Positions 1 through 64,000 of a stretch of 64,000 nucleotides of DNA are shown in pieces. The DNA comes from a virus. Taxonomy: Duplodnaviria > Caudoviricetes. The notes under the pieces were generated by a model. That model saw only the letters and a program-made list of their open reading frames with translations, did not search any database and was not told the DNA's origin. Numbering within the stretch: position 1 is the first letter of the stretch; every line of letters starts with the position of its first letter. The position numbers were made by a program, and so were the translations under genes. The stretch is taken from positions 1,927-65,926 of the IMG/VR virus record IMGVR_UViG_3300050821_010560, one strand, 5' to 3'.

Positions 1-643
1 TGACAGGGTCCTGGTAGGCCGTTTTACCCTTTCCTTCGGCCCCGACTTGCTCCAGCGTGGTAATGCGCGACGATAGCGCAGCAAACTGTTGTTGCTGTGC
101 GGCTGCCGCCGTCGCTGCTGTTGTCGCCACTAGTTGGCGCAGTGCCTCGGCGTTCGTGGTAGCTTGGTTTCTCAACACTTCGGCACTTTGGTTGACCTGA
201 TTGGCCAGTGCCGTTGCCTGGACATCTGATCGCTGGCTTGCGGTCGTCACTGCATTCACATCAACAGCACGAATGGCATCGATACGCTTGGCTTCCGCGA
301 TCGAGAGTTTCTCATTGTATTCAGCGCGTATCCTAGCCTCACCATCCAATCGCGCTGCTTGAGCTGCCGCCAAGACTTGCGCATGATCGTAACGTAATTG
401 GCTGATTTTTTCTTGTGCACTGATTTCTGTTTGCAGCAGCTTGTCGAGGGCATTGCGTAGGTCGTCCTGACGGCGGATTGCCGCTTCGACCAGATCGAGC
501 ACGTTTTTCGTCGGGTCGATGACAGGCTGCCCGCGCGCATCGACGACAATACCTGGACGCGATTCTTTTGTATCTTGTCCTACTGCCGTCTGGGCAGTTA
601 AGGTAATAAGCAGAACTAAAAATACGCTTGCCTTACGCAACAT
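1..643 (-). CDS. N-terminally anchored/secreted coiled-coil protein, spanin (Rz-like) candidate; runs off the left edge
   Basis: Hand-translated from ATG at 643: MLRKASVFLVLLITLTAQTAVGQDTKES...LVEAAIRRQDDLRNALDKLL...AEAKRIDAIRAVD; open to position 1; lies downstream of holin and endolysin candidates. Confidence 0.55.
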   Translation of the reverse strand, partial: MLRKASVFLVLLITLTAQTAVGQDTKESRPGIVVDARGQPVIDPTKNVLDLVEAAIRRQDDLRNALDKLLQTEISAQEKISQLRYDHAQVLAAAQAARLDGEARIRAEYNEKLSIAEAKRIDAIRAVDVNAVTTASQRSDVQATALANQVNQSAEVLRNQATTNAEALRQLVATTAATAAAAQQQQFAALSSRITTLEQVGAEGKGKTAYQDPV

Positions 644-648
644 GTAAC

Positions 649-1026
649 TCACTTTTTAGGTGCTACAAATCCGTTCGTCACTTTGACATTGGGAACGGCC
701 GCAGCCAGTTCCTTCGTCGTCGTGATGTTTTTCACTTCCGGCAAGGCCGCGGCAATCGCGAGCTTGTCCTGTGCCGGCAATGCTGCCGTTGCGGTGTTTA
801 TGTCATGCGCAGGCATGGCCGCGACACTGGCGACTTTGCCCTGGTTGGAATGCACCACGAAGGACCAGATGCCGCCGCCGATCGTGACGATGACGGTCAT
901 GATCTCGGGAAGGTTCGCCAGCAGGCCCGCGGCTTGTGCGGATGTCATCCACCCTCTCCCCGCCATATAGGCGAGGAGCGGGGGCAGCACGATCCGCAAG
1001 ATGCCGAATATCTGATCCTGGTTCAT
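649..1026 (-). CDS. putative holin / two-TM membrane protein
   Basis: Two hydrophobic segments (IFGILRIVLPPLLAYMAG; IMTVIVTIGGGIWSFVV); lysis-cassette position. Confidence 0.55.
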   Translation of the reverse strand: MNQDQIFGILRIVLPPLLAYMAGRGWMTSAQAAGLLANLPEIMTVIVTIGGGIWSFVVHSNQGKVASVAAMPAHDINTATAALPAQDKLAIAAALPEVKNITTTKELAAAVPNVKVTNGFVAPKK

Positions 1027-1031
1027 GGATA

Positions 1032-1310
1032 TCAGGGCGTCGGCAGACCTGTGGTTGGAGGAGGTGTGATGCCGGTGACCTGGTCCAGGATTGCGGCAAG
1101 CCCGTTCACCACTGCCAGGATCTTGGGCATGTAGGGAGCAAGACCCGGAAAAAACATGGCAATGATCCCTGCAATCAGGCTTTCGGCATTCACTGCCTGG
1201 TGGATGATAGTGTCCAGGTTGGTCAGCACGCCGGTTGACGGAACAGGCGTGCTGGCGGCGTTAGGAACGACGGGGGTCTGTACGTTGGGTGGGGTCAAGG
1301 TAACCTCCAT
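1032..1310 (-). CDS. small membrane protein (lysis region)
   Basis: Hydrophobic core LIAGIIAMFFPGLAPYMPKILAVVNGLAAIL. Confidence 0.5.
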   Translation of the reverse strand: MEVTLTPPNVQTPVVPNAASTPVPSTGVLTNLDTIIHQAVNAESLIAGIIAMFFPGLAPYMPKILAVVNGLAAILDQVTGITPPPTTGLPTP

Positions 1311-1963
1311 TTCAGGTTCACCTTGAATACCTCACTTGCGGTAGTGTTGGCAACTACTACCCCCATCGGGCCGGCCGTCGTTCCGAAGTTGAGCGTTTTG
1401 GCGGGCCAGACGTGGTCCCAACGGGCACCTAAGCTGAACGGTCCCATCGGCACGTCCAGGCCGGCACCCGCCAGGATCGCGTTCTCCCAGCTCGCCGCTG
1501 AGCCCACATTATCGACCGTGGCGGATATCTGCGACTGCGACATGCCGACAGAGACGAACGGGGTAGCTCCGCCGAGCCATGCCTGCGGCAAGCCGAAATC
1601 GACACGTTCGGTGATAACGCCTCCGTGCGAGAAGTGGCAAGCAACCCCCATTCCCAGGCAGGATGCACCACCTTTGCCGAAGTCGTACTCCGCCTCACCC
1701 AGAAGGCGGAACATCACGATATTTTTCCACTCATAACCGAAAAGTCCGCCCGCACGCGCGCCGGCTACTTCGAGTGTGCCGGTTCCGGTGTTAAAAAAGT
1801 CGAAAGAGTGGTTGACAACCGCGCCGCCTACTTCGACGCCCATGACCCAGAAACCGGTCGGCGCCGCGATGTAGGAGGGAGCCTTAGTGGGAATAGCCAT
1901 GTCGGCAGCGAACGCGGACACAGCGGACAGAGCGAGGATGGTACCGGCGAGAAGTGATTTCAT
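1295..1963 (-). CDS. outer-membrane beta-barrel protein, Omp25/RopB-like
   Basis: Signal peptide followed by AADMAIPTKAP, typical of rhizobial Omp25-like porins; amphipathic strands GGLFGYEW, GEAEYDF, AGAGLD; RBS GGAG upstream. Confidence 0.8.
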   Translation of the reverse strand: MKSLLAGTILALSAVSAFAADMAIPTKAPSYIAAPTGFWVMGVEVGGAVVNHSFDFFNTGTGTLEVAGARAGGLFGYEWKNIVMFRLLGEAEYDFGKGGASCLGMGVACHFSHGGVITERVDFGLPQAWLGGATPFVSVGMSQSQISATVDNVGSAASWENAILAGAGLDVPMGPFSLGARWDHVWPAKTLNFGTTAGPMGVVVANTTASEVFKVNLKWRLP

Positions 1964-2023
1964 GGGACATCTCCGTTTAATGGAGTCGCCACGATATACG
2001 GAAAACGTGTTACATATTTACCA

Positions 2024-2632
2024 CTAATTGAATTTAATTGTGTCGTCCAGTTCCAGCATCTTCTTGAGCAGTGCAGCGCACCCTAATTGCGTGTCCCATA
2101 CGGATCGATTGAACTGTCCGTCACCAGTGTACTTGCCGATCTCCTCGATGCTGGTCGCTCCCCAATCATAGGGGCTCGGCTCATTATGGTATTTCTCATA
2201 GCCGATGCCGTTGTAAAGAATCAAGATTGTCAGCACGCCGCCGATCGACCAATCCGTCCAGCGCGCGGTGTACGGAGGTGTGTTTTGTAAGGTGTCGACG
2301 GCGCAACGGTGCCAAGCGTCGTGCCCTGGACCGTCCGTAGAATGATGCAGGTAGGGGCCACGTCCCTTTGGGATATGCCGCGACACATGGTCGAGCGGAT
2401 CTCCTTGGCCAAGTTGCTTGGTGAAGTCTGCGTCGCTCTCGCGGTAGGCAATAACACCGACAACCGGCCACGGCACATTCGTTGCCGCTTCGACCGCCTG
2501 GTAGCGGAACTTAGCGTTTTCTTCTACCAAGCGTTCGACCGCCTTGATGACCTCTGCTTCGCGGCTCGGTAAGATGTGGCATTCATCCCATCGCTGCCGG
2601 TTAGCTTTGATCAGCCAGGAATAGTCGGTCAT
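2024..2632 (-). CDS. endolysin, lysozyme-like (COG5526-type)
   Basis: RYQAVEAATNVPWPVVGVIAYRES...LGQGDPL...YNGIGY...PSPYDW...GKY..DG...QLGCAALLK pattern; lysis position. Confidence 0.75.
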   Translation of the reverse strand: MTDYSWLIKANRQRWDECHILPSREAEVIKAVERLVEENAKFRYQAVEAATNVPWPVVGVIAYRESDADFTKQLGQGDPLDHVSRHIPKGRGPYLHHSTDGPGHDAWHRCAVDTLQNTPPYTARWTDWSIGGVLTILILYNGIGYEKYHNEPSPYDWGATSIEEIGKYTGDGQFNRSVWDTQLGCAALLKKMLELDDTIKFN

Positions 2633-2639
2633 AGAGCCC

Positions 2640-2861
2640 TCATTTTGGAAGTTCTTTCTGCTGCTCGGTTACCTGCTGGTTCAGCTTACCCAGCAAGGCG
2701 GCTACTTCCTCGTACGGCCGCTTGACGAGCGCCGTGCCGATCATCTGGATCTCCGCCATGGTGAGCTTGAGATCGTATTCCTTGACAGGGGGAGCCGGCG
2801 GCTGCTGAGCGAAAGTGGTTGAGGATAAGATTAGAAACATTCCAACGAGCAGTTTTTTCAA
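2640..2861 (-). CDS. small secreted protein, resembling small coiled-coil proteins that follow tail-fibre genes
   Basis: Signal peptide MKKLLVGMFLILSSTTFA|QQP; LKLTMAEIQMIGTALVKRPYEEVAALLGKL. Confidence 0.65.
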   Translation of the reverse strand: MKKLLVGMFLILSSTTFAQQPPAPPVKEYDLKLTMAEIQMIGTALVKRPYEEVAALLGKLNQQVTEQQKELPK

Positions 2862-2880
2862 GGCGTGCTCCTTTCGCGTG

Positions 2881-4578
2881 TCAGCACACAGTTAGCACAC
2901 CTGAATTATTCCACAAGCGTCCCGTACCGGTACATCCACCCGGTGCAGAGGTGGGTAAGTTGGGCATTAATACTTGAGAAACTGATCCCGCCGCCTGCTG
3001 CCCACCAGATAGAACAGTAGTCGCATTCGGATTAGTGCCGATCTGGTCGTTGAATGACATGAATCCGTAGAAGAACAAACCGTAACCCGATAGGACCAAC
3101 GAAATCCCGAACTGGTTGTTCATGCTCATCATGGTAACCGGCGATCCGGTGGCGCCGGTCGTGGCGTTGCCTTGCTCGCCGACGAGAATGGCATGGGTGT
3201 TACCCGTCGCATAAGTGGTGCCCTGTCCTAACCCCGTGCTGACGGAAGACACCGAGCCGGAACCAATGAGCGTGACGGAAGACCCGAGCTTGTAGAACCC
3301 ATCGGCAAGCTGGTTGATGTTTGCCACTCTCGATCCGATGACCGTGAACGGGGCAACGCCGCCTTTGAGATCAAGCTCGCGAAGATTCCCTTCGTTCTCG
3401 ATCTGCTCGATGATGATCGAGTCTGTCAAGTTTCCTTGGGCCAAAACTCCCGTGCCGCCAAACCCGCCGCCAAGGTGGCGGATGTCCGCGCTGCCGCCGA
3501 GAATGGCGACCTGTATGTCGCATCCGGTAATCTGATTATAGTATATCCGCGTATGTTTGGCATTCTGGCTGGCGCCTTGTCGAAGGCCGACACCGAAATT
3601 CGTTCCGGTCGTGATCTGAACATTTGATAGAGGGCTTGCGCCGATGTAGCCGACTATCCATGACGGCGCGGCGGCAAGAACGACGGTAGTCGAGTTCGTA
3701 AAGCTGGCGATCGTCGTATCCCAGAACAGGCCGCCTTGGCTACCGGGAAAACTCAGCCGTATTCTCTTGCCTGCATCCCCGGAAACGAAAGCCGCCGTGG
3801 CGCTCGTCAGGGTCGTGCTGCCGCTCGTCACGACTCCATCGATCGCCCGGTTGGTGCTGAGCTGCCCGCTGTCACAGGTGATCGTGTTGTCGTGGATATA
3901 GTAGTTTTCGTGGTTTGTTGTCGCGGTCCTGCTCCAATCGACGGCGACGAAGCTGGCATTACTTAGGCTGCTGTGAATGAAATCATTCCACCCAACTTCG
4001 GCCTGCGTACCGACGTGCGATCCTCCCGTCGTTCCATCGAACTTGAGAAAGGCATTGACCGAATGCACTCCATCGGTGACGAAGCGAAAACCGCGTATGG
4101 TCGGATGATCGCAATGCTCGAAATCGAACATCACCCCATTGTTGGCGCCGACCCATACGAACTGCGGAGCACCGCCGCTATCCTGCTGCCGTATGCCGGA
4201 AGTCAGGACAAGACCAACGCGATCGGTTACTGTGACAGTAGAACCAATATGCAGAGTGCAATCGGTGGGAAAAAACAGCGTCGAACTGTCAGGAATGGCA
4301 GCAATTGCCGTTTGCAAGGCACCTGCCGAATCCGTCGCTCCCGTACAGTCCACCCCGGTAAACCCAGTTGCGGTGTAGACATTCGGCGTCGAGACCAGCA
4401 TGTCGAGCATGGTCTGCCGCAGCTTGGTCGCCGTGCCCGCCGCACCCTGACCGGACGCCTGATTGGTGTTGATGTCTGTCGTTATTCCACTCGTCGTCTT
4501 CGACCCGCCGGTCTGAGCAGAAGCGGCGAGCGAGAACACAAGGATGAGCGCGGCGGCTCTAAACGTTGAAGTCAGCAC
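2881..4578 (-). CDS. signal-peptide-bearing tailspike-like beta-helix (pectate-lyase-like) protein
   Basis: Likely start GTG 4578 (MLTSTFRAAALILVFSLAASA|QTG); GVDCTGATDSAGALQTAIAA...TLFFP is the typical start of a beta-helix; C-terminal LPTSAPG..GRLWNNSGVL fibre motif. Confidence 0.7.
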   Translation of the reverse strand: MLTSTFRAAALILVFSLAASAQTGGSKTTSGITTDINTNQASGQGAAGTATKLRQTMLDMLVSTPNVYTATGFTGVDCTGATDSAGALQTAIAAIPDSSTLFFPTDCTLHIGSTVTVTDRVGLVLTSGIRQQDSGGAPQFVWVGANNGVMFDFEHCDHPTIRGFRFVTDGVHSVNAFLKFDGTTGGSHVGTQAEVGWNDFIHSSLSNASFVAVDWSRTATTNHENYYIHDNTITCDSGQLSTNRAIDGVVTSGSTTLTSATAAFVSGDAGKRIRLSFPGSQGGLFWDTTIASFTNSTTVVLAAAPSWIVGYIGASPLSNVQITTGTNFGVGLRQGASQNAKHTRIYYNQITGCDIQVAILGGSADIRHLGGGFGGTGVLAQGNLTDSIIIEQIENEGNLRELDLKGGVAPFTVIGSRVANINQLADGFYKLGSSVTLIGSGSVSSVSTGLGQGTTYATGNTHAILVGEQGNATTGATGSPVTMMSMNNQFGISLVLSGYGLFFYGFMSFNDQIGTNPNATTVLSGGQQAAGSVSQVLMPNLPTSAPGGCTGTGRLWNNSGVLTVC

Positions 4579-4666
4579 TGGCGAAGTCCGCAGGGTTGAA
4601 GTCGTGAGAGGAACTGGCCGATCCATGCCAGAATAACAGGACCAACGATAGAACAAAAAGGTTCAT
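4559..4666 (-). CDS. 35-aa secreted micro-protein with DF repeats
   Basis: Hand-translated MNLFVLSLVLLFWHGSASSSHDFNPADFASADFNV; ATGA-coupled to the upstream gene; absent from the ORF track. Confidence 0.55.
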   Translation of the reverse strand: MNLFVLSLVLLFWHGSASSSHDFNPADFASADFNV

Positions 4667-5580
4667 GGTGGCCCCCAGACCTGTACGGATTGGACCGCGA
4701 TGAACGGCCCGCCGAGGATTAGGATGTACGACATGGTGTCCGCGACGCTATAGACACCGGTAGGGCTCCCAGTCGAACAGGGTGCCGACGCGGAGGAGGT
4801 GTATGTCACATCCGCCGCAGTCTTGTGCACTCCATCAACCCAGCTCTCACGCCTACCTGTACCGGAGTTGAGACTCATCGGCACGATAGCTTTGGCGTAG
4901 GTATGCAGAGCAGTGTCGATCGCGCCGCTTATCACCTGGCACCCGGCGTTGAGTTGCGTGTTCGAAGCACCGGTCCATTGATGTAGGTTACTCAATGCCC
5001 CGGAGCTATCAACCACCTCCATGATGTCATCCTCAACCCAGGTAGTTATTCCTTGGTTGAGGTGCGGTAGCGGCATCATCCAGAATGAGGAGTGGGGATT
5101 GCCCTCGACAGCGGAGTTCAGCGACGCGACCATCTGAACGAAGAAGCCCTTGCTCGCATCGAACAGATATCCACAGTACGAGCCGTTGTAGGCAGCGCCA
5201 CTCGTACTCACGGCCGTTAGCAGGCTCAGGTTATCCGTATTCGTCGAGGCGAGGAGACCCATGCCGTTGGCATTGATCGACATATTGCCGGATGGTGTCG
5301 GCGAGTCTCCGCCCCCTCCGCCGAACCAAGTGAGGTTGGTAAACCAGGCATAGCCGGAACTACAGTTCTTTGTATTGTTCAGATCAACCTTGGTGAGATC
5401 AGTGAACTTGACATAGAAAAGGCACTTGCTGAAGCCCCAGTTCGTCGCACCGGTTGGCGCACTCGGAGCACCACTGGTGCAAAACTCGCTCCCATGCGTG
5501 AAGGGCTTGCTCGGCAGTACGCTTGCGCCGAGATATAGCAGGGCAAGGGATGCGAGAATGGCGAGCATTCTAAAGCTCAT
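4663..5580 (-). CDS. secreted beta-sandwich protein, GH16/ConA-like
   Basis: Signal peptide; HSSFWMMP...WVEDDIMEV resembles the GH16 E-x-D-x-x-E motif; HTY..W..DG. Confidence 0.6.
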   Translation of the reverse strand: MSFRMLAILASLALLYLGASVLPSKPFTHGSEFCTSGAPSAPTGATNWGFSKCLFYVKFTDLTKVDLNNTKNCSSGYAWFTNLTWFGGGGGDSPTPSGNMSINANGMGLLASTNTDNLSLLTAVSTSGAAYNGSYCGYLFDASKGFFVQMVASLNSAVEGNPHSSFWMMPLPHLNQGITTWVEDDIMEVVDSSGALSNLHQWTGASNTQLNAGCQVISGAIDTALHTYAKAIVPMSLNSGTGRRESWVDGVHKTAADVTYTSSASAPCSTGSPTGVYSVADTMSYILILGGPFIAVQSVQVWGPP

Positions 5581-6462
5581 CTAGCACGTACCCGACGAAA
5601 TGCCAGCAATCGTCGTCAGATATAGGTTCGTTTCGTGACAAAGGTTCGTCACATCGCCAGCGGTCAGATTTCCTCCGATCGTCGCGGACATGATCTGATA
5701 AGCACCGCCGTTGTCCGCAGTCGTACCGGTCGAATGCTGAAGCCCAAGTATGTAGACATTTCTACTCACTAGAGCTGAGGAAGTTGTATTCGGATTTTGG
5801 ATATTCGAGGCGTTCTTATAAAGTTGGTTGGTACTGCCCCCATTCCGATTGACAACGAAGTGACCAAGGCTATCAGCAACGGCTACTCCAGAAGCGTAGG
5901 CATTATTGACGTTACCTTGAGCATTGCCAGCTTGCCTGATAATAAGGGCGGTTGTAGAAGTAAAGGCGGGTTCATTATAGCCAATTACTGATCCCTGACT
6001 AGCTGCGGCATTTAAGTTTGTGTTGCTCCATACTGAAACATGCCCCGCATTCTGAGCAAAATTTCCCCCGGCCGTTGACGGGTTAAACCCGGTATCAAGA
6101 AAATCGGTTGTCGGGTTAGCCGCAGTTCCTAGATATCCCGCGTCTACGGTAAAACCCGGCGCACCATTCACAATTGCCGTGAAGCTACTCGAAACGATAT
6201 TGAGCAAAGCATTGCTGGAGCTGTTCGTCGCAAACAGGTAGGCAGCGTCCAGCTTGGCGAATACTCCCTGCACGTCAAGGTTACAAATCCACTGCCGGTA
6301 AGCTCCTCGATGCTTGACATCAACCGAGGTAGTGCGGTTCAAAAAGGTAGTGTATTTGGCGCAGTTCGAGCTGCCAACCATGAGAACCGGCAACTGCGCG
6401 TAGGCGCCATACCCCGCAACCAGGGAAAACCAAAGAACGCAAAAGGCAAATAACCGCTTCAC
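5581..6462 (-). CDS. secreted LamG/ConA-like protein
   Basis: True start GTG 6462 (MKRLFAFCVLWFSLVAGYGAYA|QLP); FLDTGFNPS, HVSVWSNT, QLYKNAS, ATIGGNLT motifs. Confidence 0.7.
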   Translation of the reverse strand: MKRLFAFCVLWFSLVAGYGAYAQLPVLMVGSSNCAKYTTFLNRTTSVDVKHRGAYRQWICNLDVQGVFAKLDAAYLFATNSSSNALLNIVSSSFTAIVNGAPGFTVDAGYLGTAANPTTDFLDTGFNPSTAGGNFAQNAGHVSVWSNTNLNAAASQGSVIGYNEPAFTSTTALIIRQAGNAQGNVNNAYASGVAVADSLGHFVVNRNGGSTNQLYKNASNIQNPNTTSSALVSRNVYILGLQHSTGTTADNGGAYQIMSATIGGNLTAGDVTNLCHETNLYLTTIAGISSGTC

Positions 6463-6663
6463 TAGAATCCCCAAAACGTATGCTGATTCGAGTTCATCGA
6501 ACTCTGCTGGCCCGTGCTGAAGCCTACACCCCAGATCCCCGCCTCGAACAGGTTGCCATTGAAACGGTTCGTGTTGTTCGCATTCGTGCACATGCGGATC
6601 GTACTCCCGATCGCATCGACTTCCAATTAACAGCCCCCAAATGACAAGGAGCTTATAGATCAT
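6462..6663 (-). pseudogene. internally deleted secreted LamG-like gene remnant
   Basis: Signal-like start MIYKLLVIWGLLIG joined out of frame to a C-terminus ...NRFNGNLFEAGIWGVGFSTGQQSSMNSNQHTFWGF* that ends TAG overlapping the next GTG. Confidence 0.55.
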
Positions 6664-8348
6664 TGCACCACCGTAACCGCGACACCACTTAGCTGTGCTG
6701 CTGTGCTGGTGATGAGGCAGAAGTCGTTGGCATTGACCGTTGAGGCTGCAATGGCCTTAGCTCCCGTGCCGCTCTCAAACCCTTGGTTAGCAGCAAGGTT
6801 GATCCCAGTCGCTGCCGTCGTGCCGCCGATCAGGCCAAGCGTTGAAGTCGCGCAGTTCGTCCCGGAGCCCTCGACGATGCCAACGTTATCCGCAGCGGCG
6901 GCGAACAGGAACAGGTGGCAGATATAAGTCTTCTTAGCTGATGTGCCTGTGACAATCTTGGTGTTCGCTGCAGAGGATATATTGATCGGCGTCCACACAT
7001 GCGCGTTCACGTCGCATGGATCGCCGACAAGGCCCGTTGTGTTGCCGCCGATGTTGACACCCTGATAGATCGCATTCGCGGGTACGGCGCTCGCCGTGGC
7101 ACCGGCACCTAAGCCGGCTACAGCTGAGTTGTCCGAAGCGATATTCATCCGCTGCGAACCGGTGCCGCTGACGCCGTTGTTCATCAGCGGCGTGACGCCA
7201 TTGAACTGAGACACGTTTACGGACTGGTTTGCCGGCAAGGCGACCGAGTCGGGCGTGACGAGCAGTTTAGTCATGCTCGCGATGCCCTGCACGGTCACGA
7301 CGTTAGTGCTGGCGGTTCCGGCCGTACCTGGGGCTGAGCCGGCGATAGTCGCGGTGTCCGTGCCGACCGCAACTCGTTGGGTGCCGGTACCGACCGCGCC
7401 GGTCCCGGTCAGGACCGTCACACCATTGACTTGCGCAACGTTGACCGATTGGTTGGTCGCCGTGTTGGCGACGATATTGGCGTTGATCGTCTTGGGATCA
7501 TAAGCGACCGGAACAGTGTGCCCGGTAACCGTGATGGTGCCGGCCGAGTAGGCGCTGATCCGCGCACGGATATTCTGGAAACCGGCTACCGGCATCTGCC
7601 AGATCGTAATACCGGAAGTCGTTGTGGTCGTTGCAAGGGTCGTTGTGCCTACCTGGACGGCAGTGACTGCCGTAAAATTAGTGTTATCCTCTGTGGCCTC
7701 AAAATTTACCGTCGTGCCGCCAGAGCAGGATGCGCAATTCACCGTCAAGATAGCCGACGACATCCCGTTGACGAGAAGAAGTGTGCCGTTACCGTTGGCT
7801 ACCGCGGCCGATTGCAACGTTCCGCTCACCGGAATCGATGCGACCTGACCAACATTGCCGATCGTCGCCGATCCAGCAGGGATAGACGAGCTGACCGCGT
7901 TGGCGACGAACTTGGTCAACGCCTCGAGCGAGCAAGTGCCGGTCGCGCTTCCGCAGACCGCATCGGCCTTAGCACCAAGCGTTACATTCGCGCCATCGGC
8001 TTCCGTCGCAGCGGCTTGCACGGCAAATGTGCCTGTGCCGACAACAGTGGCATTCAAGCTCGCTGCCGTCGCCTGGCTCACTGTCACCGTGCCGCTGATA
8101 GGCACAGCTTGCCCGCCTGAAATACCCTGGATGGTCAAAGCGCTCGTGCTCGGCGATCCCGCCGCGCCTGTCAGCGTCGTTCCCGTGGTATCCGTAGGAA
8201 CACTTAGCGGGCAGATCGTCGAGGAGCAGTTGAATGTCTTGAACGTCTGCGTGGCCCCCGCAGCATCCTTGGCCGTGATGGAAGTCTGACCAAGCGCAGG
8301 AGCGCAAGCAATGAATAGAAGGAGAGCGGCTAGAAGCTTTTTCATCAT
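6660..8348 (-). CDS. secreted Ser/Thr/Gly-rich fibre-like protein
   Basis: Signal peptide MMKKLLAALLLFIACAPALG|QTS; beta-repeats (NVAQVNG, NVSQFNG); paired Cys. Confidence 0.7.
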   Translation of the reverse strand: MMKKLLAALLLFIACAPALGQTSITAKDAAGATQTFKTFNCSSTICPLSVPTDTTGTTLTGAAGSPSTSALTIQGISGGQAVPISGTVTVSQATAASLNATVVGTGTFAVQAAATEADGANVTLGAKADAVCGSATGTCSLEALTKFVANAVSSSIPAGSATIGNVGQVASIPVSGTLQSAAVANGNGTLLLVNGMSSAILTVNCASCSGGTTVNFEATEDNTNFTAVTAVQVGTTTLATTTTTSGITIWQMPVAGFQNIRARISAYSAGTITVTGHTVPVAYDPKTINANIVANTATNQSVNVAQVNGVTVLTGTGAVGTGTQRVAVGTDTATIAGSAPGTAGTASTNVVTVQGIASMTKLLVTPDSVALPANQSVNVSQFNGVTPLMNNGVSGTGSQRMNIASDNSAVAGLGAGATASAVPANAIYQGVNIGGNTTGLVGDPCDVNAHVWTPINISSAANTKIVTGTSAKKTYICHLFLFAAAADNVGIVEGSGTNCATSTLGLIGGTTAATGINLAANQGFESGTGAKAIAASTVNANDFCLITSTAAQLSGVAVTVVQ

Positions 8349-8352
8349 GCCC

Positions 8353-8520
8353 TCAGTGCAGCAGTTCCATCATGACGGGGATGTTGCAACCGGTCGCGAC
8401 CGAGAAGTCGGTTGAGATGTTTCCACATGGTGTTAGGACTACAGTCGTTCCCCCCAATAGAGAACTCTGGGCACTTGCCTGGCTGGCGCAAAGAAGAAGG
8501 ATTATGATCCAGCGTGTCAT
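8353..8520 (-). CDS. 55-aa secreted protein with two mature-region Cys
   Basis: Hand-translated MTRWIIILLLCASQASA|QSSLLGGTTVVLTPCGNISTDFSVATGCNIPVMMELLH; ATGA-coupled. Confidence 0.6.
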   Translation of the reverse strand: MTRWIIILLLCASQASAQSSLLGGTTVVLTPCGNISTDFSVATGCNIPVMMELLH

Positions 8521-8786
8521 CCGACTATCCATGAGGTTCCATTGCAGTAAACGAGCGTATGGATTGCACCGCCACCGGTTACAGCGGAAAGAGCGACCGG
8601 CGTAAGTGCATCAGTCACGCCGTAGATCATGCCTTCAGCAGCGGCGTTACACGTGGGTAGAGAGCCAACGACCGAGGTAGGGACTTTACCCGACGTAGAC
8701 GTTGTTACCAATTCCGCATGCAGGAATAGAGGCGAAAGCCCAATAACTGTAGCTAGAAATATTCCAAGAGGCATTACCCATCTCAT
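8517..8786 (-). CDS. small secreted protein with a fibre-type module
   Basis: Start 8786 MRWVMPLGIFLATVIGLSPLFLHA|E; VGSLPTCNAAAEGMIYGVTD...VYCNGTSW. Confidence 0.65.
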   Translation of the reverse strand: MRWVMPLGIFLATVIGLSPLFLHAELVTTSTSGKVPTSVVGSLPTCNAAAEGMIYGVTDALTPVALSAVTGGGAIHTLVYCNGTSWIVG

Positions 8787-10609
8787 TGCACCTCTCCCGA
8801 TATAAATGCTGTTGCACTCGCGGTCTTCGTAAAGCACCCAGTCGTGGAGAAACTAACCGTTATGCCTGTAGCAAAATTCAGCGGCGGACCTGGTATCCAA
8901 CTCGCGCCTAGCGTACCGTTAGCAGCAAGCTGGTAGCATTTCTTCGGTGTCACGGCGCCGTCAGCAGGCGCCGACGTGGCATCAAATACCAGGACAAAAC
9001 CGGCAGATGCGCCCGAAGTCACCTGGAAAGAATAGAGGTTCCCCGCACCAGCTTTAAGCACCAGGTTCGCTGCGGCCGATCCAGTTACGACCGGCGCAAT
9101 GCCCATGCTGGCGGTAGCGGTTGGGCCTACACCAACACGAAGGTCACCAGCGAGATCGAGGGAGAGGAGGTTAGTCTGGGCAGTTGTGTAGGCAGGTGCG
9201 GCGCTCGTGACAGCGCCCATAATCGGAGAACCGATCTGGCCCGAGGTCGTCGAACCTTGCGCAACACCACCAGTGATCTTCAAATTCTTGTTCGTGTCAA
9301 CCTGAAGCTGATCCCAGGTCGTACCGTTGAAGCCGTAAGTATAAGCGACCGTTGGCGTATTGGTGCTCGACGTAGCCACGCCGGATGAGGCATTGCTCGT
9401 TGCGCCTGTTGAACCACCGGCCTTGATGTTGACCAGGAGGTTGCCGGCACTGTCGAGCTGGAACGGGCTGACGTTGCCCGACGTGATCGTCGTTGGGCTG
9501 GTGTTGAACTGCCCACCGATGAGTATCGAGTTGGCCGGACTCGCGGCATTCTGACCAGCAAAATCTAAAACCGCACCAACATTACCAACGATGCGCGCAG
9601 TCCAGTTACCGGACTGGCTGGCGGGCACCGCCGATTGGTTGGAAGCGATCACGACCGGCAGGCTGGCCGCCATCGCGGCCTGCCCGATGGCAATCGCCGA
9701 GCCACCGACTTGCGTAAGATTCTGCGTCCATGGACCCGACGCCTGCGTGACGGCGCCAATAGTATTGGCTCCGGTCGGCAGGGCGGTATTGACCGTCACG
9801 TTCCAAGTGCCGCTTTGCGCGGCCTGCACTACGAATGTGCCGGTACCCACCACGGTAGCATTCAAGCTCGCAGCGGTCGCCTGCGACACTTGCACGGGCG
9901 TCATCGACGCAATGCCCTGCACGGTCAGCACCCCGGTCGCGGCTGAACCGGCGGTGCCCGAGCCGGTCACGAGCCAGGGCGTCGTGTTGGCGGTATTGCC
10001 CGGCTGCACCGTCCAGATACCCGACTGTGTGACCGCTTGTGGGGAAGCGAAAGTAATGGCTGGAAGGGTGGTGACGGTACCGATATTCCAGGTGCCCGAC
10101 TGCGTTGCCGCGACGGTGCCCGTGACCGTCACGGTGCCGAACGAGTTAGCGGCTATATTGACGTTGAGATTCTTGGAGGCGTCTACCCGCAGCCGGTCGA
10201 ACGTCGTACCGTTGAAGCCGTAGAGCCAGGCTATCGTCTGCCCGTTGGTCGCACTCGTCGCCACCGCATCGGACGCATTGCTGGAAGTGCCTCCGGCGCA
10301 TCCGACCGCGCAATTTATCAGCAGATTGGAAGAATTGTCCGCTGCCAAATTAACCATATTGGCGCCGTTCTTGACGCCGATAGCCGTACCGGTACCGGGA
10401 AACGCTGCGCCGAAGGTTGACGACGTGCCGCCAGATCCGCCGCCTGCTACCACATTAACCGGCAGCGGCGTAGTGGAGGAACAAGGCGCCCACGGATTGA
10501 TGCCGGAACCGGTATTGCACCAGAGCGCAACCGCGGTCTGCGCATCAGCCGGTGAATAGCCTAAAAAGCAAACCAGGAGCAGCAATAGTGCAGCGAGTCT
10601 GTAGCGCAT
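8783..10609 (-). CDS. secreted Ser/Thr/Gly-rich fibre-like protein with internal repeats
   Basis: Signal peptide MRYRLAALLLLLVCFLGYSPADA|QTA; QSGxW repeats; duplicated YGFNGTT(F/W)D module. Confidence 0.7.
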   Translation of the reverse strand: MRYRLAALLLLLVCFLGYSPADAQTAVALWCNTGSGINPWAPCSSTTPLPVNVVAGGGSGGTSSTFGAAFPGTGTAIGVKNGANMVNLAADNSSNLLINCAVGCAGGTSSNASDAVATSATNGQTIAWLYGFNGTTFDRLRVDASKNLNVNIAANSFGTVTVTGTVAATQSGTWNIGTVTTLPAITFASPQAVTQSGIWTVQPGNTANTTPWLVTGSGTAGSAATGVLTVQGIASMTPVQVSQATAASLNATVVGTGTFVVQAAQSGTWNVTVNTALPTGANTIGAVTQASGPWTQNLTQVGGSAIAIGQAAMAASLPVVIASNQSAVPASQSGNWTARIVGNVGAVLDFAGQNAASPANSILIGGQFNTSPTTITSGNVSPFQLDSAGNLLVNIKAGGSTGATSNASSGVATSSTNTPTVAYTYGFNGTTWDQLQVDTNKNLKITGGVAQGSTTSGQIGSPIMGAVTSAAPAYTTAQTNLLSLDLAGDLRVGVGPTATASMGIAPVVTGSAAANLVLKAGAGNLYSFQVTSGASAGFVLVFDATSAPADGAVTPKKCYQLAANGTLGASWIPGPPLNFATGITVSFSTTGCFTKTASATAFISGEVQ

Positions 10610-10618
10610 TGGTGCATC

Positions 10619-12994
10619 CTAGTTGTTAGCTATCAGCTCAACGGACATGCTGCCCCGCGTCGTGTTGGCGGTTGCCGACGACACGAAACGGAAGGCGATC
10701 AGCGCTCCCGCGGGGATGTTCGTCGGCCCGCCCTGGAAGCTGCATGTCGTAGCCGAGCCCGTGATCGTGCAGGCGGCTCCGGAAGCCGAGCCGTTCACCA
10801 GCAAAGTGGTAATGAAGGTCTGCACCCCTCCCGGCGAAGCCGTAGTGCTCACCTGAAGGTCGGCAGCCGTCATGCTGGTAGGGATGTAGGTGGCACAATT
10901 GGCTGCAGCACTTGTGTCGACGCAGCCGGTACCGACGAACGTCGTCGTATTCTGTGCCAGCGTCGCCGTGGAAACTCCTTGGTAGATAACGCCGTTCTTA
11001 ATAGACTGTAGCGACCCGCTTCCCGCCGAGTTCCAGGTGTTGGACCCTAAGATATAGCTCGACTGCGTGGTCGACACGCCATTGAGTGTCGAGGCGTTGG
11101 CCAGCAGAAAAGCATTGGTCGGTGTGACCGGCTGGCTCTCGGTCTCGAATGTCGTATTGAGCCAGGAGACGTTGGTGCTGGCCCCCAAAAACTGCACATA
11201 CTCAACACAACCGCCGGAAATTACCCCGCCATACCAGCCGATATTGTTAACCGTGTCGAGCATCACGCAATCGTTGTTCGCGCTTGCTCCCGCGAACTTG
11301 TGCATCTCGGTATTGAAAAAATGGATGTCGGATGTCGACTTGGTGCCGCTAGTCACCGTAGCAAAGGAGGAAGACAGCGTAGCCTGGTTGGTGCCGGTAA
11401 GCCGGATTACGTCCTGGGTACCGGCGCCAGGGAAGTAGTTGTAGAAATCACTACCGACGACACGCCAAGACGGCACACCGTAATCGTAAAGCGCCGCCAC
11501 GCTGTACTGTCCGGTGACATAGACCTCATCAATCATGAACCGGGTCGATACGCCAGACGCCACCTGAGCAATGAATATACCGGTGGTCGGTTGCGCCAGT
11601 GTCTGGAACGATCCTATCTGGAAACGGCTCAGCGTAACAAAAGACGAACCCGTTAAATCAAAGACATGCCAGGTCGCTGTATTAAGCGCGGCAGTGCCAG
11701 CCCACTCGTAGAGCACCGATTCGTTAATTCCATCGCCGTAATACGTAAGATGATTGGCACCGGTCGCATTGATCTTCTGGACCATGCAGGAACCGGTAGG
11801 ATGGTAGACCGGCCGACCGGACGATACGCCGGCCGCAATGGCGTTATTGATCGCGGTGGTATCGTCGGTACCGTACTCGACTATCTTGCCGGAAACCGAT
11901 CCTCCGGAGCTATTAGCAGCCCCTAAGACGACGTGCGTCGTGTCGGTAAAGCTCGTAATCGTGGTTGCCAGCACTACACCGGCCGCACCGGCTCCGGCAA
12001 CTTGAATCTCTTTTCCAACATCAGCTGCTGAAAAGTTCGCACTCGCGCTTGACAGCGTGAAGGAACCAGAACTCATGGCTCCATCAGATAGGATTGTGTA
12101 GTTGCACAAAGCCCCGTACTGCGGATCACGGATGTTCACAACCGGAGCAACTGTCGTGAACGTACAGTCTTCGCGCAAAAACCGCGTCGTCGAAGCGGTC
12201 GCCCCAGGATCGGGTACGAGGCCCTTGGCGTGACTTGCACCGGAAGCAACGCACGGATTTAAAAATGCCGTTACTGCAGCAGCCGTGGCAGCTATTCCAC
12301 CGTCGATGACATTTCCGCTTGCATCAAACTTGGACAGATTCCCGCTGGGCAGCGATCCGCTCGTGGTGGCAAAAACCGTTGTGTTCCCCGATCGGGTGCC
12401 GGATGACGGCGTGACGCCGGCTCCCCCGCCGATCACCGGGTTGTTGGCGGTGAGCACGCCGGAGGAAGTGAGGGCACCGGTCGCGGTATAGCCGGGGATA
12501 CCCCCCGATGTGCCGGCGCCGAGCGATACACCCGCATCACTCATCCCGCCCGATCCGTTAGTCTTCACGAGGTCGTTGTTCGTGAACGGGCCGGTGATGG
12601 TAGCGAATGTGGTGCCAGGTGAGCTGGGGAAAGATATCACCGTTCCGTTGATGACAATGTTGAGCCCTTGCGGTGCGGCACCACCGAAATTCTGCAAGCT
12701 GATCTGCGCATTGGCAGCCGTTGAGGCGGCAAGACAGAGCTGATTGTAGGCACCCGTAATTGCAGCGCTGTTCACGCAGATGCCGGGACCGCCGTTGTTA
12801 GTCACACCGAAACTGGTAGCTACGCCAGATGCCGCCGACCCACCGTCACCGATCACACCGGGAGCGAGCCAGACAGGGACGTGGCCGATCGTGACGAAAC
12901 CTGACTGCTGAACTGATTGACCATAGACAACCGTTATGGACGCCAAAAAAATTAGAAGGGGGGCAACGAGGTTTTTCAGCAGACGGTTTTTCAT
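10619..12994 (-). CDS. signal-peptide-bearing tailspike (pectate-lyase-like beta-helix)
   Basis: Start ATG 12994 (MKNRLLKNLVAPLLIFLASITVVYG|QSV); GLVPDPG..TRFLREDCTF fibre motif; VVNIRDPQYGA...DDTTAINNAIAA...VYHPTG start of beta-helix. Confidence 0.75.
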   Translation of the reverse strand: MKNRLLKNLVAPLLIFLASITVVYGQSVQQSGFVTIGHVPVWLAPGVIGDGGSAASGVATSFGVTNNGGPGICVNSAAITGAYNQLCLAASTAANAQISLQNFGGAAPQGLNIVINGTVISFPSSPGTTFATITGPFTNNDLVKTNGSGGMSDAGVSLGAGTSGGIPGYTATGALTSSGVLTANNPVIGGGAGVTPSSGTRSGNTTVFATTSGSLPSGNLSKFDASGNVIDGGIAATAAAVTAFLNPCVASGASHAKGLVPDPGATASTTRFLREDCTFTTVAPVVNIRDPQYGALCNYTILSDGAMSSGSFTLSSASANFSAADVGKEIQVAGAGAAGVVLATTITSFTDTTHVVLGAANSSGGSVSGKIVEYGTDDTTAINNAIAAGVSSGRPVYHPTGSCMVQKINATGANHLTYYGDGINESVLYEWAGTAALNTATWHVFDLTGSSFVTLSRFQIGSFQTLAQPTTGIFIAQVASGVSTRFMIDEVYVTGQYSVAALYDYGVPSWRVVGSDFYNYFPGAGTQDVIRLTGTNQATLSSSFATVTSGTKSTSDIHFFNTEMHKFAGASANNDCVMLDTVNNIGWYGGVISGGCVEYVQFLGASTNVSWLNTTFETESQPVTPTNAFLLANASTLNGVSTTQSSYILGSNTWNSAGSGSLQSIKNGVIYQGVSTATLAQNTTTFVGTGCVDTSAAANCATYIPTSMTAADLQVSTTASPGGVQTFITTLLVNGSASGAACTITGSATTCSFQGGPTNIPAGALIAFRFVSSATANTTRGSMSVELIANN

Positions 12995-13296
12995 GTCCGC
13001 CGCACAATCACGTTCACGCCCGCCACGAAGATCGCGTACATGCCAAGCCCGATGAGCTGCAGCACGTTCGGATCGGGCGTGGAGTGCCAGAGCCAAAAGA
13101 CCGAGGCGACGGTGGCAAGGCCGAACAGGTCGGCAAGCGCGATCAAAGCGCGCTTAGACAGCGCGGCTAAGCTGAGAAGAAGAATCTTGGTGGCGTGGCT
13201 ATGATCCGTAGGAGGAGCGGACTGGTCCGCCGGAGCCTCTTGCGAAGGCGGATCGGCGACCAGGGTGAATCTTGCCTGCGTCGGGCTCTCTGCCAT
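12991..13296 (-). CDS. two-TM inner-membrane protein
   Basis: Start 13296; LIALADLFGLATVASVFWLW and LQLIGLGMYAIFVAGVNVIV. Confidence 0.6.
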   Translation of the reverse strand: MAESPTQARFTLVADPPSQEAPADQSAPPTDHSHATKILLLSLAALSKRALIALADLFGLATVASVFWLWHSTPDPNVLQLIGLGMYAIFVAGVNVIVRRT

Positions 13297-13519
13297 CCTG
13301 CGCTTCCGGTTGCTGCAGGGTCTTGCGGAACGCGGCGAACGTATCGCCCTCGTCCGCCGGAGGCGCATCACCCTTGGTCTTAGCCAGGATCGCATAGTAG
13401 GCGGCGACCGCCTTGAAGGCGTCGAGCCTTTCGTGGAAAGGAAGGGGTTTTTCAGGAGTTTCGAGGCATTCCGTTATAAGTTTTTCCGCGAACCGGTCGA
13501 TATCGGCCTTGAGACTCAT
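13199..13519 (-). CDS. hypothetical protein
   Basis: Start 13519 MSLKADIDRFAEKL, coupled to the upstream stop. Confidence 0.55.
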   Translation of the reverse strand: MSLKADIDRFAEKLITECLETPEKPLPFHERLDAFKAVAAYYAILAKTKGDAPPADEGDTFAAFRKTLQQPEAQDGREPDAGKIHPGRRSAFARGSGGPVRSSYGS

Positions 13520-16500
13520 TGCACCGGCTCCAGTTCCTGCCCTTGATTCTGCTGCTGGTGCACGGCTTGTGACATTCCCGACCCACGTGCTCCGCCGCGA
13601 CGCATGGCTTCTCGAATCATTTCGCGCGCAGCTTCTTTCGCCTCCGGATCGCGGCTTTCCAACGCACGTTCGAGGAAGCGTAACGTTACAGGGCTCGTTA
13701 CCAGCTTGCGCATGGTCGCAAAATACTCTCCCAGCATCGACCGCGCCAGGAAATTGGCGCCAGGCAGCATCTTGACTGGTCCCGCGATTTTGCCGAGCCC
13801 GGTGATCACGCCCCACGGATGCTCGACCGTGGTTCTTGCCAACATGCCCGACGCGGTTCCCTCCTGCAACGATTTAGATGCTGTCCCTTGCAGCAAGGCC
13901 ATCTCTTTAGCGAGGCGCTGTGCAGTTTCCAGTTTTACACCGGGAAACATCAACTGCTGCACTTCCGGCGACACCTTGGCAAGGCGCTCACCGGGCGTGA
14001 GCGTGCCCTGAAGGATACGCTGTGCCCATATCTGACGCATCAAATTAAATTCTGCCGACTGCTCCCCTCCTTCGAATGCCTTGGACGCGGCAATGATCAA
14101 ATCCTCGTTGCCGAGAATGCGATCTACGGCTTCGGTCGCGAGCGTCGTCGGATCATAGAGGAAATGCAGCGGATCGGCCTTCTTCTCAGCCGTAAGCCGT
14201 TTCATCTCGATCTTGAGCGCTCCCAAAGGTTCACGTTTAGCCGCGGCCTTAAGTGCTTCCGCCGTCTGGTGTGCCTTGCCGATGATATCGCGCACCGTAT
14301 CGCCTTCCTTCGGCGTGATTTCCAGCCGTCCGCCCAACATCTCGATGCGGCGGGCCTGCTCGCGCAGCTCGCCCGCACCTTTGCTACCGTGCACGACCTC
14401 GAGCATGTTGTGCTGATCACGCTTGAGCACTTCCTTGGCAAATTTCTGTCCGTCTACCACGCCGGGCGTGAGCGTCTTGCTCAGGTCCAGCATTTCCTGC
14501 ACGTCGGATGCACGAATACCGGCCCACACGTTGGGACCAACGATGCTCTCGATCTTGCGCGCTACTTCCGTGCGACCATCCTTGAGAATTAGGTTGTTCA
14601 GCACCTTGGGATCGGCCGGCATGCCGGCGCGCAGCCCGTTTACCACGCCCTGTATCTGCGTATCGTTCAACGGACCCATGTTCTCGGCGTAGAATTTATC
14701 CGCTTCGCGCAAGGCGCGTGACGCTTCCTTGAGTTCCGGCACCGCGTGGGCATCGTGCAGGATCTGGTCTACTTTGCCGGCGAAAAACTTGTAAGTGCCG
14801 TTCCACTGGTCGGAAGTGAGATCGGACCAGTTGACGTTGCCGCGAAACTGGGAGCGCAGATTATGCAATTGCCCCCAGGTGGGCTCTACGGGCGGTTTTT
14901 CCCACTCGCCGGGAACAGGATTACCTTCCAGGTCGGTCTTCGGCTTACCCGCGAGATCGCGCAGCTTGCGCACGATATCGGGGTGCTTGGTTTGAAAGTC
15001 GCCCGGCAGATCCTCGATAAATTTTTCCGCTATCTGCGACAGCCCGGCGGCATCAGGCTTGATGTCGCCCGCCAGATGCTGCGCATTGTCGTACATGATG
15101 CGGGCACGCCCCTGGATACCCTCCCTAAAAGCCTTGATCTCCTCCCCGACCGTCCACCACAGGTCACCGCTGTTGTGTCCAGCTTTAGTCGCCTTCATGG
15201 CGGCATCGATATTGCCGCGGATATGGTCGAAACCCTGGTCGATCAAGCCTTGAGCAGCCTTGCGGGCGTCATCCGCATCCTTTCGCAACTGCTCGACGCG
15301 GATAGACTTCTCCGCTTGAGTCGAGGTTTTCATTCCCTCAAGCGTAGCGTTGAGCCTGGCATCCGCCTCAACCGATTTTTGCTGTGCCTTGGCAAGAATG
15401 GTTCGCCCGGCTTCCTCGGTACTGACCGCCGCGGTCGGTTTCTGGATCGACCCCTCGGTTTTTACCCCCATATCCTCGAGCAACTGCCCGGCTTCCCGCT
15501 CGTAGTGGCGTTGCGCCGACTGGTAGAGCGGTTTTTGGGTGTGCAAGGCAGGTTCCCGCACTTCCGTACTGATATGGATGTGCGGGGCTTCCTTGAAGAT
15601 GGCAGATGGAGGCGTTGCCGTACCAGGCTCGGTAATGCCAAGCTGTCCGAGGAAGCCATGCCCCGGCGTTTCGCCCTCTGTTGCCATCCGGGAAGCCATC
15701 TTGAGTGCTTCCGGGTCGGTACCGAGCACGTAATTTATCGCCTTGCCCGACCCGCGCGCCATCTGGCGGCCGGCTTCCTTGGCGACCGGCACGGCTGCCG
15801 AGATCATGCGGCCGGCACCCTCGCCGACCGCGCCGACCGCGCCGGATACGGCTAAATTCTTCGCCTCCTCAAGCGCCGTGCGATCATAGATGCCAGCCAG
15901 CTGTAGAACGATATCATTGATCGCCTGCCCCCCTGCTCCACCTATTCCTGCCCCGACAACGCCTCCGGCTACGGCGCCCGTGATATTGCCGGGGCCGGGT
16001 ACGGCGGTTCCTGCCGCGAAGCCTGCACCTCCACCGACCATCCCGCCAAGAACGGAACCGGTGATGGGGGCGGCCATGCCGGTAATCGCGCCGGGGATCG
16101 CAGTTGCCCCACGGCCGGGCTTGCGGCGCACACCGCCTTCCTCCTCGACGTAGAACTCACCCGATCCCTCCTCCTGCTTCACCTTGCCGGGGTAGGACCG
16201 CTCGAGCGCCTTGCGCCGCTCGGCATCGGTGAGCGACATGTCGTATAAAGTCTGCGCGGTGTAATCGATCCCTTCGAATTTCGGCTTCATCCGCCGCTCG
16301 CCGTTGGGATCGATGAAATGCTCCCCCTCCGGCACGACGGCGTAGTCAGCATCGGTGCTGACATACCAGGGTTTTTTGCGCGACTTGCCTTCCGGGTCCA
16401 GGAAATGCGATCCCGGCCGCAGCGCCTGATAACCGGCATCATCGGTGACCGTTGCCGGATGAAGCTCGGTACCGGGAGGACCGTAGTAACCATGTTTGCG

Positions 16501-16611
16501 CTGCGGCGTAATTCCGCGGGCCTGTAATGTCTCCTGCTCTTGCGGCGTGGGATTTGCAGGCGGAGAAACAGGGGTATCCTGCATCAGACCGACGACCTCG
16601 TCACTGGACAA
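13516..16611 (-). CDS. large internal virion / DNA ejection protein
   Basis: 1031 aa, alpha-helical, Gly-rich hydrophobic stretch; third of three ejection-type genes. Confidence 0.65.
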   Translation of the reverse strand: MSSDEVVGLMQDTPVSPPANPTPQEQETLQARGITPQRKHGYYGPPGTELHPATVTDDAGYQALRPGSHFLDPEGKSRKKPWYVSTDADYAVVPEGEHFIDPNGERRMKPKFEGIDYTAQTLYDMSLTDAERRKALERSYPGKVKQEEGSGEFYVEEEGGVRRKPGRGATAIPGAITGMAAPITGSVLGGMVGGGAGFAAGTAVPGPGNITGAVAGGVVGAGIGGAGGQAINDIVLQLAGIYDRTALEEAKNLAVSGAVGAVGEGAGRMISAAVPVAKEAGRQMARGSGKAINYVLGTDPEALKMASRMATEGETPGHGFLGQLGITEPGTATPPSAIFKEAPHIHISTEVREPALHTQKPLYQSAQRHYEREAGQLLEDMGVKTEGSIQKPTAAVSTEEAGRTILAKAQQKSVEADARLNATLEGMKTSTQAEKSIRVEQLRKDADDARKAAQGLIDQGFDHIRGNIDAAMKATKAGHNSGDLWWTVGEEIKAFREGIQGRARIMYDNAQHLAGDIKPDAAGLSQIAEKFIEDLPGDFQTKHPDIVRKLRDLAGKPKTDLEGNPVPGEWEKPPVEPTWGQLHNLRSQFRGNVNWSDLTSDQWNGTYKFFAGKVDQILHDAHAVPELKEASRALREADKFYAENMGPLNDTQIQGVVNGLRAGMPADPKVLNNLILKDGRTEVARKIESIVGPNVWAGIRASDVQEMLDLSKTLTPGVVDGQKFAKEVLKRDQHNMLEVVHGSKGAGELREQARRIEMLGGRLEITPKEGDTVRDIIGKAHQTAEALKAAAKREPLGALKIEMKRLTAEKKADPLHFLYDPTTLATEAVDRILGNEDLIIAASKAFEGGEQSAEFNLMRQIWAQRILQGTLTPGERLAKVSPEVQQLMFPGVKLETAQRLAKEMALLQGTASKSLQEGTASGMLARTTVEHPWGVITGLGKIAGPVKMLPGANFLARSMLGEYFATMRKLVTSPVTLRFLERALESRDPEAKEAAREMIREAMRRGGARGSGMSQAVHQQQNQGQELEPVQ

Positions 16612-18226
16612 CGGGGGCCTCCTGCCACTTCGGCCTGCCTATCGGCTTTTCAGGAGGCGCTTGCCCGCCTTCGGCGGGTGAACCCGTCCACTTGCCTTCG
16701 AGGCGTGACTCCACGTCTCCCCGCATCTTGGTGTACAGCCGCTTCACTTCCTCCAACGAACGCTTGGTGTTGGCGGTCGTGTCGCCAAGGCTCAAGCCAC
16801 CTATAATATCCGTGATCTTCTTGGCTTCCGCCGACAGCGGCCGGCCTTGCGAGTCGGTCAAAAGGCGAGGCGCTACGGCCTGCAGATACTCGATGTCGCG
16901 AGAGAACTGAACCCGGTCGGTATTCTTACTGCCAAAGATATTGCTGACCCGCTCTCCCGTACGCGTCGCCTTGCCGGCAATGCCCGCCGCGCCGATATAA
17001 TGGTCGAGCACGCCGATCGTCTGATCGATCTTACCCAGCGAGTTGCTGTACATATCGATGCGCGAGCGCAGCTCATCTTGCTTGTTACCGGTAATCGACG
17101 CAGCAGCACGCTTGACCTTGGCGATCGCCTCGACACGCGGCATGCCGGGATTTTTCTTCAGCTCCTCCTCAACTGCCATAGCTTCTTCCTTACCCATGCC
17201 GGGCACACCCCCGCCGCTAGTACCTCCAGTCTTACGGTGCTGGATCTCCTCGAGCTTGCGCGCAGTCGTCCAATCCGGATGCTCTAACGACACCTCCTCA
17301 TAAAGCCTCGCATCCATCTCTGCGCTTGTCTGGTAACGCGAAGGAGCAAATCCCTCCTGCACATCCCGCTGCCGCTGCTGCGCACGTATGAGCTTTTGCG
17401 TGGCTTCGAGAATCTTTGGCTGCTCACCGGTCTTCTGTGCCTCGGCCAGTTCATCCCGTGCGGTACGCACCTCTAAATAGGCAACCACCTTCTCGTGGTT
17501 CTCCGTCATACCGGTTTGCGCCTTGGTCAAACCAAGTGCCGCGTTGTTGCGCGCATCCAGCGTCTGATAAAGTTCGGGAATCATCCCATGCTGAATCATC
17601 AACATCGACTGCTGATCACCGAAACGGGAAGCAGCGTTCTGCAGCGCCACCTGTCCGGCATGTTGATCAGTTTCCATCAACTTGATCGCATCCTGGTAGA
17701 CCTGGTGCTGCATCTCGTGACGCTTGACCGCCAGATCGGTATTGTCCTTCCACGCCTGGTACGCGCGCTTATATTCATCCTCCTTGCCCGCTTTAACAGC
17801 GTTCATGGCGCTTGCCGCGGCATTGAGAGCGGAGTCCATCGGCATGTGGGTGAAAGCGGACGCCAAGATACCGAACACACTGCCGAAGGATCCGAAGGCT
17901 TCCACCGGGTCGTAGGCGTGCTTCTTGCTTTCCAGCTCAGCATCCCACTTCTTGGGCAAGGTGTCCGGACCGACACCCTCCGCCTCGAACGCCTTGTGCA
18001 CACGCGCTTGGTCAGCGCTCGTCTGCCCTTCCTGCTGGTGACGCAGACGCTCCTTCTCGCCGATCTCCGTGCGCTTGGCACTCACCAGATCGTCAAGCAG
18101 ATCCTTCGGCGGTGTGGCGGTTAAAGTATCGAAAACCGTCGTACTGCCGGCTTGCCCGCCGAAGCCCTCTTGGGCGGAGGCGGGTGAAGAAGGAGCTTCC
18201 GCAGTCTCAGGCACCGCTTGTCCCAC
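16601..18226 (-). CDS. internal virion / DNA ejection protein
   Basis: 541 aa coiled-coil-like; synteny. Confidence 0.6.
   Translation of the reverse strand: MGQAVPETAEAPSSPASAQEGFGGQAGSTTVFDTLTATPPKDLLDDLVSAKRTEIGEKERLRHQQEGQTSADQARVHKAFEAEGVGPDTLPKKWDAELESKKHAYDPVEAFGSFGSVFGILASAFTHMPMDSALNAAASAMNAVKAGKEDEYKRAYQAWKDNTDLAVKRHEMQHQVYQDAIKLMETDQHAGQVALQNAASRFGDQQSMLMIQHGMIPELYQTLDARNNAALGLTKAQTGMTENHEKVVAYLEVRTARDELAEAQKTGEQPKILEATQKLIRAQQRQRDVQEGFAPSRYQTSAEMDARLYEEVSLEHPDWTTARKLEEIQHRKTGGTSGGGVPGMGKEEAMAVEEELKKNPGMPRVEAIAKVKRAAASITGNKQDELRSRIDMYSNSLGKIDQTIGVLDHYIGAAGIAGKATRTGERVSNIFGSKNTDRVQFSRDIEYLQAVAPRLLTDSQGRPLSAEAKKITDIIGGLSLGDTTANTKRSLEEVKRLYTKMRGDVESRLEGKWTGSPAEGGQAPPEKPIGRPKWQEAPVVQ
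16659..16682. repeat. palindromic element, short copy, inside a CDS
   Basis: GCTTGCCCGCC-TTC-GGCGGGTGAA. Confidence 0.6.
18149..18188. repeat. palindromic element, inside a CDS
   Basis: GGCTTGCCCGCC-GAAGCCCTCTTGGGCGGA-GGCGGGTGAA. Confidence 0.75.
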
Positions 18227-19280
18227 CTATCTGGATCTTCGGCCCACCGCCGAACGCGGAAGCGAAGTTAGCGATCGACTTTGCAAAGTTAGCAGTCTGC
18301 GTCTGGTTGATACCAAGAAGCATGTTATAAATATTGGACGATAACCCCGTCTCGCTGATACCGGTCGTCAGCAAATCCTGCCCGATCTTGGCAGTTGCCG
18401 CGATGGCGTTGGTATCCACCTGTGCCAACTCTTGCGCCAAGGTGGAGTTCTTCGACGGATCGGTAGGCAGCCCCTGCTGTGCGTAGCGCGAGATGATCGT
18501 GGCTTTAGCTGCCTGCGTGGCTTGCGTAAGCTGCGTCTGCAGAGCCGGAGGCAGGGTGCCGGTCGTCAGGTAGGACTGCAGCATCTTTCCCTGATCGTTA
18601 AGTTGATAAGCCTGATGCTCCAATGCTACGCCTTCGCGTGTATTCAGCGGGTTCTTGTTACCCGCCATAGCGACACCCAAGCCACCTGCACCAAGGGCAA
18701 TACCAAGTGGGTTTTTAATCAGCGACTGTGCGGCACCTTCGCCAAGCGTGCCCATCGGGTTCTGTATCAGCTGCTGCAATACGTTCGTCGACCCTCCTCC
18801 ACTTCCAGGGCCACCGCCGATAAGCGCGGATATGTCCGTACCCGCCTGCCCTCCTACGTTAGAACCGACTTGTCCGGGAATCGACGCCGTGTCGGGAGCA
18901 ATCGCACTGATTCCCGAGGCATCAACCGGGGAAGCCCCCGACAAATTCAATGCTCCGCTGATTGCGTCAGGCGCTGCTGTTCCATATCCGGGAGCACCGG
19001 TAGCACCGAAAGCACCGAAATCGAACGGCTGGAAGCCGAGCGCGCTGGAAGCAAGATCAGGGGCAGCCCCGGCAGCAGCCGGCAAGGCAGAGGGGGCAGC
19101 AGCGGCTATGCCTCCGGCACCCGCGGCACCCTCGCCGAGCCCGAACAGACCCGCCAGATCGCTTCCAAGACCGCCCAGCGCGCCCTCGATACCACCTAAA
19201 GCACCGGCACCCCCTGCAGCAGCCCCGCCACCGAACAAACCGACACCAAGGTCAATGGCACCACCGATGATACCGGGCAT
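18207..19280 (-). CDS. DNA ejection / pilot protein (P22 gp7-like position)
   Basis: Gly/Ala-rich N-terminus, Gln-rich helical C-terminus. Confidence 0.6.
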   Translation of the reverse strand: MPGIIGGAIDLGVGLFGGGAAAGGAGALGGIEGALGGLGSDLAGLFGLGEGAAGAGGIAAAAPSALPAAAGAAPDLASSALGFQPFDFGAFGATGAPGYGTAAPDAISGALNLSGASPVDASGISAIAPDTASIPGQVGSNVGGQAGTDISALIGGGPGSGGGSTNVLQQLIQNPMGTLGEGAAQSLIKNPLGIALGAGGLGVAMAGNKNPLNTREGVALEHQAYQLNDQGKMLQSYLTTGTLPPALQTQLTQATQAAKATIISRYAQQGLPTDPSKNSTLAQELAQVDTNAIAATAKIGQDLLTTGISETGLSSNIYNMLLGINQTQTANFAKSIANFASAFGGGPKIQIGGTSGA

Positions 19281-19283
19281 GGC

Positions 19284-19847
19284 CTATCCCTTCAAAATGT
19301 ACAGCATCTCATCCGGCTCGAAGCCGACATTGCGCAGGATGGAGTCGTTGCTGTGGCTGAGCTTGCAGCGGAACCGTTGGTAAGTGATGCCCTTAGCCAG
19401 CAGATGGTCGCGCATGAAACGGATAAGGTTGCGCTGGATCAGGCCCCGCATCGGGCGCGGCTCCACGTAGTAGACCGCTGATTCGGCGGCGATCGTACCC
19501 TTGGAATTGAGATCCGGACGCTGCATCATCATGAGATACCCAATCAATCGTTCATCCGGTCCATGGCGGGCGGTTCCCAAAGTAATCCGGCCTATTCGAT
19601 CGGCCTGCAGGTACGTTTCCCAGTCCACGTCGAGCTGGCGGATATCCTTGCGCGATGCCACCTCCTCCCAGTGGCGCGAGACGTGCTTGACGATCTCGAA
19701 CACGCAGGCGGAGAACGCTTCGACTTGATAGGTAATCGTCCCATGGTAAGTAGTTTTTAGATTCGCTTCCGTTTTGGTAAACGAATCCAGTGCAGCCGCA
19801 GCACACTGCCGTTCCACCAAGTCCGCACGCTCCTTCAACGACATCAC
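19284..19847 (-). CDS. GNAT-fold acetyltransferase-like protein
   Basis: LDVDWETY, LIGY, YYVEPRPMRG, LRNVGFEP motifs. Confidence 0.6.
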   Translation of the reverse strand: MMSLKERADLVERQCAAAALDSFTKTEANLKTTYHGTITYQVEAFSACVFEIVKHVSRHWEEVASRKDIRQLDVDWETYLQADRIGRITLGTARHGPDERLIGYLMMMQRPDLNSKGTIAAESAVYYVEPRPMRGLIQRNLIRFMRDHLLAKGITYQRFRCKLSHSNDSILRNVGFEPDEMLYILKG

Positions 19848-20305
19848 CCCACCTTCGCGTATTTCTGTGGCCGCTCGAACACCCGCTTGAGCCGCTTTCT
19901 GATCTCAGCCGGCGGCACGTCGGAAATCACCTCGACGAGCATCGTATCGGCGCCAAGCGCTAACGCCCACCGCTCGGCCTCCTCATAGAAAATGCCGGCC
20001 TCCTCCTGGTATCCTTCCTGTGCCAGGACGAACTGCTCGCGCACGATCGGGCGCGGGCTCAGCGTATGCGCCCGGTCGAGCTGGAACAGCGCGATGCCGT
20101 GATCGGACTGCAAAAACAGGAACTCGTTGGTATAGATCAGGCCCCGCAGCCAGCCGAACGCCACCTGATCGGTGAGATGCGGGTAGACCTTCTTGAGACG
20201 GGCCAAGATCCAGCCGCCATGCTGGTTGAGATCCGCCAGCTGGAAACGCCGGATCGGTCCAAAATCAACTTTTTCCTCGAGTTTTGCTGCGGCTTCCGCC
20301 ATCAT
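19844..20305 (-). CDS. degenerate GNAT-like protein
   Basis: IRRFQLADL...EAERWALALGA pattern; neck-region position. Confidence 0.45.
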   Translation of the reverse strand: MMAEAAAKLEEKVDFGPIRRFQLADLNQHGGWILARLKKVYPHLTDQVAFGWLRGLIYTNEFLFLQSDHGIALFQLDRAHTLSPRPIVREQFVLAQEGYQEEAGIFYEEAERWALALGADTMLVEVISDVPPAEIRKRLKRVFERPQKYAKVG

Positions 20306-20643
20306 CCTATCTCCAGTAGGTTCGCTGCCTGAAAGTGCTCGTTGGCGTTACCTTGTATCCAACCGCCAAGCTGCGTGGGGTCTTTCCAGTCAACCGTGGT
20401 CAAATCATACCCCTTTATCCCCAGAATTGCATCTATAGTGTTGTGCATGGTCTGATGCTGGTATAGCCACAACTCCATGTCGGCTGGACTGAACGGGTCG
20501 AGGACATAGGACGGCACTGTGATACCCGTTGCCTTGAGGATAGCAGCATTGATCTCGACGTGGTGCACCGCATGGTTGAAGCTCCATTGCGCCAACTGGT
20601 CCGGATTGGCCGGAACATTGAAGATTCCGGCGATCCCGCTCAC
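20302..20643 (-). CDS. conserved hypothetical virion protein
   Basis: His-rich W..NH..HH / WL..HQ.MH pattern; translationally coupled. Confidence 0.55.
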   Translation of the reverse strand: MSGIAGIFNVPANPDQLAQWSFNHAVHHVEINAAILKATGITVPSYVLDPFSPADMELWLYQHQTMHNTIDAILGIKGYDLTTVDWKDPTQLGGWIQGNANEHFQAANLLEIG

Positions 20644-21320
20644 GGCAGTATCCGGATGGCCGCCACCCGGTAGAGCCCGCTCGGCGGAGTGACGCTCACC
20701 GATCCGGAATTAACCGCCACGACGGAAACCGACCCATTCGCCGCCACGAAACTTGTAAACGTCAGCTGCGCTACGGTACCAACCGCGGCAGGCAGGCCCA
20801 AGACCACGATATCGCCTGGTGCACACCCGGTCAGGCTGAAATTCTGCGTCTGGTTTGCCTGTGCCGCCACGACCGAGAAGGTGATCGAGCCAGAACGCGA
20901 GAAAATAGAATTGATCGCGGAACTGCCGAAGACAAAAGTGTTCGTATAGACGTGAAAACCGCCCGCCCCGCTGTTCAAAGCCGGATCGTACATGGCAGTG
21001 AAGGCATTGCCGGCGATCATCTCGCCTCCGGCGAGCGCTACCGGACCGCCGGGAGTGTCCTTATAAGCGTTGAGCGCTCCCAAACCTCCCGCGTTGATGG
21101 TCGTCGCGCCCGTATTGCTGACGCTCACAATTCCGCTGAACTGCGTGTACGGCGCTAGAGCCGTGATCGTCGGCGTATTGGCTGCCGGCGTCATGGTGAT
21201 CGCATTCGTGCCCGACACAGTGCATGGAATTGGCGTCAATGCACCCAGCGCACCGAAATTCTGGTCGAGCTGCGGCAAGGTCGGATTGGTCAGATTAGAG
21301 AACGCGACGGGAAGCGGCAT
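20640..21320 (-). CDS. short tail fibre / needle-like protein without signal peptide
   Basis: LPQLDQNF, GTNAITMTP, NTGATTINAGGLG fibre motifs. Confidence 0.55.
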   Translation of the reverse strand: MPLPVAFSNLTNPTLPQLDQNFGALGALTPIPCTVSGTNAITMTPAANTPTITALAPYTQFSGIVSVSNTGATTINAGGLGALNAYKDTPGGPVALAGGEMIAGNAFTAMYDPALNSGAGGFHVYTNTFVFGSSAINSIFSRSGSITFSVVAAQANQTQNFSLTGCAPGDIVVLGLPAAVGTVAQLTFTSFVAANGSVSVVAVNSGSVSVTPPSGLYRVAAIRILP

Positions 21321-21324
21321 GAAC

Positions 21325-23460
21325 CTATCCTCGATACCCGACTACTTCATCACCCAGCATGAGACTGGTCAATGACATGTCGGCGGCCTGTGTCTGCACC
21401 GTGAGCCCGGTCAGAGCCCCTTGCTGTCCAACCGACGTTGGCGGAAACACAACAATCCCGGAACCGGAAATAAACCAGGTGACTGTCGTACCCGACCCAT
21501 TTACCCACGGTACGACGGCACCGCTCGCATTTGTCCACGTCGCAGTCAGCGGTCCCAGCGAGAGAGTCTTCGCATTGCTGTTGGTCGACAACTCGTTGTC
21601 GATGCTGATCATCAAATTTGGCTTGCTGAAATTATAGTACTGCGCAAGGCCCCACAGGCGGCCGGCAGCCTTCTGGAACTGGTACCCTCCCGGAGCGGAC
21701 CAGAGTTTGGATTGCGCGGTCTTAGTCAAATTGATCGAAGGCTGCGCGAACAGCGGGTAGATCGACTTGCCGTCCGTTCCATAGGCGGTCAGAACCGAGT
21801 TGATCTCCTGATGACGGATAAAATTTAGCGGTACGTCCTGCTGGCTGGTCCACCAGCGCTTTCCGTTCCACATGAGAAGCTTGTTCACCTGCTGCGCGGT
21901 GATCGGATCAATGATCGGCACCAGGAACATCACCACCTTCTTGCCGAACAGGATGGCCTTGGCGGATGACGGCTGGAAGTTGGCGAAGTTGGGTACTGTG
22001 TTGTACACGCCATCCAAGTCATCGCTGATCTTGGTCACCCGCGAACCATAAGCTATCTGAATGCCGAACGGATTTGCCGCAATGACATTGCCCCCCCAGA
22101 TGTTGACCGAATTGGCCCACGGAGAACCTACCTCCGGGTCGGCATTCTGCAGCGTGAACGTGGTCGTCAGCGGCACACCGCTTGTCGAGACCCCGGAAAT
22201 GTAATCAATCGAGGAATCATTGACGAGATAGAGGAAGCCGTTCGACGATATCGGCTGGATGCGACCAACACGCAGGTAACTGGCAGTCGATGTATTGCTG
22301 CCTCCACCGGCCGACGTAGAAAAATTAACCGCACTGCCAGGCGCCGACCAGGTAAGCGAAGCCCCCGATACAATCCACACCTGCCCGTTGTAGGTCTCAA
22401 CCGCCTGCCCACCAATGCCGGTCGGCATGGTACCGCCAAACGTAGCAGGCGCGGTATTACCAGGTGCGAAAAGAGTCGTGCCATCCCAGAGCCAATATCC
22501 GTTCGTCTGATTAGCTACGATAATGACGAACTGGCTTCCCCATTGCGTGATCGCCATCTGGCCAAGCGCGGGATTGGCAATGATCGCTTGACCAGCAACG
22601 GTTGCTACGCCCGTGTTGAGGTTGACACTCCACAGCGAACCGTCCTGCGTGATAACCATCAGGAGAGGCGTCGAGCCTATATTGGCAAAATTGAAATATA
22701 CGATGCCTCCCGCAGTCGATGCCGCCTGAACAACCACAGTCGGAATGCCGGTGTAACCTGAACCGGGACTGTCCAAAATCAGGGCATTGACCGCACCTCC
22801 GGATATGGTGGCGTGCGCCAGTGCCCCGCTGCCGCCTCCGCCGACGATAAGGATATTTGGAGGCGATACATACCCGCTACCGCCCATGTCGAGCACGATA
22901 GTGGCAACCTGCTCGGTACCTAAGCTGGCTGTAAAAGTCGGCGAAGTAGTCCAATTATTGGTCAGTGAAACAGTCGGCGGAGAGGTGTAGCCGGAGCCGG
23001 GAGATGTCAGGGTAACACTCGTTACACGGAAAAAACCAGCTACCTGCGTGACTGTAGCGGTACCGGCTGCACCTGAACCTCCCCCACCGGAAAAACTTAA
23101 AGCGTAAGTTCCAGGTCCGGGAGGATTTGGCGTCGGTGCTCCAATATTCTCATTTCCTTGATTAGTTATGGAAATGCTGCCGATATTAAACCCGGTCATT
23201 GTCACATGACCGGTAGCACCAGAGCCCACGAAACCTACCGGCGTGTAGATAGACGGTCCAATGCCGTAAAGCGTGCGGAGATTCTGCTTATCCAGCGGGA
23301 AGAACCCGTCACACCAGTACATCTGTTCGTCCGGCACACCGGGCCGGGACGTACTGGTATTAATGCCTTGAAACTCCTCGAATACGAGAGGCGCCGGCAG
23401 CGAGGGCTGGTAAGGATTCGCTTGCGGCTGCTCACGGGCGGGAGGCGGTGCAGGCATCAA
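21325..23460 (-). CDS. tail nozzle / head stabilisation protein (P22 gp10-like) with GSGY-repeat insertion
   Basis: Beta-propeller-like body (YNGQVW, WSAPG); inserted GSGYTSPPTV repeats; synteny. Confidence 0.6.
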   Translation of the reverse strand: MMPAPPPAREQPQANPYQPSLPAPLVFEEFQGINTSTSRPGVPDEQMYWCDGFFPLDKQNLRTLYGIGPSIYTPVGFVGSGATGHVTMTGFNIGSISITNQGNENIGAPTPNPPGPGTYALSFSGGGGSGAAGTATVTQVAGFFRVTSVTLTSPGSGYTSPPTVSLTNNWTTSPTFTASLGTEQVATIVLDMGGSGYVSPPNILIVGGGGSGALAHATISGGAVNALILDSPGSGYTGIPTVVVQAASTAGGIVYFNFANIGSTPLLMVITQDGSLWSVNLNTGVATVAGQAIIANPALGQMAITQWGSQFVIIVANQTNGYWLWDGTTLFAPGNTAPATFGGTMPTGIGGQAVETYNGQVWIVSGASLTWSAPGSAVNFSTSAGGGSNTSTASYLRVGRIQPISSNGFLYLVNDSSIDYISGVSTSGVPLTTTFTLQNADPEVGSPWANSVNIWGGNVIAANPFGIQIAYGSRVTKISDDLDGVYNTVPNFANFQPSSAKAILFGKKVVMFLVPIIDPITAQQVNKLLMWNGKRWWTSQQDVPLNFIRHQEINSVLTAYGTDGKSIYPLFAQPSINLTKTAQSKLWSAPGGYQFQKAAGRLWGLAQYYNFSKPNLMISIDNELSTNSNAKTLSLGPLTATWTNASGAVVPWVNGSGTTVTWFISGSGIVVFPPTSVGQQGALTGLTVQTQAADMSLTSLMLGDEVVGYRG

Positions 23461-24392
23461 TACCGTCCGTACGGATTGATCGTCCTGCCAATACGCGCGT
23501 AGTTGGAGTATCGCTGCGCAAACTGATCATAGAGCGCCAGATACCCAGTAGCCGCGTTGAAATTCTGCAACTCTAGCATCGCCAGATGCGCAACCATGTA
23601 CGGCACGGCATCCGTCCAGGGATCAGGTATCGCCTCCACGCTAAGATCATCCTCTAAATCCTGAGGCATGCCAAGACAGTCCCAGTCCATCTGATAAGTC
23701 TGGCTCGGCAGCGGGTACATGTATATCGACCCACCGGCGCCCTGCCCGAACTGGGAGCAAAAAGTCGGCACATACTGGTACTGGAACGGATACTGGCGGA
23801 CATACGCCTGATAGACACTGAACGGGTACATCGGCAGCGTGTAGCGGTAATTCGCGTAAATAACCGACACGCTGCGAACAAAATAAATCTCCGATACCCC
23901 AGGAAACTGGCTCAAATCAACTTTAGAAAAATCGTACTTCTCCTGTCCGATCTTGAGTAGATTCATCGGCGACAGAACGGGCACGACAGATGCCCCCGTA
24001 CCTCCACCATCCGTGATCGTCATCTGAGGCTGGAAGTAGCCGGACCCACCCTGCTGTATGTCGACAGCCGAAACCGTACCGTTCTGAATGATCGCAAGTG
24101 CCGTCGACTGGAGCCCACTTGGAAAAGGCAAGAGACCACTAGGAAAATCAGGTGGTGTGATGCTTACAGTTGGAATGCTCGCGTAACCAGTCCCAGGTGC
24201 CGTAACGCTCGCACTGACGATCTGCCCTGAAATCGGCGGCAGGACGCGGATACATTGCGAGCGCATCGCCACTTCCCGCCGCGCCCGGTTGATGTAGGAA
24301 ATGAGATCCGCAGGGTCGAGCTTCGACTGGTTCTGGTCGCGCATGAAGCGCTGCGATTGCTCCAGGTATCGGTTGAGGGTAACAGGCATCAA
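23457..24392 (-). CDS. head-tail adaptor protein, paralogue 2, with GxGY insertion
   Basis: YINRARREVA...EAIPDPWTDAVPY. Confidence 0.6.
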   Translation of the reverse strand: MMPVTLNRYLEQSQRFMRDQNQSKLDPADLISYINRARREVAMRSQCIRVLPPISGQIVSASVTAPGTGYASIPTVSITPPDFPSGLLPFPSGLQSTALAIIQNGTVSAVDIQQGGSGYFQPQMTITDGGGTGASVVPVLSPMNLLKIGQEKYDFSKVDLSQFPGVSEIYFVRSVSVIYANYRYTLPMYPFSVYQAYVRQYPFQYQYVPTFCSQFGQGAGGSIYMYPLPSQTYQMDWDCLGMPQDLEDDLSVEAIPDPWTDAVPYMVAHLAMLELQNFNAATGYLALYDQFAQRYSNYARIGRTINPYGRY

Positions 24393-25123
24393 GCCGCTCC
24401 CTTGCCCGCCTGCAAGCCATAGGCATTCGCCTGTGCAGGATCACCTGCCTGCTCATAGAGGAAGCGATTGACGGACGGATTGGCGAACTGCCGAGCCCTA
24501 CCCACAAACGTCTGGTAGTGCCCGAACAACCGCTCCGCGTCCGCCTGCCGGGCCGAGGTCTGCGACGACAGCAACGCGTAGTAAGCCGCAAAGAACGGCA
24601 CCGCATCGGTCCACAAATAAGGTATAGCCTCAACCGTCGTGTCACTCGCCAAGTTGATCGGATAGCACACACAGTCACAATTCAACTGATAAATGTTATC
24701 CGGAGGCGGGTCCAGGTAAAAACTGCCGTTCACACCTTGCGCATACTGTGCCCAATTTTTAGGTAACCCATTCTGCGGCACCGGGTTATTCATATAGTAG
24801 AGATCAAACCATGGCCATGCCCGCGGCGCTATCCATCGCTGCCCCGACGCAACGCTTAGCGTGATCCGCCGGACGTGAATCACTCCCTGAATGCCGGTCG
24901 TCGCCGCCACGCCCGTATTGAGCGCCGAAAAATTATAGTTCCGCTGCCCCACCACGGTTGGAATCGTCGCGATTACGCGAATACACTCGCCTTCACCCGC
25001 TAACTGCCCGCGGGCGATGTTGATCCAAGTGTCGATATTGGCGATCGGATAGAGCGTCTGCGGCGACGCTCCAGGCAGCTGCAGGAGGGCTTGGGTCTGG
25101 GTCTCGTATGCCGTCAGTGCCAT
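24389..25123 (-). CDS. head-tail adaptor protein, paralogue 1
   Basis: WINIARGQLA...LDPPPD...EAIPYLWTDAVPF. Confidence 0.65.
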   Translation of the reverse strand: MALTAYETQTQALLQLPGASPQTLYPIANIDTWINIARGQLAGEGECIRVIATIPTVVGQRNYNFSALNTGVAATTGIQGVIHVRRITLSVASGQRWIAPRAWPWFDLYYMNNPVPQNGLPKNWAQYAQGVNGSFYLDPPPDNIYQLNCDCVCYPINLASDTTVEAIPYLWTDAVPFFAAYYALLSSQTSARQADAERLFGHYQTFVGRARQFANPSVNRFLYEQAGDPAQANAYGLQAGKGAA

Positions 25124-25148
25124 CGGCAGATCCTCCTGCCGGGTCGCT

Positions 25149-25385
25149 CTACGGCGCGACTGGCCTCAAAACCGGCTTGCCGGGACGGCTGAGATCGGTG
25201 TCGTACACATACCACGACTGCGAGCCGTCCGGATTCTTGCACAACATCTGCGTACCGGTTTGCGCCGCATTAGCCAGCCCGCCAGCTGTAGCAGAAGTAT
25301 CAGGGATGATCACTTCCGGCACATTAAACGGACCATAGTCTTCCGAGCTGACGCCCGTTACCGCAAGGCTGTAAGTCGCAGCCAT
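25149..25385 (-). CDS. small virion protein
   Basis: 78 aa in the structural operon. Confidence 0.5.
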   Translation of the reverse strand: MAATYSLAVTGVSSEDYGPFNVPEVIIPDTSATAGGLANAAQTGTQMLCKNPDGSQSWYVYDTDLSRPGKPVLRPVAP

Positions 25386-25386
25386 G

Positions 25387-26571
25387 CTACGGCGCCGGCT
25401 GCAACATGATGTGATCCTGGGTGCTGCCCATGGTGAACGAAATCGTCGGCGACACCACGGTTGCCAGAGCGACCGAACCGGTTGCCGGAGGCGCGATCAC
25501 CAGACCCGGAGCGCTCAGGAACAGCCCGCCATCATAGATCGTGCCCAGCTGCGTCGTCAGCGTCCCACCGCTATTGCTGGTAATCCCGATATCCGCCGGC
25601 CGCGGACGAAACGCCAAGTTGAGGAAGTCCGGGTTGTTCGTGATCGTGCCCGCCTGCTGCGCACCGCCAACGGTCGTCAGCAACGCCGTGCCGGATACCG
25701 GGTACCCTGTACCAACGCCCGACACGCTCGCCGAGACGATAGTCTGCAGGATGTTGGCGACGACCGAGCCGGCCGAGCCCGCACCTGCGAGTACCAAGGA
25801 GAAGTTGGCAACGGTTGCCAACGGACCCGCGGAGTTCGTACAGAGCGCACCTGTAATGCTGCCCGCACCAGTCACGCTGAATGCGAGAGACGCCTGCGTG
25901 ATGCCGCTAGCGATGTTCGGATCGAACGGGGAGGGCAGCACGACAACCGCAGGAGCCGATGGATAACCGGCACCGGGATTGGTGAAGCTGAACCCGGAAA
26001 CCGTGCCGCCCGCGATCGTGACAAACCCGGCCGCCGGAATGCCACCCACACCGTTCGGATTGTTCCCGGCCGGCGGAGGTGGAGCGATGAGAACGATCGG
26101 CGCGATACCGTAACCGCCACCGACGTTCGTGATGTTGAGCGAGAAGGTCGCAACCGTGCCTAACTGCCCGCCAATGATCGGCAGCCAGGTCGAAAGTCCA
26201 GGCGTAGCCGTGAGGGTGGTCGAAGACTGGACGTACCCACTTCCATACGCCTTGATGGAAGCCGACACCGGACAGGCAAGCAGGTTCGCAATCCGGTAAT
26301 TGAAACCGTCGCTCTTAACGTAGATCGGGGAGCCCAGCCAACCCGGCGTCGACGCCATCGTCCAGGTGCCGGTGATGGGATTGAGAAACTGCAGCACAGA
26401 ATACATGCCGGTAGACACGTACCAGTTGCCGGCAGGAATCGGCAGCACGTCACCAGGGCTCAAGGCAACGGAATTGGTCGGCGTATCGTACGGAGCATTG
26501 AACAGCTCGGACGGATACAGGTTCTGGGGAAGCTGGAGCCCTAAACCGGGACCGCTAAGAGGCGCGGGCAT
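25387..26571 (-). CDS. capsid decoration / minor virion protein with GxGY repeats
   Basis: Follows the major capsid gene; N-terminus MPAPLSGPGLG resembles that of the MCP (MPLPGLG). Confidence 0.55.
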   Translation of the reverse strand: MPAPLSGPGLGLQLPQNLYPSELFNAPYDTPTNSVALSPGDVLPIPAGNWYVSTGMYSVLQFLNPITGTWTMASTPGWLGSPIYVKSDGFNYRIANLLACPVSASIKAYGSGYVQSSTTLTATPGLSTWLPIIGGQLGTVATFSLNITNVGGGYGIAPIVLIAPPPPAGNNPNGVGGIPAAGFVTIAGGTVSGFSFTNPGAGYPSAPAVVVLPSPFDPNIASGITQASLAFSVTGAGSITGALCTNSAGPLATVANFSLVLAGAGSAGSVVANILQTIVSASVSGVGTGYPVSGTALLTTVGGAQQAGTITNNPDFLNLAFRPRPADIGITSNSGGTLTTQLGTIYDGGLFLSAPGLVIAPPATGSVALATVVSPTISFTMGSTQDHIMLQPAP

Positions 26572-26591
26572 ACTACATGCTCCTTAAGCCG

Positions 26592-26620
26592 TTGACAGGC
26601 TCAGTGTTTGGGGTTACAAG
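26592..26620 (+). promoter_or_regulatory. sigma70-like promoter for the HNH gene
   Basis: TTGACA-N17-TACAAG. Confidence 0.5.
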
Positions 26621-26637
26621 CAGCATGAGGTTACAAA

Positions 26638-27351
26638 ATGCCTGCATGCCCGAACTGCAACGCCACTTTCGACAACCCTCGTCGAATCTTTTGTTCACGA
26701 GAGTGCAAAAACAAATGGCATAACGACCGACAAATCTGGTCAGAACGAGCTGACCGCGAACAGCACAACGCGCGCAAAAAAGCCCGCTACCAAGCTGACC
26801 CTGAAACAGCTCGACAACGTATGCGCGACTGGCGCGCGGCCAATCCAGGACTGCAGAAAGAAATCGAGCGCCGAAATCGAATAAAGAACGCAGAAAATAT
26901 AAAACAGCAAAGCGCTGAATGGCGAGCGCGCAACCGCGAGCATCTTCAAGATCGCTCCAAGCTTTTTCACTACGAAACACGAAAGAACACCCCTTGGAAG
27001 CACATCATGCGCAGTCGATTTCGTGACGCCATCAAACGCGGCATCCCTTTCACACTGACCGACGAATGGGCAGCAAAGAAATGGACTGGGCGCTGCGAAC
27101 TAACCGACATTCCTTTCGCTCTAAACAACACATCTCCAGGTTTCTATTCACCTAGCATTGATAAGATAAAACCAGAGCTAGGCTACACTCCTGAAAACTG
27201 CCGTTTTATTCTCCTTGCCGTAAACTCCTTCAAAAACACCGGCACAGACGCTGATGTTTTTGCTGCCGCTAAAGCCATTCTTCGTTACCGCGATAAGGTT
27301 GTAACCTCAGAAAGCAGCACCCTGAAGGTTATATCCCCAGGCACCCGATGA
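26638..27351 (+). CDS. free-standing HNH-type (homing) endonuclease
   Basis: CPNC..FCSREC; KRGIPFTLT...GRCELT...SIDKIKPELGYTPENCRFIL.AVNSFK; AT-richer; antisense to the operon. Confidence 0.75.
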   Translation: MPACPNCNATFDNPRRIFCSRECKNKWHNDRQIWSERADREQHNARKKARYQADPETARQRMRDWRAANPGLQKEIERRNRIKNAENIKQQSAEWRARNREHLQDRSKLFHYETRKNTPWKHIMRSRFRDAIKRGIPFTLTDEWAAKKWTGRCELTDIPFALNNTSPGFYSPSIDKIKPELGYTPENCRFILLAVNSFKNTGTDADVFAAAKAILRYRDKVVTSESSTLKVISPGTR

Positions 27352-28347
27352 CGATTTCGCCGAGATGACATCATAGCCGACGACCACCACACCCTGTTGT
27401 CCGATCTGTCCGAGCGGCACGAGCGAATAGAAGCCGGAGAAGTCGAATGCCGCATCCTCGGACAGGTACATCGAGGTGTACTTGACGTTCGGAAAGAAAA
27501 CGTTGCCCTTCGGACAGAAGAAGTCCGCAAAGATAGGCACGCCCGCTATGTTGATGTTCGGGAAGGACGACCGAACATTCGTATCCATCGTGTAGCCACC
27601 GCCCGGATTGACGAACTGCGTCTCCGTTCCGATGATGTCGTTGTTGAGTGTCGAGTAGTCACCGGGATTCATCACCCCGAAAGTCGGTGCCTCGCCGCCC
27701 GCCTGAACGGTCAAAAACGTGATGAACGATGACATCGACTTGCGGGTAAATCCGACTGTGCCGAGCGAGAATGTACCGCTGTTCAGGTTGATATAGTTTC
27801 CTTGGAACGCGGCATTGCCGGCAGCAAGGCGGTTGACACCGCCATAAGTCGGGAAGTTCGCCCCGGCATCGAACGCGCTCTGAAGACTGTCAGGCAGCAG
27901 CGGATTAGCCGAGTTGTTGGTGAACAGCAGGCGCGCCATGTTCTGCTTGGTCACGGCGTACACGTCATTCATGCGCGCCTTGAGCAGGCTTATCTCGCGA
28001 TCGGTCGCCTGGATGATCGTCTCGCCAAAGGGCAGCGGAACGGGCACGACCCAGTAAGCAAGGTTCCACTGGCCGTTCTGAATAGCGGGTGTGATAACAG
28101 GGCTGTTAAATCCACCGCCGTAACCGGTGAACTGCCCCTGCACCATGGAATTTCCTTGCAACGGAATCGTAACCTGATTCAAACCGCCGGCCGCGCGCTG
28201 GGCATTCCCCACAAGGTAGAACAAGGTCGGCGATGCGAAGTAGATTTGCACGAAAAGACGCGGGACGAAGGCTCGTCGTGTGACCGCGGACAATTCAGTG
28301 AAAAGCGAGCCGGCAGCCGGCGCAACGCCAAGACCTGGTAACGGCAA
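27307..28347 (-). CDS. major capsid protein (HK97 fold)
   Basis: 346 aa after the scaffold gene; ELSAVTRRAF, YGGVNR, GVPIFADFFCPKG. Confidence 0.8.
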   Translation of the reverse strand: MPLPGLGVAPAAGSLFTELSAVTRRAFVPRLFVQIYFASPTLFYLVGNAQRAAGGLNQVTIPLQGNSMVQGQFTGYGGGFNSPVITPAIQNGQWNLAYWVVPVPLPFGETIIQATDREISLLKARMNDVYAVTKQNMARLLFTNNSANPLLPDSLQSAFDAGANFPTYGGVNRLAAGNAAFQGNYINLNSGTFSLGTVGFTRKSMSSFITFLTVQAGGEAPTFGVMNPGDYSTLNNDIIGTETQFVNPGGGYTMDTNVRSSFPNINIAGVPIFADFFCPKGNVFFPNVKYTSMYLSEDAAFDFSGFYSLVPLGQIGQQGVVVVGYDVISAKSSSGAWGYNLQGAAF

Positions 28348-28356
28348 AATAGCCTC

Positions 28357-28947
28357 CTAGCGTGCGTTGCGCACTTCCATCAAAGCTTCGCCCGTCATCT
28401 TCCGCAACAACGGCTCGTTCTCGCCCTTGGAATCGATGAGCTTCTTGATGTCATCGGAGCCCTCGGTCGGAACCTCGAGAAAGTTCCACGCACCGGACCC
28501 GTTCGGCGTGACCGGCACCTGTGGCGGATGCAGCCGCTCGAAGTAGGCAACACCGACATCATGGTCAACGATGCCGTGCTTCTCCATCAAGTCTTCGACG
28601 GCCTTGATGCCCTCATCGGTCCACTTCTGCTTCTTGAGCGCAGCGCGTCCGGCGGCAAAACGCGTATTGAGATCCCCGATCTTGCGATCCTGTTCGGCCT
28701 TCGCCTCTTTATCGGCTTGTTCCTTCTTAAAATCTTCCAACTGCTTGGTGACACTCGCCACCGCATCCTCGACCGGCTTAGCCTGGTCAAGCTCGGGAAT
28801 CACCGCTGTCGGATCGAACTCTTTACGCGCCTCGAGAATCTTGCGCCGCGACTTGGGATTCGCAAGCATCTTCTCGACCGTCTCGCGCAGAGCCTTGCTC
28901 TGCAAAAATTCAGCCTCGTCGACCTCGATGGTCTTCGCCGTCATCAC
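28357..28947 (-). CDS. capsid scaffolding protein
   Basis: Charged coiled-coil protein directly upstream of the MCP. Confidence 0.6.
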   Translation of the reverse strand: MMTAKTIEVDEAEFLQSKALRETVEKMLANPKSRRKILEARKEFDPTAVIPELDQAKPVEDAVASVTKQLEDFKKEQADKEAKAEQDRKIGDLNTRFAAGRAALKKQKWTDEGIKAVEDLMEKHGIVDHDVGVAYFERLHPPQVPVTPNGSGAWNFLEVPTEGSDDIKKLIDSKGENEPLLRKMTGEALMEVRNAR

Positions 28948-29117
28948 TTGCTACCGGCGTTCGGAACGTGGCTGACGGACATGGCAGGCGACTTCATCTG
29001 GTTCGGCAGATGAGATTTCCGGCCACCGATCTCCTGCTGTTCCATATCGACCCGCACGATCTGCGAATCCGATTTCGGAACCGTCTTGGTTGAATCCTGA
29101 AAAATATTCACTGCCAT
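28944..29117 (-). CDS. 57-aa hypothetical protein
   Basis: Hand-translated MAVNIFQDSTKTVPKSDSQIVRVD...; strong RBS AGGAGG. Confidence 0.6.
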   Translation of the reverse strand: MAVNIFQDSTKTVPKSDSQIVRVDMEQQEIGGRKSHLPNQMKSPAMSVSHVPNAGSK

Positions 29118-29126
29118 GATGACCTC

Positions 29127-29522
29127 CTAAGCGCCCATTCCTGGCTGCCCGCCAGCACCGGGAGCACCGGGAGCACCAGCTTTGCGCATCTGCTGCATCT
29201 GCTGGCCCTGCTGCGCGTTTTGCATGGCCATCTTCTCGATGCTGTTCTTCTCGGCTGCCGGCGTGACCGCCCCCGGAGGAACATGCTTCGCTAGCATATT
29301 GAGCGCCTTCATCACATCCTTGCCGGGATCGCTGGCAATGCCGAGCATGGGCACCAACTGCTCGAGCTGGCGGATGACAACCCCAAGCCGCTGGAGCCCC
29401 GCCGCCTCATAGCCCTTGTTCGGCGTCGGCCCCGTTGCCGGAGACGTGCCGAACGGCGGAGGTTGTCCACCCTGAGCAGGAGGTTGAGGAGCGCCACCAG
29501 CGGCTGGGGCCATTTCCGGCAT
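29127..29522 (-). CDS. Pro/Gly/Gln-rich head-assembly-region protein
   Basis: 131 aa between portal and scaffold. Confidence 0.6.
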   Translation of the reverse strand: MPEMAPAAGGAPQPPAQGGQPPPFGTSPATGPTPNKGYEAAGLQRLGVVIRQLEQLVPMLGIASDPGKDVMKALNMLAKHVPPGAVTPAAEKNSIEKMAMQNAQQGQQMQQMRKAGAPGAPGAGGQPGMGA

Positions 29523-29533
29523 CAGGCGATGCC

Positions 29534-29578
29534 TTACTTCCGGCCGTGACGCCGGCCGCGCCGATTGCGAACGATCAT
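29534..29578 (-). CDS. 14-aa Arg-rich micropeptide MIVRNRRGRRHGRK
   Basis: RBS GGAG 6 nt upstream; first ORF of the head block. Confidence 0.5.
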   Translation of the reverse strand: MIVRNRRGRRHGRK

Positions 29579-29722
29579 GACGATCTCCATCGATGGGTGA
29601 TCCCGCCGCAGGCGGGGTCGATGCAGCATCCGGGCTTTACCCAGCCGAGACAAAGGCTATCTTCAAGCAACTAGCGGTTTTTCGCTTGATCTACCCCCTT
29701 TCAACGGGTTAAATTGGCCTGC

Positions 29723-29944
29723 ATGGCAAAAACTGACGCTCTCAACGGCAAAGAGCCTTATTTTTTCACCGCCAAAGAAGCCGCCCACTTCCTGCGGATC
29801 GAAGTCGGCACACTGTACGACTGGATGCATCAAAAAGGTGGCCCACCCTATAAACGCACCAACCGCGGACGCGGCGGACGTTACCGGCTTCCGCGCCAGC
29901 AACTGATCGACTGGGCTAACAAGACACAAAATAGAGAAACTTAG
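29723..29944 (+). CDS. excisionase-like HTH (HTH_17) DNA-binding protein
   Basis: FFTAKEAAHFLRIEVGTLYDW...GPPY...RYRLPRQQLIDW. Confidence 0.8.
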   Translation: MAKTDALNGKEPYFFTAKEAAHFLRIEVGTLYDWMHQKGGPPYKRTNRGRGGRYRLPRQQLIDWANKTQNRET

Positions 29945-30301
29945 ATGTTTCAAATCACGCTAACGTTCGGTCCAACCGGAACGCAGTGGGCACTTCTATT
30001 TCAGACGGAAGAAAAAGCAGTAGCCTCCTGGCAGCATGCTTCGCTCGGCAGCTCGGAATTTCTAACCCTCGAAGATGATTTTGGACAGACGGTAAATATC
30101 GTCAGGAAATCGCTCTACGGCTCCATGTTCGAAAGCCTGGAAAAATCCCAATTGGCGCATATCGAAATCGCACTCCACCGCGCCAGGCTTCAAGCCAAAG
30201 CTCAGCAGATGGCTTCCGCCGATCCCGGCTTGCGCACACTTGCCCGCGGTCCTGCGGTGATGACACCTTTCGAAGCTGGAAACCGCTTTAATGGACGCTA
30301 A
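29945..30301 (+). CDS. hypothetical protein
   Basis: 118 aa coupled to the HTH gene. Confidence 0.55.
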   Translation: MFQITLTFGPTGTQWALLFQTEEKAVASWQHASLGSSEFLTLEDDFGQTVNIVRKSLYGSMFESLEKSQLAHIEIALHRARLQAKAQQMASADPGLRTLARGPAVMTPFEAGNRFNGR

Positions 30302-32019
30302 CGCCCGCCCGCGGCTTTCTTCTTCATGATAGCCGGCAGCAGTTCGGGATGCTCGGCCGAAATCTTCGCCATGAACTCGGCTTCCTGCTTCTGCTTCTTG
30401 TGAAGCTCGGACTTCGCCTGCTCTTTGTTCGGCAAATTCACGTTGTCAATCACATATTCCGGCCCGACCACACCGGTCTTCAGGCTGGCGAACACGAGTT
30501 GCGAGGTCTCATCGGCAAATATAGGCGAGGAGCGGTGGCTTTCGACCGTGACCCGCCAGTCTTCCGGCAAATCGGTAAGATGGAAACCGGTTTCCTCCAT
30601 ATCCTTTACTGAATCCGCCTTCGTCCAATATTTGTGCGGGTCTTTCGCTTCCTTGATGCTCAAAGTTAGATCCGCGGCCATCGCACACTGGCGTTCCACC
30701 AATAGCGCCCGGTCGCGCAGCGTCGGCGAGGCGGTTTTTAACAAAGTTTCCGCATGTACACCTGCACGCACGCCTTGCTCCCCCTGTCCCTGAAGGATCG
30801 GCGGGAATCCACCTAACTGGTTGATGATCTCGATCATGAATCGGATGAGAGGCAAGGTTTCAGGGGGAATTTTAGGCGTCAGATCTTCAACCGACGCCCC
30901 CTGCTGCATGTTGTGGTAGCCGGTAGCGCGGAATTGGGCGTATAGTTCATCCGTCATCCCACCTTCACTGATGAACGCCAGCAGTTTATCAACCTGCATG
31001 CCAAAAAGCCGCTTGGCATCGTCGCACCACATCGCCAGAAGCGCCTGCGGCTCTATCAAGTCGACCAGTTCGCTGCGACCCCAGAAATAGTTGCTGACCT
31101 CGTTCGGCTGGATAAGCCGATAGGGCTGCATCCGGCTATCCTTGATCAACAAATTGGTGTGCTGGTAGCGCGGTGCGATCAAAACATCGGGCTCGACCAT
31201 GAGAATGGTCGTGTAATCCGTCTCATCCTGCACCCACAGCTCATGCACCTGTACCACATCGACCGCCACCTCCGGTCCCATGATCGCATAGTTAGGGTCA
31301 TTATTAAGCTGAACAATGCCGCCAGGTACCGGGCGAGTCATCGACTGCACGCCGGTATTCAACTGGCTGGTCGACAGCACTTGGTGGAAGAAACTCTGCG
31401 GCTCGGCCGTGGCCTGCCCTTTGGTAGCATGCTGCTTGATGCGACTGAACAGCTTTTCCGAGTTCGGCAAATGGTAAATGCGCCGCCATATCTCCGGCAG
31501 CGTCATCAATGTCGTCTCGCACAAAGCCGACTGCTTGTTGATGTCATTCTCGGCTTCCCGGTAGACACCGAACTGCCACGGCATCACCAGCTTCTTGTGA
31601 TAAACCGGCGTCTGGTCCGGCCCCTCCACCTGCGGCCATTGCTTGAGAATGCACGCTCCGTACAAGAGTGAGTCGTACACGCCACGACCGAAAAGCATGT
31701 CGGTATTGTTGCGCTCCCAATCCCGCGTGAGGGAGGAAGCCACGACCGCGGCGCGGTCGTAATAATTAGGCGGATACTTGTTCTCGAAGTCGATGGAGAA
31801 TTTAAGCTCTACCGGGGAAAACAGATGTGCCGCCATCCGGTCGAGATGGACGTGCAGCATGTTGATGAGCGCCTTGGTGCCGTCATAGCGGCCGGTCTCG
31901 GCAATCGCATGCATCAGCCGGCAATATGCAGCACGCACCCCGACACTAACCCGACACTGCTCGATGATCTCGTTCGCCCATGGGATGAGCGCGCGTTCAG
32001 TGTCGGGGATCGGGAGCAT
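30298..32019 (-). CDS. portal protein
   Basis: 573 aa downstream of TerL; YFWGRSELVDLIEPQ, GGFPPILQGQGEQGVRAG. Confidence 0.75.
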   Translation of the reverse strand: MLPIPDTERALIPWANEIIEQCRVSVGVRAAYCRLMHAIAETGRYDGTKALINMLHVHLDRMAAHLFSPVELKFSIDFENKYPPNYYDRAAVVASSLTRDWERNNTDMLFGRGVYDSLLYGACILKQWPQVEGPDQTPVYHKKLVMPWQFGVYREAENDINKQSALCETTLMTLPEIWRRIYHLPNSEKLFSRIKQHATKGQATAEPQSFFHQVLSTSQLNTGVQSMTRPVPGGIVQLNNDPNYAIMGPEVAVDVVQVHELWVQDETDYTTILMVEPDVLIAPRYQHTNLLIKDSRMQPYRLIQPNEVSNYFWGRSELVDLIEPQALLAMWCDDAKRLFGMQVDKLLAFISEGGMTDELYAQFRATGYHNMQQGASVEDLTPKIPPETLPLIRFMIEIINQLGGFPPILQGQGEQGVRAGVHAETLLKTASPTLRDRALLVERQCAMAADLTLSIKEAKDPHKYWTKADSVKDMEETGFHLTDLPEDWRVTVESHRSSPIFADETSQLVFASLKTGVVGPEYVIDNVNLPNKEQAKSELHKKQKQEAEFMAKISAEHPELLPAIMKKKAAGGR

Positions 32020-32022
32020 GCA

Positions 32023-32577
32023 TTACCCTCGCCTGCGGTACCCCGGCTGCAGGGTCTCCTTGGCGGGATTGTCCGACGATGCAGTGCCCATGGTCAACTG
32101 ACTATGATAGTCGTGCAATGCAGTGCGCATACGTGCCCCGGCGTTCGGGAAGGGGCCGGCCTGCACATCAGGGGACAGTTCCACGCCCTGTCCGCCCATT
32201 CCTGCATTGAACCCGAACGGCGAGCCCTTCGGCATGGCATCCATCATACGGGTTACGTCGTTGACCACCGGCATGGCCGCGATCTCGGCATCGCGCCGGT
32301 CGTTCATATTGGTGATCTTGAGATCCGCCATCTCGGACGCCGGCACACCCGCCATTTCAGCCGCGGCATGCATGCGGAACTCCGATCCCTTCTCTGCATC
32401 GCGGTAGACCTTATCCGTCGCCTTGGTCTTGGCGCTGAGAAATGCCGGGCAGGCGATCACGCCGTCATCAACCGGAGGGGCAGTATCGGCCCCGCAATGA
32501 CAGCAAAAACGGGGATAAGAACCATTGAAAGGAGTACGCCCACGACAAGCGGAACAAACTAGGCTAAAACCCATCAC
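32023..32577 (-). CDS. Zn-ribbon hypothetical protein
   Basis: CSAC...CCHCG. Confidence 0.55.
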   Translation of the reverse strand: MMGFSLVCSACRGRTPFNGSYPRFCCHCGADTAPPVDDGVIACPAFLSAKTKATDKVYRDAEKGSEFRMHAAAEMAGVPASEMADLKITNMNDRRDAEIAAMPVVNDVTRMMDAMPKGSPFGFNAGMGGQGVELSPDVQAGPFPNAGARMRTALHDYHSQLTMGTASSDNPAKETLQPGYRRRG

Positions 32578-34505
32578 CGCCGCCCATACCGCCAGCGGTC
32601 CCGGCTCATCGCCAACTGTGCTCTTGTCCGCATCTGCTGCTTTTCCTTGAAATAGTTACCCAGAGTGTTCTGGTTGAACAGCGTCACCTGGTCGATGATG
32701 CTCGCCCGCTTGCGTGCCGCCTCCGCCTCCCGCGTCTTCTTCTGCGTGATCAGCATCGGCCGCAAACGCGTTTCCCAATAGTAGACGGCAATAGCCGACG
32801 CCACAACCCGATCGTCCTTCATCGAAGCCGGCGCCCCGATGCTATCCCCATCCCGCGCTACCGTGGTCATCTCCTGTACCAGGTTGGTGGACCGAATGTG
32901 CACCATCTGGTTCGACACGAAATCGCGGAACCGCTCCATATAGGTCACCTTTAGCGGCGTCGTCGTCTTCGTATGGTAATTGTGACCCCCTCCCATGGAG
33001 TCCGGACGGGTGTAGATGTAAGTGCGCACGTTGGAAAACACGTTGCGCAAACCCTGCTCCTCGATCTTCTCGCGCTGATAGCCCTGCTCTATCCGCCTCC
33101 GCAGCGACTTCAACTCGTCGAACACCGACATGCCGGGGCCGTTCAGCTCGAGCATGTAGCCAATATCGGCGCGGCCGGACCCGTTCCTGCCCCCTCCATA
33201 CCAGCCGAGGAGCGCGGCGATGATCCAGGCCAGATGTCGCGTGGTCGTCAACGGCCACGCATATTCCGCCACCTGGTCGAGCCCGTCCGCGTAGCACTTA
33301 AAAATCTCGATCGACGAGCGGCAGTTGTGCTCGTTCTCGCCATAAGCCGGGTCGATGCCCATCACGTAGGAGGCATGATCCTCCGGCTCCTCCCACACTT
33401 TCAACTCGACCTGACTATAATGCTCAGCACGGTTCACCCGCATATCGGTGAACTCGACACCGCCAAGAAACATGTACTTATCGCATTTGCTGGTGACGTA
33501 ATTGTTGGACTGGTCGGTCAGCTTCTCCGCGGAGAAGAACACCGATCCAGTCTGCTGGAACGCCTCATCCTCGGTCCACGGCTGCTCCTGGACAAGCTCG
33601 GTATCTTCGGAGTCCGGGTCGATCTCATCGGACGGCACGATGGTCGGGTCCATCTTTCGCCTGATCCAAGCCAACTGCTCCAAGCTAATGTCGAACTCGT
33701 AATACTCCTTAACCAGCTTGATCTTTGCCAATTCCTCCTGCGTCGGAGGTTCGGTCGCATACTTGGCGAAATCGGTATCCGACCGGTCGATCTTCTGATG
33801 GTCGTGCGACCACCAGCCGACGAAGATGAAGACACAGTGGTCCGGATCTTCCTTCGCCGCCATGCACATCTTGTACCAGGAGTTGAACCCGCGGGCGGTC
33901 GACTCGTAAATGTACAAGCGATCGGGGTTGCGCTCGGACAGGGACTGCTCGAATGACTTGAGGCCGGCATCGTTGTCCCACGAGCAAAGCTCGGACGAAT
34001 GGTGGAACGATAGACCAACCGAGCGACCGAGCGTGCCGGAGGTCTTGGTCTTCTTGATGCCGGCCGACTTGAACAAAATGCGAGCGTCGTTGAGAAGGGT
34101 CAGCCCTTCCCGGTTGCCGGACCCGCCCTTGATGCCGGGGAATTTTATGGGCGGCGGGAGGTCGTTGATCATCTGCTCCAGTTCGGCCCGCGCGGAGTTC
34201 TTGTTCTCCGCGGAGTCGAAGACGAGAGCGCCCAGCATGCCGTTGTGCAGGCCGAGATAGAAAACGGAGAGGGCACGGGCGATGGTGGAGATGCCGAGCT
34301 GGCGGGACTTGAGCACGTAAACCTTGTGCTTGTCCTGCTCGAGGCCATCGAAGACGGCGGTAATGAAGCGGATCTGGCCTAGGAGAAGGTTTTCCCCCAG
34401 GCAGATGGGCGTACTGGAATCCTTTGAGTTAATGTAACAATGATTGAGGAATACGTAAAAGGCGCGCTCAACCTGAACGCGCTTGTTATGGAACCATCCT
34501 GCCAT
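32574..34505 (-). CDS. terL: terminase large subunit
   Basis: LKSRQLGIST (Walker A-like), HSSE (Walker B), ESTARG, GIDPAYG nuclease motif, KDDRV. Confidence 0.9.
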   Translation of the reverse strand: MAGWFHNKRVQVERAFYVFLNHCYINSKDSSTPICLGENLLLGQIRFITAVFDGLEQDKHKVYVLKSRQLGISTIARALSVFYLGLHNGMLGALVFDSAENKNSARAELEQMINDLPPPIKFPGIKGGSGNREGLTLLNDARILFKSAGIKKTKTSGTLGRSVGLSFHHSSELCSWDNDAGLKSFEQSLSERNPDRLYIYESTARGFNSWYKMCMAAKEDPDHCVFIFVGWWSHDHQKIDRSDTDFAKYATEPPTQEELAKIKLVKEYYEFDISLEQLAWIRRKMDPTIVPSDEIDPDSEDTELVQEQPWTEDEAFQQTGSVFFSAEKLTDQSNNYVTSKCDKYMFLGGVEFTDMRVNRAEHYSQVELKVWEEPEDHASYVMGIDPAYGENEHNCRSSIEIFKCYADGLDQVAEYAWPLTTTRHLAWIIAALLGWYGGGRNGSGRADIGYMLELNGPGMSVFDELKSLRRRIEQGYQREKIEEQGLRNVFSNVRTYIYTRPDSMGGGHNYHTKTTTPLKVTYMERFRDFVSNQMVHIRSTNLVQEMTTVARDGDSIGAPASMKDDRVVASAIAVYYWETRLRPMLITQKKTREAEAARKRASIIDQVTLFNQNTLGNYFKEKQQMRTRAQLAMSRDRWRYGRR

Positions 34506-34517
34506 GTCGGCAGGCTA

Positions 34518-34540
34518 CTTGCCCGCCACAGGCGGGTCAA
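34518..34540. repeat. palindromic element, short copy upstream of terL
   Basis: CTTGCCCGCC-ACA-GGCGGGTCAA. Confidence 0.6.
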
Positions 34541-34794
34541 CGCCCCCCAAAATGGCTGCGCGCCTCCCGCTGCTTGATCTCCTCCAGCGCTTGGGAGATC
34601 TTGGTCTGCAGCAACATGAAAAAGTGGGCTACGTCCTGCTTGGGATCAAGCGTAAGCTGCACCATGGCATTCTCGCCCAACGGCGGGACGATGACGAAAG
34701 CCCCGCCAAAATCCTTCGCGTCGTTGTGTTCAATGAGTTCAGCCATTCGGCGGAAGTGCCCTTCCGGTGTCGGCTTCTCCTGCTCACCGTTCAT
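34537..34794 (-). CDS. hypothetical protein
   Basis: FGGAFVIVPP; coupled to neighbours. Confidence 0.55.
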   Translation of the reverse strand: MNGEQEKPTPEGHFRRMAELIEHNDAKDFGGAFVIVPPLGENAMVQLTLDPKQDVAHFFMLLQTKISQALEEIKQREARSHFGGR

Positions 34795-35032
34795 CAGCCT
34801 TAGCCTTCTCAATTAAACGCGTAAGATACCAGTGGGCCTTTTGCAAATCTTCCACGTAGTTACATTTATTTGGCGCACGCGCAACATACTTTACTACTTG
34901 ACCTGCTAAAAACGCGTGCTGACAATTAGGAAAATACTGAACAATATCTTCGATTACATCAATTGTCTCAAATTTTCCTCGTGTGTAGTGGGAAGGATGA
35001 TTAACCGGATCGTCATCGGTACCGGTGGGCAT
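34784..35032 (-). CDS. DUF3310 (SaV-like) protein
   Basis: DPVNHPSHYT.GKFETID...GQVVKYVARA..K...EDLQKAHWYL. Confidence 0.85.
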   Translation of the reverse strand: MPTGTDDDPVNHPSHYTRGKFETIDVIEDIVQYFPNCQHAFLAGQVVKYVARAPNKCNYVEDLQKAHWYLTRLIEKAKADER

Positions 35033-35225
35033 AGACATTCTTAATCTCACTATTGAGAAACTGCCCAACCGAAGGCGCGTTCGAGCACTGGACGGCCACA
35101 TCCTCCGGCACGCCCTGATAGGCTGACACGCGCCCGTTCTTCCAAGTGACGAGAAGTTCGCCGGTCTCGTCATCGAAGCCGATGTCGGTTGCAACCGAGG
35201 AGAAGACGGATTTGGACCAGCTCAT
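35013..35225 (-). CDS. KTSC domain protein
   Basis: SSVATDIGFD...LLVTWKNG..AYQGVP...APSVGQFLNSEIK. Confidence 0.85.
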   Translation of the reverse strand: MSWSKSVFSSVATDIGFDDETGELLVTWKNGRVSAYQGVPEDVAVQCSNAPSVGQFLNSEIKNVYAHRYR

Positions 35226-35404
35226 TTCCCACCATTCTTCCGGCGATAGAGGTTACACCAGCCTTGACTCTCAATTTTCCCTTCAACCGCCGTGCAACTA
35301 TCCGGCTTAATGAACATCGTGCATCGTCCGCACCAGGCCCATCCTTTCGGCCAAGGGCGGTACTCGGCTTTCTGCTTGGATGTCTTACGGACTACCTCTG
35401 CCAT
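35222..35404 (-). CDS. HiPIP-like [4Fe-4S] protein without export signal
   Basis: AEY..P....CGRCTMF....SCTAVEGKI...GWCNLY. Confidence 0.7.
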   Translation of the reverse strand: MAEVVRKTSKQKAEYRPWPKGWAWCGRCTMFIKPDSCTAVEGKIESQGWCNLYRRKNGGK

Positions 35405-35736
35405 TTCTTCAGCGCATCCTGCATGATCTCGTGCACGATCGGTAGGAGAATCTCATCAGTATCTTCTATAGTTTCATCCGCGAATGCAAGAAACGGGATC
35501 TTAAGGATCTGCGGCTTGTTGCGGTCGTAGAAGGGGTTATCCTTGGGGATACGCCAGGCAATGATCCGCCGCCGGTCCCTGGCGTGCTCGCCTAGGCTCC
35601 AAAACTCACCCTCGCATTCGTCGGCTACCCGCGTGCCCCGCTGGCGGTTGGTAACCATCTGCTTCTGCGGCAAGCGGATATGCGCCTGCCGGTCAGGGTG
35701 AGCGGTGAAAAACTGGGAATCAGGGTCGGACGACAT
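35392..35736 (-). CDS. hypothetical protein
   Basis: Start 35736 MSSDPDSQFF. Confidence 0.55.
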   Translation of the reverse strand: MSSDPDSQFFTAHPDRQAHIRLPQKQMVTNRQRGTRVADECEGEFWSLGEHARDRRRIIAWRIPKDNPFYDRNKPQILKIPFLAFADETIEDTDEILLPIVHEIMQDALKKWQR

Positions 35737-36070
35737 GGCACTCGCACTCGCACGTCGCGTCACAAAACTTGCACCGTTTCCGGCACCTCTCGTGCTGCCC
35801 GTGATAGCAAGCCGTTGACAGATAGCTGTGCTTCGCATCAACGATCTTCTGCTGTGCCTCCCGAATCTTCTTAAAATCCTCGTCGTCCCGCTGCTGGATA
35901 GCCTGCAACCCCTTATCGGTAATAAAATAGTTGACGGCATCGGCCCGTCGCAGCAGACCTTTGGCCGCAAGATCAAGCGTCGGCTTCTCCCATCGACCAA
36001 TCGGGATCATCGACTGCCCTTCCTTGGCGATCAGGAGAACGGTCACCTCATCTTGCGACAATTCGCTCAT
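35720..36070 (-). CDS. hypothetical protein with Cys-rich C-terminus
   Basis: ACYHGQHERCRKRCKFCDATCECECH. Confidence 0.5.
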   Translation of the reverse strand: MSELSQDEVTVLLIAKEGQSMIPIGRWEKPTLDLAAKGLLRRADAVNYFITDKGLQAIQQRDDEDFKKIREAQQKIVDAKHSYLSTACYHGQHERCRKRCKFCDATCECECHVVRP

Positions 36071-36881
36071 CCATTATCTCCTCTGGCCAAGCATCGCTCA
36101 CCGCATTGATAGAACTAAACAATATGTTAATAATGTGCTGAGGTACTATTTTCGTGCGCATCGGGACTAATTTTGGCATCTGACCATTACGATAAAGAAG
36201 ATACGTTTCGTACCCTATTTCATCCATAAACTCACGTAACGATTCCTGAGATTCTCCCATCTGTTCAAGGGCAAAAGGATTCAACTCGCAGATAATGTAC
36301 GGAGGCCGCCATAACATCCACGATCGCCCTTTAAGGGCTTGCAACTCCGAACCTTCAATGTCTAGTTTGAGCACCTTGGTATCAGCATGGATACCCGCCG
36401 ACTCATCCAAAGTCGTCGCATCCACAACCCTCTGGGTAGTTTCTAACTTCGACTTCACATTGCCCGGCCACTTGCCGGGGTTCCACAGCGCACTGCCGGC
36501 AGTATCGTCCGCACTCGAATAGAACGTAACCGGCTCCTCCTTCGACCACACCGGTTTTGAGCAGCAGATAATCCTGCTGCCGTCGAGGTGCGTGTTGAGC
36601 TGCGCACTCTTGAGCATCTTCGTGCCGTGCACGAAGTCCGGTTCGAACGCGGTTACCCGTCCGGTGTTGCCGACGAGGGCCGCCATCATCAGCGTGAAGT
36701 ATCCAACGTTCGCACCCACGTCGACCGCGTGATCTCCCGGCTTGAGCGTGCGCAGCAGGAGGTGCATGATCTCCGGCTCGTAATTGATACCCTGGTTGAT
36801 CAGATGCTTGTCCGCCGGGAATGACGGATCAAGCTCCATCTGGAAATGGAAGCGGCCGGGTACGGTGAAAGTTTTGATCAC
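36048..36881 (-). CDS. FkbM-family SAM methyltransferase
   Basis: VDVGANVGYFT, VTAFEP, LKLDIEGSELQAL. Confidence 0.9.
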   Translation of the reverse strand: MIKTFTVPGRFHFQMELDPSFPADKHLINQGINYEPEIMHLLLRTLKPGDHAVDVGANVGYFTLMMAALVGNTGRVTAFEPDFVHGTKMLKSAQLNTHLDGSRIICCSKPVWSKEEPVTFYSSADDTAGSALWNPGKWPGNVKSKLETTQRVVDATTLDESAGIHADTKVLKLDIEGSELQALKGRSWMLWRPPYIICELNPFALEQMGESQESLREFMDEIGYETYLLYRNGQMPKLVPMRTKIVPQHIINILFSSINAVSDAWPEEIMDERIVAR

Positions 36882-38257
36882 GGCACTTCCCTCAATCGTT
36901 TGCGCAACGCCTTGTTAATATCCTCGAATACCGGCTCCCAACTGGCAGTCTTGTCCTGCAGGAAAAACCGGTGCTTCTTGTACCAGGGGATGTTGTTGCC
37001 CTTGTGCCCGTAGACGAAAGCGTGGCCAAAATAACTGTATGGTATCCAACATTCTTTGTCCGCGGAACCGGCGATGTGACCAAGTGCCGACTCGCAGCAG
37101 ATCACCAGGTCCAGATCCTGCAGGATGGTGACGGTATCCACCACGTCTCGGATGTACGGATCAAGCCGGCGGATCAGGCCGGCACATCCAGTATCGTCCA
37201 GCTCCTTCGCACGATCCCCGACCTGTAAGCCGTAAAGCTGAATACCGGAAGTGCGGTAAAGGTCGAGAAACCGGGTGACCGGGATGTTGCGATGAATGTC
37301 GATCTCATTAAGGGGGGAGCCTGCCCATGCAATCCCAATATGCAGCTTTCTATCAGGAACCTTCCAGGTCGGCAGCATCGAGAACACCGGGAGTTCAACC
37401 GAACGGGCATTGCGGATCTCCACGTCAGTTAATCCCAAGGCGAACGGCAGCGAGACAAAAGTAGTCCAGCAATCGGCCTGCGGAAAATTCATCGGCGCGG
37501 GCTGGAGGACAAGGTTGCGGATACCGGCAAAGGCGTGCGTGAAGGCGCGCATCAGCTCCGGCTGGATCATCGCATGAACAAATTTCGCCCGTTTAGCCGC
37601 CTGCGGGAGGAAACGGGCGAACGCCAGCGTGTCGCCCAGGCCCTGGTCGGCAACAAGGAAAACCGTCTTGTCGGGCTCACCCGTCCATTTTGGATAAGGG
37701 TAGTGCAGGAAGTTGTGCAGCTTGTACTCGAACCGGCGCTCGAAATGCTTCAAGCCCTTCGCCAGCTGTCCGTCGAAAAGATAGGCGAACGTCAGCGCCA
37801 TCTCGGTCATAGCATCCTGGCAAATATCGAACGCCTTCTGCGCATAGGTGACCGCGCGAAGGGTCTCGTTGCGCACACCGTAGATGACCGAAAGGTTCAG
37901 GTAAGGGACGTGCACGATCGGATTGAGTGAAATTGACTCGTTGGAAAAGGACAGTGCCTCGTCGGTCTGTCCGGCTTTGTGCAAGCACCATCCAAGAGAC
38001 GCGAGCGTCTTCGCCCGCTCCTCGGTAGTCATCTCGCACTCGAGCGTGCGGCGGTAGGCAGCAATCGAGGCTTCCAACTTTTGCAGATCGTAGTTGGCGG
38101 CACCCAACTGGTAGAAGGATTGCCAAAGGGTCGGGTCAGCATAGGCGGCGGCACAAAATAGCTGGTAGGCAGACTGTAAGTTGGTTGGATTGCTCTTGTC
38201 GTTCGCGGCTGCGGCACCCGCGTTGAAGAACTCTACTGCGGTCTTGCGATCGCCCAT
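36878..38257 (-). CDS. TPR-repeat glycosyltransferase (GT-B, GT9-like C-terminus)
   Basis: TPRs followed by DQGLGDTLAFARF, IGIAWAGSP..D.HR, LDLVICCESALGHIAG. Confidence 0.85.
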   Translation of the reverse strand: MGDRKTAVEFFNAGAAAANDKSNPTNLQSAYQLFCAAAYADPTLWQSFYQLGAANYDLQKLEASIAAYRRTLECEMTTEERAKTLASLGWCLHKAGQTDEALSFSNESISLNPIVHVPYLNLSVIYGVRNETLRAVTYAQKAFDICQDAMTEMALTFAYLFDGQLAKGLKHFERRFEYKLHNFLHYPYPKWTGEPDKTVFLVADQGLGDTLAFARFLPQAAKRAKFVHAMIQPELMRAFTHAFAGIRNLVLQPAPMNFPQADCWTTFVSLPFALGLTDVEIRNARSVELPVFSMLPTWKVPDRKLHIGIAWAGSPLNEIDIHRNIPVTRFLDLYRTSGIQLYGLQVGDRAKELDDTGCAGLIRRLDPYIRDVVDTVTILQDLDLVICCESALGHIAGSADKECWIPYSYFGHAFVYGHKGNNIPWYKKHRFFLQDKTASWEPVFEDINKALRKRLREVP

Positions 38258-38361
38258 AACTACGTTTTCCACATTATAGAACCTAGAATCGCTCCTAGAA
38301 GAATTATGATCACGTAAAACTGCCAATCTAGCATATGCCCTCCTCGCCAGCCGCAGGCTGG

Positions 38362-38577
38362 TCAGTAATATTTCTCCAGCCGCAACAGCGTAATGATCTC
38401 ATCCCCGGTCGGCCCCTGCGCGGTCGAGTAAGCAAAACGGAAACCGGCCTTGCGCGCCTCATCACTAAGAGCGAGAAGCGCCAAAAGATGGGGTTTCGCC
38501 CGCTCCTTGAGGTCGGCGGCTACCTCGGCATCGGACTTGCCGGGGACGATGCGGGGCACATTATCATTCTCCGACAT
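38362..38577 (-). CDS. hypothetical protein
   Basis: Start 38577 MSENDNVP. Confidence 0.5.
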   Translation of the reverse strand: MSENDNVPRIVPGKSDAEVAADLKERAKPHLLALLALSDEARKAGFRFAYSTAQGPTGDEIITLLRLEKYY

Positions 38578-38731
38578 CAGGTACCCTTTTTGCCGTGCAT
38601 ATCGTATGGCTGACGGTCGTCCGTCCGATGTAGTCGTGCACCCATTCTCTGGTATCCGTGCGGAAGCGGGCAACGTTGCCGGCATCGCAATGTGGGCAGT
38701 TACTTTTTATCCCATCTGAATTTGCGGACAT
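38564..38731 (-). CDS. 55-aa Cys/His hypothetical protein
   Basis: Hand-translated MSANSDGIKSNCPHCDAGNV...WVHD...HTICTAK; RBS GGAGG. Confidence 0.5.
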   Translation of the reverse strand: MSANSDGIKSNCPHCDAGNVARFRTDTREWVHDYIGRTTVSHTICTAKRVPDVGE

Positions 38732-39426
38732 GGCGGCACCTCCCGCTTCAGTATGCGCTCCACCTGCGGGATCATGAACGGCTTGCCGTTGCGGGCACGC
38801 ACGCCATGGCTCTCCAAGAGTCGAATGATCTGCATCGGACGCAGCTTCTGCCTGGCAAGCTCCTGAGCGAGGCGGATGGCGTGCTGCTCCTCCTCGACCG
38901 GCTCGAGGCGGGAGTCGCGGCCTTGGCCAACGACACGGAAACCGTAGGGCGCGGAATGACCGCCCATGAACCCGCCGCGGGCGCGCTTGCCTTTGCGTCC
39001 CTCCTCGGTCCGCTCGTTGATGCGCCCACGCTCGAAATCGGCGAAGGCGGCCAGCATGGCGAAGAACACCTTGCTCACCCCGTTGTCGGTGATCGGCGTC
39101 GTGCCAATATCAGCAAGGATGATACCAATATCACAAGCGCGCAAATCTTCCACGACATTAACGGCGTCCCTGGTCGAGCGGAACATGCGGTCGAGCTTGG
39201 AGGCGACGATCACATCCCCCTTGTCGGTGAGATCGAACAGCTGGCGTCCTGCCGGCCGCTTGAAGAACGGTATGGTGCCGCTGATGCCGGGATCGGAGAA
39301 GACGGCAATGTCGTTGGGCTGGCAGCCGCGCAGCGTGGCGATCGCCCGGCATTTGGATTCCTGATCCTCCAGGGAGGTTCCGGCTATCTGCTCGGCAGTG
39401 CTGACGCGCGTGTAGATGTACAGCAT
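38707..39426 (-). CDS. serine recombinase (resolvase family)
   Basis: YTRVSTAEQ, D.GISG...RP, KLDRMFRS, FADFER..I.ERT, PYGFR; TTGACA about 50 nt upstream. Confidence 0.9.
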   Translation of the reverse strand: MLYIYTRVSTAEQIAGTSLEDQESKCRAIATLRGCQPNDIAVFSDPGISGTIPFFKRPAGRQLFDLTDKGDVIVASKLDRMFRSTRDAVNVVEDLRACDIGIILADIGTTPITDNGVSKVFFAMLAAFADFERGRINERTEEGRKGKRARGGFMGGHSAPYGFRVVGQGRDSRLEPVEEEQHAIRLAQELARQKLRPMQIIRLLESHGVRARNGKPFMIPQVERILKREVPPCPQIQMG

Positions 39427-39445
39427 GATTCCCTCTCCAAGTGTC

Positions 39446-39649
39446 CTACTTAAGTAACACCCTGGGATCTATGTCAAGCACATATACGGCGATCATCATG
39501 AAAATTTCAGCAGAAACAGACTCTCCGCGATCCGCCCGTAAAATAGTAGTTGGGCTAACCCCCAAATCACGCGCAATTTCGCGCAAACCAAGCTTTCGTT
39601 GTCCACGAGTCCGCCTTAGCATTCTACCAAACTCAATCCAGTCGATCAT
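39446..39649 (-). CDS. XRE-type HTH protein
   Basis: LRRTRGQRKLGLREIARDLGVSPTTILRAD.G. Confidence 0.75.
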   Translation of the reverse strand: MIDWIEFGRMLRRTRGQRKLGLREIARDLGVSPTTILRADRGESVSAEIFMMIAVYVLDIDPRVLLK

Positions 39650-39660
39650 TCCGTCTTCGC

Positions 39661-40668
39661 CTACGGCTTCGGCGGGCGAGCCGCCGCCACTTGCTCGGAA
39701 ATCCAATCGTAAATCTTGGTCAGTCCGACCTCCAATGGGAGGGAAGGAGCCCAGCCCAGCTTCTCCTTGATCAAGCTGTTGTCGGAGTTGCGTCCCTGGA
39801 CACCGATCGGGCCGTGGATGTGCAGCGGGCGGACGGTTTTGCCGGCAATGCGAGCCGTCATCAGCAGCAATCCGTCGATCGTGATCGGCTGGTCGCTGCC
39901 GATATTCACCGGTCCCGAGAAATCAGAGTTCATCAGGCGCCGCACGCCCTCGATCGCCTCGTCGATGTAGAGAAAAGAGCGCGTTTGCGTGCCGTCGCCC
40001 CATATCTCAACTTGGCCGCCATCGGCAGCCTCGGCCACCTTGCGGCAGATGGCGGCCGGCGCCTTCTCGCGACCTCCGCGCCAGGTACCAAACGGTCCGA
40101 ACACGTTATGAAAACGGGCGATCTTGATGTCCATGCCAGAATTGCGGGCGTACGCCTGGTACAAGCGCTCGGAAAATAGCTTTTCCCAGCCGTACTCCGA
40201 ATCAGGATTAGCCGGAATGGCATCTATTTCCCGGCATCCAAGCGGATCTCCACGGTCCCAGTGAGGATTCATCTCACAATCACGGTAAACACACGCTGAC
40301 GAGGCAAAAAACACTTTACCAGCACTTATCTGTCGACAATTTTCTACGACATTCAGATTGATCCTCGCCGAGTTGGACAGGATAGCCGCGTCATTAGCTC
40401 CGGTAAAAACGAAACCGGCACCACCCATGTCGGCAGCCAACTGATAAACCTCATCAACATGCTTTTCCACTCTCGCTATACTTTGAAACAGCATGAAAAC
40501 AGATGCCGTATTGCGAAAGTCCACCATGGCGAACTGACTGCACGCCTCCTCGCTGAACTCCGGCACCTTTTTGTCGAAGCCATAGACGTAATACCCTTCG
40601 TCTTTAAGACGCTGGGCTAGATGCTGGCCGATGAAGCCGCTCGAACCGATAACGATCGCCCGCTTCAT
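39661..40668 (-). CDS. NAD-dependent sugar-nucleotide epimerase, GDP-mannose 3,5-epimerase-like
   Basis: GSSGFIG, YQLAADMGGAGF, ASSACVY, YGWEKL, REKAPAAICRKVA, WGDGTQTRSFLY. Confidence 0.9.
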   Translation of the reverse strand: MKRAIVIGSSGFIGQHLAQRLKDEGYYVYGFDKKVPEFSEEACSQFAMVDFRNTASVFMLFQSIARVEKHVDEVYQLAADMGGAGFVFTGANDAAILSNSARINLNVVENCRQISAGKVFFASSACVYRDCEMNPHWDRGDPLGCREIDAIPANPDSEYGWEKLFSERLYQAYARNSGMDIKIARFHNVFGPFGTWRGGREKAPAAICRKVAEAADGGQVEIWGDGTQTRSFLYIDEAIEGVRRLMNSDFSGPVNIGSDQPITIDGLLLMTARIAGKTVRPLHIHGPIGVQGRNSDNSLIKEKLGWAPSLPLEVGLTKIYDWISEQVAAARPPKP

Positions 40669-41948
40669 ACCGATACCTTCGGAAGACTCGAGTAGTCGAA
40701 CTGAAAATCGGTCATGGTCGGCTGCGGCTCGCGTGTCTCGATGCCGTGAAAGACGATGCCGGGGGTGAGCGCAGTCAGGCGTATCGGACGATAGCCGCCA
40801 GTCGGTACGGTCACCCGCAGGATCTGACCGGATTTTTCCGGGGGGAGCGACGGACTTACGTCGTAGCCGCTCTGCAGGTCGGTAACCTGGACTGCGCCTG
40901 CGGCGGATGAACCCCCAACGAGGAATTGGCAGGGACCATAAACTGGTACCGTCAGGAAATTACTAAACTCTACCGCCCGGTAAGCAAACGGACCGAAGCC
41001 CTGTGACCACTTCAACTGCCAATCTTTAGCGGTATGTCCACCTCCAAGCAGAAGCAACTGATGAGGAAAAACCGTGTAGAGGCCGGACTCAACACTATGA
41101 TGGATCTGTTTTCCCATGGGCAATACGCGCTCACCGGTACGCACCTGGCGCAAGTACGCAAAATAGTGCTGGTAAGCATGCTCATTCACGCGCGCACTGA
41201 CCGGCTGGCGGGCAAGGGTGAGCCCTTGGGCGGCTATATCCTCCATCATGCTCGCCTTGGACGGGGTGAGCGCCAAGGAAGCGAGCCCATGCGTGGCGAG
41301 GATGGCGTTCCACGACCAGTCGGCCGTGATGTGATGGTTGGAACCGCGGAAGGCCCAATAGGAACCGATGTCGATGCCGGACAGTTGCGCGAAGATCGTG
41401 CGGTTCTCAGCAGTCCAGCCGGTGCGGTAGTGGTTGAGAATGATGGTTGCCGCCTCACGGGTGAAGATGGTGTGGCCGGCGCCCAGATTGTGGCAGATGG
41501 CGTAGTCCGCCGAAGCGCCCTTGCGCGAAGGCGGATGGAGGAGGATGCGATCCTCGTAGCAGCGGGCGGAGACGGCACCGACCTCCATGCCATCGGCTTG
41601 TCCGCGATCGAACAGATCGATCGTCGGGTAGTACCAATCAGGGTCGAGGAGCACGTCGTTCTCGCACAGGCCGACGTGCGTGTATGCCTTGCCACCGACG
41701 TACTGCCCGTCTGCAGCAAGCATTTCTGTCAGCGCATAGACGATTGCCGCATCAGCACCGCCGACAACTCCCTGATGGATCTCCGTTACCGGATGCCCTT
41801 CTTCAAGGAGGAATGCTTTTCCTTCCTCCGTCTTGCTCCCATCGATCCAGTAAGTATCAAATTTGTCGGGCTGCAGCAGCGGCTCGATCGACCGCCTGGT
41901 CTTCTCCACACGGTCACGGGTCAGCAGTGCGATGGCTACCCGACTCAT
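40665..41948 (-). CDS. GT-A fold glycosyltransferase (GT2-like)
   Basis: VAIALLTRDR, IDGSK, HVGLCENDVLL (DxD-like). Confidence 0.65.
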   Translation of the reverse strand: MSRVAIALLTRDRVEKTRRSIEPLLQPDKFDTYWIDGSKTEEGKAFLLEEGHPVTEIHQGVVGGADAAIVYALTEMLAADGQYVGGKAYTHVGLCENDVLLDPDWYYPTIDLFDRGQADGMEVGAVSARCYEDRILLHPPSRKGASADYAICHNLGAGHTIFTREAATIILNHYRTGWTAENRTIFAQLSGIDIGSYWAFRGSNHHITADWSWNAILATHGLASLALTPSKASMMEDIAAQGLTLARQPVSARVNEHAYQHYFAYLRQVRTGERVLPMGKQIHHSVESGLYTVFPHQLLLLGGGHTAKDWQLKWSQGFGPFAYRAVEFSNFLTVPVYGPCQFLVGGSSAAGAVQVTDLQSGYDVSPSLPPEKSGQILRVTVPTGGYRPIRLTALTPGIVFHGIETREPQPTMTDFQFDYSSLPKVSV

Positions 41949-42193
41949 TTCGCCCTCGCAGAAGCGTCGAGAGAGGTGATCACCAGGGCGATGCCCGCCA
42001 CCTTCGCGCGGCGGGCGGAGATCTCGGCGAAAAAGCGGGCGGACATATCGATCACGTCCAGCTCTTTTATGAATGCCCGCTCGATCTTGTGGGCGGTGAG
42101 CGCGGACTTGCCGCGCACCACGAGGGTAACCTCGGACGGGTCGATATCATGGTTCAGGAGCCAGCGGTGGAACTCGGTGCAGGTTCGGATCAT
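41945..42193 (-). CDS. hypothetical protein
   Basis: 82 aa, coupled. Confidence 0.45.
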   Translation of the reverse strand: MIRTCTEFHRWLLNHDIDPSEVTLVVRGKSALTAHKIERAFIKELDVIDMSARFFAEISARRAKVAGIALVITSLDASARAK

Positions 42194-42393
42194 TTCTGCT
42201 GCTCCTGCGGCTTTTCCTTTAAAGCCTGCTTCTCTTGCTCCTTACGCTTTTCCGCAAGACGCTTTCGTTCAGTCAGCAACCAGCGTCGGGCCGCCTGCAA
42301 AGTACGTATATGCTGGTCCAGTTTTGCTAGATTGCAAGCCTCGGTCCCCACACAAACGTCAGGGCTATCGTCCGATCGAAGGGTCACGTGCAT
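42190..42393 (-). CDS. hypothetical coiled-coil protein
   Basis: Start 42393 MHVTLRSDD. Confidence 0.45.
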   Translation of the reverse strand: MHVTLRSDDSPDVCVGTEACNLAKLDQHIRTLQAARRWLLTERKRLAEKRKEQEKQALKEKPQEQQK

Positions 42394-43442
42394 CCCATCA
42401 CCTTCTCGCAGTCTTCCAGCCAGGCTTGTCCGCACTCCTTGACGATCGACGGGACGAAGGACGGAAGGAAAGTGTAGAGGTTGTGCATCTGATCGAGGAC
42501 CGTCGTGTCTTGCACCAGATACTGCCCATCCAGATATTCGGCGAGGTCTAGGATGTAGGTCATGCCCCACAGCTCGTCGTGCAGATCCTTCATCCAGTCG
42601 TGCGCGTTGCGCTGCTGGTAGACGAACGGCTGGCCGAAGTGGACGTGCAGGTTGCGCTCGCGCATCAGCCGTTGGCTGACGAGGGAGGCACAGATGTCGT
42701 CGTAGCGGCCAACACCGGACCACATCATCATCGCCGGGGTCAGCTCGCGGCGGAAAGCGGTGTTCTGGCTGTTGAAGACCGTACTGACGCGCGGATCGAC
42801 GACAAGGCCGGCATGCAGAAGCTGCGAGCAGCGGTGCACCTGCGGATCTTGCGAGATTCGGTCGACCACATGGATGTCGGGCGAGCCGAACCACAGGCCG
42901 GCAGCCACGCCGATCTGCACATCGACGACGTGCTCGATGCGCTGGACAGCCTCGTAGCAGCGGTCGATCGGAAAGCCGCGGTGGGTGATCGGCGGGTCGA
43001 AATAGATACCTACATCGAACCAATTGTCATTGGAGGTGCGGGTTACCGACAGACCAGAGAACGGTTTGTTCAGCAGGCCCCAGAAGCGGTATAAATAGGC
43101 CCGGTCCATGGGGATGTTGTCATCGTCGACCGTGACGATCACATCAGCACCCCATTTGAGGGCTTCGAGGAAGCCTATGTTTCTTCGCTGGATAGTGTTC
43201 CAACCAATCAGGTCGGAGCAGGCGTAGTCCAGTTCTTGCTGCAGCTCCGGAGAATAGTAGGTCGCCAGGCCAAGAGAGCGACAGAGGTCGTCCACCTCGG
43301 CATGCGGGGTCTTGCGGTCGCCGATGACGAAGAACTGCACCTCCGGGCCGTACTTGCGATAGAGTCTCAGAACGTGCGGAACGTTGATGGTGGTGGTGAC
43401 GAGCGCGATCTTGTCGGCTTGGCTACCGGTAGGCCCAGTCAT
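42384..43442 (-). CDS. STELLO/RGP-like (reversibly glycosylated polypeptide family) GT-A protein
   Basis: LVTTTIN.P, IGDRKTP, RRNIGFLEA...IVTVDDDN, HRGFP, FNSQNTAF, GRYDDI, QQRNAHD..KDL.DE. Confidence 0.8.
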   Translation of the reverse strand: MTGPTGSQADKIALVTTTINVPHVLRLYRKYGPEVQFFVIGDRKTPHAEVDDLCRSLGLATYYSPELQQELDYACSDLIGWNTIQRRNIGFLEALKWGADVIVTVDDDNIPMDRAYLYRFWGLLNKPFSGLSVTRTSNDNWFDVGIYFDPPITHRGFPIDRCYEAVQRIEHVVDVQIGVAAGLWFGSPDIHVVDRISQDPQVHRCSQLLHAGLVVDPRVSTVFNSQNTAFRRELTPAMMMWSGVGRYDDICASLVSQRLMRERNLHVHFGQPFVYQQRNAHDWMKDLHDELWGMTYILDLAEYLDGQYLVQDTTVLDQMHNLYTFLPSFVPSIVKECGQAWLEDCEKVMGCT

Positions 43443-43975
43443 GGCTTGACCGCCGGGGAAATCGTGAGGCATTCGGTGACGATGCGGAACTGGCCGTGGC
43501 TACCGTCCGGCGGGTCGTGCGGCACGCCCTCGTAACGATCCCGGCAGATGGCCTTGGGAATGTTCGGGATGTGCTCGAGCACGCGCTGCTCGCGGTCCTT
43601 CTCCTCTCCCCGCTTGCGCATCATGTCGTCGATCCAAAAGAGGTAGGACTCAGAGGCTTTCTTGTCGTCGAGGGCGGCTGCCCACTCGCGGAACTTGGTC
43701 AACTGGACTTCGTGAAGGTCGGGGGTGAGCTGGATCTGGTTGGGGATGGAGCGCAGGACGGCGAGGTCGTAGTCGCTGCAGGCGGGGTAGCAATGGGCGG
43801 GAATAGATCCGTCGATCGTTGCCGGCACCGGCTTGACCGATCCGCCCGAACCCATGACTAGCTGATTTACCGGTACGGATGTCCCGGTCTGTTTGACGAT
43901 GATCACGGTCGTCACGGCGATCACGGCAATGCCGAGCACCACGAAGGACCATGGGCGAACGGGATCTGGCATCAC
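43439..43975 (-). CDS. N-terminally anchored membrane protein
   Basis: FVVLGIAVIAVTTVIIV. Confidence 0.5.
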   Translation of the reverse strand: MMPDPVRPWSFVVLGIAVIAVTTVIIVKQTGTSVPVNQLVMGSGGSVKPVPATIDGSIPAHCYPACSDYDLAVLRSIPNQIQLTPDLHEVQLTKFREWAAALDDKKASESYLFWIDDMMRKRGEEKDREQRVLEHIPNIPKAICRDRYEGVPHDPPDGSHGQFRIVTECLTISPAVKP

Positions 43976-44149
43976 CTACACTCCGCATTTAGGACAACCA
44001 TGCACCCACTCCTCCCCAATCTTCCGGGTCCGCCAGCCGTCACGCTTGGCCGCGCTCCAGGTGGTGTCGAAGTCGTCGGTGTCGAGTGTGAAAGTCTTCT
44101 CGCAACTGTCACACTCGATGATCACGTTGCCGTGCTGGCGGTCGATCAC
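43976..44149 (-). CDS. 57-aa Zn-ribbon protein
   Basis: Hand-translated MIDRQHGNVIIECDSCEK...AKRDGW...HGCPKCGV. Confidence 0.6.
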   Translation of the reverse strand: MIDRQHGNVIIECDSCEKTFTLDTDDFDTTWSAAKRDGWRTRKIGEEWVHGCPKCGV

Positions 44150-44367
44150 TCAGCCAACTCCCAATCTTCCGCCAGGAGATCGGTTTGCGAGCAAAGCCAA
44201 GGGACGAGATCACCCTGTGCCGTGCTCAGGTAGACGTAAGGCAGCGTCATCTTCGAGTGCGCATCGGGCACCTGCAGATGCAACCACATGCCCTTACCGT
44301 TCCAACCGGAACGCCGCACCTTGTGACCTTCTTGCAGACGCTCTACCGCCCATCCGATCGTGCTCAT
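44146..44367 (-). CDS. tad2: DUF2829 / Tad2-family anti-Thoeris sponge protein
   Basis: AVERLQEGHKVRRSGWNGKGMWL...PYVYL...VPWLCSQTDLLAEDW is the DUF2829 signature. Confidence 0.8.
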   Translation of the reverse strand: MSTIGWAVERLQEGHKVRRSGWNGKGMWLHLQVPDAHSKMTLPYVYLSTAQGDLVPWLCSQTDLLAEDWELAE

Positions 44368-44609
44368 GACGCATCCTCCGGCAACGTAGCACGTTTAGGC
44401 TGGAAGATGCTGCGGTTGATTGCCATCCACGCCTGCTCGATATGGGTGCGGCCGACAGCGAGCCATCGCTGGTCCACATCCTTGCGGAGCTTGAGGCTGT
44501 CGAGGATGCGCAGCGTCTGCTCCTCCATCATCTTGTTTTTGTTGACCAGCTCGACGGATTCGCCGGACTGGGGCTTGTAGCCGTGCACGGGGAGAGGGTT
44601 GTGGTCCAT
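44364..44609 (-). CDS. acb2: Acb2-family anti-CBASS sponge protein
   Basis: GYKPQS.E.VELVN.NK...RWLAVGRTHIEQAWMAINRSIFQP matches the Acb2/Vs.4 pattern GY..LS...N..K...RWLA.GKT.IQ...MA..RA..QP. Confidence 0.75.
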   Translation of the reverse strand: MDHNPLPVHGYKPQSGESVELVNKNKMMEEQTLRILDSLKLRKDVDQRWLAVGRTHIEQAWMAINRSIFQPKRATLPEDAS

Positions 44610-44620
44610 CGGTCGCTCCT

Positions 44621-44657
44621 GGCTTGCCCGCCGAAGCCTCTTGGCGAAGGCGGGGTT
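44621..44657. repeat. palindromic element, intergenic
   Basis: GGCTTGCCCGCC-GAAGCCTCTTGGCGAA-GGCGGGGTT. Confidence 0.75.
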
Positions 44658-45324
44658 ACGGGGTGTCTACCTTGCCCCAATTAGCGAAGCCGGCCGTGAA
44701 CAGATACGGGTTTTGTGCGGCCTGCTCCGGGTCGAACTCGTAGTCGTCGAGGATCTTGAGCGCATCCTCGTGCGCGGTCACGTTCCCTTGGTTGGTCTCC
44801 ATTGCGCGCTCGATGGATGCAATCTGCCAGAGGATGGACTTTTTCAGGAAGTCCGCGTTCTTGGCCTTCGGTTTTTGTTTGAGGCGGACCTCGACACGGC
44901 GGAGGATCTTGACTATGCGCTCGGCTGCCTGCTTGGACTCCTTTGCCTGGCGGCGCATATCGGCGATCTTCTGGACCAGATGCTTGCGCAGCGCATCGAC
45001 GAGGTCGACGGTGCACGGATCGGCGCCTTGGCCGGCTGCATGCTGTGCCACCACATTTTGCAGAAGTCCCCAGAGGATGCCGACCGGCGCGGACATGGCG
45101 TTGTCCGGCTCGTCGTCGACCGTGCCGGTGCGGTCATAGCGGGAACGGGATTTCGGATCGGACAGTACCTGATTGGCGCGGTTCACGTCGGCGAACTCCT
45201 TGGAGGAGCCGCCGTGATCGGGGTGCGTTTGTTTGGCACGCTTGCGGTAGGCCAGCTTGATCTCCTCCGGCGTGGCGGTGCGGTCGATGCCGAGGATGAC
45301 GTAGAGATTCGTCTGGAGGTTCAT
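44656..45324 (-). CDS. J-domain (DnaJ-like) protein
   Basis: LYVILGIDRTATPEEIKLAYRKRAKQTHPDHGG...LSDPKSRSRYD. Confidence 0.9.
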   Translation of the reverse strand: MNLQTNLYVILGIDRTATPEEIKLAYRKRAKQTHPDHGGSSKEFADVNRANQVLSDPKSRSRYDRTGTVDDEPDNAMSAPVGILWGLLQNVVAQHAAGQGADPCTVDLVDALRKHLVQKIADMRRQAKESKQAAERIVKILRRVEVRLKQKPKAKNADFLKKSILWQIASIERAMETNQGNVTAHEDALKILDDYEFDPEQAAQNPYLFTAGFANWGKVDTP

Positions 45325-45518
45325 CCCGGATCTCGCGCCTCGCCCTCGCTCATCGTGGCGTCCGCCGCCCGCACAACATCAATGGCGGCTCGCGCCATTT
45401 TCAGGAAGAACTCCTTGTCGTCATAGGCTTCCCATTCCTCGTCGGACATGCCGTCAAAGTTTAAGTAGGATTGTAGGATGGCGCGGGCTGTTTTTAGTTC
45501 CAGATCCTGGGAGGTCAT
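45321..45518 (-). CDS. hypothetical protein
   Basis: 65 aa. Confidence 0.5.
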   Translation of the reverse strand: MTSQDLELKTARAILQSYLNFDGMSDEEWEAYDDKEFFLKMARAAIDVVRAADATMSEGEARDPG

Positions 45519-45530
45519 CTGTCTGCTCTA

Positions 45531-45563
45531 GGCTTGCCCGCCGTAGCGCAGCGAAGGCGGGTG
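45531..45563. repeat. palindromic element, intergenic
   Basis: GGCTTGCCCGCC-GTAGCGCAGCGAA-GGCGGGTG. Confidence 0.75.
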
Positions 45564-45596
45564 TTCGAGATGTGGTACACCGGGTGGGAGGGGGTG

Positions 45597-46397
45597 TCAA
45601 GCCGGCTCCAAAATATTTTCGCGATGAAATCGCTTTCGATGCGTATGTAGTGGGATGGTAAGCGCTTCCTGTAACGTCCACCCGAGCTGAAGACGCGCGT
45701 AAACCACCGAGTACTTCAATCCATGCTGTTTACACAGCCCTACAAGAAATGCTGGTTCACCCTTATTAGTTACTCCTCTCGACACGTAATTACGTACAGG
45801 AACTGTAGATGCCCGTCTTAAAGACCATCCTTTGTTATATCGAGAAAGAACTGTTATATAATTCCATCCTTTTTTCTCACACAATTCAATGAGCAGCACA
45901 CGCTTTTTTCGATACATCACATGCACCGAATCACGACGATTGCGCTGTTGCTCACCGTTCGTAGCCCACCGACAGTTGCCTGGTTCGTAGTTACCATTCA
46001 CATCCTTGCGATCAATCGAATGCTTCGGGCTCGGCTTCTTACCCATATCCTCCAAAAAATTCGCGAACCGATCCCAGCGCTCACAAATCCTAATACCCCG
46101 ACCTCCGTAGGTTTCATATTTCTTCCGTGCCGGATTCAAACACCTATCACGCATTTTAGCCCAACATCGGTACTCAGGCCAATTCAGCTTGCCCAGCCCA
46201 AAATCACCCCAGTAGTGTCCTGCAATACCACAAGTCTTTTTTCGGCCCTGATGAAGCACGTCGCTACGAACAATAATCTCCTCACCACAATCACAGCGAC
46301 ATAACCAAGCCGCGGCTCGCTGCTTTCTACCAGCTCGGCGTACAACGGTAAGAGCATAAAAACGCCGCCCTTCTAAAGGTGCTGCTCGACTACGCAT
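45597..46397 (-). CDS. HNH homing-endonuclease-like protein
   Basis: WLCRCDCG, W.KMRDRC.NP...YGGRGI.ICERW..F.NFLEDMG...SIDRKDVNGNYEPGNCRWAT. Confidence 0.85.
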   Translation of the reverse strand: MRSRAAPLEGRRFYALTVVRRAGRKQRAAAWLCRCDCGEEIIVRSDVLHQGRKKTCGIAGHYWGDFGLGKLNWPEYRCWAKMRDRCLNPARKKYETYGGRGIRICERWDRFANFLEDMGKKPSPKHSIDRKDVNGNYEPGNCRWATNGEQQRNRRDSVHVMYRKKRVLLIELCEKKGWNYITVLSRYNKGWSLRRASTVPVRNYVSRGVTNKGEPAFLVGLCKQHGLKYSVVYARLQLGWTLQEALTIPLHTHRKRFHRENILEPA

Positions 46398-46784
46398 AAT
46401 TTTATTTTAAAAATATTTTTTACGTGAGTCAATCCAAAAACTATTTGGGGTACCAAAGGATGGGTAACTTGAATCCTATTCCCGCGTAACCCAAGCGGTA
46501 TGCAAATACCCTCAAGCACCAGGCCATAAGCTACACACGTCACACGAGATATAGCGACGTATTGTCGCAAGGAAGCCGAATCGGTTAGTCGATCGACACA
46601 CCTCTAAACCCTAGAAACAGCGGAATAAGCCCTAATATCAGGCTTAAACATAGGCGCCTAGCATGCGCCGTGGGTCACATCGTTGTAACGACGTTACTGC
46701 TAGGTGGTATAAGGGTTTGCAATGGGTCTCCGGAGACCTTTTTTATTGCCTGAATAGGTTCGAGTCTCGATATAGCGCCTAGCC

Positions 46785-47144
46785 ATGCCTGCAGTCCAAT
46801 ATTCCGACGACAACCTGCGCGCGCTCGCAAACCACCCGAAAAGGATTCGCAACTGGGTAGTCCCCCGCAACAAGCCCATAGCACCTGGCGCCGTGATCGA
46901 GGCAGTCACGCAAGCCCTATTTCCATGGGAGCAGCGTTTTGATTATCCCGGCCGAATACGCGGGCTAGTAACCCTATTCCGGGGTCGAGTAACTAAGTGG
47001 GCAATCCGCGAGTGGCGCCGTGGCCGCAACCCGACCCCACAATGGGCTCTCGATCTAGTCCTAACCGAGCTGCACAAGCGCCGCGCCGCACTAGACCACG
47101 CCATCGCACTAATAGAAGCGCACAACAAAAAACCCGCCGATTAA
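46785..47144 (+). CDS. hypothetical DNA-binding-like protein
   Basis: VTKWAIREWRRGRNPTPQW resembles an HTH end; isolated plus-strand gene. Confidence 0.45.
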   Translation: MPAVQYSDDNLRALANHPKRIRNWVVPRNKPIAPGAVIEAVTQALFPWEQRFDYPGRIRGLVTLFRGRVTKWAIREWRRGRNPTPQWALDLVLTELHKRRAALDHAIALIEAHNKKPAD

Positions 47145-47156
47145 GGCGGGTCTCTT
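47127..47156. terminator. intrinsic terminator between convergent genes
   Basis: AAAAAA CCCGCC GATTAA GGCGGG TCTCTT. Confidence 0.65.
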
Positions 47157-47179
47157 GTGATCTCAGCTGTTAGCGCGAA

Positions 47180-47407
47180 TCAGCGCCGCAAAATGTGTTG
47201 CACCGCTTCAAGTAGCTGCCGCGTCGCCTTTTCTGCATCCATATGTTCAGTCGCCGAATTGCCCCGCGTCACGAATTGTTCGTACACGTCATAGCAAAAC
47301 GATAGGCGCTCGATTGCTTCTTCCTGCTTAGTATAATGATCCGCGATTTGACGCATCCTTTGTCCATATAGCATTACCGTGACCCTCCGAATGTCTGAAG
47401 CGCCCAT
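47180..47407 (-). CDS. small early hypothetical protein
   Basis: ORF track; start uncertain. Confidence 0.4.
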   Translation of the reverse strand: MGASDIRRVTVMLYGQRMRQIADHYTKQEEAIERLSFCYDVYEQFVTRGNSATEHMDAEKATRQLLEAVQHILRR

Positions 47408-47790
47408 TCCCGCATTGCCGGCGCCTCTCGCCCTGCACTATTCCACCCCTCCCCATTGTTCCAAGCGTCGTATAACTCGGCCGGCAATTGCACCGCGTCA
47501 GCCGGCAACTTGTCCACACTCATCGGCAGCCCATCGGACCCGTAAGCGCCCGAAACCGAGTACCATTTGCCGCCGAGATTGACTCGGCCCATCATAAAAT
47601 GTCCAAGCTGGCGAAGCGCTACCTTGCGCACGACAGCGAACGTGTTCTCTCGCGAGCATGGCTTATCAGCAAGCTGCAGAAGCAACAGAAACCTAGCTCG
47701 CGAAGCACACTGCTCGCCCCCACGATAGTAGCCATGTGTCCGTTCCACATACATGATAACCCCCGTAAGCGCCGTCATTGGCGCACCCAT
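47374..47790 (-). CDS. early hypothetical protein
   Basis: 138 aa, protein-like composition. Confidence 0.55.
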   Translation of the reverse strand: MGAPMTALTGVIMYVERTHGYYRGGEQCASRARFLLLLQLADKPCSRENTFAVVRKVALRQLGHFMMGRVNLGGKWYSVSGAYGSDGLPMSVDKLPADAVQLPAELYDAWNNGEGWNSAGREAPAMREWALQTFGGSR

Positions 47791-47891
47791 TTAATCGCCC
47801 GAATCACTCATCCGATAAATAAGTAAGAACGCGTATACACAAATAAAAGTGCGCCCGTCATCTCTACCGGGCGCACGGCGGTTAGCGCGAA

Positions 47892-48254
47892 TCACTTATA
47901 TTTCCGCAACCTTACCAACTGCCCACTATCGTAACCGTAGGCTCCGTAATACCGGGCGCCGTTCGTTCCACGGACCTCGATATGCTCGATACGAGAACCG
48001 TGAAACCCCGTGCGGTGAATTGCAGACGCTTTGATCATGCCAAGCTCTGTTCCAAGCCATGTCATCACTTTGCGCCCGTGTCCACTAGGCGCTGACACGT
48101 ATGCAACGGCCGTATGTGGTTGGCTCGCCCAAATATCCAACTCAATTCGCTCTAATGCCTTGTTATGTTCCTCTACCTCCTTACCACGCATAGACACGCG
48201 ACCCTCGGGATCAAACGCCCCATGGTCCGCAAATTCCATTATGTACCCTGCCAT
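47892..48254 (-). CDS. early hypothetical protein
   Basis: Start 48254 MAGYIMEF; TWLG..LG...V.GTNGA.YYG. Confidence 0.55.
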   Translation of the reverse strand: MAGYIMEFADHGAFDPEGRVSMRGKEVEEHNKALERIELDIWASQPHTAVAYVSAPSGHGRKVMTWLGTELGMIKASAIHRTGFHGSRIEHIEVRGTNGARYYGAYGYDSGQLVRLRKYK

Positions 48255-48437
48255 TTTAAGCCCCCTAGTGCGAATAAACGATAGACGTGACATTCCCTAC
48301 CGTGCAAGTCACCAGCACTTTCGCGTATAATCGCAACTCCGCCATGCTCTCGGCTAGCGCTCGAGCGATCGCCGGCAGCTGATCCTCCCGGATTGCGCTG
48401 CAGAGGGCAAGGCGGTTATTGAGACGAATTGAGAGGG

Positions 48438-48656
48438 TCATGGTTTTCCCCTCACAATCTGCCATGAACCAACGGTGTTGCCATTACTATCCGACAACAC
48501 CGCCTCTGAACCATCTTCACCATTCTGCAGCTGATTCGCAGCCTGCCGCAGTATGCGCGCAAGTTCGCTATGCGGATACGGTTGAAAAGCGTCGTTATCG
48601 ATGCAGATATGTAACGCGAATGTATCCACGTCCCCCACTCCTCTAAGCGCCACCAT
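48438..48656 (-). CDS. early hypothetical protein
   Basis: F.L.I..DNDAF...ELARILRQAA...L.DSNGNTVGSW. Confidence 0.55.
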   Translation of the reverse strand: MVALRGVGDVDTFALHICIDNDAFQPYPHSELARILRQAANQLQNGEDGSEAVLSDSNGNTVGSWQIVRGKP

Positions 48657-48706
48657 TGACGCAATCCCAACCTACACCGAATCAGTTAGCCTCTAAATCA
48701 GTATCA

Positions 48707-48976
48707 CTACTTATCCGCTGTGCGGTTAGCGCTCGGTCCTCGCATCAACTCCGAATCATGCTGGCAAGCGCCGCTTAACCCGACCTGACGGTACCAGGCG
48801 TCTCGAGCCTGGCAAAACTCATCATGCGCCTTGCGCAATTCCGTTCCGAGCTCTCCCCGACCTTCCCGCGTGTAGCGCTTGTCACCAGCCTGCTTGCCGA
48901 AAGTGGTCAAAAGGATCGATGACCAGCGTTGGTCCGCCATAACGAATTGATGGTATGGTCCGTATTTGTCGCTCAT
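48707..48976 (-). CDS. early hypothetical protein
   Basis: Start 48976 MSDKYGPY. Confidence 0.45.
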   Translation of the reverse strand: MSDKYGPYHQFVMADQRWSSILLTTFGKQAGDKRYTREGRGELGTELRKAHDEFCQARDAWYRQVGLSGACQHDSELMRGPSANRTADK

Positions 48977-49106
48977 CCGCCAACACTCCCTAAAATAGCC
49001 AGCCAAATAGCCAGCGTCACCGCGAAGCCGGCTATGGCCGCTAGATCCATGATCGTTCGCATTTGCGTTGCTCTCCAGGTTGCGCACATATCGGCGCAAC
49101 CACATG

Positions 49107-49135
49107 ATCAAACTAATCAGTTAATAAACCGTCAA
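49107..49135 (-). promoter_or_regulatory. sigma70-like early promoter
   Basis: Minus strand TTGACG-N17-TTTGAT. Confidence 0.4.
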
Positions 49136-49138
49136 CAC

Positions 49139-49555
49139 CTAACTGCAGTACACCAACCCGTTATCCCCAACATATAAATACGCCTCCCCGTACGGATGTG
49201 CGTCCTTGGTCAATTCGTCACCAACCTTACCCAGTCCGCGATCCCAGAACCCGGCGCCGTGATGGTTGCGCGTCAGCCAGAAATCGACTCCCGCACGGTG
49301 TGCGTCATAATCTCCCGCAATCTCTGCCACCCGCACCAGATTATCCGCGAACGCAACTTGAAACCCTTCACAATCCTCAATCATCGCGGCAAGCGATTCG
49401 GGCGCCAGATCTTCGAACGTCTTATCGTCCAATTCCCCCTCCTCTGTTTCCCCGCACCAAAACGCCGCTTCGATATAACCGCGCGTAAACGCATCAAGTT
49501 CACTAAACCGCTTCGCACCCTCGCTCGATCCCATATCAAGTTGAAACTCAGCCAT
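49139..49555 (-). CDS. conserved phage hypothetical protein
   Basis: F.RGYIEAAFW...AGVDFWLTRNHHGAGFWDRG. Confidence 0.65.
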   Translation of the reverse strand: MAEFQLDMGSSEGAKRFSELDAFTRGYIEAAFWCGETEEGELDDKTFEDLAPESLAAMIEDCEGFQVAFADNLVRVAEIAGDYDAHRAGVDFWLTRNHHGAGFWDRGLGKVGDELTKDAHPYGEAYLYVGDNGLVYCS

Positions 49556-49640
49556 TTCACCCTCCGTAGGTAAGTTAAGTTACTAGCATCGATCCAATAG
49601 GAAGCCCGCCCATGCGATTTGCACTCGGCGGGCTGTCCGA

Positions 49641-49925
49641 TCAGCCTATCATCTGCCATGGTGTCTCAGGGCGAGCCTTGAACCGGAATGGGTACGGCTT
49701 GCTGCCACCCTGACGCCACCATTCCGGGGCATGGTCTGCCGTGATGATAAGCCATCGGCCGCGTTTGTCTGCAGAAGCTTCCCGCACTTCAGTAACGGTC
49801 AGGTGCAAGGCGGTTTCCGCAAGGCCACGCTCTTGAATGTCGCGGCGCATCCATAATCGCACTTCGCGGTCCGGCGGCATGATCTTGTCGCCAGCCTTCA
49901 ACGTCTCTGCGCTAACTTTCGTCAT
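49641..49925 (-). CDS. early hypothetical protein
   Basis: 94 aa, coupled. Confidence 0.5.
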   Translation of the reverse strand: MTKVSAETLKAGDKIMPPDREVRLWMRRDIQERGLAETALHLTVTEVREASADKRGRWLIITADHAPEWWRQGGSKPYPFRFKARPETPWQMIG

Positions 49926-50251
49926 GATTGCACCGTGAACAATTGTCGCAATGCCGGATATCGCGGGTCGCTCTCGAATACGCTTTCGTGGTTAAATTTC
50001 ATATCCCCTTTAAAAATCGTGATGTGACCATAGCCGGATAGCGCGGCAATGTAAGTCCGGCCGTCGTCACCATCGACAATACGCATTTGTCTGGCGAAAG
50101 TCAGCTTTTTGGGCGCTCCCGTCGTGATACGCACGGCGCGCTGACCACGGCTGGGATGTGTCTCGATTGAGAATGTGGCAGTCACTCGTTGGCTGCCGTG
50201 CGGCCAATTCTCAATAACCGCACTCATACGTGGATTTGTGTAATCGGTCAT
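49922..50251 (-). CDS. early hypothetical protein
   Basis: 109 aa, coupled. Confidence 0.55.
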   Translation of the reverse strand: MTDYTNPRMSAVIENWPHGSQRVTATFSIETHPSRGQRAVRITTGAPKKLTFARQMRIVDGDDGRTYIAALSGYGHITIFKGDMKFNHESVFESDPRYPALRQLFTVQS

Positions 50252-50469
50252 GACTGCCCCCAGTTCACGTTTTGATCGCCATATAAGCTTATAATTTCAG
50301 CCTCAGGCATTCCACGACCGCGTACCCACGCAACGCATGAAACACAAACCCCATAGCCCGTATCGCGATTCCAATGCTGCTGCCAACTACCAGCATACCC
50401 GCCGCAAACGCAACAATAAAGGCGCCTACACTGCTGCCCACTTTTTAACTTCCCACCTGCCGTTTGCAT
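50248..50469 (-). CDS. Zn-finger early protein
   Basis: CCVCG...WNRDTGYGVCVSC. Confidence 0.55.
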   Translation of the reverse strand: MQTAGGKLKSGQQCRRLYCCVCGGYAGSWQQHWNRDTGYGVCVSCVAWVRGRGMPEAEIISLYGDQNVNWGQS

Positions 50470-50507
50470 CGCCGAACATCCTTCGTTTTATGTGCTAAGA
50501 TGCAAAA

Positions 50508-50536
50508 CATATAACCGCTAACTATTTTTACGTCAA
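50508..50536 (-). promoter_or_regulatory. sigma70-like early promoter
   Basis: Minus strand TTGACG-N17-TATATG upstream of the early gene run. Confidence 0.55.
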
Positions 50537-50544
50537 CTACGTAG

Positions 50545-50845
50545 AAACACTGTTACCTGTTACGGATGCGATTACACGTCTGTTACCCATATAACCCTTT
50601 GAAATAACACACTTGTTACTGTTGCGACCGAAAACCGGGGTTTTTCCCTTTACCCCCCCGCGTCTGCCCACCTTATCTGGTAGCGTGGCTATTATATTTA
50701 ACCTGTTGTGTGTTGCGTGTGTGGGCCGCTGGGTCCCCTTCCTTATATATATAGGTAACAACGGTAACAACCGTAACAACCGAACCATAACAGGCACTTA
50801 CGTAGTTACCCATGGTTCAATCAGACGGTAACTCCGGTAACGGCG
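50545..50845. repeat. putative replication origin with GTTAC/GTAAC iteron arrays
   Basis: Several TGTTAC copies on the left, GGTAACAAC/CGTAACAAC/GGTAAC on the right, a TATATATA core; directly downstream of Prim-Pol/VapE. Confidence 0.6.
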
Positions 50846-53114
50846 GAATTTTCTTGGTATACCCCTTGAACGTCGAATCAGTCTCGCGAATGGTTTTTGG
50901 ACCTTCCCATCCGAGCCTGCGCATCGCGTGCGCCAGCCGCTTGGCCATGACGATCGTTTGCCGGTCAGGTGCGAGCTTAAGCCGGATTTCGTAAAGGTCC
51001 CGCGTAGTGATTCGCCATTCCGTCCGATCCTTGTTGACAGCTTTCGGGTCCGCCTCGATTTCGCCGATGATCGCATCCCACGGGTCTGCTTCGCGCCGTG
51101 TGTCCTGTATCGCTTGCATTTTGGTCCACAGCGTCTCGGGCATTGTCAGTCCGTTGACTTGCCCCTCGACGTGCACCGCTTCCGCCCACAGCTGGTCGCG
51201 GTCGCGGGCGAGCGCATCAACCGCGATCCTGTCCGTAGCAATCGGCCAAAATCGCCTATTACCCGTTTGTGATTGCAGGTAGGTTGATTCGTTCGTCGTG
51301 GCAAAAAATATGCACCTGCGGGGCTTGTCGACCCGATGGCGCCCATATGCCGGCCGCGCGCGGTCGACCTTGCGGGAAGCAAACGCCTTGACGCTTTCGA
51401 CCTCCGCGCGCGACAGCCCGACCAGATCCGCTATCTCATAAATCCAAATCCCTTGCACCGCTTCTTGCTGTGCACGGTCATCCAGGGTCAATATTTTCTG
51501 GTCCGAAAAGTTTTCCCCTCCCGCCAGGATCTCGAGCGCGGTCGATTTCCAAGTCCCTTCCTTGCCCTCGAACACGATTATTTGATCAAACTTTGCCCCC
51601 GGTTGGTACTGTCTTCGCACTGCAGCAATAAGCGAAAGCCAGCCGATCATCGAATTGATCTCGGAACGCGCGGCGCCAAGATAATCCGCAACCCACGTCT
51701 TCAACCGCGGCGTTCCATCCCATTTTATTATATTGAGGTAGTCACGTACCGGATCGTATTGGTGCAGCAGGCATTCTTGTACCGCGGCATCGTGGGCGTT
51801 CTCCTGTCCAGGCTCGAAATTGAACTGCTCGCGGATCATTACACGAAGCATTTGCACAGCATGCTCGCTGAGTTCGCCCGCCCACTGATCGATTCGCTGT
51901 CCTCCGACCGTCATCCGTTCATGAAAAACATCATACCGGCACGCGATTCCCAAAAGACCAATGGCGATTCTCGTATTGAAGCAGGTGGATTTTATTTTAC
52001 CGAATCGGTCGAAATCCTTGAATTTCAATGGTTCAGGTGCGGTCAGCTGCGCTGGTAGCGTATTGACTTCTGTAGGCTTTTCTTCTGTACTGCTCGGACT
52101 CTCGGCTGAGAGTGGGAACCCTAGGGGCTGGCACAATCCCGATGGGGTCAGGGACGCCAGCCCCGCGTCACGCGCACGTAGAACCAGTGTGCCGATACCC
52201 ACCGTCCACTTTGCTGTATCCTTGCCGAAGCTTGTCCATTTCTCCTCGATCGCATTTCGAGAATATTTTTCCGGGCAGGTGGCGGACCACTCATCCCACA
52301 TTTCGAATCCGATATTGGTCCCGTCGCCACGCTCCCATGCCAGGCCGTGGCAGATCATCCCTGCTTCCACCCACTGATCATAAAATTCCGCGCTGATCGC
52401 CCGCAGCAGCTCACGGACGCGCGTTTCCTCGGCAGCCGACCATTGCGGCCGCGTGCTGTCAATCGCGCGCTGGGTGAGGTCTGCCGCTGCCTGCGAGGCA
52501 TCCAGGTAGGCAGGCTGTGGCGCATGAAGCAGAGGGGCGCCGGGCTGGACCATCGACCCGCCGAGCGATCGGCGCCACGCAGCTACCCATTCGGGCAATG
52601 GTGCAACCGCTGTGGCATCGACCCAGGCGTACCGCACGCCGCTTTTGTGCGGTGAGGGCGGGACAACCACGAAGCCGCCGTCCGCCTTGACGTGCAGGCT
52701 TTTGCCGACTGGTACTTTATTGCTGCCGTTCCAGCTTTTTACGCCGGTTCCTTGGAAGTAGAGATGAAACCCGCGTCCGGTCTGGCTGACCGCGGTAGGC
52801 GGTAGCCTGCTATGCATCTCGGTCAATTGTTGCAGCTCTGCCATGCCGTCCGCGTCATCGGGGTCGAGCACCACGAGGCCGGATGGCCCGCACGCGACAC
52901 CGATGCCGGCATCCGGCCACATCCCCCACCACTTCGTGATTGTGTACGGATCTGTCGTGGCCTTGACCGGCCAGCGGGTGATTCGCGGGTGTTTACCTGG
53001 GACTTTGCAGGTTTTCTTGCCGCATGAGCAGCTTGGCGGACTGCCTTGAACGATCGGATAAATCGGGAAGACGTGCCACCCGAGACCCGCATACCGCAGA
53101 GCCCACTCCAGCAT
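50817..53114 (-). CDS. bifunctional primase-polymerase + PriCT-2 + VapE-like helicase
   Basis: ALRYAGLGWHVFP, PGKHP, LVVLDPD, TGRGFHLYF, GGFVVVPPS.H; W...G...FEMWDEWS; EGKEGTWKST, GNRRFWPI. Confidence 0.9.
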   Translation of the reverse strand: MLEWALRYAGLGWHVFPIYPIVQGSPPSCSCGKKTCKVPGKHPRITRWPVKATTDPYTITKWWGMWPDAGIGVACGPSGLVVLDPDDADGMAELQQLTEMHSRLPPTAVSQTGRGFHLYFQGTGVKSWNGSNKVPVGKSLHVKADGGFVVVPPSPHKSGVRYAWVDATAVAPLPEWVAAWRRSLGGSMVQPGAPLLHAPQPAYLDASQAAADLTQRAIDSTRPQWSAAEETRVRELLRAISAEFYDQWVEAGMICHGLAWERGDGTNIGFEMWDEWSATCPEKYSRNAIEEKWTSFGKDTAKWTVGIGTLVLRARDAGLASLTPSGLCQPLGFPLSAESPSSTEEKPTEVNTLPAQLTAPEPLKFKDFDRFGKIKSTCFNTRIAIGLLGIACRYDVFHERMTVGGQRIDQWAGELSEHAVQMLRVMIREQFNFEPGQENAHDAAVQECLLHQYDPVRDYLNIIKWDGTPRLKTWVADYLGAARSEINSMIGWLSLIAAVRRQYQPGAKFDQIIVFEGKEGTWKSTALEILAGGENFSDQKILTLDDRAQQEAVQGIWIYEIADLVGLSRAEVESVKAFASRKVDRARPAYGRHRVDKPRRCIFFATTNESTYLQSQTGNRRFWPIATDRIAVDALARDRDQLWAEAVHVEGQVNGLTMPETLWTKMQAIQDTRREADPWDAIIGEIEADPKAVNKDRTEWRITTRDLYEIRLKLAPDRQTIVMAKRLAHAMRRLGWEGPKTIRETDSTFKGYTKKIPPLPELPSD

Positions 53115-53177
53115 CCGCTTGCATCCTTCTGGCACTTGGACTACAAGGGATTGTTCTTGAACCAACCCCCCGCGAGA

Positions 53178-53210
53178 GGCCCGCTGCACACCACAGCGGG
53201 CTTTTCGTTT
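53178..53210 (+). terminator. intrinsic terminator on the plus strand, antisense to the primase leader
   Basis: GGCCCGCTG CACACCA CAGCGGGCT TTTCGTTT. Confidence 0.6.
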
Positions 53211-53246
53211 ACCCGCCGAAGCCCTCTTGGGCGAAGGCAGGCATGC
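53208..53246. repeat. palindromic element, intergenic
   Basis: TTTACCCGCC-GAAGCCCTCTTGGGCGAA-GGCAGGCATGC. Confidence 0.7.
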
Positions 53247-53300
53247 TGCTCCCCCGGTCACGAAACCGTCAAGCAAATTGTAGGCGGTATCCGAATCCTG

Positions 53301-53329
53301 TTGACACGACTCACCCTTGTATTTAGTTG
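53301..53329 (+). promoter_or_regulatory. sigma70-like promoter, probably leaderless
   Basis: TTGACA-N17-TAGTTG, 7 nt before ATG 53337. Confidence 0.45.
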
Positions 53330-53336
53330 CTATACC

Positions 53337-53558
53337 ATGAACGAATCGCAACGGGCGCATGAGTGGCGCAAGCGCAACCGGCTGACCCGCCAACGGCTGG
53401 GCGAGTTGACCGGCTATTCCCCGCTCGCGATCTACTGGATGGAGCGGGGCTTGTCCGCCAGGGGCACGCCGATCTGGCCGGCCATCTGGCGCCGCTACAA
53501 GATGGCGTGCGCGGCCGCGCAGGCGTCTCTCAAAGGGCAGGAGTTCGACTGGTCATGA
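53337..53558 (+). CDS. XRE/Cro-like HTH protein
   Basis: WRKRNRLTRQRLGELTGYSPLAIYWMERG. Confidence 0.7.
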   Translation: MNESQRAHEWRKRNRLTRQRLGELTGYSPLAIYWMERGLSARGTPIWPAIWRRYKMACAAAQASLKGQEFDWS

Positions 53559-53789
53559 GTAAGCAGGACCTGGCGCAATCCGTCGCGTTTCTCGTCTACG
53601 GCTCGGCACCGTCCTGGCGGGTAACGCGCCTGCTACGCCGCAGCTATCGTTCCCTTGCACGGCAGCATGCTTTCCTGCTCCGCCGCATCGGCCGCAATAG
53701 GCCGGTGCTCCAATGACCGTGCTTGGAGCGCTCGCAACCGGCTTGATCTTCGCACAAATCATTTTGTGGATAACATGGAGGCATCTCCC

Positions 53790-54188
53790 GTGAAATGCCC
53801 ATGTTGCAGCCAACCGATGCCGCCTGCCCCCCTAGTCGTCGACCTCGACAGCAACATCATCACGGACGGCAAGCTGAAAGTGCGCCTGCGTCCATCGGTT
53901 GCCGAGGTGGCGTTCAAGCTGGTCGAGGCGATGCCCGCGGTCGTGTTTTACGAGAAGCTGTACACCGGCCGCTCGCGCGTAAAAGAGTCCAACGACCCGC
54001 AGAAGGTTGTTCAGGTCTATGTGCATCAGCTGCGCATCGTGCTCGCGCACATGGGCTTCCGCATCGACTACGCTTACGGCACCGGCTACCGGATCGTGCG
54101 CGATGCGGGCAACGAGGTGATCGACCAGGTGGACCTGATCAAGCAAAGACAGGTGCTGAAATCTGAGAAAGTAGTGCGAATTAAATAG
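53790..54188 (+). CDS. stand-alone OmpR/CtrA-type winged-helix (Trans_reg_C) protein with N-terminal CPCC
   Basis: DPQKVVQVYVHQLRIVL...IDYAYGTGYRI. Confidence 0.7.
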   Translation: MKCPCCSQPMPPAPLVVDLDSNIITDGKLKVRLRPSVAEVAFKLVEAMPAVVFYEKLYTGRSRVKESNDPQKVVQVYVHQLRIVLAHMGFRIDYAYGTGYRIVRDAGNEVIDQVDLIKQRQVLKSEKVVRIK

Positions 54189-54195
54189 TTCGGCC

Positions 54196-54393
54196 TCAGT
54201 CTTTGATCTTCACAAGCCGCACGTCGGAGAGCTTGGTGCGGGTGACGCGGGCAATGTGCTCGCGCATGGTCAGGAGCCGCGCGCCGCGACAGTAGACCTC
54301 GACGCCGCCGTTGTTCGGGCGTGCCCAAGCCCAACGGGAGCGGACCCGGAAGACCTCACCCTTGCGCTGGTCACTGACTTGCACGGCGTACAT
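54196..54393 (-). CDS. hypothetical protein
   Basis: RBS AAGGGAGG; start 54393. Confidence 0.45.
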   Translation of the reverse strand: MYAVQVSDQRKGEVFRVRSRWAWARPNNGGVEVYCRGARLLTMREHIARVTRTKLSDVRLVKIKD

Positions 54394-54463
54394 GGCGACC
54401 TCCCTTGGATGACCATAAATAGGCGCTTGACGGATTAGTGTCAATAGCCTAGATACAATTGGC

Positions 54464-55066
54464 ATGGGAAAACGGCGGGATGCCATAGACACAATTCATC
54501 GGGCTTACGTTCGTGGTTATGCGTTCTCGCCCGTGAAGAGTCAGGAGACATCGTTGCTCGCCTACGGTGTGACGCCACGAGCGATTTACGTCGAAGGTCG
54601 CGGGCCGGAAACTCTCGGGGCGTTGACCAAGGCGGTGCGCTCCGGTCAGTTCATAGGCGTGGTCGGCGGCTATCGGGTATTCGGCGAGAACCGCAAACAG
54701 ATCATGGCAGCAGTGCGCGCCATCCGGGCTCGAGGCGGGATCATCATCGACATCGAGACCGGCGAAAGGTCCGACCGCGAAGGGGACGAGATGCTTGACC
54801 GCGCCATCCGGCGCATCCACGGCGAGGCTACCTTCGGCTCTCCCGATCGCGCGGCCGAGCTGGGCGCGCAAGGCGGCACGGCGCGGTCACAGGCCATGAA
54901 GGCGGCGCGATTGTCGGTCAAGCTCGCGCGGCGTATCTGGTTCGACAAGTCGATCACGACCGCCGAGGCCGTCGAGCGGATGGGGCCTGGCTGGTCGAAA
55001 CCGACCGCGATCCGCGAGTTTGGAAAGTCGGGGCGCCCGAGAGGCGCATTCCGGCCGAAGAAATGA
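54464..55066 (+). CDS. degenerate resolvase-fold protein
   Basis: RAYVR....Q...L..YGV...IYVE.....L.....AVRSG..I.V.....FG...I....G..I; lacks the RVS catalytic Ser. Confidence 0.45.
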   Translation: MGKRRDAIDTIHRAYVRGYAFSPVKSQETSLLAYGVTPRAIYVEGRGPETLGALTKAVRSGQFIGVVGGYRVFGENRKQIMAAVRAIRARGGIIIDIETGERSDREGDEMLDRAIRRIHGEATFGSPDRAAELGAQGGTARSQAMKAARLSVKLARRIWFDKSITTAEAVERMGPGWSKPTAIREFGKSGRPRGAFRPKK

Positions 55067-55217
55067 GGAACAATGGACAACACCGTGAACTGCCCAGTGT
55101 GCGGCAAGCCGGCCACGTTCGTCGAAGATGACGAGGACGCAGCCTGGCGCTGCCTTGAATGCAAGGTTGCTATTGAAACGTCAGTCGATGACATCGGCGA
55201 TTAGAATTGAGGAAATC

Positions 55218-55409
55218 ATGTACTGCCTGAAAGGTGGCGAGGAAATAAGAGACGGGAAACTCTATGGTTGGACCGGGAGAGAGTGCTCGACTTGTGACGG
55301 TCACGGCATGGACGACAACCATCATGCCTGCCGTAAATGCTCAGGAACCGGAGAGGAGTGGGGTTTGATGCCTACTCAGCCGGCCGATTTGGTTCAATGC
55401 GACCGATAA
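55218..55409 (+). CDS. small Zn-finger protein (CxxCxGxG)
   Basis: CSTCDGHG...CRKCSGTG. Confidence 0.55.
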   Translation: MYCLKGGEEIRDGKLYGWTGRECSTCDGHGMDDNHHACRKCSGTGEEWGLMPTQPADLVQCDR

Positions 55410-55420
55410 GTGGGGAAGCT

Positions 55421-55615
55421 ATGGCCGTTGTAGCGCTGCGCAGGAAGGACGGCACGAGGGAGTTCGATTGCCAGGATTGCGGCATTCATACTTTCCAGGC
55501 TGCATCCTATGATCCGGGCGAGAACTGTCTCTGTGCAACATGTGAGTGGATCGAAGCACAGCCTAACCTGACTGCCGCCGAGCGTGAGCAGATTAGGGCC
55601 ATCGTCAATCGATAA
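55421..55615 (+). CDS. small Zn-finger protein
   Basis: CQDCG...CATC. Confidence 0.5.
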   Translation: MAVVALRRKDGTREFDCQDCGIHTFQAASYDPGENCLCATCEWIEAQPNLTAAEREQIRAIVNR

Positions 55616-55718
55616 TGGAAGAAACTCATGTCATCGGCGAGCCATCAGGGTATATGCTCCTCATCCGCTGTGGTGAGAGTGGGCCTTGAGCGATCATGGC
55701 CTTTCTGATGGCTCACCC

Positions 55719-55898
55719 ATGACAAATCTTGGCAAATTACTATTGTCATATCAGCTTCAGTTCGAGGTTGACGCCAAAGTCATTGCTAAAGAGATTGGCA
55801 TTATCGAATCGTTGCTGACGCGGATCAAACAGGGTCATATGCCGGACGCTAAGAACTTTGCTCGGATCATAGTCTGGCTCACCCAGGAAGAAAACTGA
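55719..55898 (+). CDS. small HTH protein
   Basis: AKVIAKEIGIIESLLTRIKQGHMPD. Confidence 0.6.
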   Translation: MTNLGKLLLSYQLQFEVDAKVIAKEIGIIESLLTRIKQGHMPDAKNFARIIVWLTQEEN

Positions 55899-55907
55899 GG
55901 AACGTCC

Positions 55908-56177
55908 ATGAAGCTCGATGCAAAATTTTACGGCGTCATTGTCAAGGTCAAGGACAACACCATCGTTCCTGATGACGAGTATGTCGTTTTTCTGGCAAAG
56001 GATACGGCGTTTTATCAGACACTACCGACCTATCGCGCTCAATGCATCAAGCTCGGCTGCGATGTCGAACAAATCGAGGCCATAGATAGAATGATGGCGC
56101 GGTTGACCGATTGGCGTCAGGACAACGCAGATCGTCTGAAGGTACCAGATGCCAAAGGCGAAAAGCTGCTCGGCTGA
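55908..56177 (+). CDS. hypothetical protein
   Basis: 89 aa with RBS. Confidence 0.55.
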   Translation: MKLDAKFYGVIVKVKDNTIVPDDEYVVFLAKDTAFYQTLPTYRAQCIKLGCDVEQIEAIDRMMARLTDWRQDNADRLKVPDAKGEKLLG

Positions 56178-56556
56178 GTCTGGATCAAACGAACGAGGGA
56201 AAGTCATGGCCACTGCCGAGGAGTGGATCATTGCGCGCCAGCACTGTTTGGCGCAATGCCGCGCTGGCCTTTGTCATAGGTTGCAGACGTGCTGCTCACC
56301 TGGCTGGTATGGCACCGCTGGGAAGAGTCTCATCGAAAAATCGAAAATCTGGATCAGACGACGCAACAGGATGAGGAACCATGGAAGACGAACAAACTAG
56401 AGCGCGCCGCCAACGCGAGCAACAGGCAATTATCGAAGCAAAGAAGTCTGGTCGAGCGTTTACCTATGTGGATGATGACGGGTGTGAGGTAACGGTCACG
56501 CCGCAAGGTCATGCATTCTACAACGCGGCCGACTGGTATTGAAAGTCTAGAACGAG

Positions 56557-56665
56557 GGAACGATGGCCCGGAGTGGGTGTACGGGTGACCCGATGCAAGA
56601 CGCCGCCCCAATAGCTGCCGGGAGCTGGGAAGGCGCCGCTGGTTCGAATCCAGTTCGTTCCGCCA
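56557..56665 (+). ncRNA. atypical tRNA-like RNA (tRNA-Ser-like)
   Basis: Acceptor GGAACGA/TCGTTCC, discriminator G + CCA, T-arm GCTGG-TTCGAAT-CCAGT; central region non-canonical; 109 nt. Confidence 0.65.
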
Positions 56666-57114
56666 ATTGAGAAGGAGCAGAAAGATGGAATGGCTGTTTA
56701 AGAAGATGCTACCATATATCGACGCTCAGATCACAATTCGCATTGTCACATTCCATCAAGCTCTTGTGGCGCGTGGTCAAATTACGGCACCTCCACCCCA
56801 GTATGGACTTCAGCAGATGGAGTCAGGCTCATCCAACGACGATAAGTGAGGAACCAATGCGTCGCACGATGCGCAAACAGTACGTGTGTTCGCTGCGGGC
56901 CGATCGCCCGCCCTATCCAAGTCCGTTAGGCTTGCGGCATTGGCGCAAGGTGACTGCCGTGCTCATACCCACGATGGTGATCGATTATTTGCAAGAGCAG
57001 AGGACGCGGCGGCCAACTCAAAAACGTCAGTTCAAACCATATCCGTTAGGCCAATTGCTTGAGTGGAATTATCCGCGGACCAAGGTGTCAAGGTAGGGAA
57101 GGAAGCGGGACACG

Positions 57115-59082
57115 ATGAATATTGTAATATTGGATTTTGAAACATTTTTTAGCTCCGAATACAACTTATCCAATATGACGACCGAGGCGTATTGCCGCGA
57201 TTCTCGTTTCGAGGCGCATGGATGCGCGATCCGCCTTCGCCAGGGGGCTACGGCGGACGGGTCCGCGCAATTGACGCCGCTGGAACAGAGCTGCGCTTCG
57301 CAAGCGGTATGGTTCGAGCAGCGGCAGCTGCCCTACGTGTTCACTCAGATCGATTGGAAAAACGCGTTCGTCATTGCACACCACATGCAGTTCGATGGTC
57401 TGATCCTATCGCACACTTACAATGTTCATCCTAAGATGCTGGGATGCACGCTGTCGATGGCCCGCCTGCTCATCGGCAACCACCTCTCCGTCAGCCTCGA
57501 GTCCGTGCGCAAGCATTTCGGCATGCCGGGCAAATCAACACCCTACAATTTATTTCGCGGCAAGCACTGGCAGGAGCTTTCCCCCGCGGTGCAGCAGGAG
57601 ATAGCTGTCGGGGCCTGCGATGAGGTCGAATCGATCTGGAAGATATTCCAACTGCTGATGCGGGATTTCCCCCTCGAGGAGCTTGAAGTCGTCGACACGA
57701 CTCTCAAGATGTTTACCGAGCCGGTGCTGCGCGCCGACGTAAATCTTCTGGCACAGGTGTGGGAGGATGAGAACAAGCGGAAAGTGCAGGCACTCGCGGA
57801 TCTCAGTATCGATCCGTCCGAGCTGCAGTCCGCAGCTAAATTCCAGGCGCTCCTCGAGGCCGAAGGCGTGGAGATCGTTTATAAGGATGGCAAAAACGGA
57901 TTGATACCCGCATTTGCCAAGACCGACGAGTTCATGCGCGAATTGCAGGAGGATGACGACCCGCGCGTGCGGGCGTTGGTCGAGGCTCGGTTGGGAGCCA
58001 AGAGCACGCTGCTGCAGACACGGGCGGAAACGCTGGGATACATGTCACAGCGCGGTCCGCTGTGCGTCTATCTGCGCTATGCCGGCGCGCACACTACCCG
58101 CTGGTCGGGTGGTGACTCGACCAACTTCCAGAATTTCAAGCGCGGGTCGAAGCTGCGGTCCGCTATGCAGGCGCCGGACGGTTACATCCTGGTCAAGCCG
58201 GATGAAAGCCAGGTCGAGTGCCGGCTGTTGAATTTCCTTGCCGGGCAGCACGATGTAGTGGAGAATTTCCGCAATGGACGAGATCCCTACATCGGCATCG
58301 CCAGCCAGTTCTATGGCCGAAGCATTACAAAAAATACGCCGGATGAGCGCGGAACTGGAAAGCAGGCTGAACTTTCTTGTGGCTACGGATGCGGTCCTCC
58401 TCGATTCAAGACAACGGCGTCGCTTGGTATTTACGGTCCTCCAGTTAAGCTATCGATTGAAGATGCAGAGCGATTCGTTAAGCTCTATCGCCAAACGCAT
58501 CAGTCCGTCGTCGCTTACTGGCGAGATGCCGAAATAGTCATCCGCCGCATTCACAACAACGAGGAGTTCGATTGGGGTCCGATGCACATCCGCCTGCGGC
58601 GGATTTACCTGCCCAACGGTGCCCCGATCGTGCTGGACACCCTGGATTGGCACCCGCCTGCGGCGGGTGAGATTGAGAAGGCGATCGCATCCGGCAAGGA
58701 TGACTGGAGCGCCGCGCAGCCGTACTGGCGGATAAAGACCCGCAAGGGGTGGGAAAAATTATACGGCGCGAAGCTTGTCGAGCTGACGACACAGGGGCTC
58801 GCCCGTGTCATCATCAGCCAGGCCATGATTCGCGTGGTCCGCCGCGGCTACCGGGTGGTCAATTCCGAGCATGACAGCATGTGGATATTGATCCCCAGGG
58901 ACGGACGGGAGCACGCGCACTTGCAAATTATCATGGAGGAGATGCGGGTGTCGCCGGCATGGCTGCCCGGCATCCCGCTGGAGGTCGAGTGCAATGATCT
59001 GCCGCTACGTCCCGCATCACAGGGTGCTATCTTTCCTCCAGGTGGGCTGGCACATCCTCATCCCGGATCTAGCGCATCATAA
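57115..59082 (+). CDS. polA: family A DNA polymerase with 3'-5' exonuclease
   Basis: LDFETF (ExoI), HHMQFDG, HTTRWSG, DESQVECR (motif A), R.TGKQAELSCGYG (B), EHDS (C). Confidence 0.9.
   Translation: MNIVILDFETFFSSEYNLSNMTTEAYCRDSRFEAHGCAIRLRQGATADGSAQLTPLEQSCASQAVWFEQRQLPYVFTQIDWKNAFVIAHHMQFDGLILSHTYNVHPKMLGCTLSMARLLIGNHLSVSLESVRKHFGMPGKSTPYNLFRGKHWQELSPAVQQEIAVGACDEVESIWKIFQLLMRDFPLEELEVVDTTLKMFTEPVLRADVNLLAQVWEDENKRKVQALADLSIDPSELQSAAKFQALLEAEGVEIVYKDGKNGLIPAFAKTDEFMRELQEDDDPRVRALVEARLGAKSTLLQTRAETLGYMSQRGPLCVYLRYAGAHTTRWSGGDSTNFQNFKRGSKLRSAMQAPDGYILVKPDESQVECRLLNFLAGQHDVVENFRNGRDPYIGIASQFYGRSITKNTPDERGTGKQAELSCGYGCGPPRFKTTASLGIYGPPVKLSIEDAERFVKLYRQTHQSVVAYWRDAEIVIRRIHNNEEFDWGPMHIRLRRIYLPNGAPIVLDTLDWHPPAAGEIEKAIASGKDDWSAAQPYWRIKTRKGWEKLYGAKLVELTTQGLARVIISQAMIRVVRRGYRVVNSEHDSMWILIPRDGREHAHLQIIMEEMRVSPAWLPGIPLEVECNDLPLRPASQGAIFPPGGLAHPHPGSSAS
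57229..57258. repeat. palindromic element, inside polA
   Basis: ATCCGCC-TTCGCCAGGGGGCTAC-GGCGGAC (peptide RLRQGATAD). Confidence 0.7.
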
Positions 59083-59146
59083 ATGTTATGCCGTCATGAT
59101 GGCGTGGCTGTGCGAATGCAAGTGCGTGGAACCATATGACGGATGA
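58994..59146 (+). CDS. 50-aa hypothetical protein overlapping the polA 3' end
   Basis: Hand-translated MICRYVPHHRVLSFLQVGWHI...HHKCYAVMMAWLCECKCVEP. Confidence 0.5.
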   Translation: MICRYVPHHRVLSFLQVGWHILIPDLAHHKCYAVMMAWLCECKCVEPYDG

Positions 59147-59306
59147 CGCCAAGATAGCTGCGATCGGACGAAATTTAGCGCAAGCACTTGCGGACTTCTC
59201 TTATTCCCGTAAAGATGACGATAAGAAGCGTATAGCGCAATTGCAGACCGAGCTGTGCGCAGCCGTGCGCGCGGAGAGCGCCCCGCAGGAGCCGACCGAT
59301 GGATGA
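59136..59306 (+). CDS. 56-aa hypothetical protein
   Basis: Hand-translated MTDDAKIAAIGRNLAQALADF... Confidence 0.45.
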   Translation: MTDDAKIAAIGRNLAQALADFSYSRKDDDKKRIAQLQTELCAAVRAESAPQEPTDG

Positions 59307-59676
59307 TACCGCAAGCCCTTTTCAGCCGTTCCCGCTACCGGCCCTACCTATGCCTGCTGCTTCGGCGGGCGAGCCCGCGGAACCAAAACAGCGGCGTAAG
59401 CGGCGCACGCGTGCGGAGATGGAAGCCGCCCGCCTTCGCCAAGGGGCTACGGCGGGCAAGTCCGCCAGGAAGGGGAAAAAGGGTGGGCGGAAACCTGCGG
59501 TGCGTGCACATGACAGACACGCTACTGAGCCGCAGCCACTGGTCGAACGCGCACCTGTTCAGCGAGGAAACCAGGTTAATTGGGAACTATTCGGAAAGAT
59601 TGTTAAAGCGCTTCAGGAAGATCCGTACAGCAGCGCTCGTGCTATTGTGGTGGCTCTTGGAAAGCTGTTTCCATGA
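59299..59676 (+). CDS. basic hypothetical protein
   Basis: KQRRKRRTRAEME; contains a palindromic element. Confidence 0.5.
   Translation: MDDTASPFQPFPLPALPMPAASAGEPAEPKQRRKRRTRAEMEAARLRQGATAGKSARKGKKGGRKPAVRAHDRHATEPQPLVERAPVQRGNQVNWELFGKIVKALQEDPYSSARAIVVALGKLFP
59428..59461. repeat. palindromic element, inside a CDS
   Basis: GCCCGCC-TTCGCCAAGGGGCTAC-GGCGGGCAAGT (peptide RLRQGATAGK). Confidence 0.75.
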
Positions 59677-60380
59677 ACCTCCAGGCTCTGCCCAACATGC
59701 CGGTCGAACTGCTTCGGTTGCCGGCGTTTACTTTCACCTGGGGTAACTGCTACCGCAACATCTGCCCTCACCAAGCGTACCGGCGGTTCATCCTAAAGGA
59801 TATCCCCTTCGTCGAGACCGATGCGATGAAGGAGGGCACCGCAGTGCACACCGCGCTTGAAAAGCGTGTGGGGCAGGGCAAGGTGCTGCCGGATGAATAC
59901 CGGCAGTGGGAATCGTTCGCCGCTTGCTTCGACCAATTGCCGGTCAAGGTCGAGTGCAAGCTCGGCGTGACCGCGGAAGGCCGCTCGTGCGACTGGTATG
60001 ACAAGAAGATATTCGTCCGTACCAAGCTCGACATATCGTTCGTGAACGGGGAGACCGGCTATATTCTCGATTGGAAAATGGGAGCAGTACGGGAAAACCC
60101 GTTCGAATTGGAGGTGCAGGCGGTCGCGCTGCATGCGGCCAATCCGCAGCTTCGCAAGATCGTCGGGCAGTATGCATGGCTGCGGGAAAACCGGCTCGGC
60201 CAGATGCACGACCTGTCGCAGACCAACCGGACGTGGGCGACAATTTGCGAGACGGTTCTGGATGCGCAGCACGACCTCGACCGGGGAATGTTCGATAAGC
60301 GGCCGGGAAAACTTTGCGATTGGTGCGATGTGAAGGATTGTGAAAATTATACGGGGAAAAATGCGAAAGCGCCGGAGTAA
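59673..60380 (+). CDS. PD-(D/E)XK (Cas4-like) exonuclease
   Basis: CP..A...GTAVHTALE...KLD...ILDWKMG...LCDWCDV..C. Confidence 0.8.
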   Translation: MNLQALPNMPVELLRLPAFTFTWGNCYRNICPHQAYRRFILKDIPFVETDAMKEGTAVHTALEKRVGQGKVLPDEYRQWESFAACFDQLPVKVECKLGVTAEGRSCDWYDKKIFVRTKLDISFVNGETGYILDWKMGAVRENPFELEVQAVALHAANPQLRKIVGQYAWLRENRLGQMHDLSQTNRTWATICETVLDAQHDLDRGMFDKRPGKLCDWCDVKDCENYTGKNAKAPE

Positions 60381-60676
60381 TGAAGACGCCCGAAGGATAT
60401 GAGAAAGCAGATGTGGACAAATATCTGAACTCACTCAACAACTGCTGCTATTTCTGCCCCTATACAGGTGGTTACGGCAGATCAGGAGCACCTGACCGTA
60501 TTGCTTTGATCGAAGGTACTTTTTGGGGAATCGAGGTTAAGCGAGAAGGCAAGGAATCTACGGTGAAACAGGCCAGCCGCATGCGGGAAATTCGTGCTGC
60601 CGGCGGGATGGCGGTTGCCGGCACGGCAGCGGTTATCATCGCTGCGATCGAGAAGTGGCGAGCAAGTCGTGGCTGA
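60380..60676 (+). CDS. VRR-NUC domain nuclease
   Basis: TPEG...GYGRSGAPDRI...FWGIEVK...Q....I..AGG. Confidence 0.85.
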   Translation: MKTPEGYEKADVDKYLNSLNNCCYFCPYTGGYGRSGAPDRIALIEGTFWGIEVKREGKESTVKQASRMREIRAAGGMAVAGTAAVIIAAIEKWRASRG

Positions 60677-62264
60677 GTTTTACCATGACCAGGGGCGGAA
60701 TCTGCTTATATATCCGACCCGGCAGCCGGATCGCTTCGTCCATTATATTCCCGATGCCAAGCCGATAAATGGGGCCTACGTCGCCGTTCCGCGCAATCTG
60801 CGCAACCTGCAGACCCTTCGCCATTTCGGCATCCCCGTCACTCCGATCATGGACGGCTACGACTGGCCGGCAAGTCCTGGAATTCGACCGTGGGAAACCC
60901 AGAAACTGGCCGCCAACTTCCTGGTTCTGCACCCCCGCTGCTTCAATCTGTCGGACATGGGTGTCGGCAAGACGCTCTCCGCGCTGTGGGCCGCGGACTG
61001 GCTGATGCGGCATCATACACCCGGTACCTGCCGCGCGCTCATCGTTGCGCCTCTCTCCATCCTCCAGTCAGTATGGGCAAACGCCATCTTCAGGAATTTT
61101 CTCGGGAGACGGTCCTATGACATCCTCTACGGTGACGCCGAGAAGCGGCTAAAGATCCTATCCAATAGCAAGGCGGACTTCCTCATTTGCAATTTTGATG
61201 GGGTCGGTGTCGGGGCGCACAGTCGCAAGAAGCTTACCCTTGATGGATTCTCGCGAGCGCTGGCGGACACTCGGATTAGCGTGGTCATCGTTGACGAAGC
61301 ATCCGGGTACCGTGACGCCACCACCAAGCGGCACCGGATCGCCAGGGAAGTGATTGGCGGCCGGGATTATCTGTGGCTTCTCACCGGCACCCCGACGCCA
61401 AACGCGCCGACCGATGCCTACGGCCTTGCCAAGATGGTGAACAATGCCGGAGGCAAGAGTTTTCGCACTTTCCAGCAGGAGACCATGGTAAAATGGTCCA
61501 ATTTCGTCTGGAAGCCGCGCAAGGACGGCTATGAGCGCGCTCAAGCCCTGCTCACGCCTGCGATCCGCATCGATATCAAGGAGGTATGGGACGGTCCCGC
61601 AGTAACCGTGCAGCAGCGGGAGATCCCGCTCACGCCGGAGCAGAAGAAGCTCATGGCGGATCTCAAGCGCGATCTGCAACTGACGATAAAATCTGGTCAA
61701 CCTATCACTGCTGCCAATGAGGCGGCAGCCCGGCAGAAATTCCTGCAGATCAGTCTTGGTGCCGTGTACGATCAGGACCACAAGGCGCACGCGGTCGACG
61801 CCATGCCGCGGCTGAAGGAAGCCGAGAGCGTCATCGAATCCACAGACCGTCCGATCGTCTGCTTTGTCCCGTTGACAAGCGTGGTGAACCTGCTGCATGT
61901 TCACCTTTCGAAACGGTGGGAGTGCGCGATTCTTAACGGCGAGGTAGCGCCTAAAGATCGTGTAGAGGTCATAAAACGGTTTGCACAAGGGGGTTTGAAG
62001 GTGCTCATCGCCGATCCGCAGACTACCGCGCACGGGATCAACGAGTTCGTCGTGGCGGACACGGTTTTATGGCTCGCTCCGATCGACAAGACCGAACTGT
62101 ACCTGCAGGGAAACAAGCGGGTAAATCGGCCGGGGCAGAAATATCCCGTATCGATTGTCCAGTTCGTGTCCAACCCGCTCGAGCGGGAAATGTTTCGCCG
62201 TTTGGAGAATAACGAATCGTTGCAAGGCGCGCTTCTTGATTTAGTGCGTAAAGGGCAGTTATGA
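60669..62264 (+). CDS. SNF2-family helicase
   Basis: DMGVGKT, IVDEAS, LLTGTP, AHGIN, QGNKRVNRPGQ; likely start GTG 60669. Confidence 0.9.
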   Translation: MAEFYHDQGRNLLIYPTRQPDRFVHYIPDAKPINGAYVAVPRNLRNLQTLRHFGIPVTPIMDGYDWPASPGIRPWETQKLAANFLVLHPRCFNLSDMGVGKTLSALWAADWLMRHHTPGTCRALIVAPLSILQSVWANAIFRNFLGRRSYDILYGDAEKRLKILSNSKADFLICNFDGVGVGAHSRKKLTLDGFSRALADTRISVVIVDEASGYRDATTKRHRIAREVIGGRDYLWLLTGTPTPNAPTDAYGLAKMVNNAGGKSFRTFQQETMVKWSNFVWKPRKDGYERAQALLTPAIRIDIKEVWDGPAVTVQQREIPLTPEQKKLMADLKRDLQLTIKSGQPITAANEAAARQKFLQISLGAVYDQDHKAHAVDAMPRLKEAESVIESTDRPIVCFVPLTSVVNLLHVHLSKRWECAILNGEVAPKDRVEVIKRFAQGGLKVLIADPQTTAHGINEFVVADTVLWLAPIDKTELYLQGNKRVNRPGQKYPVSIVQFVSNPLEREMFRRLENNESLQGALLDLVRKGQL

Positions 62265-62656
62265 CCGACGAGGAACGCATCGCCCGCTACCTGCAGATCG
62301 ACGATTTTGTCAAGGCCGAGAGCAAACGGTTCGCGGAATACCTCAAGCCGTTCCGGGAGGAGATGCAGGCGATCCAGCAGGGCTTCCTGGCAGAGTTCAT
62401 CGCGCAGAAGCGCGAATCTGTGCGCACCGATGCCGGCACCGCGTACCAAACCACAAGTATGACTCCTAAAGTGATAAATTCAGAAGCATTTCTTGACTAT
62501 ATCAACGAAAATTGGGAAGATGGCGGTAGTGAAATGGTTCAATTTCGTGCTCCTCAAGTTGATGCCTTTCGTAACTTTATGGATCACAATGAAGGTAAAT
62601 TGCCGCCTGGAACGGAGGTAAGTTTTAATACCAGTGTGCACATAAGGCGTTCTTAA
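62261..62656 (+). CDS. conserved phage replication-region protein
   Basis: SVRTDAGTAY...LPPG; position between helicase and SSB. Confidence 0.6.
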   Translation: MTDEERIARYLQIDDFVKAESKRFAEYLKPFREEMQAIQQGFLAEFIAQKRESVRTDAGTAYQTTSMTPKVINSEAFLDYINENWEDGGSEMVQFRAPQVDAFRNFMDHNEGKLPPGTEVSFNTSVHIRRS

Positions 62657-63099
62657 TGGATTCAAAATTACCAGAACGCATTCAACGGCAAATAATTCCT
62701 GAGCCTAATTCAGGATGTTGGATTTGGACTGGCCCGATGACTGTCAACGGATATGGAAAAACTTCTGTTGGACGTGCCATCCAAATAGGAACTCACCGAC
62801 TGACTTACATTTTGTTAAAAGGAAAAATTCCACGGGGATTTGTCTTGGATCATTTATGTAGAGTTCCGCTTTGTTGTAATCCTGAGCATTTGGAACCGGT
62901 AACAAATAGAGAAAATTTAAAACGCGGTACTGGTTGGTCCGGTCGAAGGATGCGACAGACACACTGTAAAAACGGGCATCCTTTAGCAGGAACTAATTTA
63001 ATATTAAGTAAAAAGGGGCATCGACGCTGTAGAATCTGTGAAAACGCCTATCAACGTAAGTGCAACCACAAATATGATCGTTCAAGGAACCCAAAATGA
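62656..63099 (+). CDS. HNH endonuclease (HNH_3-type)
   Basis: GCWIWTG...GYG...HRLTY...LDHLCR...CCNPEHLEPVT.REN; THCKNGH; AT-rich. Confidence 0.9.
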   Translation: MDSKLPERIQRQIIPEPNSGCWIWTGPMTVNGYGKTSVGRAIQIGTHRLTYILLKGKIPRGFVLDHLCRVPLCCNPEHLEPVTNRENLKRGTGWSGRRMRQTHCKNGHPLAGTNLILSKKGHRRCRICENAYQRKCNHKYDRSRNPK

Positions 63100-64000
63100 A
63101 CCAGCCAGCACTTCCTGCCTACCTGCAAAATCTAGCCGTACCGAACCTCTCCGACCGTGCCTTTGTCGGCCTCGGCTCCGTCCTGCCGCCGCACATCTCC
63201 ATCCGCGGCAACCGATTCACGCTCGTCGACTCATCCGGTCTCGAGGAGCCGGTAAATTCGGTTTACCTTGACGTAGCTATCGCCGACATCGCCGAGGTCG
63301 TTTGCAAGACTTATTTCGAATACGAGTGGGAGCCGGGCTCGAAGGAACCGCCGACATGCTTCTCCGCCAACGGCATCGCTCCGTCGCGCGAAGCGGTCAC
63401 CCCGCAATCACGCACCTGTGCCGAGTGTCCGAAAAACGTCCGCGGCTCCGCGGTATCCAAGATGAGCGGGGCGGCGATCAAGGCGTGCCGCGATGAGAAG
63501 TGGCTTGCCGTCATCGTCGTCGGCTATCCCAAGGATATGATCTTCCGCCTGGTGCTCACGCCCGGCTCGTTCACCAACTGGCGGGCGTATGCCGAACGGT
63601 TCCGCGGACAGCAGGTGGCGGTGAACCATGTCATCTGCCGTCTCGCCTTCGAGGCCGGCGTCAACGGCGTGCTGACGTTTGCGATCCCGCAGGACGTGCC
63701 GACCGGCGGTTGGCTCGACGAGCGTTCCGCGCAGCTCGTCGTCAAGGCGGTGTCGAGCAAGGCTACCGACAAGTATGTGGGGCGGGATGATGTACCGAGG
63801 CAGTTGGCGGCACCTCCTCCTACCCAGGCGACAGCAGCGCCCGCGGAGGCACAGCCGGCAGGATTCTCCATGCCCTCGCCTACCGGCCCTTTCGCGCAGC
63901 CGCAGGCCCCCGCTGCTTCGTCTGCGGCCTTCCCGTCAATGCAAGCGGCACCTCAACAGACCCAAACCGCGCCCCCTGCTCAGGCTGCATCCCCTTCTAG
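63096..64000 (+). CDS. putative ssDNA-binding protein; runs off the right edge
   Basis: Hand-translated MNQPALPAYL...PPHISIRGNRF...PTCFSANGIAP...CAECPKN..GS...KACR; Pro/Ala-rich tail. Confidence 0.65.
   Translation, partial: MNQPALPAYLQNLAVPNLSDRAFVGLGSVLPPHISIRGNRFTLVDSSGLEEPVNSVYLDVAIADIAEVVCKTYFEYEWEPGSKEPPTCFSANGIAPSREAVTPQSRTCAECPKNVRGSAVSKMSGAAIKACRDEKWLAVIVVGYPKDMIFRLVLTPGSFTNWRAYAERFRGQQVAVNHVICRLAFEAGVNGVLTFAIPQDVPTGGWLDERSAQLVVKAVSSKATDKYVGRDDVPRQLAAPPPTQATAAPAEAQPAGFSMPSPTGPFAQPQAPAASSAAFPSMQAAPQQTQTAPPAQAASPS

Follow-up and report, generated by a model that had tools for sequence, protein, structure and literature searches.

Export leaders across a putative tailspike and fibre module of an uncultured, probably P22-like phage

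Cytoplasmic assembly is the textbook route of tailed phages. What, then, is to be made of a locus where consecutive genes, lying where a short-tailed phage would keep its fibres and spikes, encode proteins with export leaders? The locus belongs to a window of 64 kb (the whole stretch of DNA analysed), which covers the greater part of a phage genome of 65.9 kb; that genome is complete, with a terminal repeat and an identified TerL gene. The first-pass annotation had counted about 11 leader-bearing ORFs in a row; the consecutive leader genes are present, whereas their number comes to nine (genes A to I), plus a 54-aa ORF without a leader, all on the minus strand. With moderate confidence in the reading as a whole, we lean towards a phage from a short-tailed, P22-like, uncultured lineage and take these genes as its receptor-binding (tailspike/fibre) module.

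The module sits between the ejection-protein genes and the holin, and its surroundings agree with the podovirus fibre/spike position proposed initially. Upstream, a 711-aa protein (21325..23460, minus strand) resembles the tail hub gp10 of P22 and marks the phage as short-tailed: its feature score was 0.99 (238/256), comparison with the "P22 Gp10" clusters of the Atlas gave TM values of 0.66/0.70 over 501 residues, and a PF11134 cluster of the Atlas was retrieved at 0.96; a Pfam search of this protein returned no match. The 1031-aa internal or ejection-type virion protein that precedes the module (13516..16611, minus strand) presented a weak tape-measure match (phrog_167, 1.1e-05), so that the short-tail reading depends mainly on one Atlas result. 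Homologues of this protein with 41-47% identity lie directly upstream of a leader-bearing fibre gene in four related loci (L001, L002, L006 and L011). A 134-aa protein with two C-terminal hydrophobic segments (12991..13395, minus strand) is encoded directly upstream of gene A and is translationally coupled to it; its homologues occur in 7 distinct related contigs and, in those loci for which ORFs were read, adjoin the fibre gene. The order of hub, small proteins, large internal proteins, two-segment protein and leader-bearing fibre is repeated in L001 and L002, and in L008 a homologue of the 244-aa gene of the tail region immediately precedes the leader-bearing fibre gene. Downstream of the module, the holin gene (649..1026, minus strand; PF23987 Phage_holin_10, 31.7 bits with a cut-off of 27, E 1.6e-07) marks the lysis block. 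Next to the hub is a 226-aa protein that lacks a leader and combines a conserved N-terminus with a variable C-terminus; its gene occupies the needle position and its product is not coiled-coil-like. No excess of promoters or terminators was found to set the module apart, and the ORFs scanned elsewhere in the genome (several small ORFs lay outside the scan) included no other fibre- or spike-like gene.

Gene A (10619-12994; 791 aa) is the presumed anchor tailspike or fibre of the module. Its 25-aa leader, MKNRLLKNLVAPLLIFLASITVVYG, ends before Q and is followed by a conserved N-terminal domain (QSVQQSG.VT.GH.P.W..GVIGDGG) with two near-invariant Cys and then by a pectin-lyase-like beta-helix, where residues 292-456 match phrog_32881 "pectin lyase" (2.7e-20). 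A second beta-helix spike, as the first-pass annotation had anticipated, is encoded by gene H (2881-4578; 565 aa from a GTG at 4578, or 581 aa from an alternative ATG at 4626), whose leader ends in AAALILVFSLAASA before Q, with the final residues ASA; this protein matches the same family (6.7e-06) and is 50% identical to gene A over 60 aa. The LamG/GH16-like proteins also suggested there found no Pfam match. The fibre-like repeats, on the other hand, were recovered in genes B and E, which have in common a repeat segment with 65% identity over 49 aa. Gene B (8783-10609; 608 aa) combines a 23-aa leader, MRYRLAALLLLLVCFLGYSPADA, cut before Q, with a short Cys loop and fibre-shaft repeats, and has 1742 homologues at E<=0.001. 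Gene E (6660-8348; 562 aa; 20-aa leader MMKKLLAALLLFIACAPALG, cut before Q) is fibre-like with 10 Cys in its mature part; the Atlas clusters closest to it consist of hypothetical viral proteins (score 0.93), and homologues such as P0195 and P0225 present a mature N-terminus of identical type plus a leader.

Gene F (5581-6462; 293 aa) has a GTG start, a 22-aa leader, KRLFAFCVLWFSLVAGYGAYA, cut before Q, 4 Cys and a match to phrog_18498, a family without assigned function (2e-09). Gene G (4663-5580; 305 aa) has a hydrophobic leader, MSFRMLAILASLALLYLGA, whose cut site before S is uncertain, as well as 6 Cys and a conserved E.D..E motif, which may resemble a glycoside-hydrolase motif; beyond a near-identical copy it has only two homologues, both with a diverged hydrophobic leader. 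The remaining genes are small. Gene C (8517-8786; 89 aa; weak phrog_3003 match, E 0.01) has a 24-aa leader ending in LSPLFLHA before E, and gene D (8353-8532; 59 aa; weakly positive coding potential) a 21-aa leader ending in CASQASA before Q, each with two Cys in the mature part. Gene I (2640-2861; 73 aa) starts at a TTG with AGGAG upstream, and its 18-aa leader, MKKLLVGMFLILSSTTFA, cut before Q, precedes a small, helical-looking mature part without Cys. Between genes E and F, the leaderless 54-aa ORF (6462-6626) shows positive coding potential: within 6475-6663 its frame scored 0.26 to 0.53, versus -0.23 for the long frame of gene F. Over-long ORF calls had masked the starts of genes A, C, F and H; masking of this kind, for three starts, had been suspected from the outset. 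The translational coupling described at first is likewise visible, with ATGA overlaps of start and stop at the 134-aa gene/A and B/C junctions, TAGTG between the stop of the 54-aa ORF and the start of gene F, and TAGATG between genes F and G. Two further leader-bearing genes lie just downstream of the module (1295-1963 and a 276-aa gene starting at 652).

Leaders were recognized with our own rule set, not from SignalP output: a net positive n-region, an uncharged hydrophobic stretch 8-18 residues long, small residues at -3/-1 and a cut at 14-40. All nine module genes passed, versus 3 of the 70 other called genes (Fisher p = 1e-9), and these three were the two downstream genes and a dubious 87-aa ORF at 26740-27003. 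Among non-gene ORFs the pattern was found in 10 of 304, a chance rate of 3.3% per ORF. Of the 19 core virion genes assigned with confidence (13.5-34.5 kb), not one passed, consistent with the initial observation that core virion genes lack leaders. The leaders of the module are basic and hydrophobic, with AxA sites. Gln occupies +1 in 8 of the 11 predicted leaders of this phage.

The leaders are also retained in homologues. The first 160 residues of gene A retrieved 922 cluster representatives at E<=1e-3; among the best 150 of these, which come from independent public gene calls, 147 passed the leader test, with Q at +1 in 127 of the 147. Family-A leaders, judged from 78 aligned homologues, are 19 aa long at the median and consist of 25% L, 20% A and 0.4% D+E, with A or G at -1 in 72/77 and A or V at -3 in 71/77. 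In related metagenomic and viral loci, 53 of 55 distinct N-termini keep the leader (51 passed the test and 2 are cut by a contig end yet show the hydrophobic run), the other two being leaderless small variants; Q follows the site in 47 of the 51. Leaderless relatives start at the position equivalent to the mature N-terminus. Such retention, in family A as in the related loci, indicates that the leaders are not an artefact of start-codon choice.

Cysteines provide a signature that is independent of the leader test. We examined 119 homologues of gene B, of which 81 have a leader, 27 do not and 11 were ambiguous and set aside. Leader-bearing forms contain a median of 1.24% Cys, with even counts in 78, odd counts in 3 and none without Cys; leaderless forms contain a median of 0.20%, with 13 even, 9 odd and 5 without Cys. 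The difference in content (Mann-Whitney p = 4e-13) overstates independence, since leader-bearing and leaderless homologues may form clades, which leaves the parity counts unaffected. In leader-bearing members of family A (n=131), the count is even in 123 and odd in 8, and neither conserved Cys of the N-terminal domain is present in P0116, a leaderless member. Within the window, mature module proteins contain 1.55% Cys versus 0.57% in core virion proteins, and 7 of the 8 Cys-containing module proteins have an even count. This preference for even counts, seen only in leader-bearing forms while leaderless forms are Cys-poor with random parity, gives independent support for export. Judged from sequence, export of the module proteins is strongly, though indirectly, supported.

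Are these exported proteins parts of the virion? The architecture of family A is modular, with a conserved N-terminal domain and swapped C-terminal parts, and the C-terminal parts of P0116 match annotated tail fibre genes of cultured phages (30 records). The N-terminal domain of gene A is predicted to trimerise: mature residues 1-160 modelled as a homotrimer scored 0.91, with 0.00 for the best of 3 controls, at least 96% of contacts in common between runs and a partner pLDDT of at least 87. A score at this mark was reached by 20/30 proteins solved as one-chain pairs and by 1/23 proteins solved as single chains, in a calibration from which our model differs in that we supplied the alignment ourselves and modelled three copies. 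The first mature residues lie in the modelled interface. Synteny and modular architecture favour virion proteins. The first-pass annotation had offered two interpretations, receptor-binding proteins exported and added to virions late or tail-derived proteins repurposed for secretion; leaders, AxA sites and Cys parity agree with the export that both imply, and between the two, synteny and modularity lean towards the virion.

We consider it somewhat probable that Sec-exported, disulfide-bonded receptor-binding proteins join spike-less particles once the holin opens the membrane. The nine proteins would be made with classical Sec/signal-peptidase-I leaders and would cross the inner membrane unfolded, late in infection. 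Leaders would be removed mostly directly before Gln, which may cyclise, and this Gln may matter for the fibre itself. The mature chains would then fold, form disulfides and trimerise in the periplasm, while spike-less, DNA-filled particles are finished in the cytoplasm; particles and spikes would not come together until the inner membrane is opened by the holin, or until lysis. The conserved N-terminal domain of gene A might dock on the tail hub, with the other spikes and fibres riding on A or beside it. A periplasm in the host is deduced from lipobox proteins in relatives and from the holin. These data suggest a final step of virus assembly outside the cytoplasm. If true, the whole host-recognition fibre/spike set of a tailed phage would be exported and its last building step would be extracytoplasmic. 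We did not find a description of such exported tail fibres of tailed phages in the literature searched.

A less probable, though serious, alternative is that the module encodes an exported set that stays off the virion, namely periplasmic or released depolymerases, adhesins or receptor-masking proteins derived from tail fibres. Such proteins could strip or block the receptors or capsule of the infected cell, leading to superinfection exclusion, easier release and fewer progeny lost on debris, and the host would be recognized by something else, e.g., Ig-like-domain proteins or the 226-aa protein beside the hub, whose conserved N-terminus and variable C-terminus suit this role. All the evidence for export applies equally here. 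Bacteria commonly secrete beta-helix polysaccharide lyases through Sec as free enzymes, and export therefore fits a non-virion enzyme just as well. The pectin-lyase-type matches of genes A and H and the E.D..E motif of gene G point in the same direction. Leader-bearing non-structural genes are also known from tail regions, such as lambda lom, whose product has a Sec leader and which lies among tail/fibre genes (in the portion of PMC12309495 available), and phages of P. gingivalis carry five leader-bearing genes without assigned function whose products are cut before Gln (in the portion of PMC10367356 available). Against this, a conserved trimeric N-terminal domain with swapped C-terminal parts is a hallmark of virion-docked fibres and has no obvious use in a free enzyme. 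Secreted bacterial pectate and polysaccharide lyases are disulfide-stabilised monomeric free enzymes and, unlike the module, present neither such a domain nor synteny with virion genes. The genes here are tightly coupled to virion genes without a promoter or terminator signal of their own, the synteny is kept in relatives (in L008 directly among tail-region genes), accessory functions would take up about 10 kb, or 15% of the genome, and the ORFs scanned elsewhere offer no spike-like receptor-binding protein.

It is improbable that the leaders are uncleaved signal anchors that tether the fibres to the outer face of the inner membrane, to be freed or picked up upon membrane depolarisation or breakage in the manner of signal-anchor-release endolysins. 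The lack of a clear AxA site in gene G, the long n-region that gene H would have from ATG 4626 and the conserved two-segment protein coupled to gene A fit such tethering, and the Cys signature is compatible with any periplasmic exposure. However, the conserved -1 and -3 residues and the near-invariant Q of family A imply selection for cleavage at exactly that site, leaderless relatives start there, and the first mature residues take part in the modelled trimer interface. Least probable is folding and joining in the cytoplasm, with N-termini that have some other role or stem from wrongly chosen starts: this would match the textbook route, and our leaders rest on our own rules and on GTG (F, H) or TTG (I) starts, but independent gene calls begin with the leader, leader composition and AxA site are canonical, and neither the Cys parity nor the low chance rate of the pattern fits.

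Exported spikes that join late would resemble, in part, several known systems. The P22-type podovirus tail (tailspike gp9, hub gp10, needle gp26 and ejection proteins) presents the same order of hub, small proteins, large internal proteins and spikes, as well as beta-helix spikes with a separate N-terminal domain. In P22 the tailspike is added after all other parts, and particles without spikes can be completed in vitro, which makes late, separate docking physically plausible. In contrast to the nine module proteins with leaders and paired Cys, gp9 is leaderless and joins in the cytoplasm, and the model of the gene A N-terminal domain showed no detectable likeness to known head-binding domains or other solved or predicted virion-binding domains (PDB Foldseek, best E 0.45; BFVD, best E 0.022 at TM 0.19; VIA-align, best Z 3.0). 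The branched multi-spike systems of CBA120, G7C and SP6/K1-5 similarly encode several different spikes or fibres side by side, where one conserved anchor could carry the others, but their proteins are leaderless. Bor and T5 Llp are leader-bearing accessory genes in tail regions; like lom, each encodes one small membrane protein or lipoprotein and is expressed as a moron, whereas the nine genes here are coupled and their products, the largest of 791 aa, have the architecture of fibres or spikes. Filamentous phages do assemble outside the cytoplasm, but they belong to a different realm, are extruded through the envelope without lysis and lack both an icosahedral head and a terminase; in the phage studied here, export would be confined to the receptor-binding layer. 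Their virion proteins pIII and pVIII (phage Ff) have Sec-type leaders, as stated in the available part of PMC4823517. Secretory and signal-anchor-release endolysins, which phages make late, likewise go through the Sec machinery of the host and stay in the periplasm until the holin acts (available parts of PMC8951688 and PMC3556154); unlike the proposed spikes, they are lysis enzymes and not virion parts.

Finally, Gln or pyroglutamate after signal peptidase I cleavage is the Q-rule, stated to be specific to Bacteroidetes in the available part of PMC5837995 and noted for the five P. gingivalis phage genes mentioned above (PMC10367356, in part). The frequency of Q at +1 in this phage, in family A and in the related loci resembles this rule. 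The MAG bins of related contigs conflict (Hyphomicrobium, Acetobacteraceae, Planctomycetales and a delta-proteobacterium). Shine-Dalgarno motifs precede 27 of 61 phage genes versus a 9% background, and G+C ranges from 53 to 61% across 2-kb windows of the phage, both of which presumably speak against a host from the Bacteroidota.

The window takes up bases 1927-65926 of a 65,926-base record. Because the first 50 bases of this record recur 73 bases before its end, the record most probably represents a complete phage genome. The minus strand holds nearly all genes between 1 and 53 kb. The large terminase (32574-34505) is 35% identical to uncultured spring-water phages, and a 711-aa protein (21325-23460, minus strand) was identified as a P22 gp10-like tail hub in the ESM Atlas, with a feature score of 0.99 and 238/256 features shared. 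Comparison with the clusters named 'P22 Gp10' gave TM scores of 0.66/0.70 over 501 residues and a PF11134 cluster gave 0.96; a direct Pfam scan returned no match at E<=0.05. The leaderless 226-aa protein beside the hub (20640-21320, minus strand) occupies the needle position and looks beta-rich, with no match in the PDB. Its N-terminal ~128 residues are conserved and its C-terminal part is variable in four related loci (L001, L002, L005, and L012), which would suit a needle or plug of the tail, or else a short fibre lacking a leader. A 1031-aa protein (13516-16611, minus strand), the last of an internal or ejection-type series, presented a weak tape-measure match (phrog_167, 1.1e-05), and the holin (649-1026, minus strand) matched PF23987 with 31.7 bits against a cut-off of 27. 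The ejection-type genes precede the module of spike- and fibre-like genes (2640-12994, minus strand), and the holin comes after it. The first-pass annotation had recognized this as the position of podovirus spikes, which is borne out mainly by the gp10-like hub. PHROG and Pfam matches were absent for most core genes, and PDB sequence searches with the 711-aa, 202-aa, and 226-aa proteins yielded nothing useful. Pfam gave no match above its cut-offs for any module protein (both sub-threshold matches fell in gene I) and none for the 202-aa gene at 2024-2632.

Gene starts in the module were checked by coding potential and junction sequence. Instead of the roughly 11 consecutive leader-bearing ORFs initially claimed, we counted nine genes, all of them with a leader, plus one leaderless ORF. 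These genes are A (10619-12994), B (8783-10609), C (8517-8786), D (8353-8532), E (6660-8348), F (5581-6462), G (4663-5580), H (2881-4578), and I (2640-2861), all on the minus strand. Over-long calls in the ORF track do hide true starts, as had been noted, but they affect four genes (A, C, F, and H) rather than three. The long ORF that would start F at 6663 was ruled out by coding potential: 185 upstream bases code in another frame, and F therefore starts at GTG 6462. The small leaderless ORF between E and F (6462-6626, minus strand) has good coding potential, and its stop overlaps this GTG. The ATG of C overlaps the stop of B, and F and G meet at TAGATG. Promoter-like sites (7 versus 6.8 expected) and terminator-like sites (11 versus 15.6) showed no excess that would set the module apart. 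Gene A is translationally coupled, through an ATGA overlap of stop and start, to the gene of a 134-aa protein (12991-13395, minus strand) with two C-terminal hydrophobic segments. This protein matched no family; homologues were found in seven distinct related contigs and adjoin a leader-bearing fibre in the loci whose ORFs were read. Its possible roles include that of an internal component of the virion and that of a membrane factor involved in exporting or assembling fibres.

Export leaders were identified with our own set of rules. A passing sequence needed an n-region of net positive charge, 8-18 uncharged and hydrophobic residues in a row (mean Kyte-Doolittle value >=1.7), small residues at both -3 and -1, and a cut site falling at 14-40; any in-frame start within the first 110 codons was allowed. 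All nine module genes passed, as the initial reading had proposed, and so did 3/70 other called genes and 10/304 non-gene ORFs with a minimum length of 55 aa (Fisher p = 1e-9). The proposed absence of leaders from the core virion genes (13.5-34.5 kb) was likewise upheld, with none of the 19 confident core genes passing. In every module gene the n-region has a net charge of +1 or more ahead of the hydrophobic run and a small-residue site is found at -3/-1, the site of G being uncertain. Gln follows the predicted cut in seven of the nine (A, B, D, E, F, H, and I) and in 8/11 leaders of the genome (binomial p = 1e-9 against 4% Q), the eighth belonging to a 276-aa gene that starts at 652. The last part of this gene fills positions 2-652 of the window (minus strand) in the lysis region, and its coiled-coil-looking product has a leader or anchor at the N-terminus and a membrane segment at the C-terminus. 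The other two passing non-module genes encode a beta-rich 222-aa protein of the lysis region (1295-1963, minus strand), with only eight metagenomic homologues, and a dubious 87-aa ORF (26740-27003). Gene E has a Cys in its leader, and a lipoprotein was considered; this reading was dropped because E-like homologues lack that Cys.

The proposal of two beta-helix spikes agrees with our searches, since A and H both match the 'pectin lyase' PHROG phrog_32881 (2.7e-20 and 6.7e-06, respectively); they also have a 60-residue stretch in common at 50% identity. Fibre-like repeat proteins were also correctly anticipated: fibre repeats are common to B and E, and the nearest ESM Atlas clusters of E are viral. 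For F and G, labelled as GH16/LamG-like jelly rolls, no Pfam family was found at E<=0.1. An AlphaFold model of G built from three sequences reached a pLDDT of 36.8, too low for fold assignment, and an E.D..E motif, which we take to be that of GH16, is conserved in all three sequences. Scans of most other ORFs identified replication, recombination, anti-defence, and sugar-modifying genes and no other spike- or fibre-like gene.

We then searched the first 160 residues of A against 1.84 billion cluster representatives with HMMER, which returned 922 proteins at E<=1e-3 and 540 at E<=1e-10, nearly all aligning from their own first residues (family A). The N-domain of these proteins is conserved (40-60% identity) and their C-terminal parts are unrelated, which is the usual design of fibres that dock on a conserved tail. 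The body of one member (P0116) matches annotated tail fibre genes in 30 cultured-phage records. Trimer modelling, a check suggested at the outset, was run on mature residues 1-160 of A in three copies and gave an intertwined trimer with a score of 0.91, against 0.00 for the best of three controls. The mark applied to this score was reached by 20/30 proteins solved as one-chain pairs and 1/23 solved as single chains; unlike this calibration, the trimer of A was modelled with its own alignment and three copies, its runs sharing >=96% of contacts with a partner pLDDT >=87. Residues on either side of the two conserved cysteines take part in its modelled interface, as do those that open the mature chain. 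When a monomer model of the N-domain was used for fold searches, no significant match and no known docking domain came up, with a best E of 0.45 in the PDB, a best E of 0.022 at TM 0.19 in BFVD, and a best Z of 3.0 in VIA-align; an intertwined trimer searched as a monomer may be inaccessible to such methods.

Gene order in related loci also points to the tail. In L001 and L002, the hub is followed by genes of 226, 113, 153, 357, and 541 aa, the 1031-aa gene, a small gene with two transmembrane segments, and then the leader-bearing fibre. In a third locus (L008), the leader-bearing fibre gene comes directly after the homologue of a 244-aa tail-region gene, whose stop overlaps its start. A blastp search of B-I against the first 13 loci yielded no homologues. 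Contigs from relatives include some of 55-68 kb. The first-pass annotation had left two alternatives, namely exported receptor-binding proteins added late to virions or a secreted set derived from tail proteins. Export is well supported by indirect evidence, and from gene order and domain design we consider it likely that the module proteins are members of the virion. We lean slightly toward the reading in which Sec-exported spikes and fibres fold in the periplasm and join particles once the holin opens the inner membrane. Alternatively, the proteins might be exported to serve as a depolymerase or adhesin set outside the virion; such a set would have leaders as well, and we regard it as rather unlikely.

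Leaders are retained far beyond this genome. Among the 150 best of the 922 family-A representatives, 147 passed the leader test, with Gln at +1 in 127/147, so that this proposed check also came out in favour of conservation; the three others comprise one protein with a hydrophobic N-terminus missed by our rules and two leaderless ones. In 78 aligned homologues, the leader has a median length of 19 aa and contains 25% Leu, 20% Ala, 9.2% Lys and Arg, and 0.4% Asp and Glu. Ala or Gly occupies position -1 in 72/77, Ala or Val occupies position -3 in 71/77, and the first mature residue is a nearly invariant Gln. This pattern excludes an artefact of start-codon choice and has the appearance of a textbook signal-peptidase-I substrate, apparently selected for cleavage at one exact position. 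Similarly, 51 of 55 distinct N-termini from related viral, genome, and metagenome loci passed the test, with Gln at +1 in 47/51; the remaining four are two sequences with a hydrophobic run cut by contig ends and two small leaderless proteins that have only the first ~30 residues of the domain in common. The presence of leaders is thus real and highly non-random, and it extends to a very large uncultured family. Leaders with a hydrophobic run could also act as uncleaved membrane anchors, a reading made quite improbable by conservation of the AxA site and the invariance of Gln at +1.

The two small proteins (L065:804-1274 and L066:2030-2503) are cysteine-free and ~155 aa long, and their first ~30 residues correspond to the mature N-terminal motif of the exported fibre. 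In L066, the leader-bearing fibre gene directly follows the small gene. These proteins may be cytoplasmic users of the same docking site; no counterpart was found in the window.

Cysteines tend to come in pairs in proteins whose folding takes place in an oxidising compartment. The mature module proteins contain 49 Cys in 3171 residues (1.55%; 12, 6, 2, 2, 10, 4, 6, 7, and 0 per protein), many of them in closely spaced pairs, and the 19 core virion proteins contain 37 in 6476 residues (0.57%), with none in the three largest internal proteins. The homologues of B (family B) number 1742 at E<=0.001; we took the best 120 and dropped the near-identical copy of the window's own B, leaving 119. Among these, the 81 leader-bearing members presented a median of 1.24% Cys with 78 even, 3 odd, and no zero counts, whereas the 27 leaderless members presented a median of 0.20% with 13 even, 9 odd, and 5 without Cys; the 11 ambiguous members were set aside. 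Cysteine content differed between the two groups (Mann-Whitney p = 4e-13, a rank test inflated by relatedness, which does not affect the parity counts), and parity was strongly biased in leader-bearing members (binomial p = 4e-20) and not in leaderless ones (p = 0.26). Among mature family-A proteins exceeding 300 aa, the number of Cys was even in 123 cases and odd in 8, and both conserved N-domain cysteines are missing from P0116, which has no leader. A rough count across 57 non-redundant loci, limited to ORFs of 100 aa or longer, gave 47 even, 11 odd, and 8 without Cys for leader-bearing proteins, versus 64, 51, and 59 for leaderless ones. Judging from these sequence signatures, the module proteins are very likely exported to an oxidising compartment. 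That there is no export whatsoever is highly improbable in view of the cysteine parity and the canonical leaders.

Under the preferred reading of late-joining periplasmic spikes, the nine module proteins would be exported by Sec and cut mostly before Gln, with folding, oxidation, and trimer formation following in the periplasm. Meanwhile, particles filled with DNA and sealed by the hub and plug would pile up in the cytoplasm. Opening of the inner membrane by the holin would mix the two pools, A would dock through its N-domain, and B, E, H, and the smaller proteins would attach to A or beside it. Late docking is plausible because P22 adds its tailspike last, its particles without spikes can be made complete in vitro, and holin lesions are large. 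The possible gains would include disulfide-stabilised spikes, avoidance of premature enzyme activity in the cytoplasm, and elimination or masking of the dying cell's receptors. More broadly, we see the case as evenly balanced for a large uncultured short-tailed clade performing its last morphogenesis step outside the cytoplasm, with Sec-exported, Gln-cut, disulfide-bonded periplasmic trimers docking onto spike-less DNA-filled particles between holin triggering and outer-membrane rupture. The exported spikes might meanwhile destroy or mask the receptors of the dying cell from within.

Leaders are known on phage lysis proteins (PMC8951688, PMC3556154), on lambda Lom, a moron among the tail genes (PMC12309495), and on filamentous phage coat proteins (PMC4823517), and phages of P. 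gingivalis have five genes of unassigned function whose leader is cut before Gln (PMC10367356). In the open-access literature and bioRxiv we came across no account of tailed phages whose fibres or spikes are exported by Sec. To our knowledge, tailed-phage virions are taken to be assembled wholly in the cytoplasm. We rate the export route as what is new here relative to known tailspike/fibre modules. If a receptor-binding layer is indeed exported and added after membrane opening, this would constitute a widespread exception to the rule of cytoplasmic assembly. It would reveal a route for phages to use disulfide-stabilised fibres, link the timing of lysis to infectivity, and provide built-in neutralising of receptors on the producing cell; receptor-binding-protein finders and host-range engineering should then keep leader-bearing candidates. 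Across 50,697 phage records, no match was found for A (E<=1e-5), its N-domain (E<=1), or B (E<=1e-3). Together with the sizes of the two families (922 and more than 1742 homologues), this suggests an environmentally common and unstudied biology.

The predominance of Gln at +1 (8/11 predicted leaders) resembles the Q-rule of Bacteroidetes, which PMC5837995 describes as specific to this group. In contrast to a Bacteroidetes origin, the phage has Shine-Dalgarno motifs before 27/61 genes, versus a background of 9%, and its G+C content is 53-61% across 2-kb windows. Shine-Dalgarno use argues against Bacteroidota. The Q-rule was dropped as a host marker on Shine-Dalgarno use, and these motifs together with the G+C content indicate that the +1 Gln is probably not one. 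No tRNAs were found in the window, and the MAG bins that hold related contigs disagree in taxonomy. Two contigs of ~58-60 kb with the same structural module (L002 and L005) were binned in unrelated MAGs, one assigned to Hyphomicrobium and one to a delta-proteobacterium. Both have the look of complete phage genomes carried along during binning, which makes the taxonomy of the bins uninformative about the host.

Several other genes were observed in the window. A DnaJ-domain protein is encoded at 44656-45324, and the 52 ORFs scanned included anti-defence-type domains (Tad2-like, 7.3e-25; Acb2/Tad1 hairpin, 8.2e-17) and a KTSC domain. Finally, a sugar-modification island spans 35.7-43.5 kb on the minus strand (36048-36881, 36878-38326, 38707-39426, 39661-40668, and 42384-43472). 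Its products include an FkbM-type methyltransferase, a TPR protein, a small serine recombinase (resolvase domain, 1.3e-29), and an NAD-dependent epimerase/dehydratase (2.8e-38), along with a weak STELLO glycosyltransferase-like match below its cut-off. The island could serve to alter glycans on the host surface or to glycosylate proteins of the phage.
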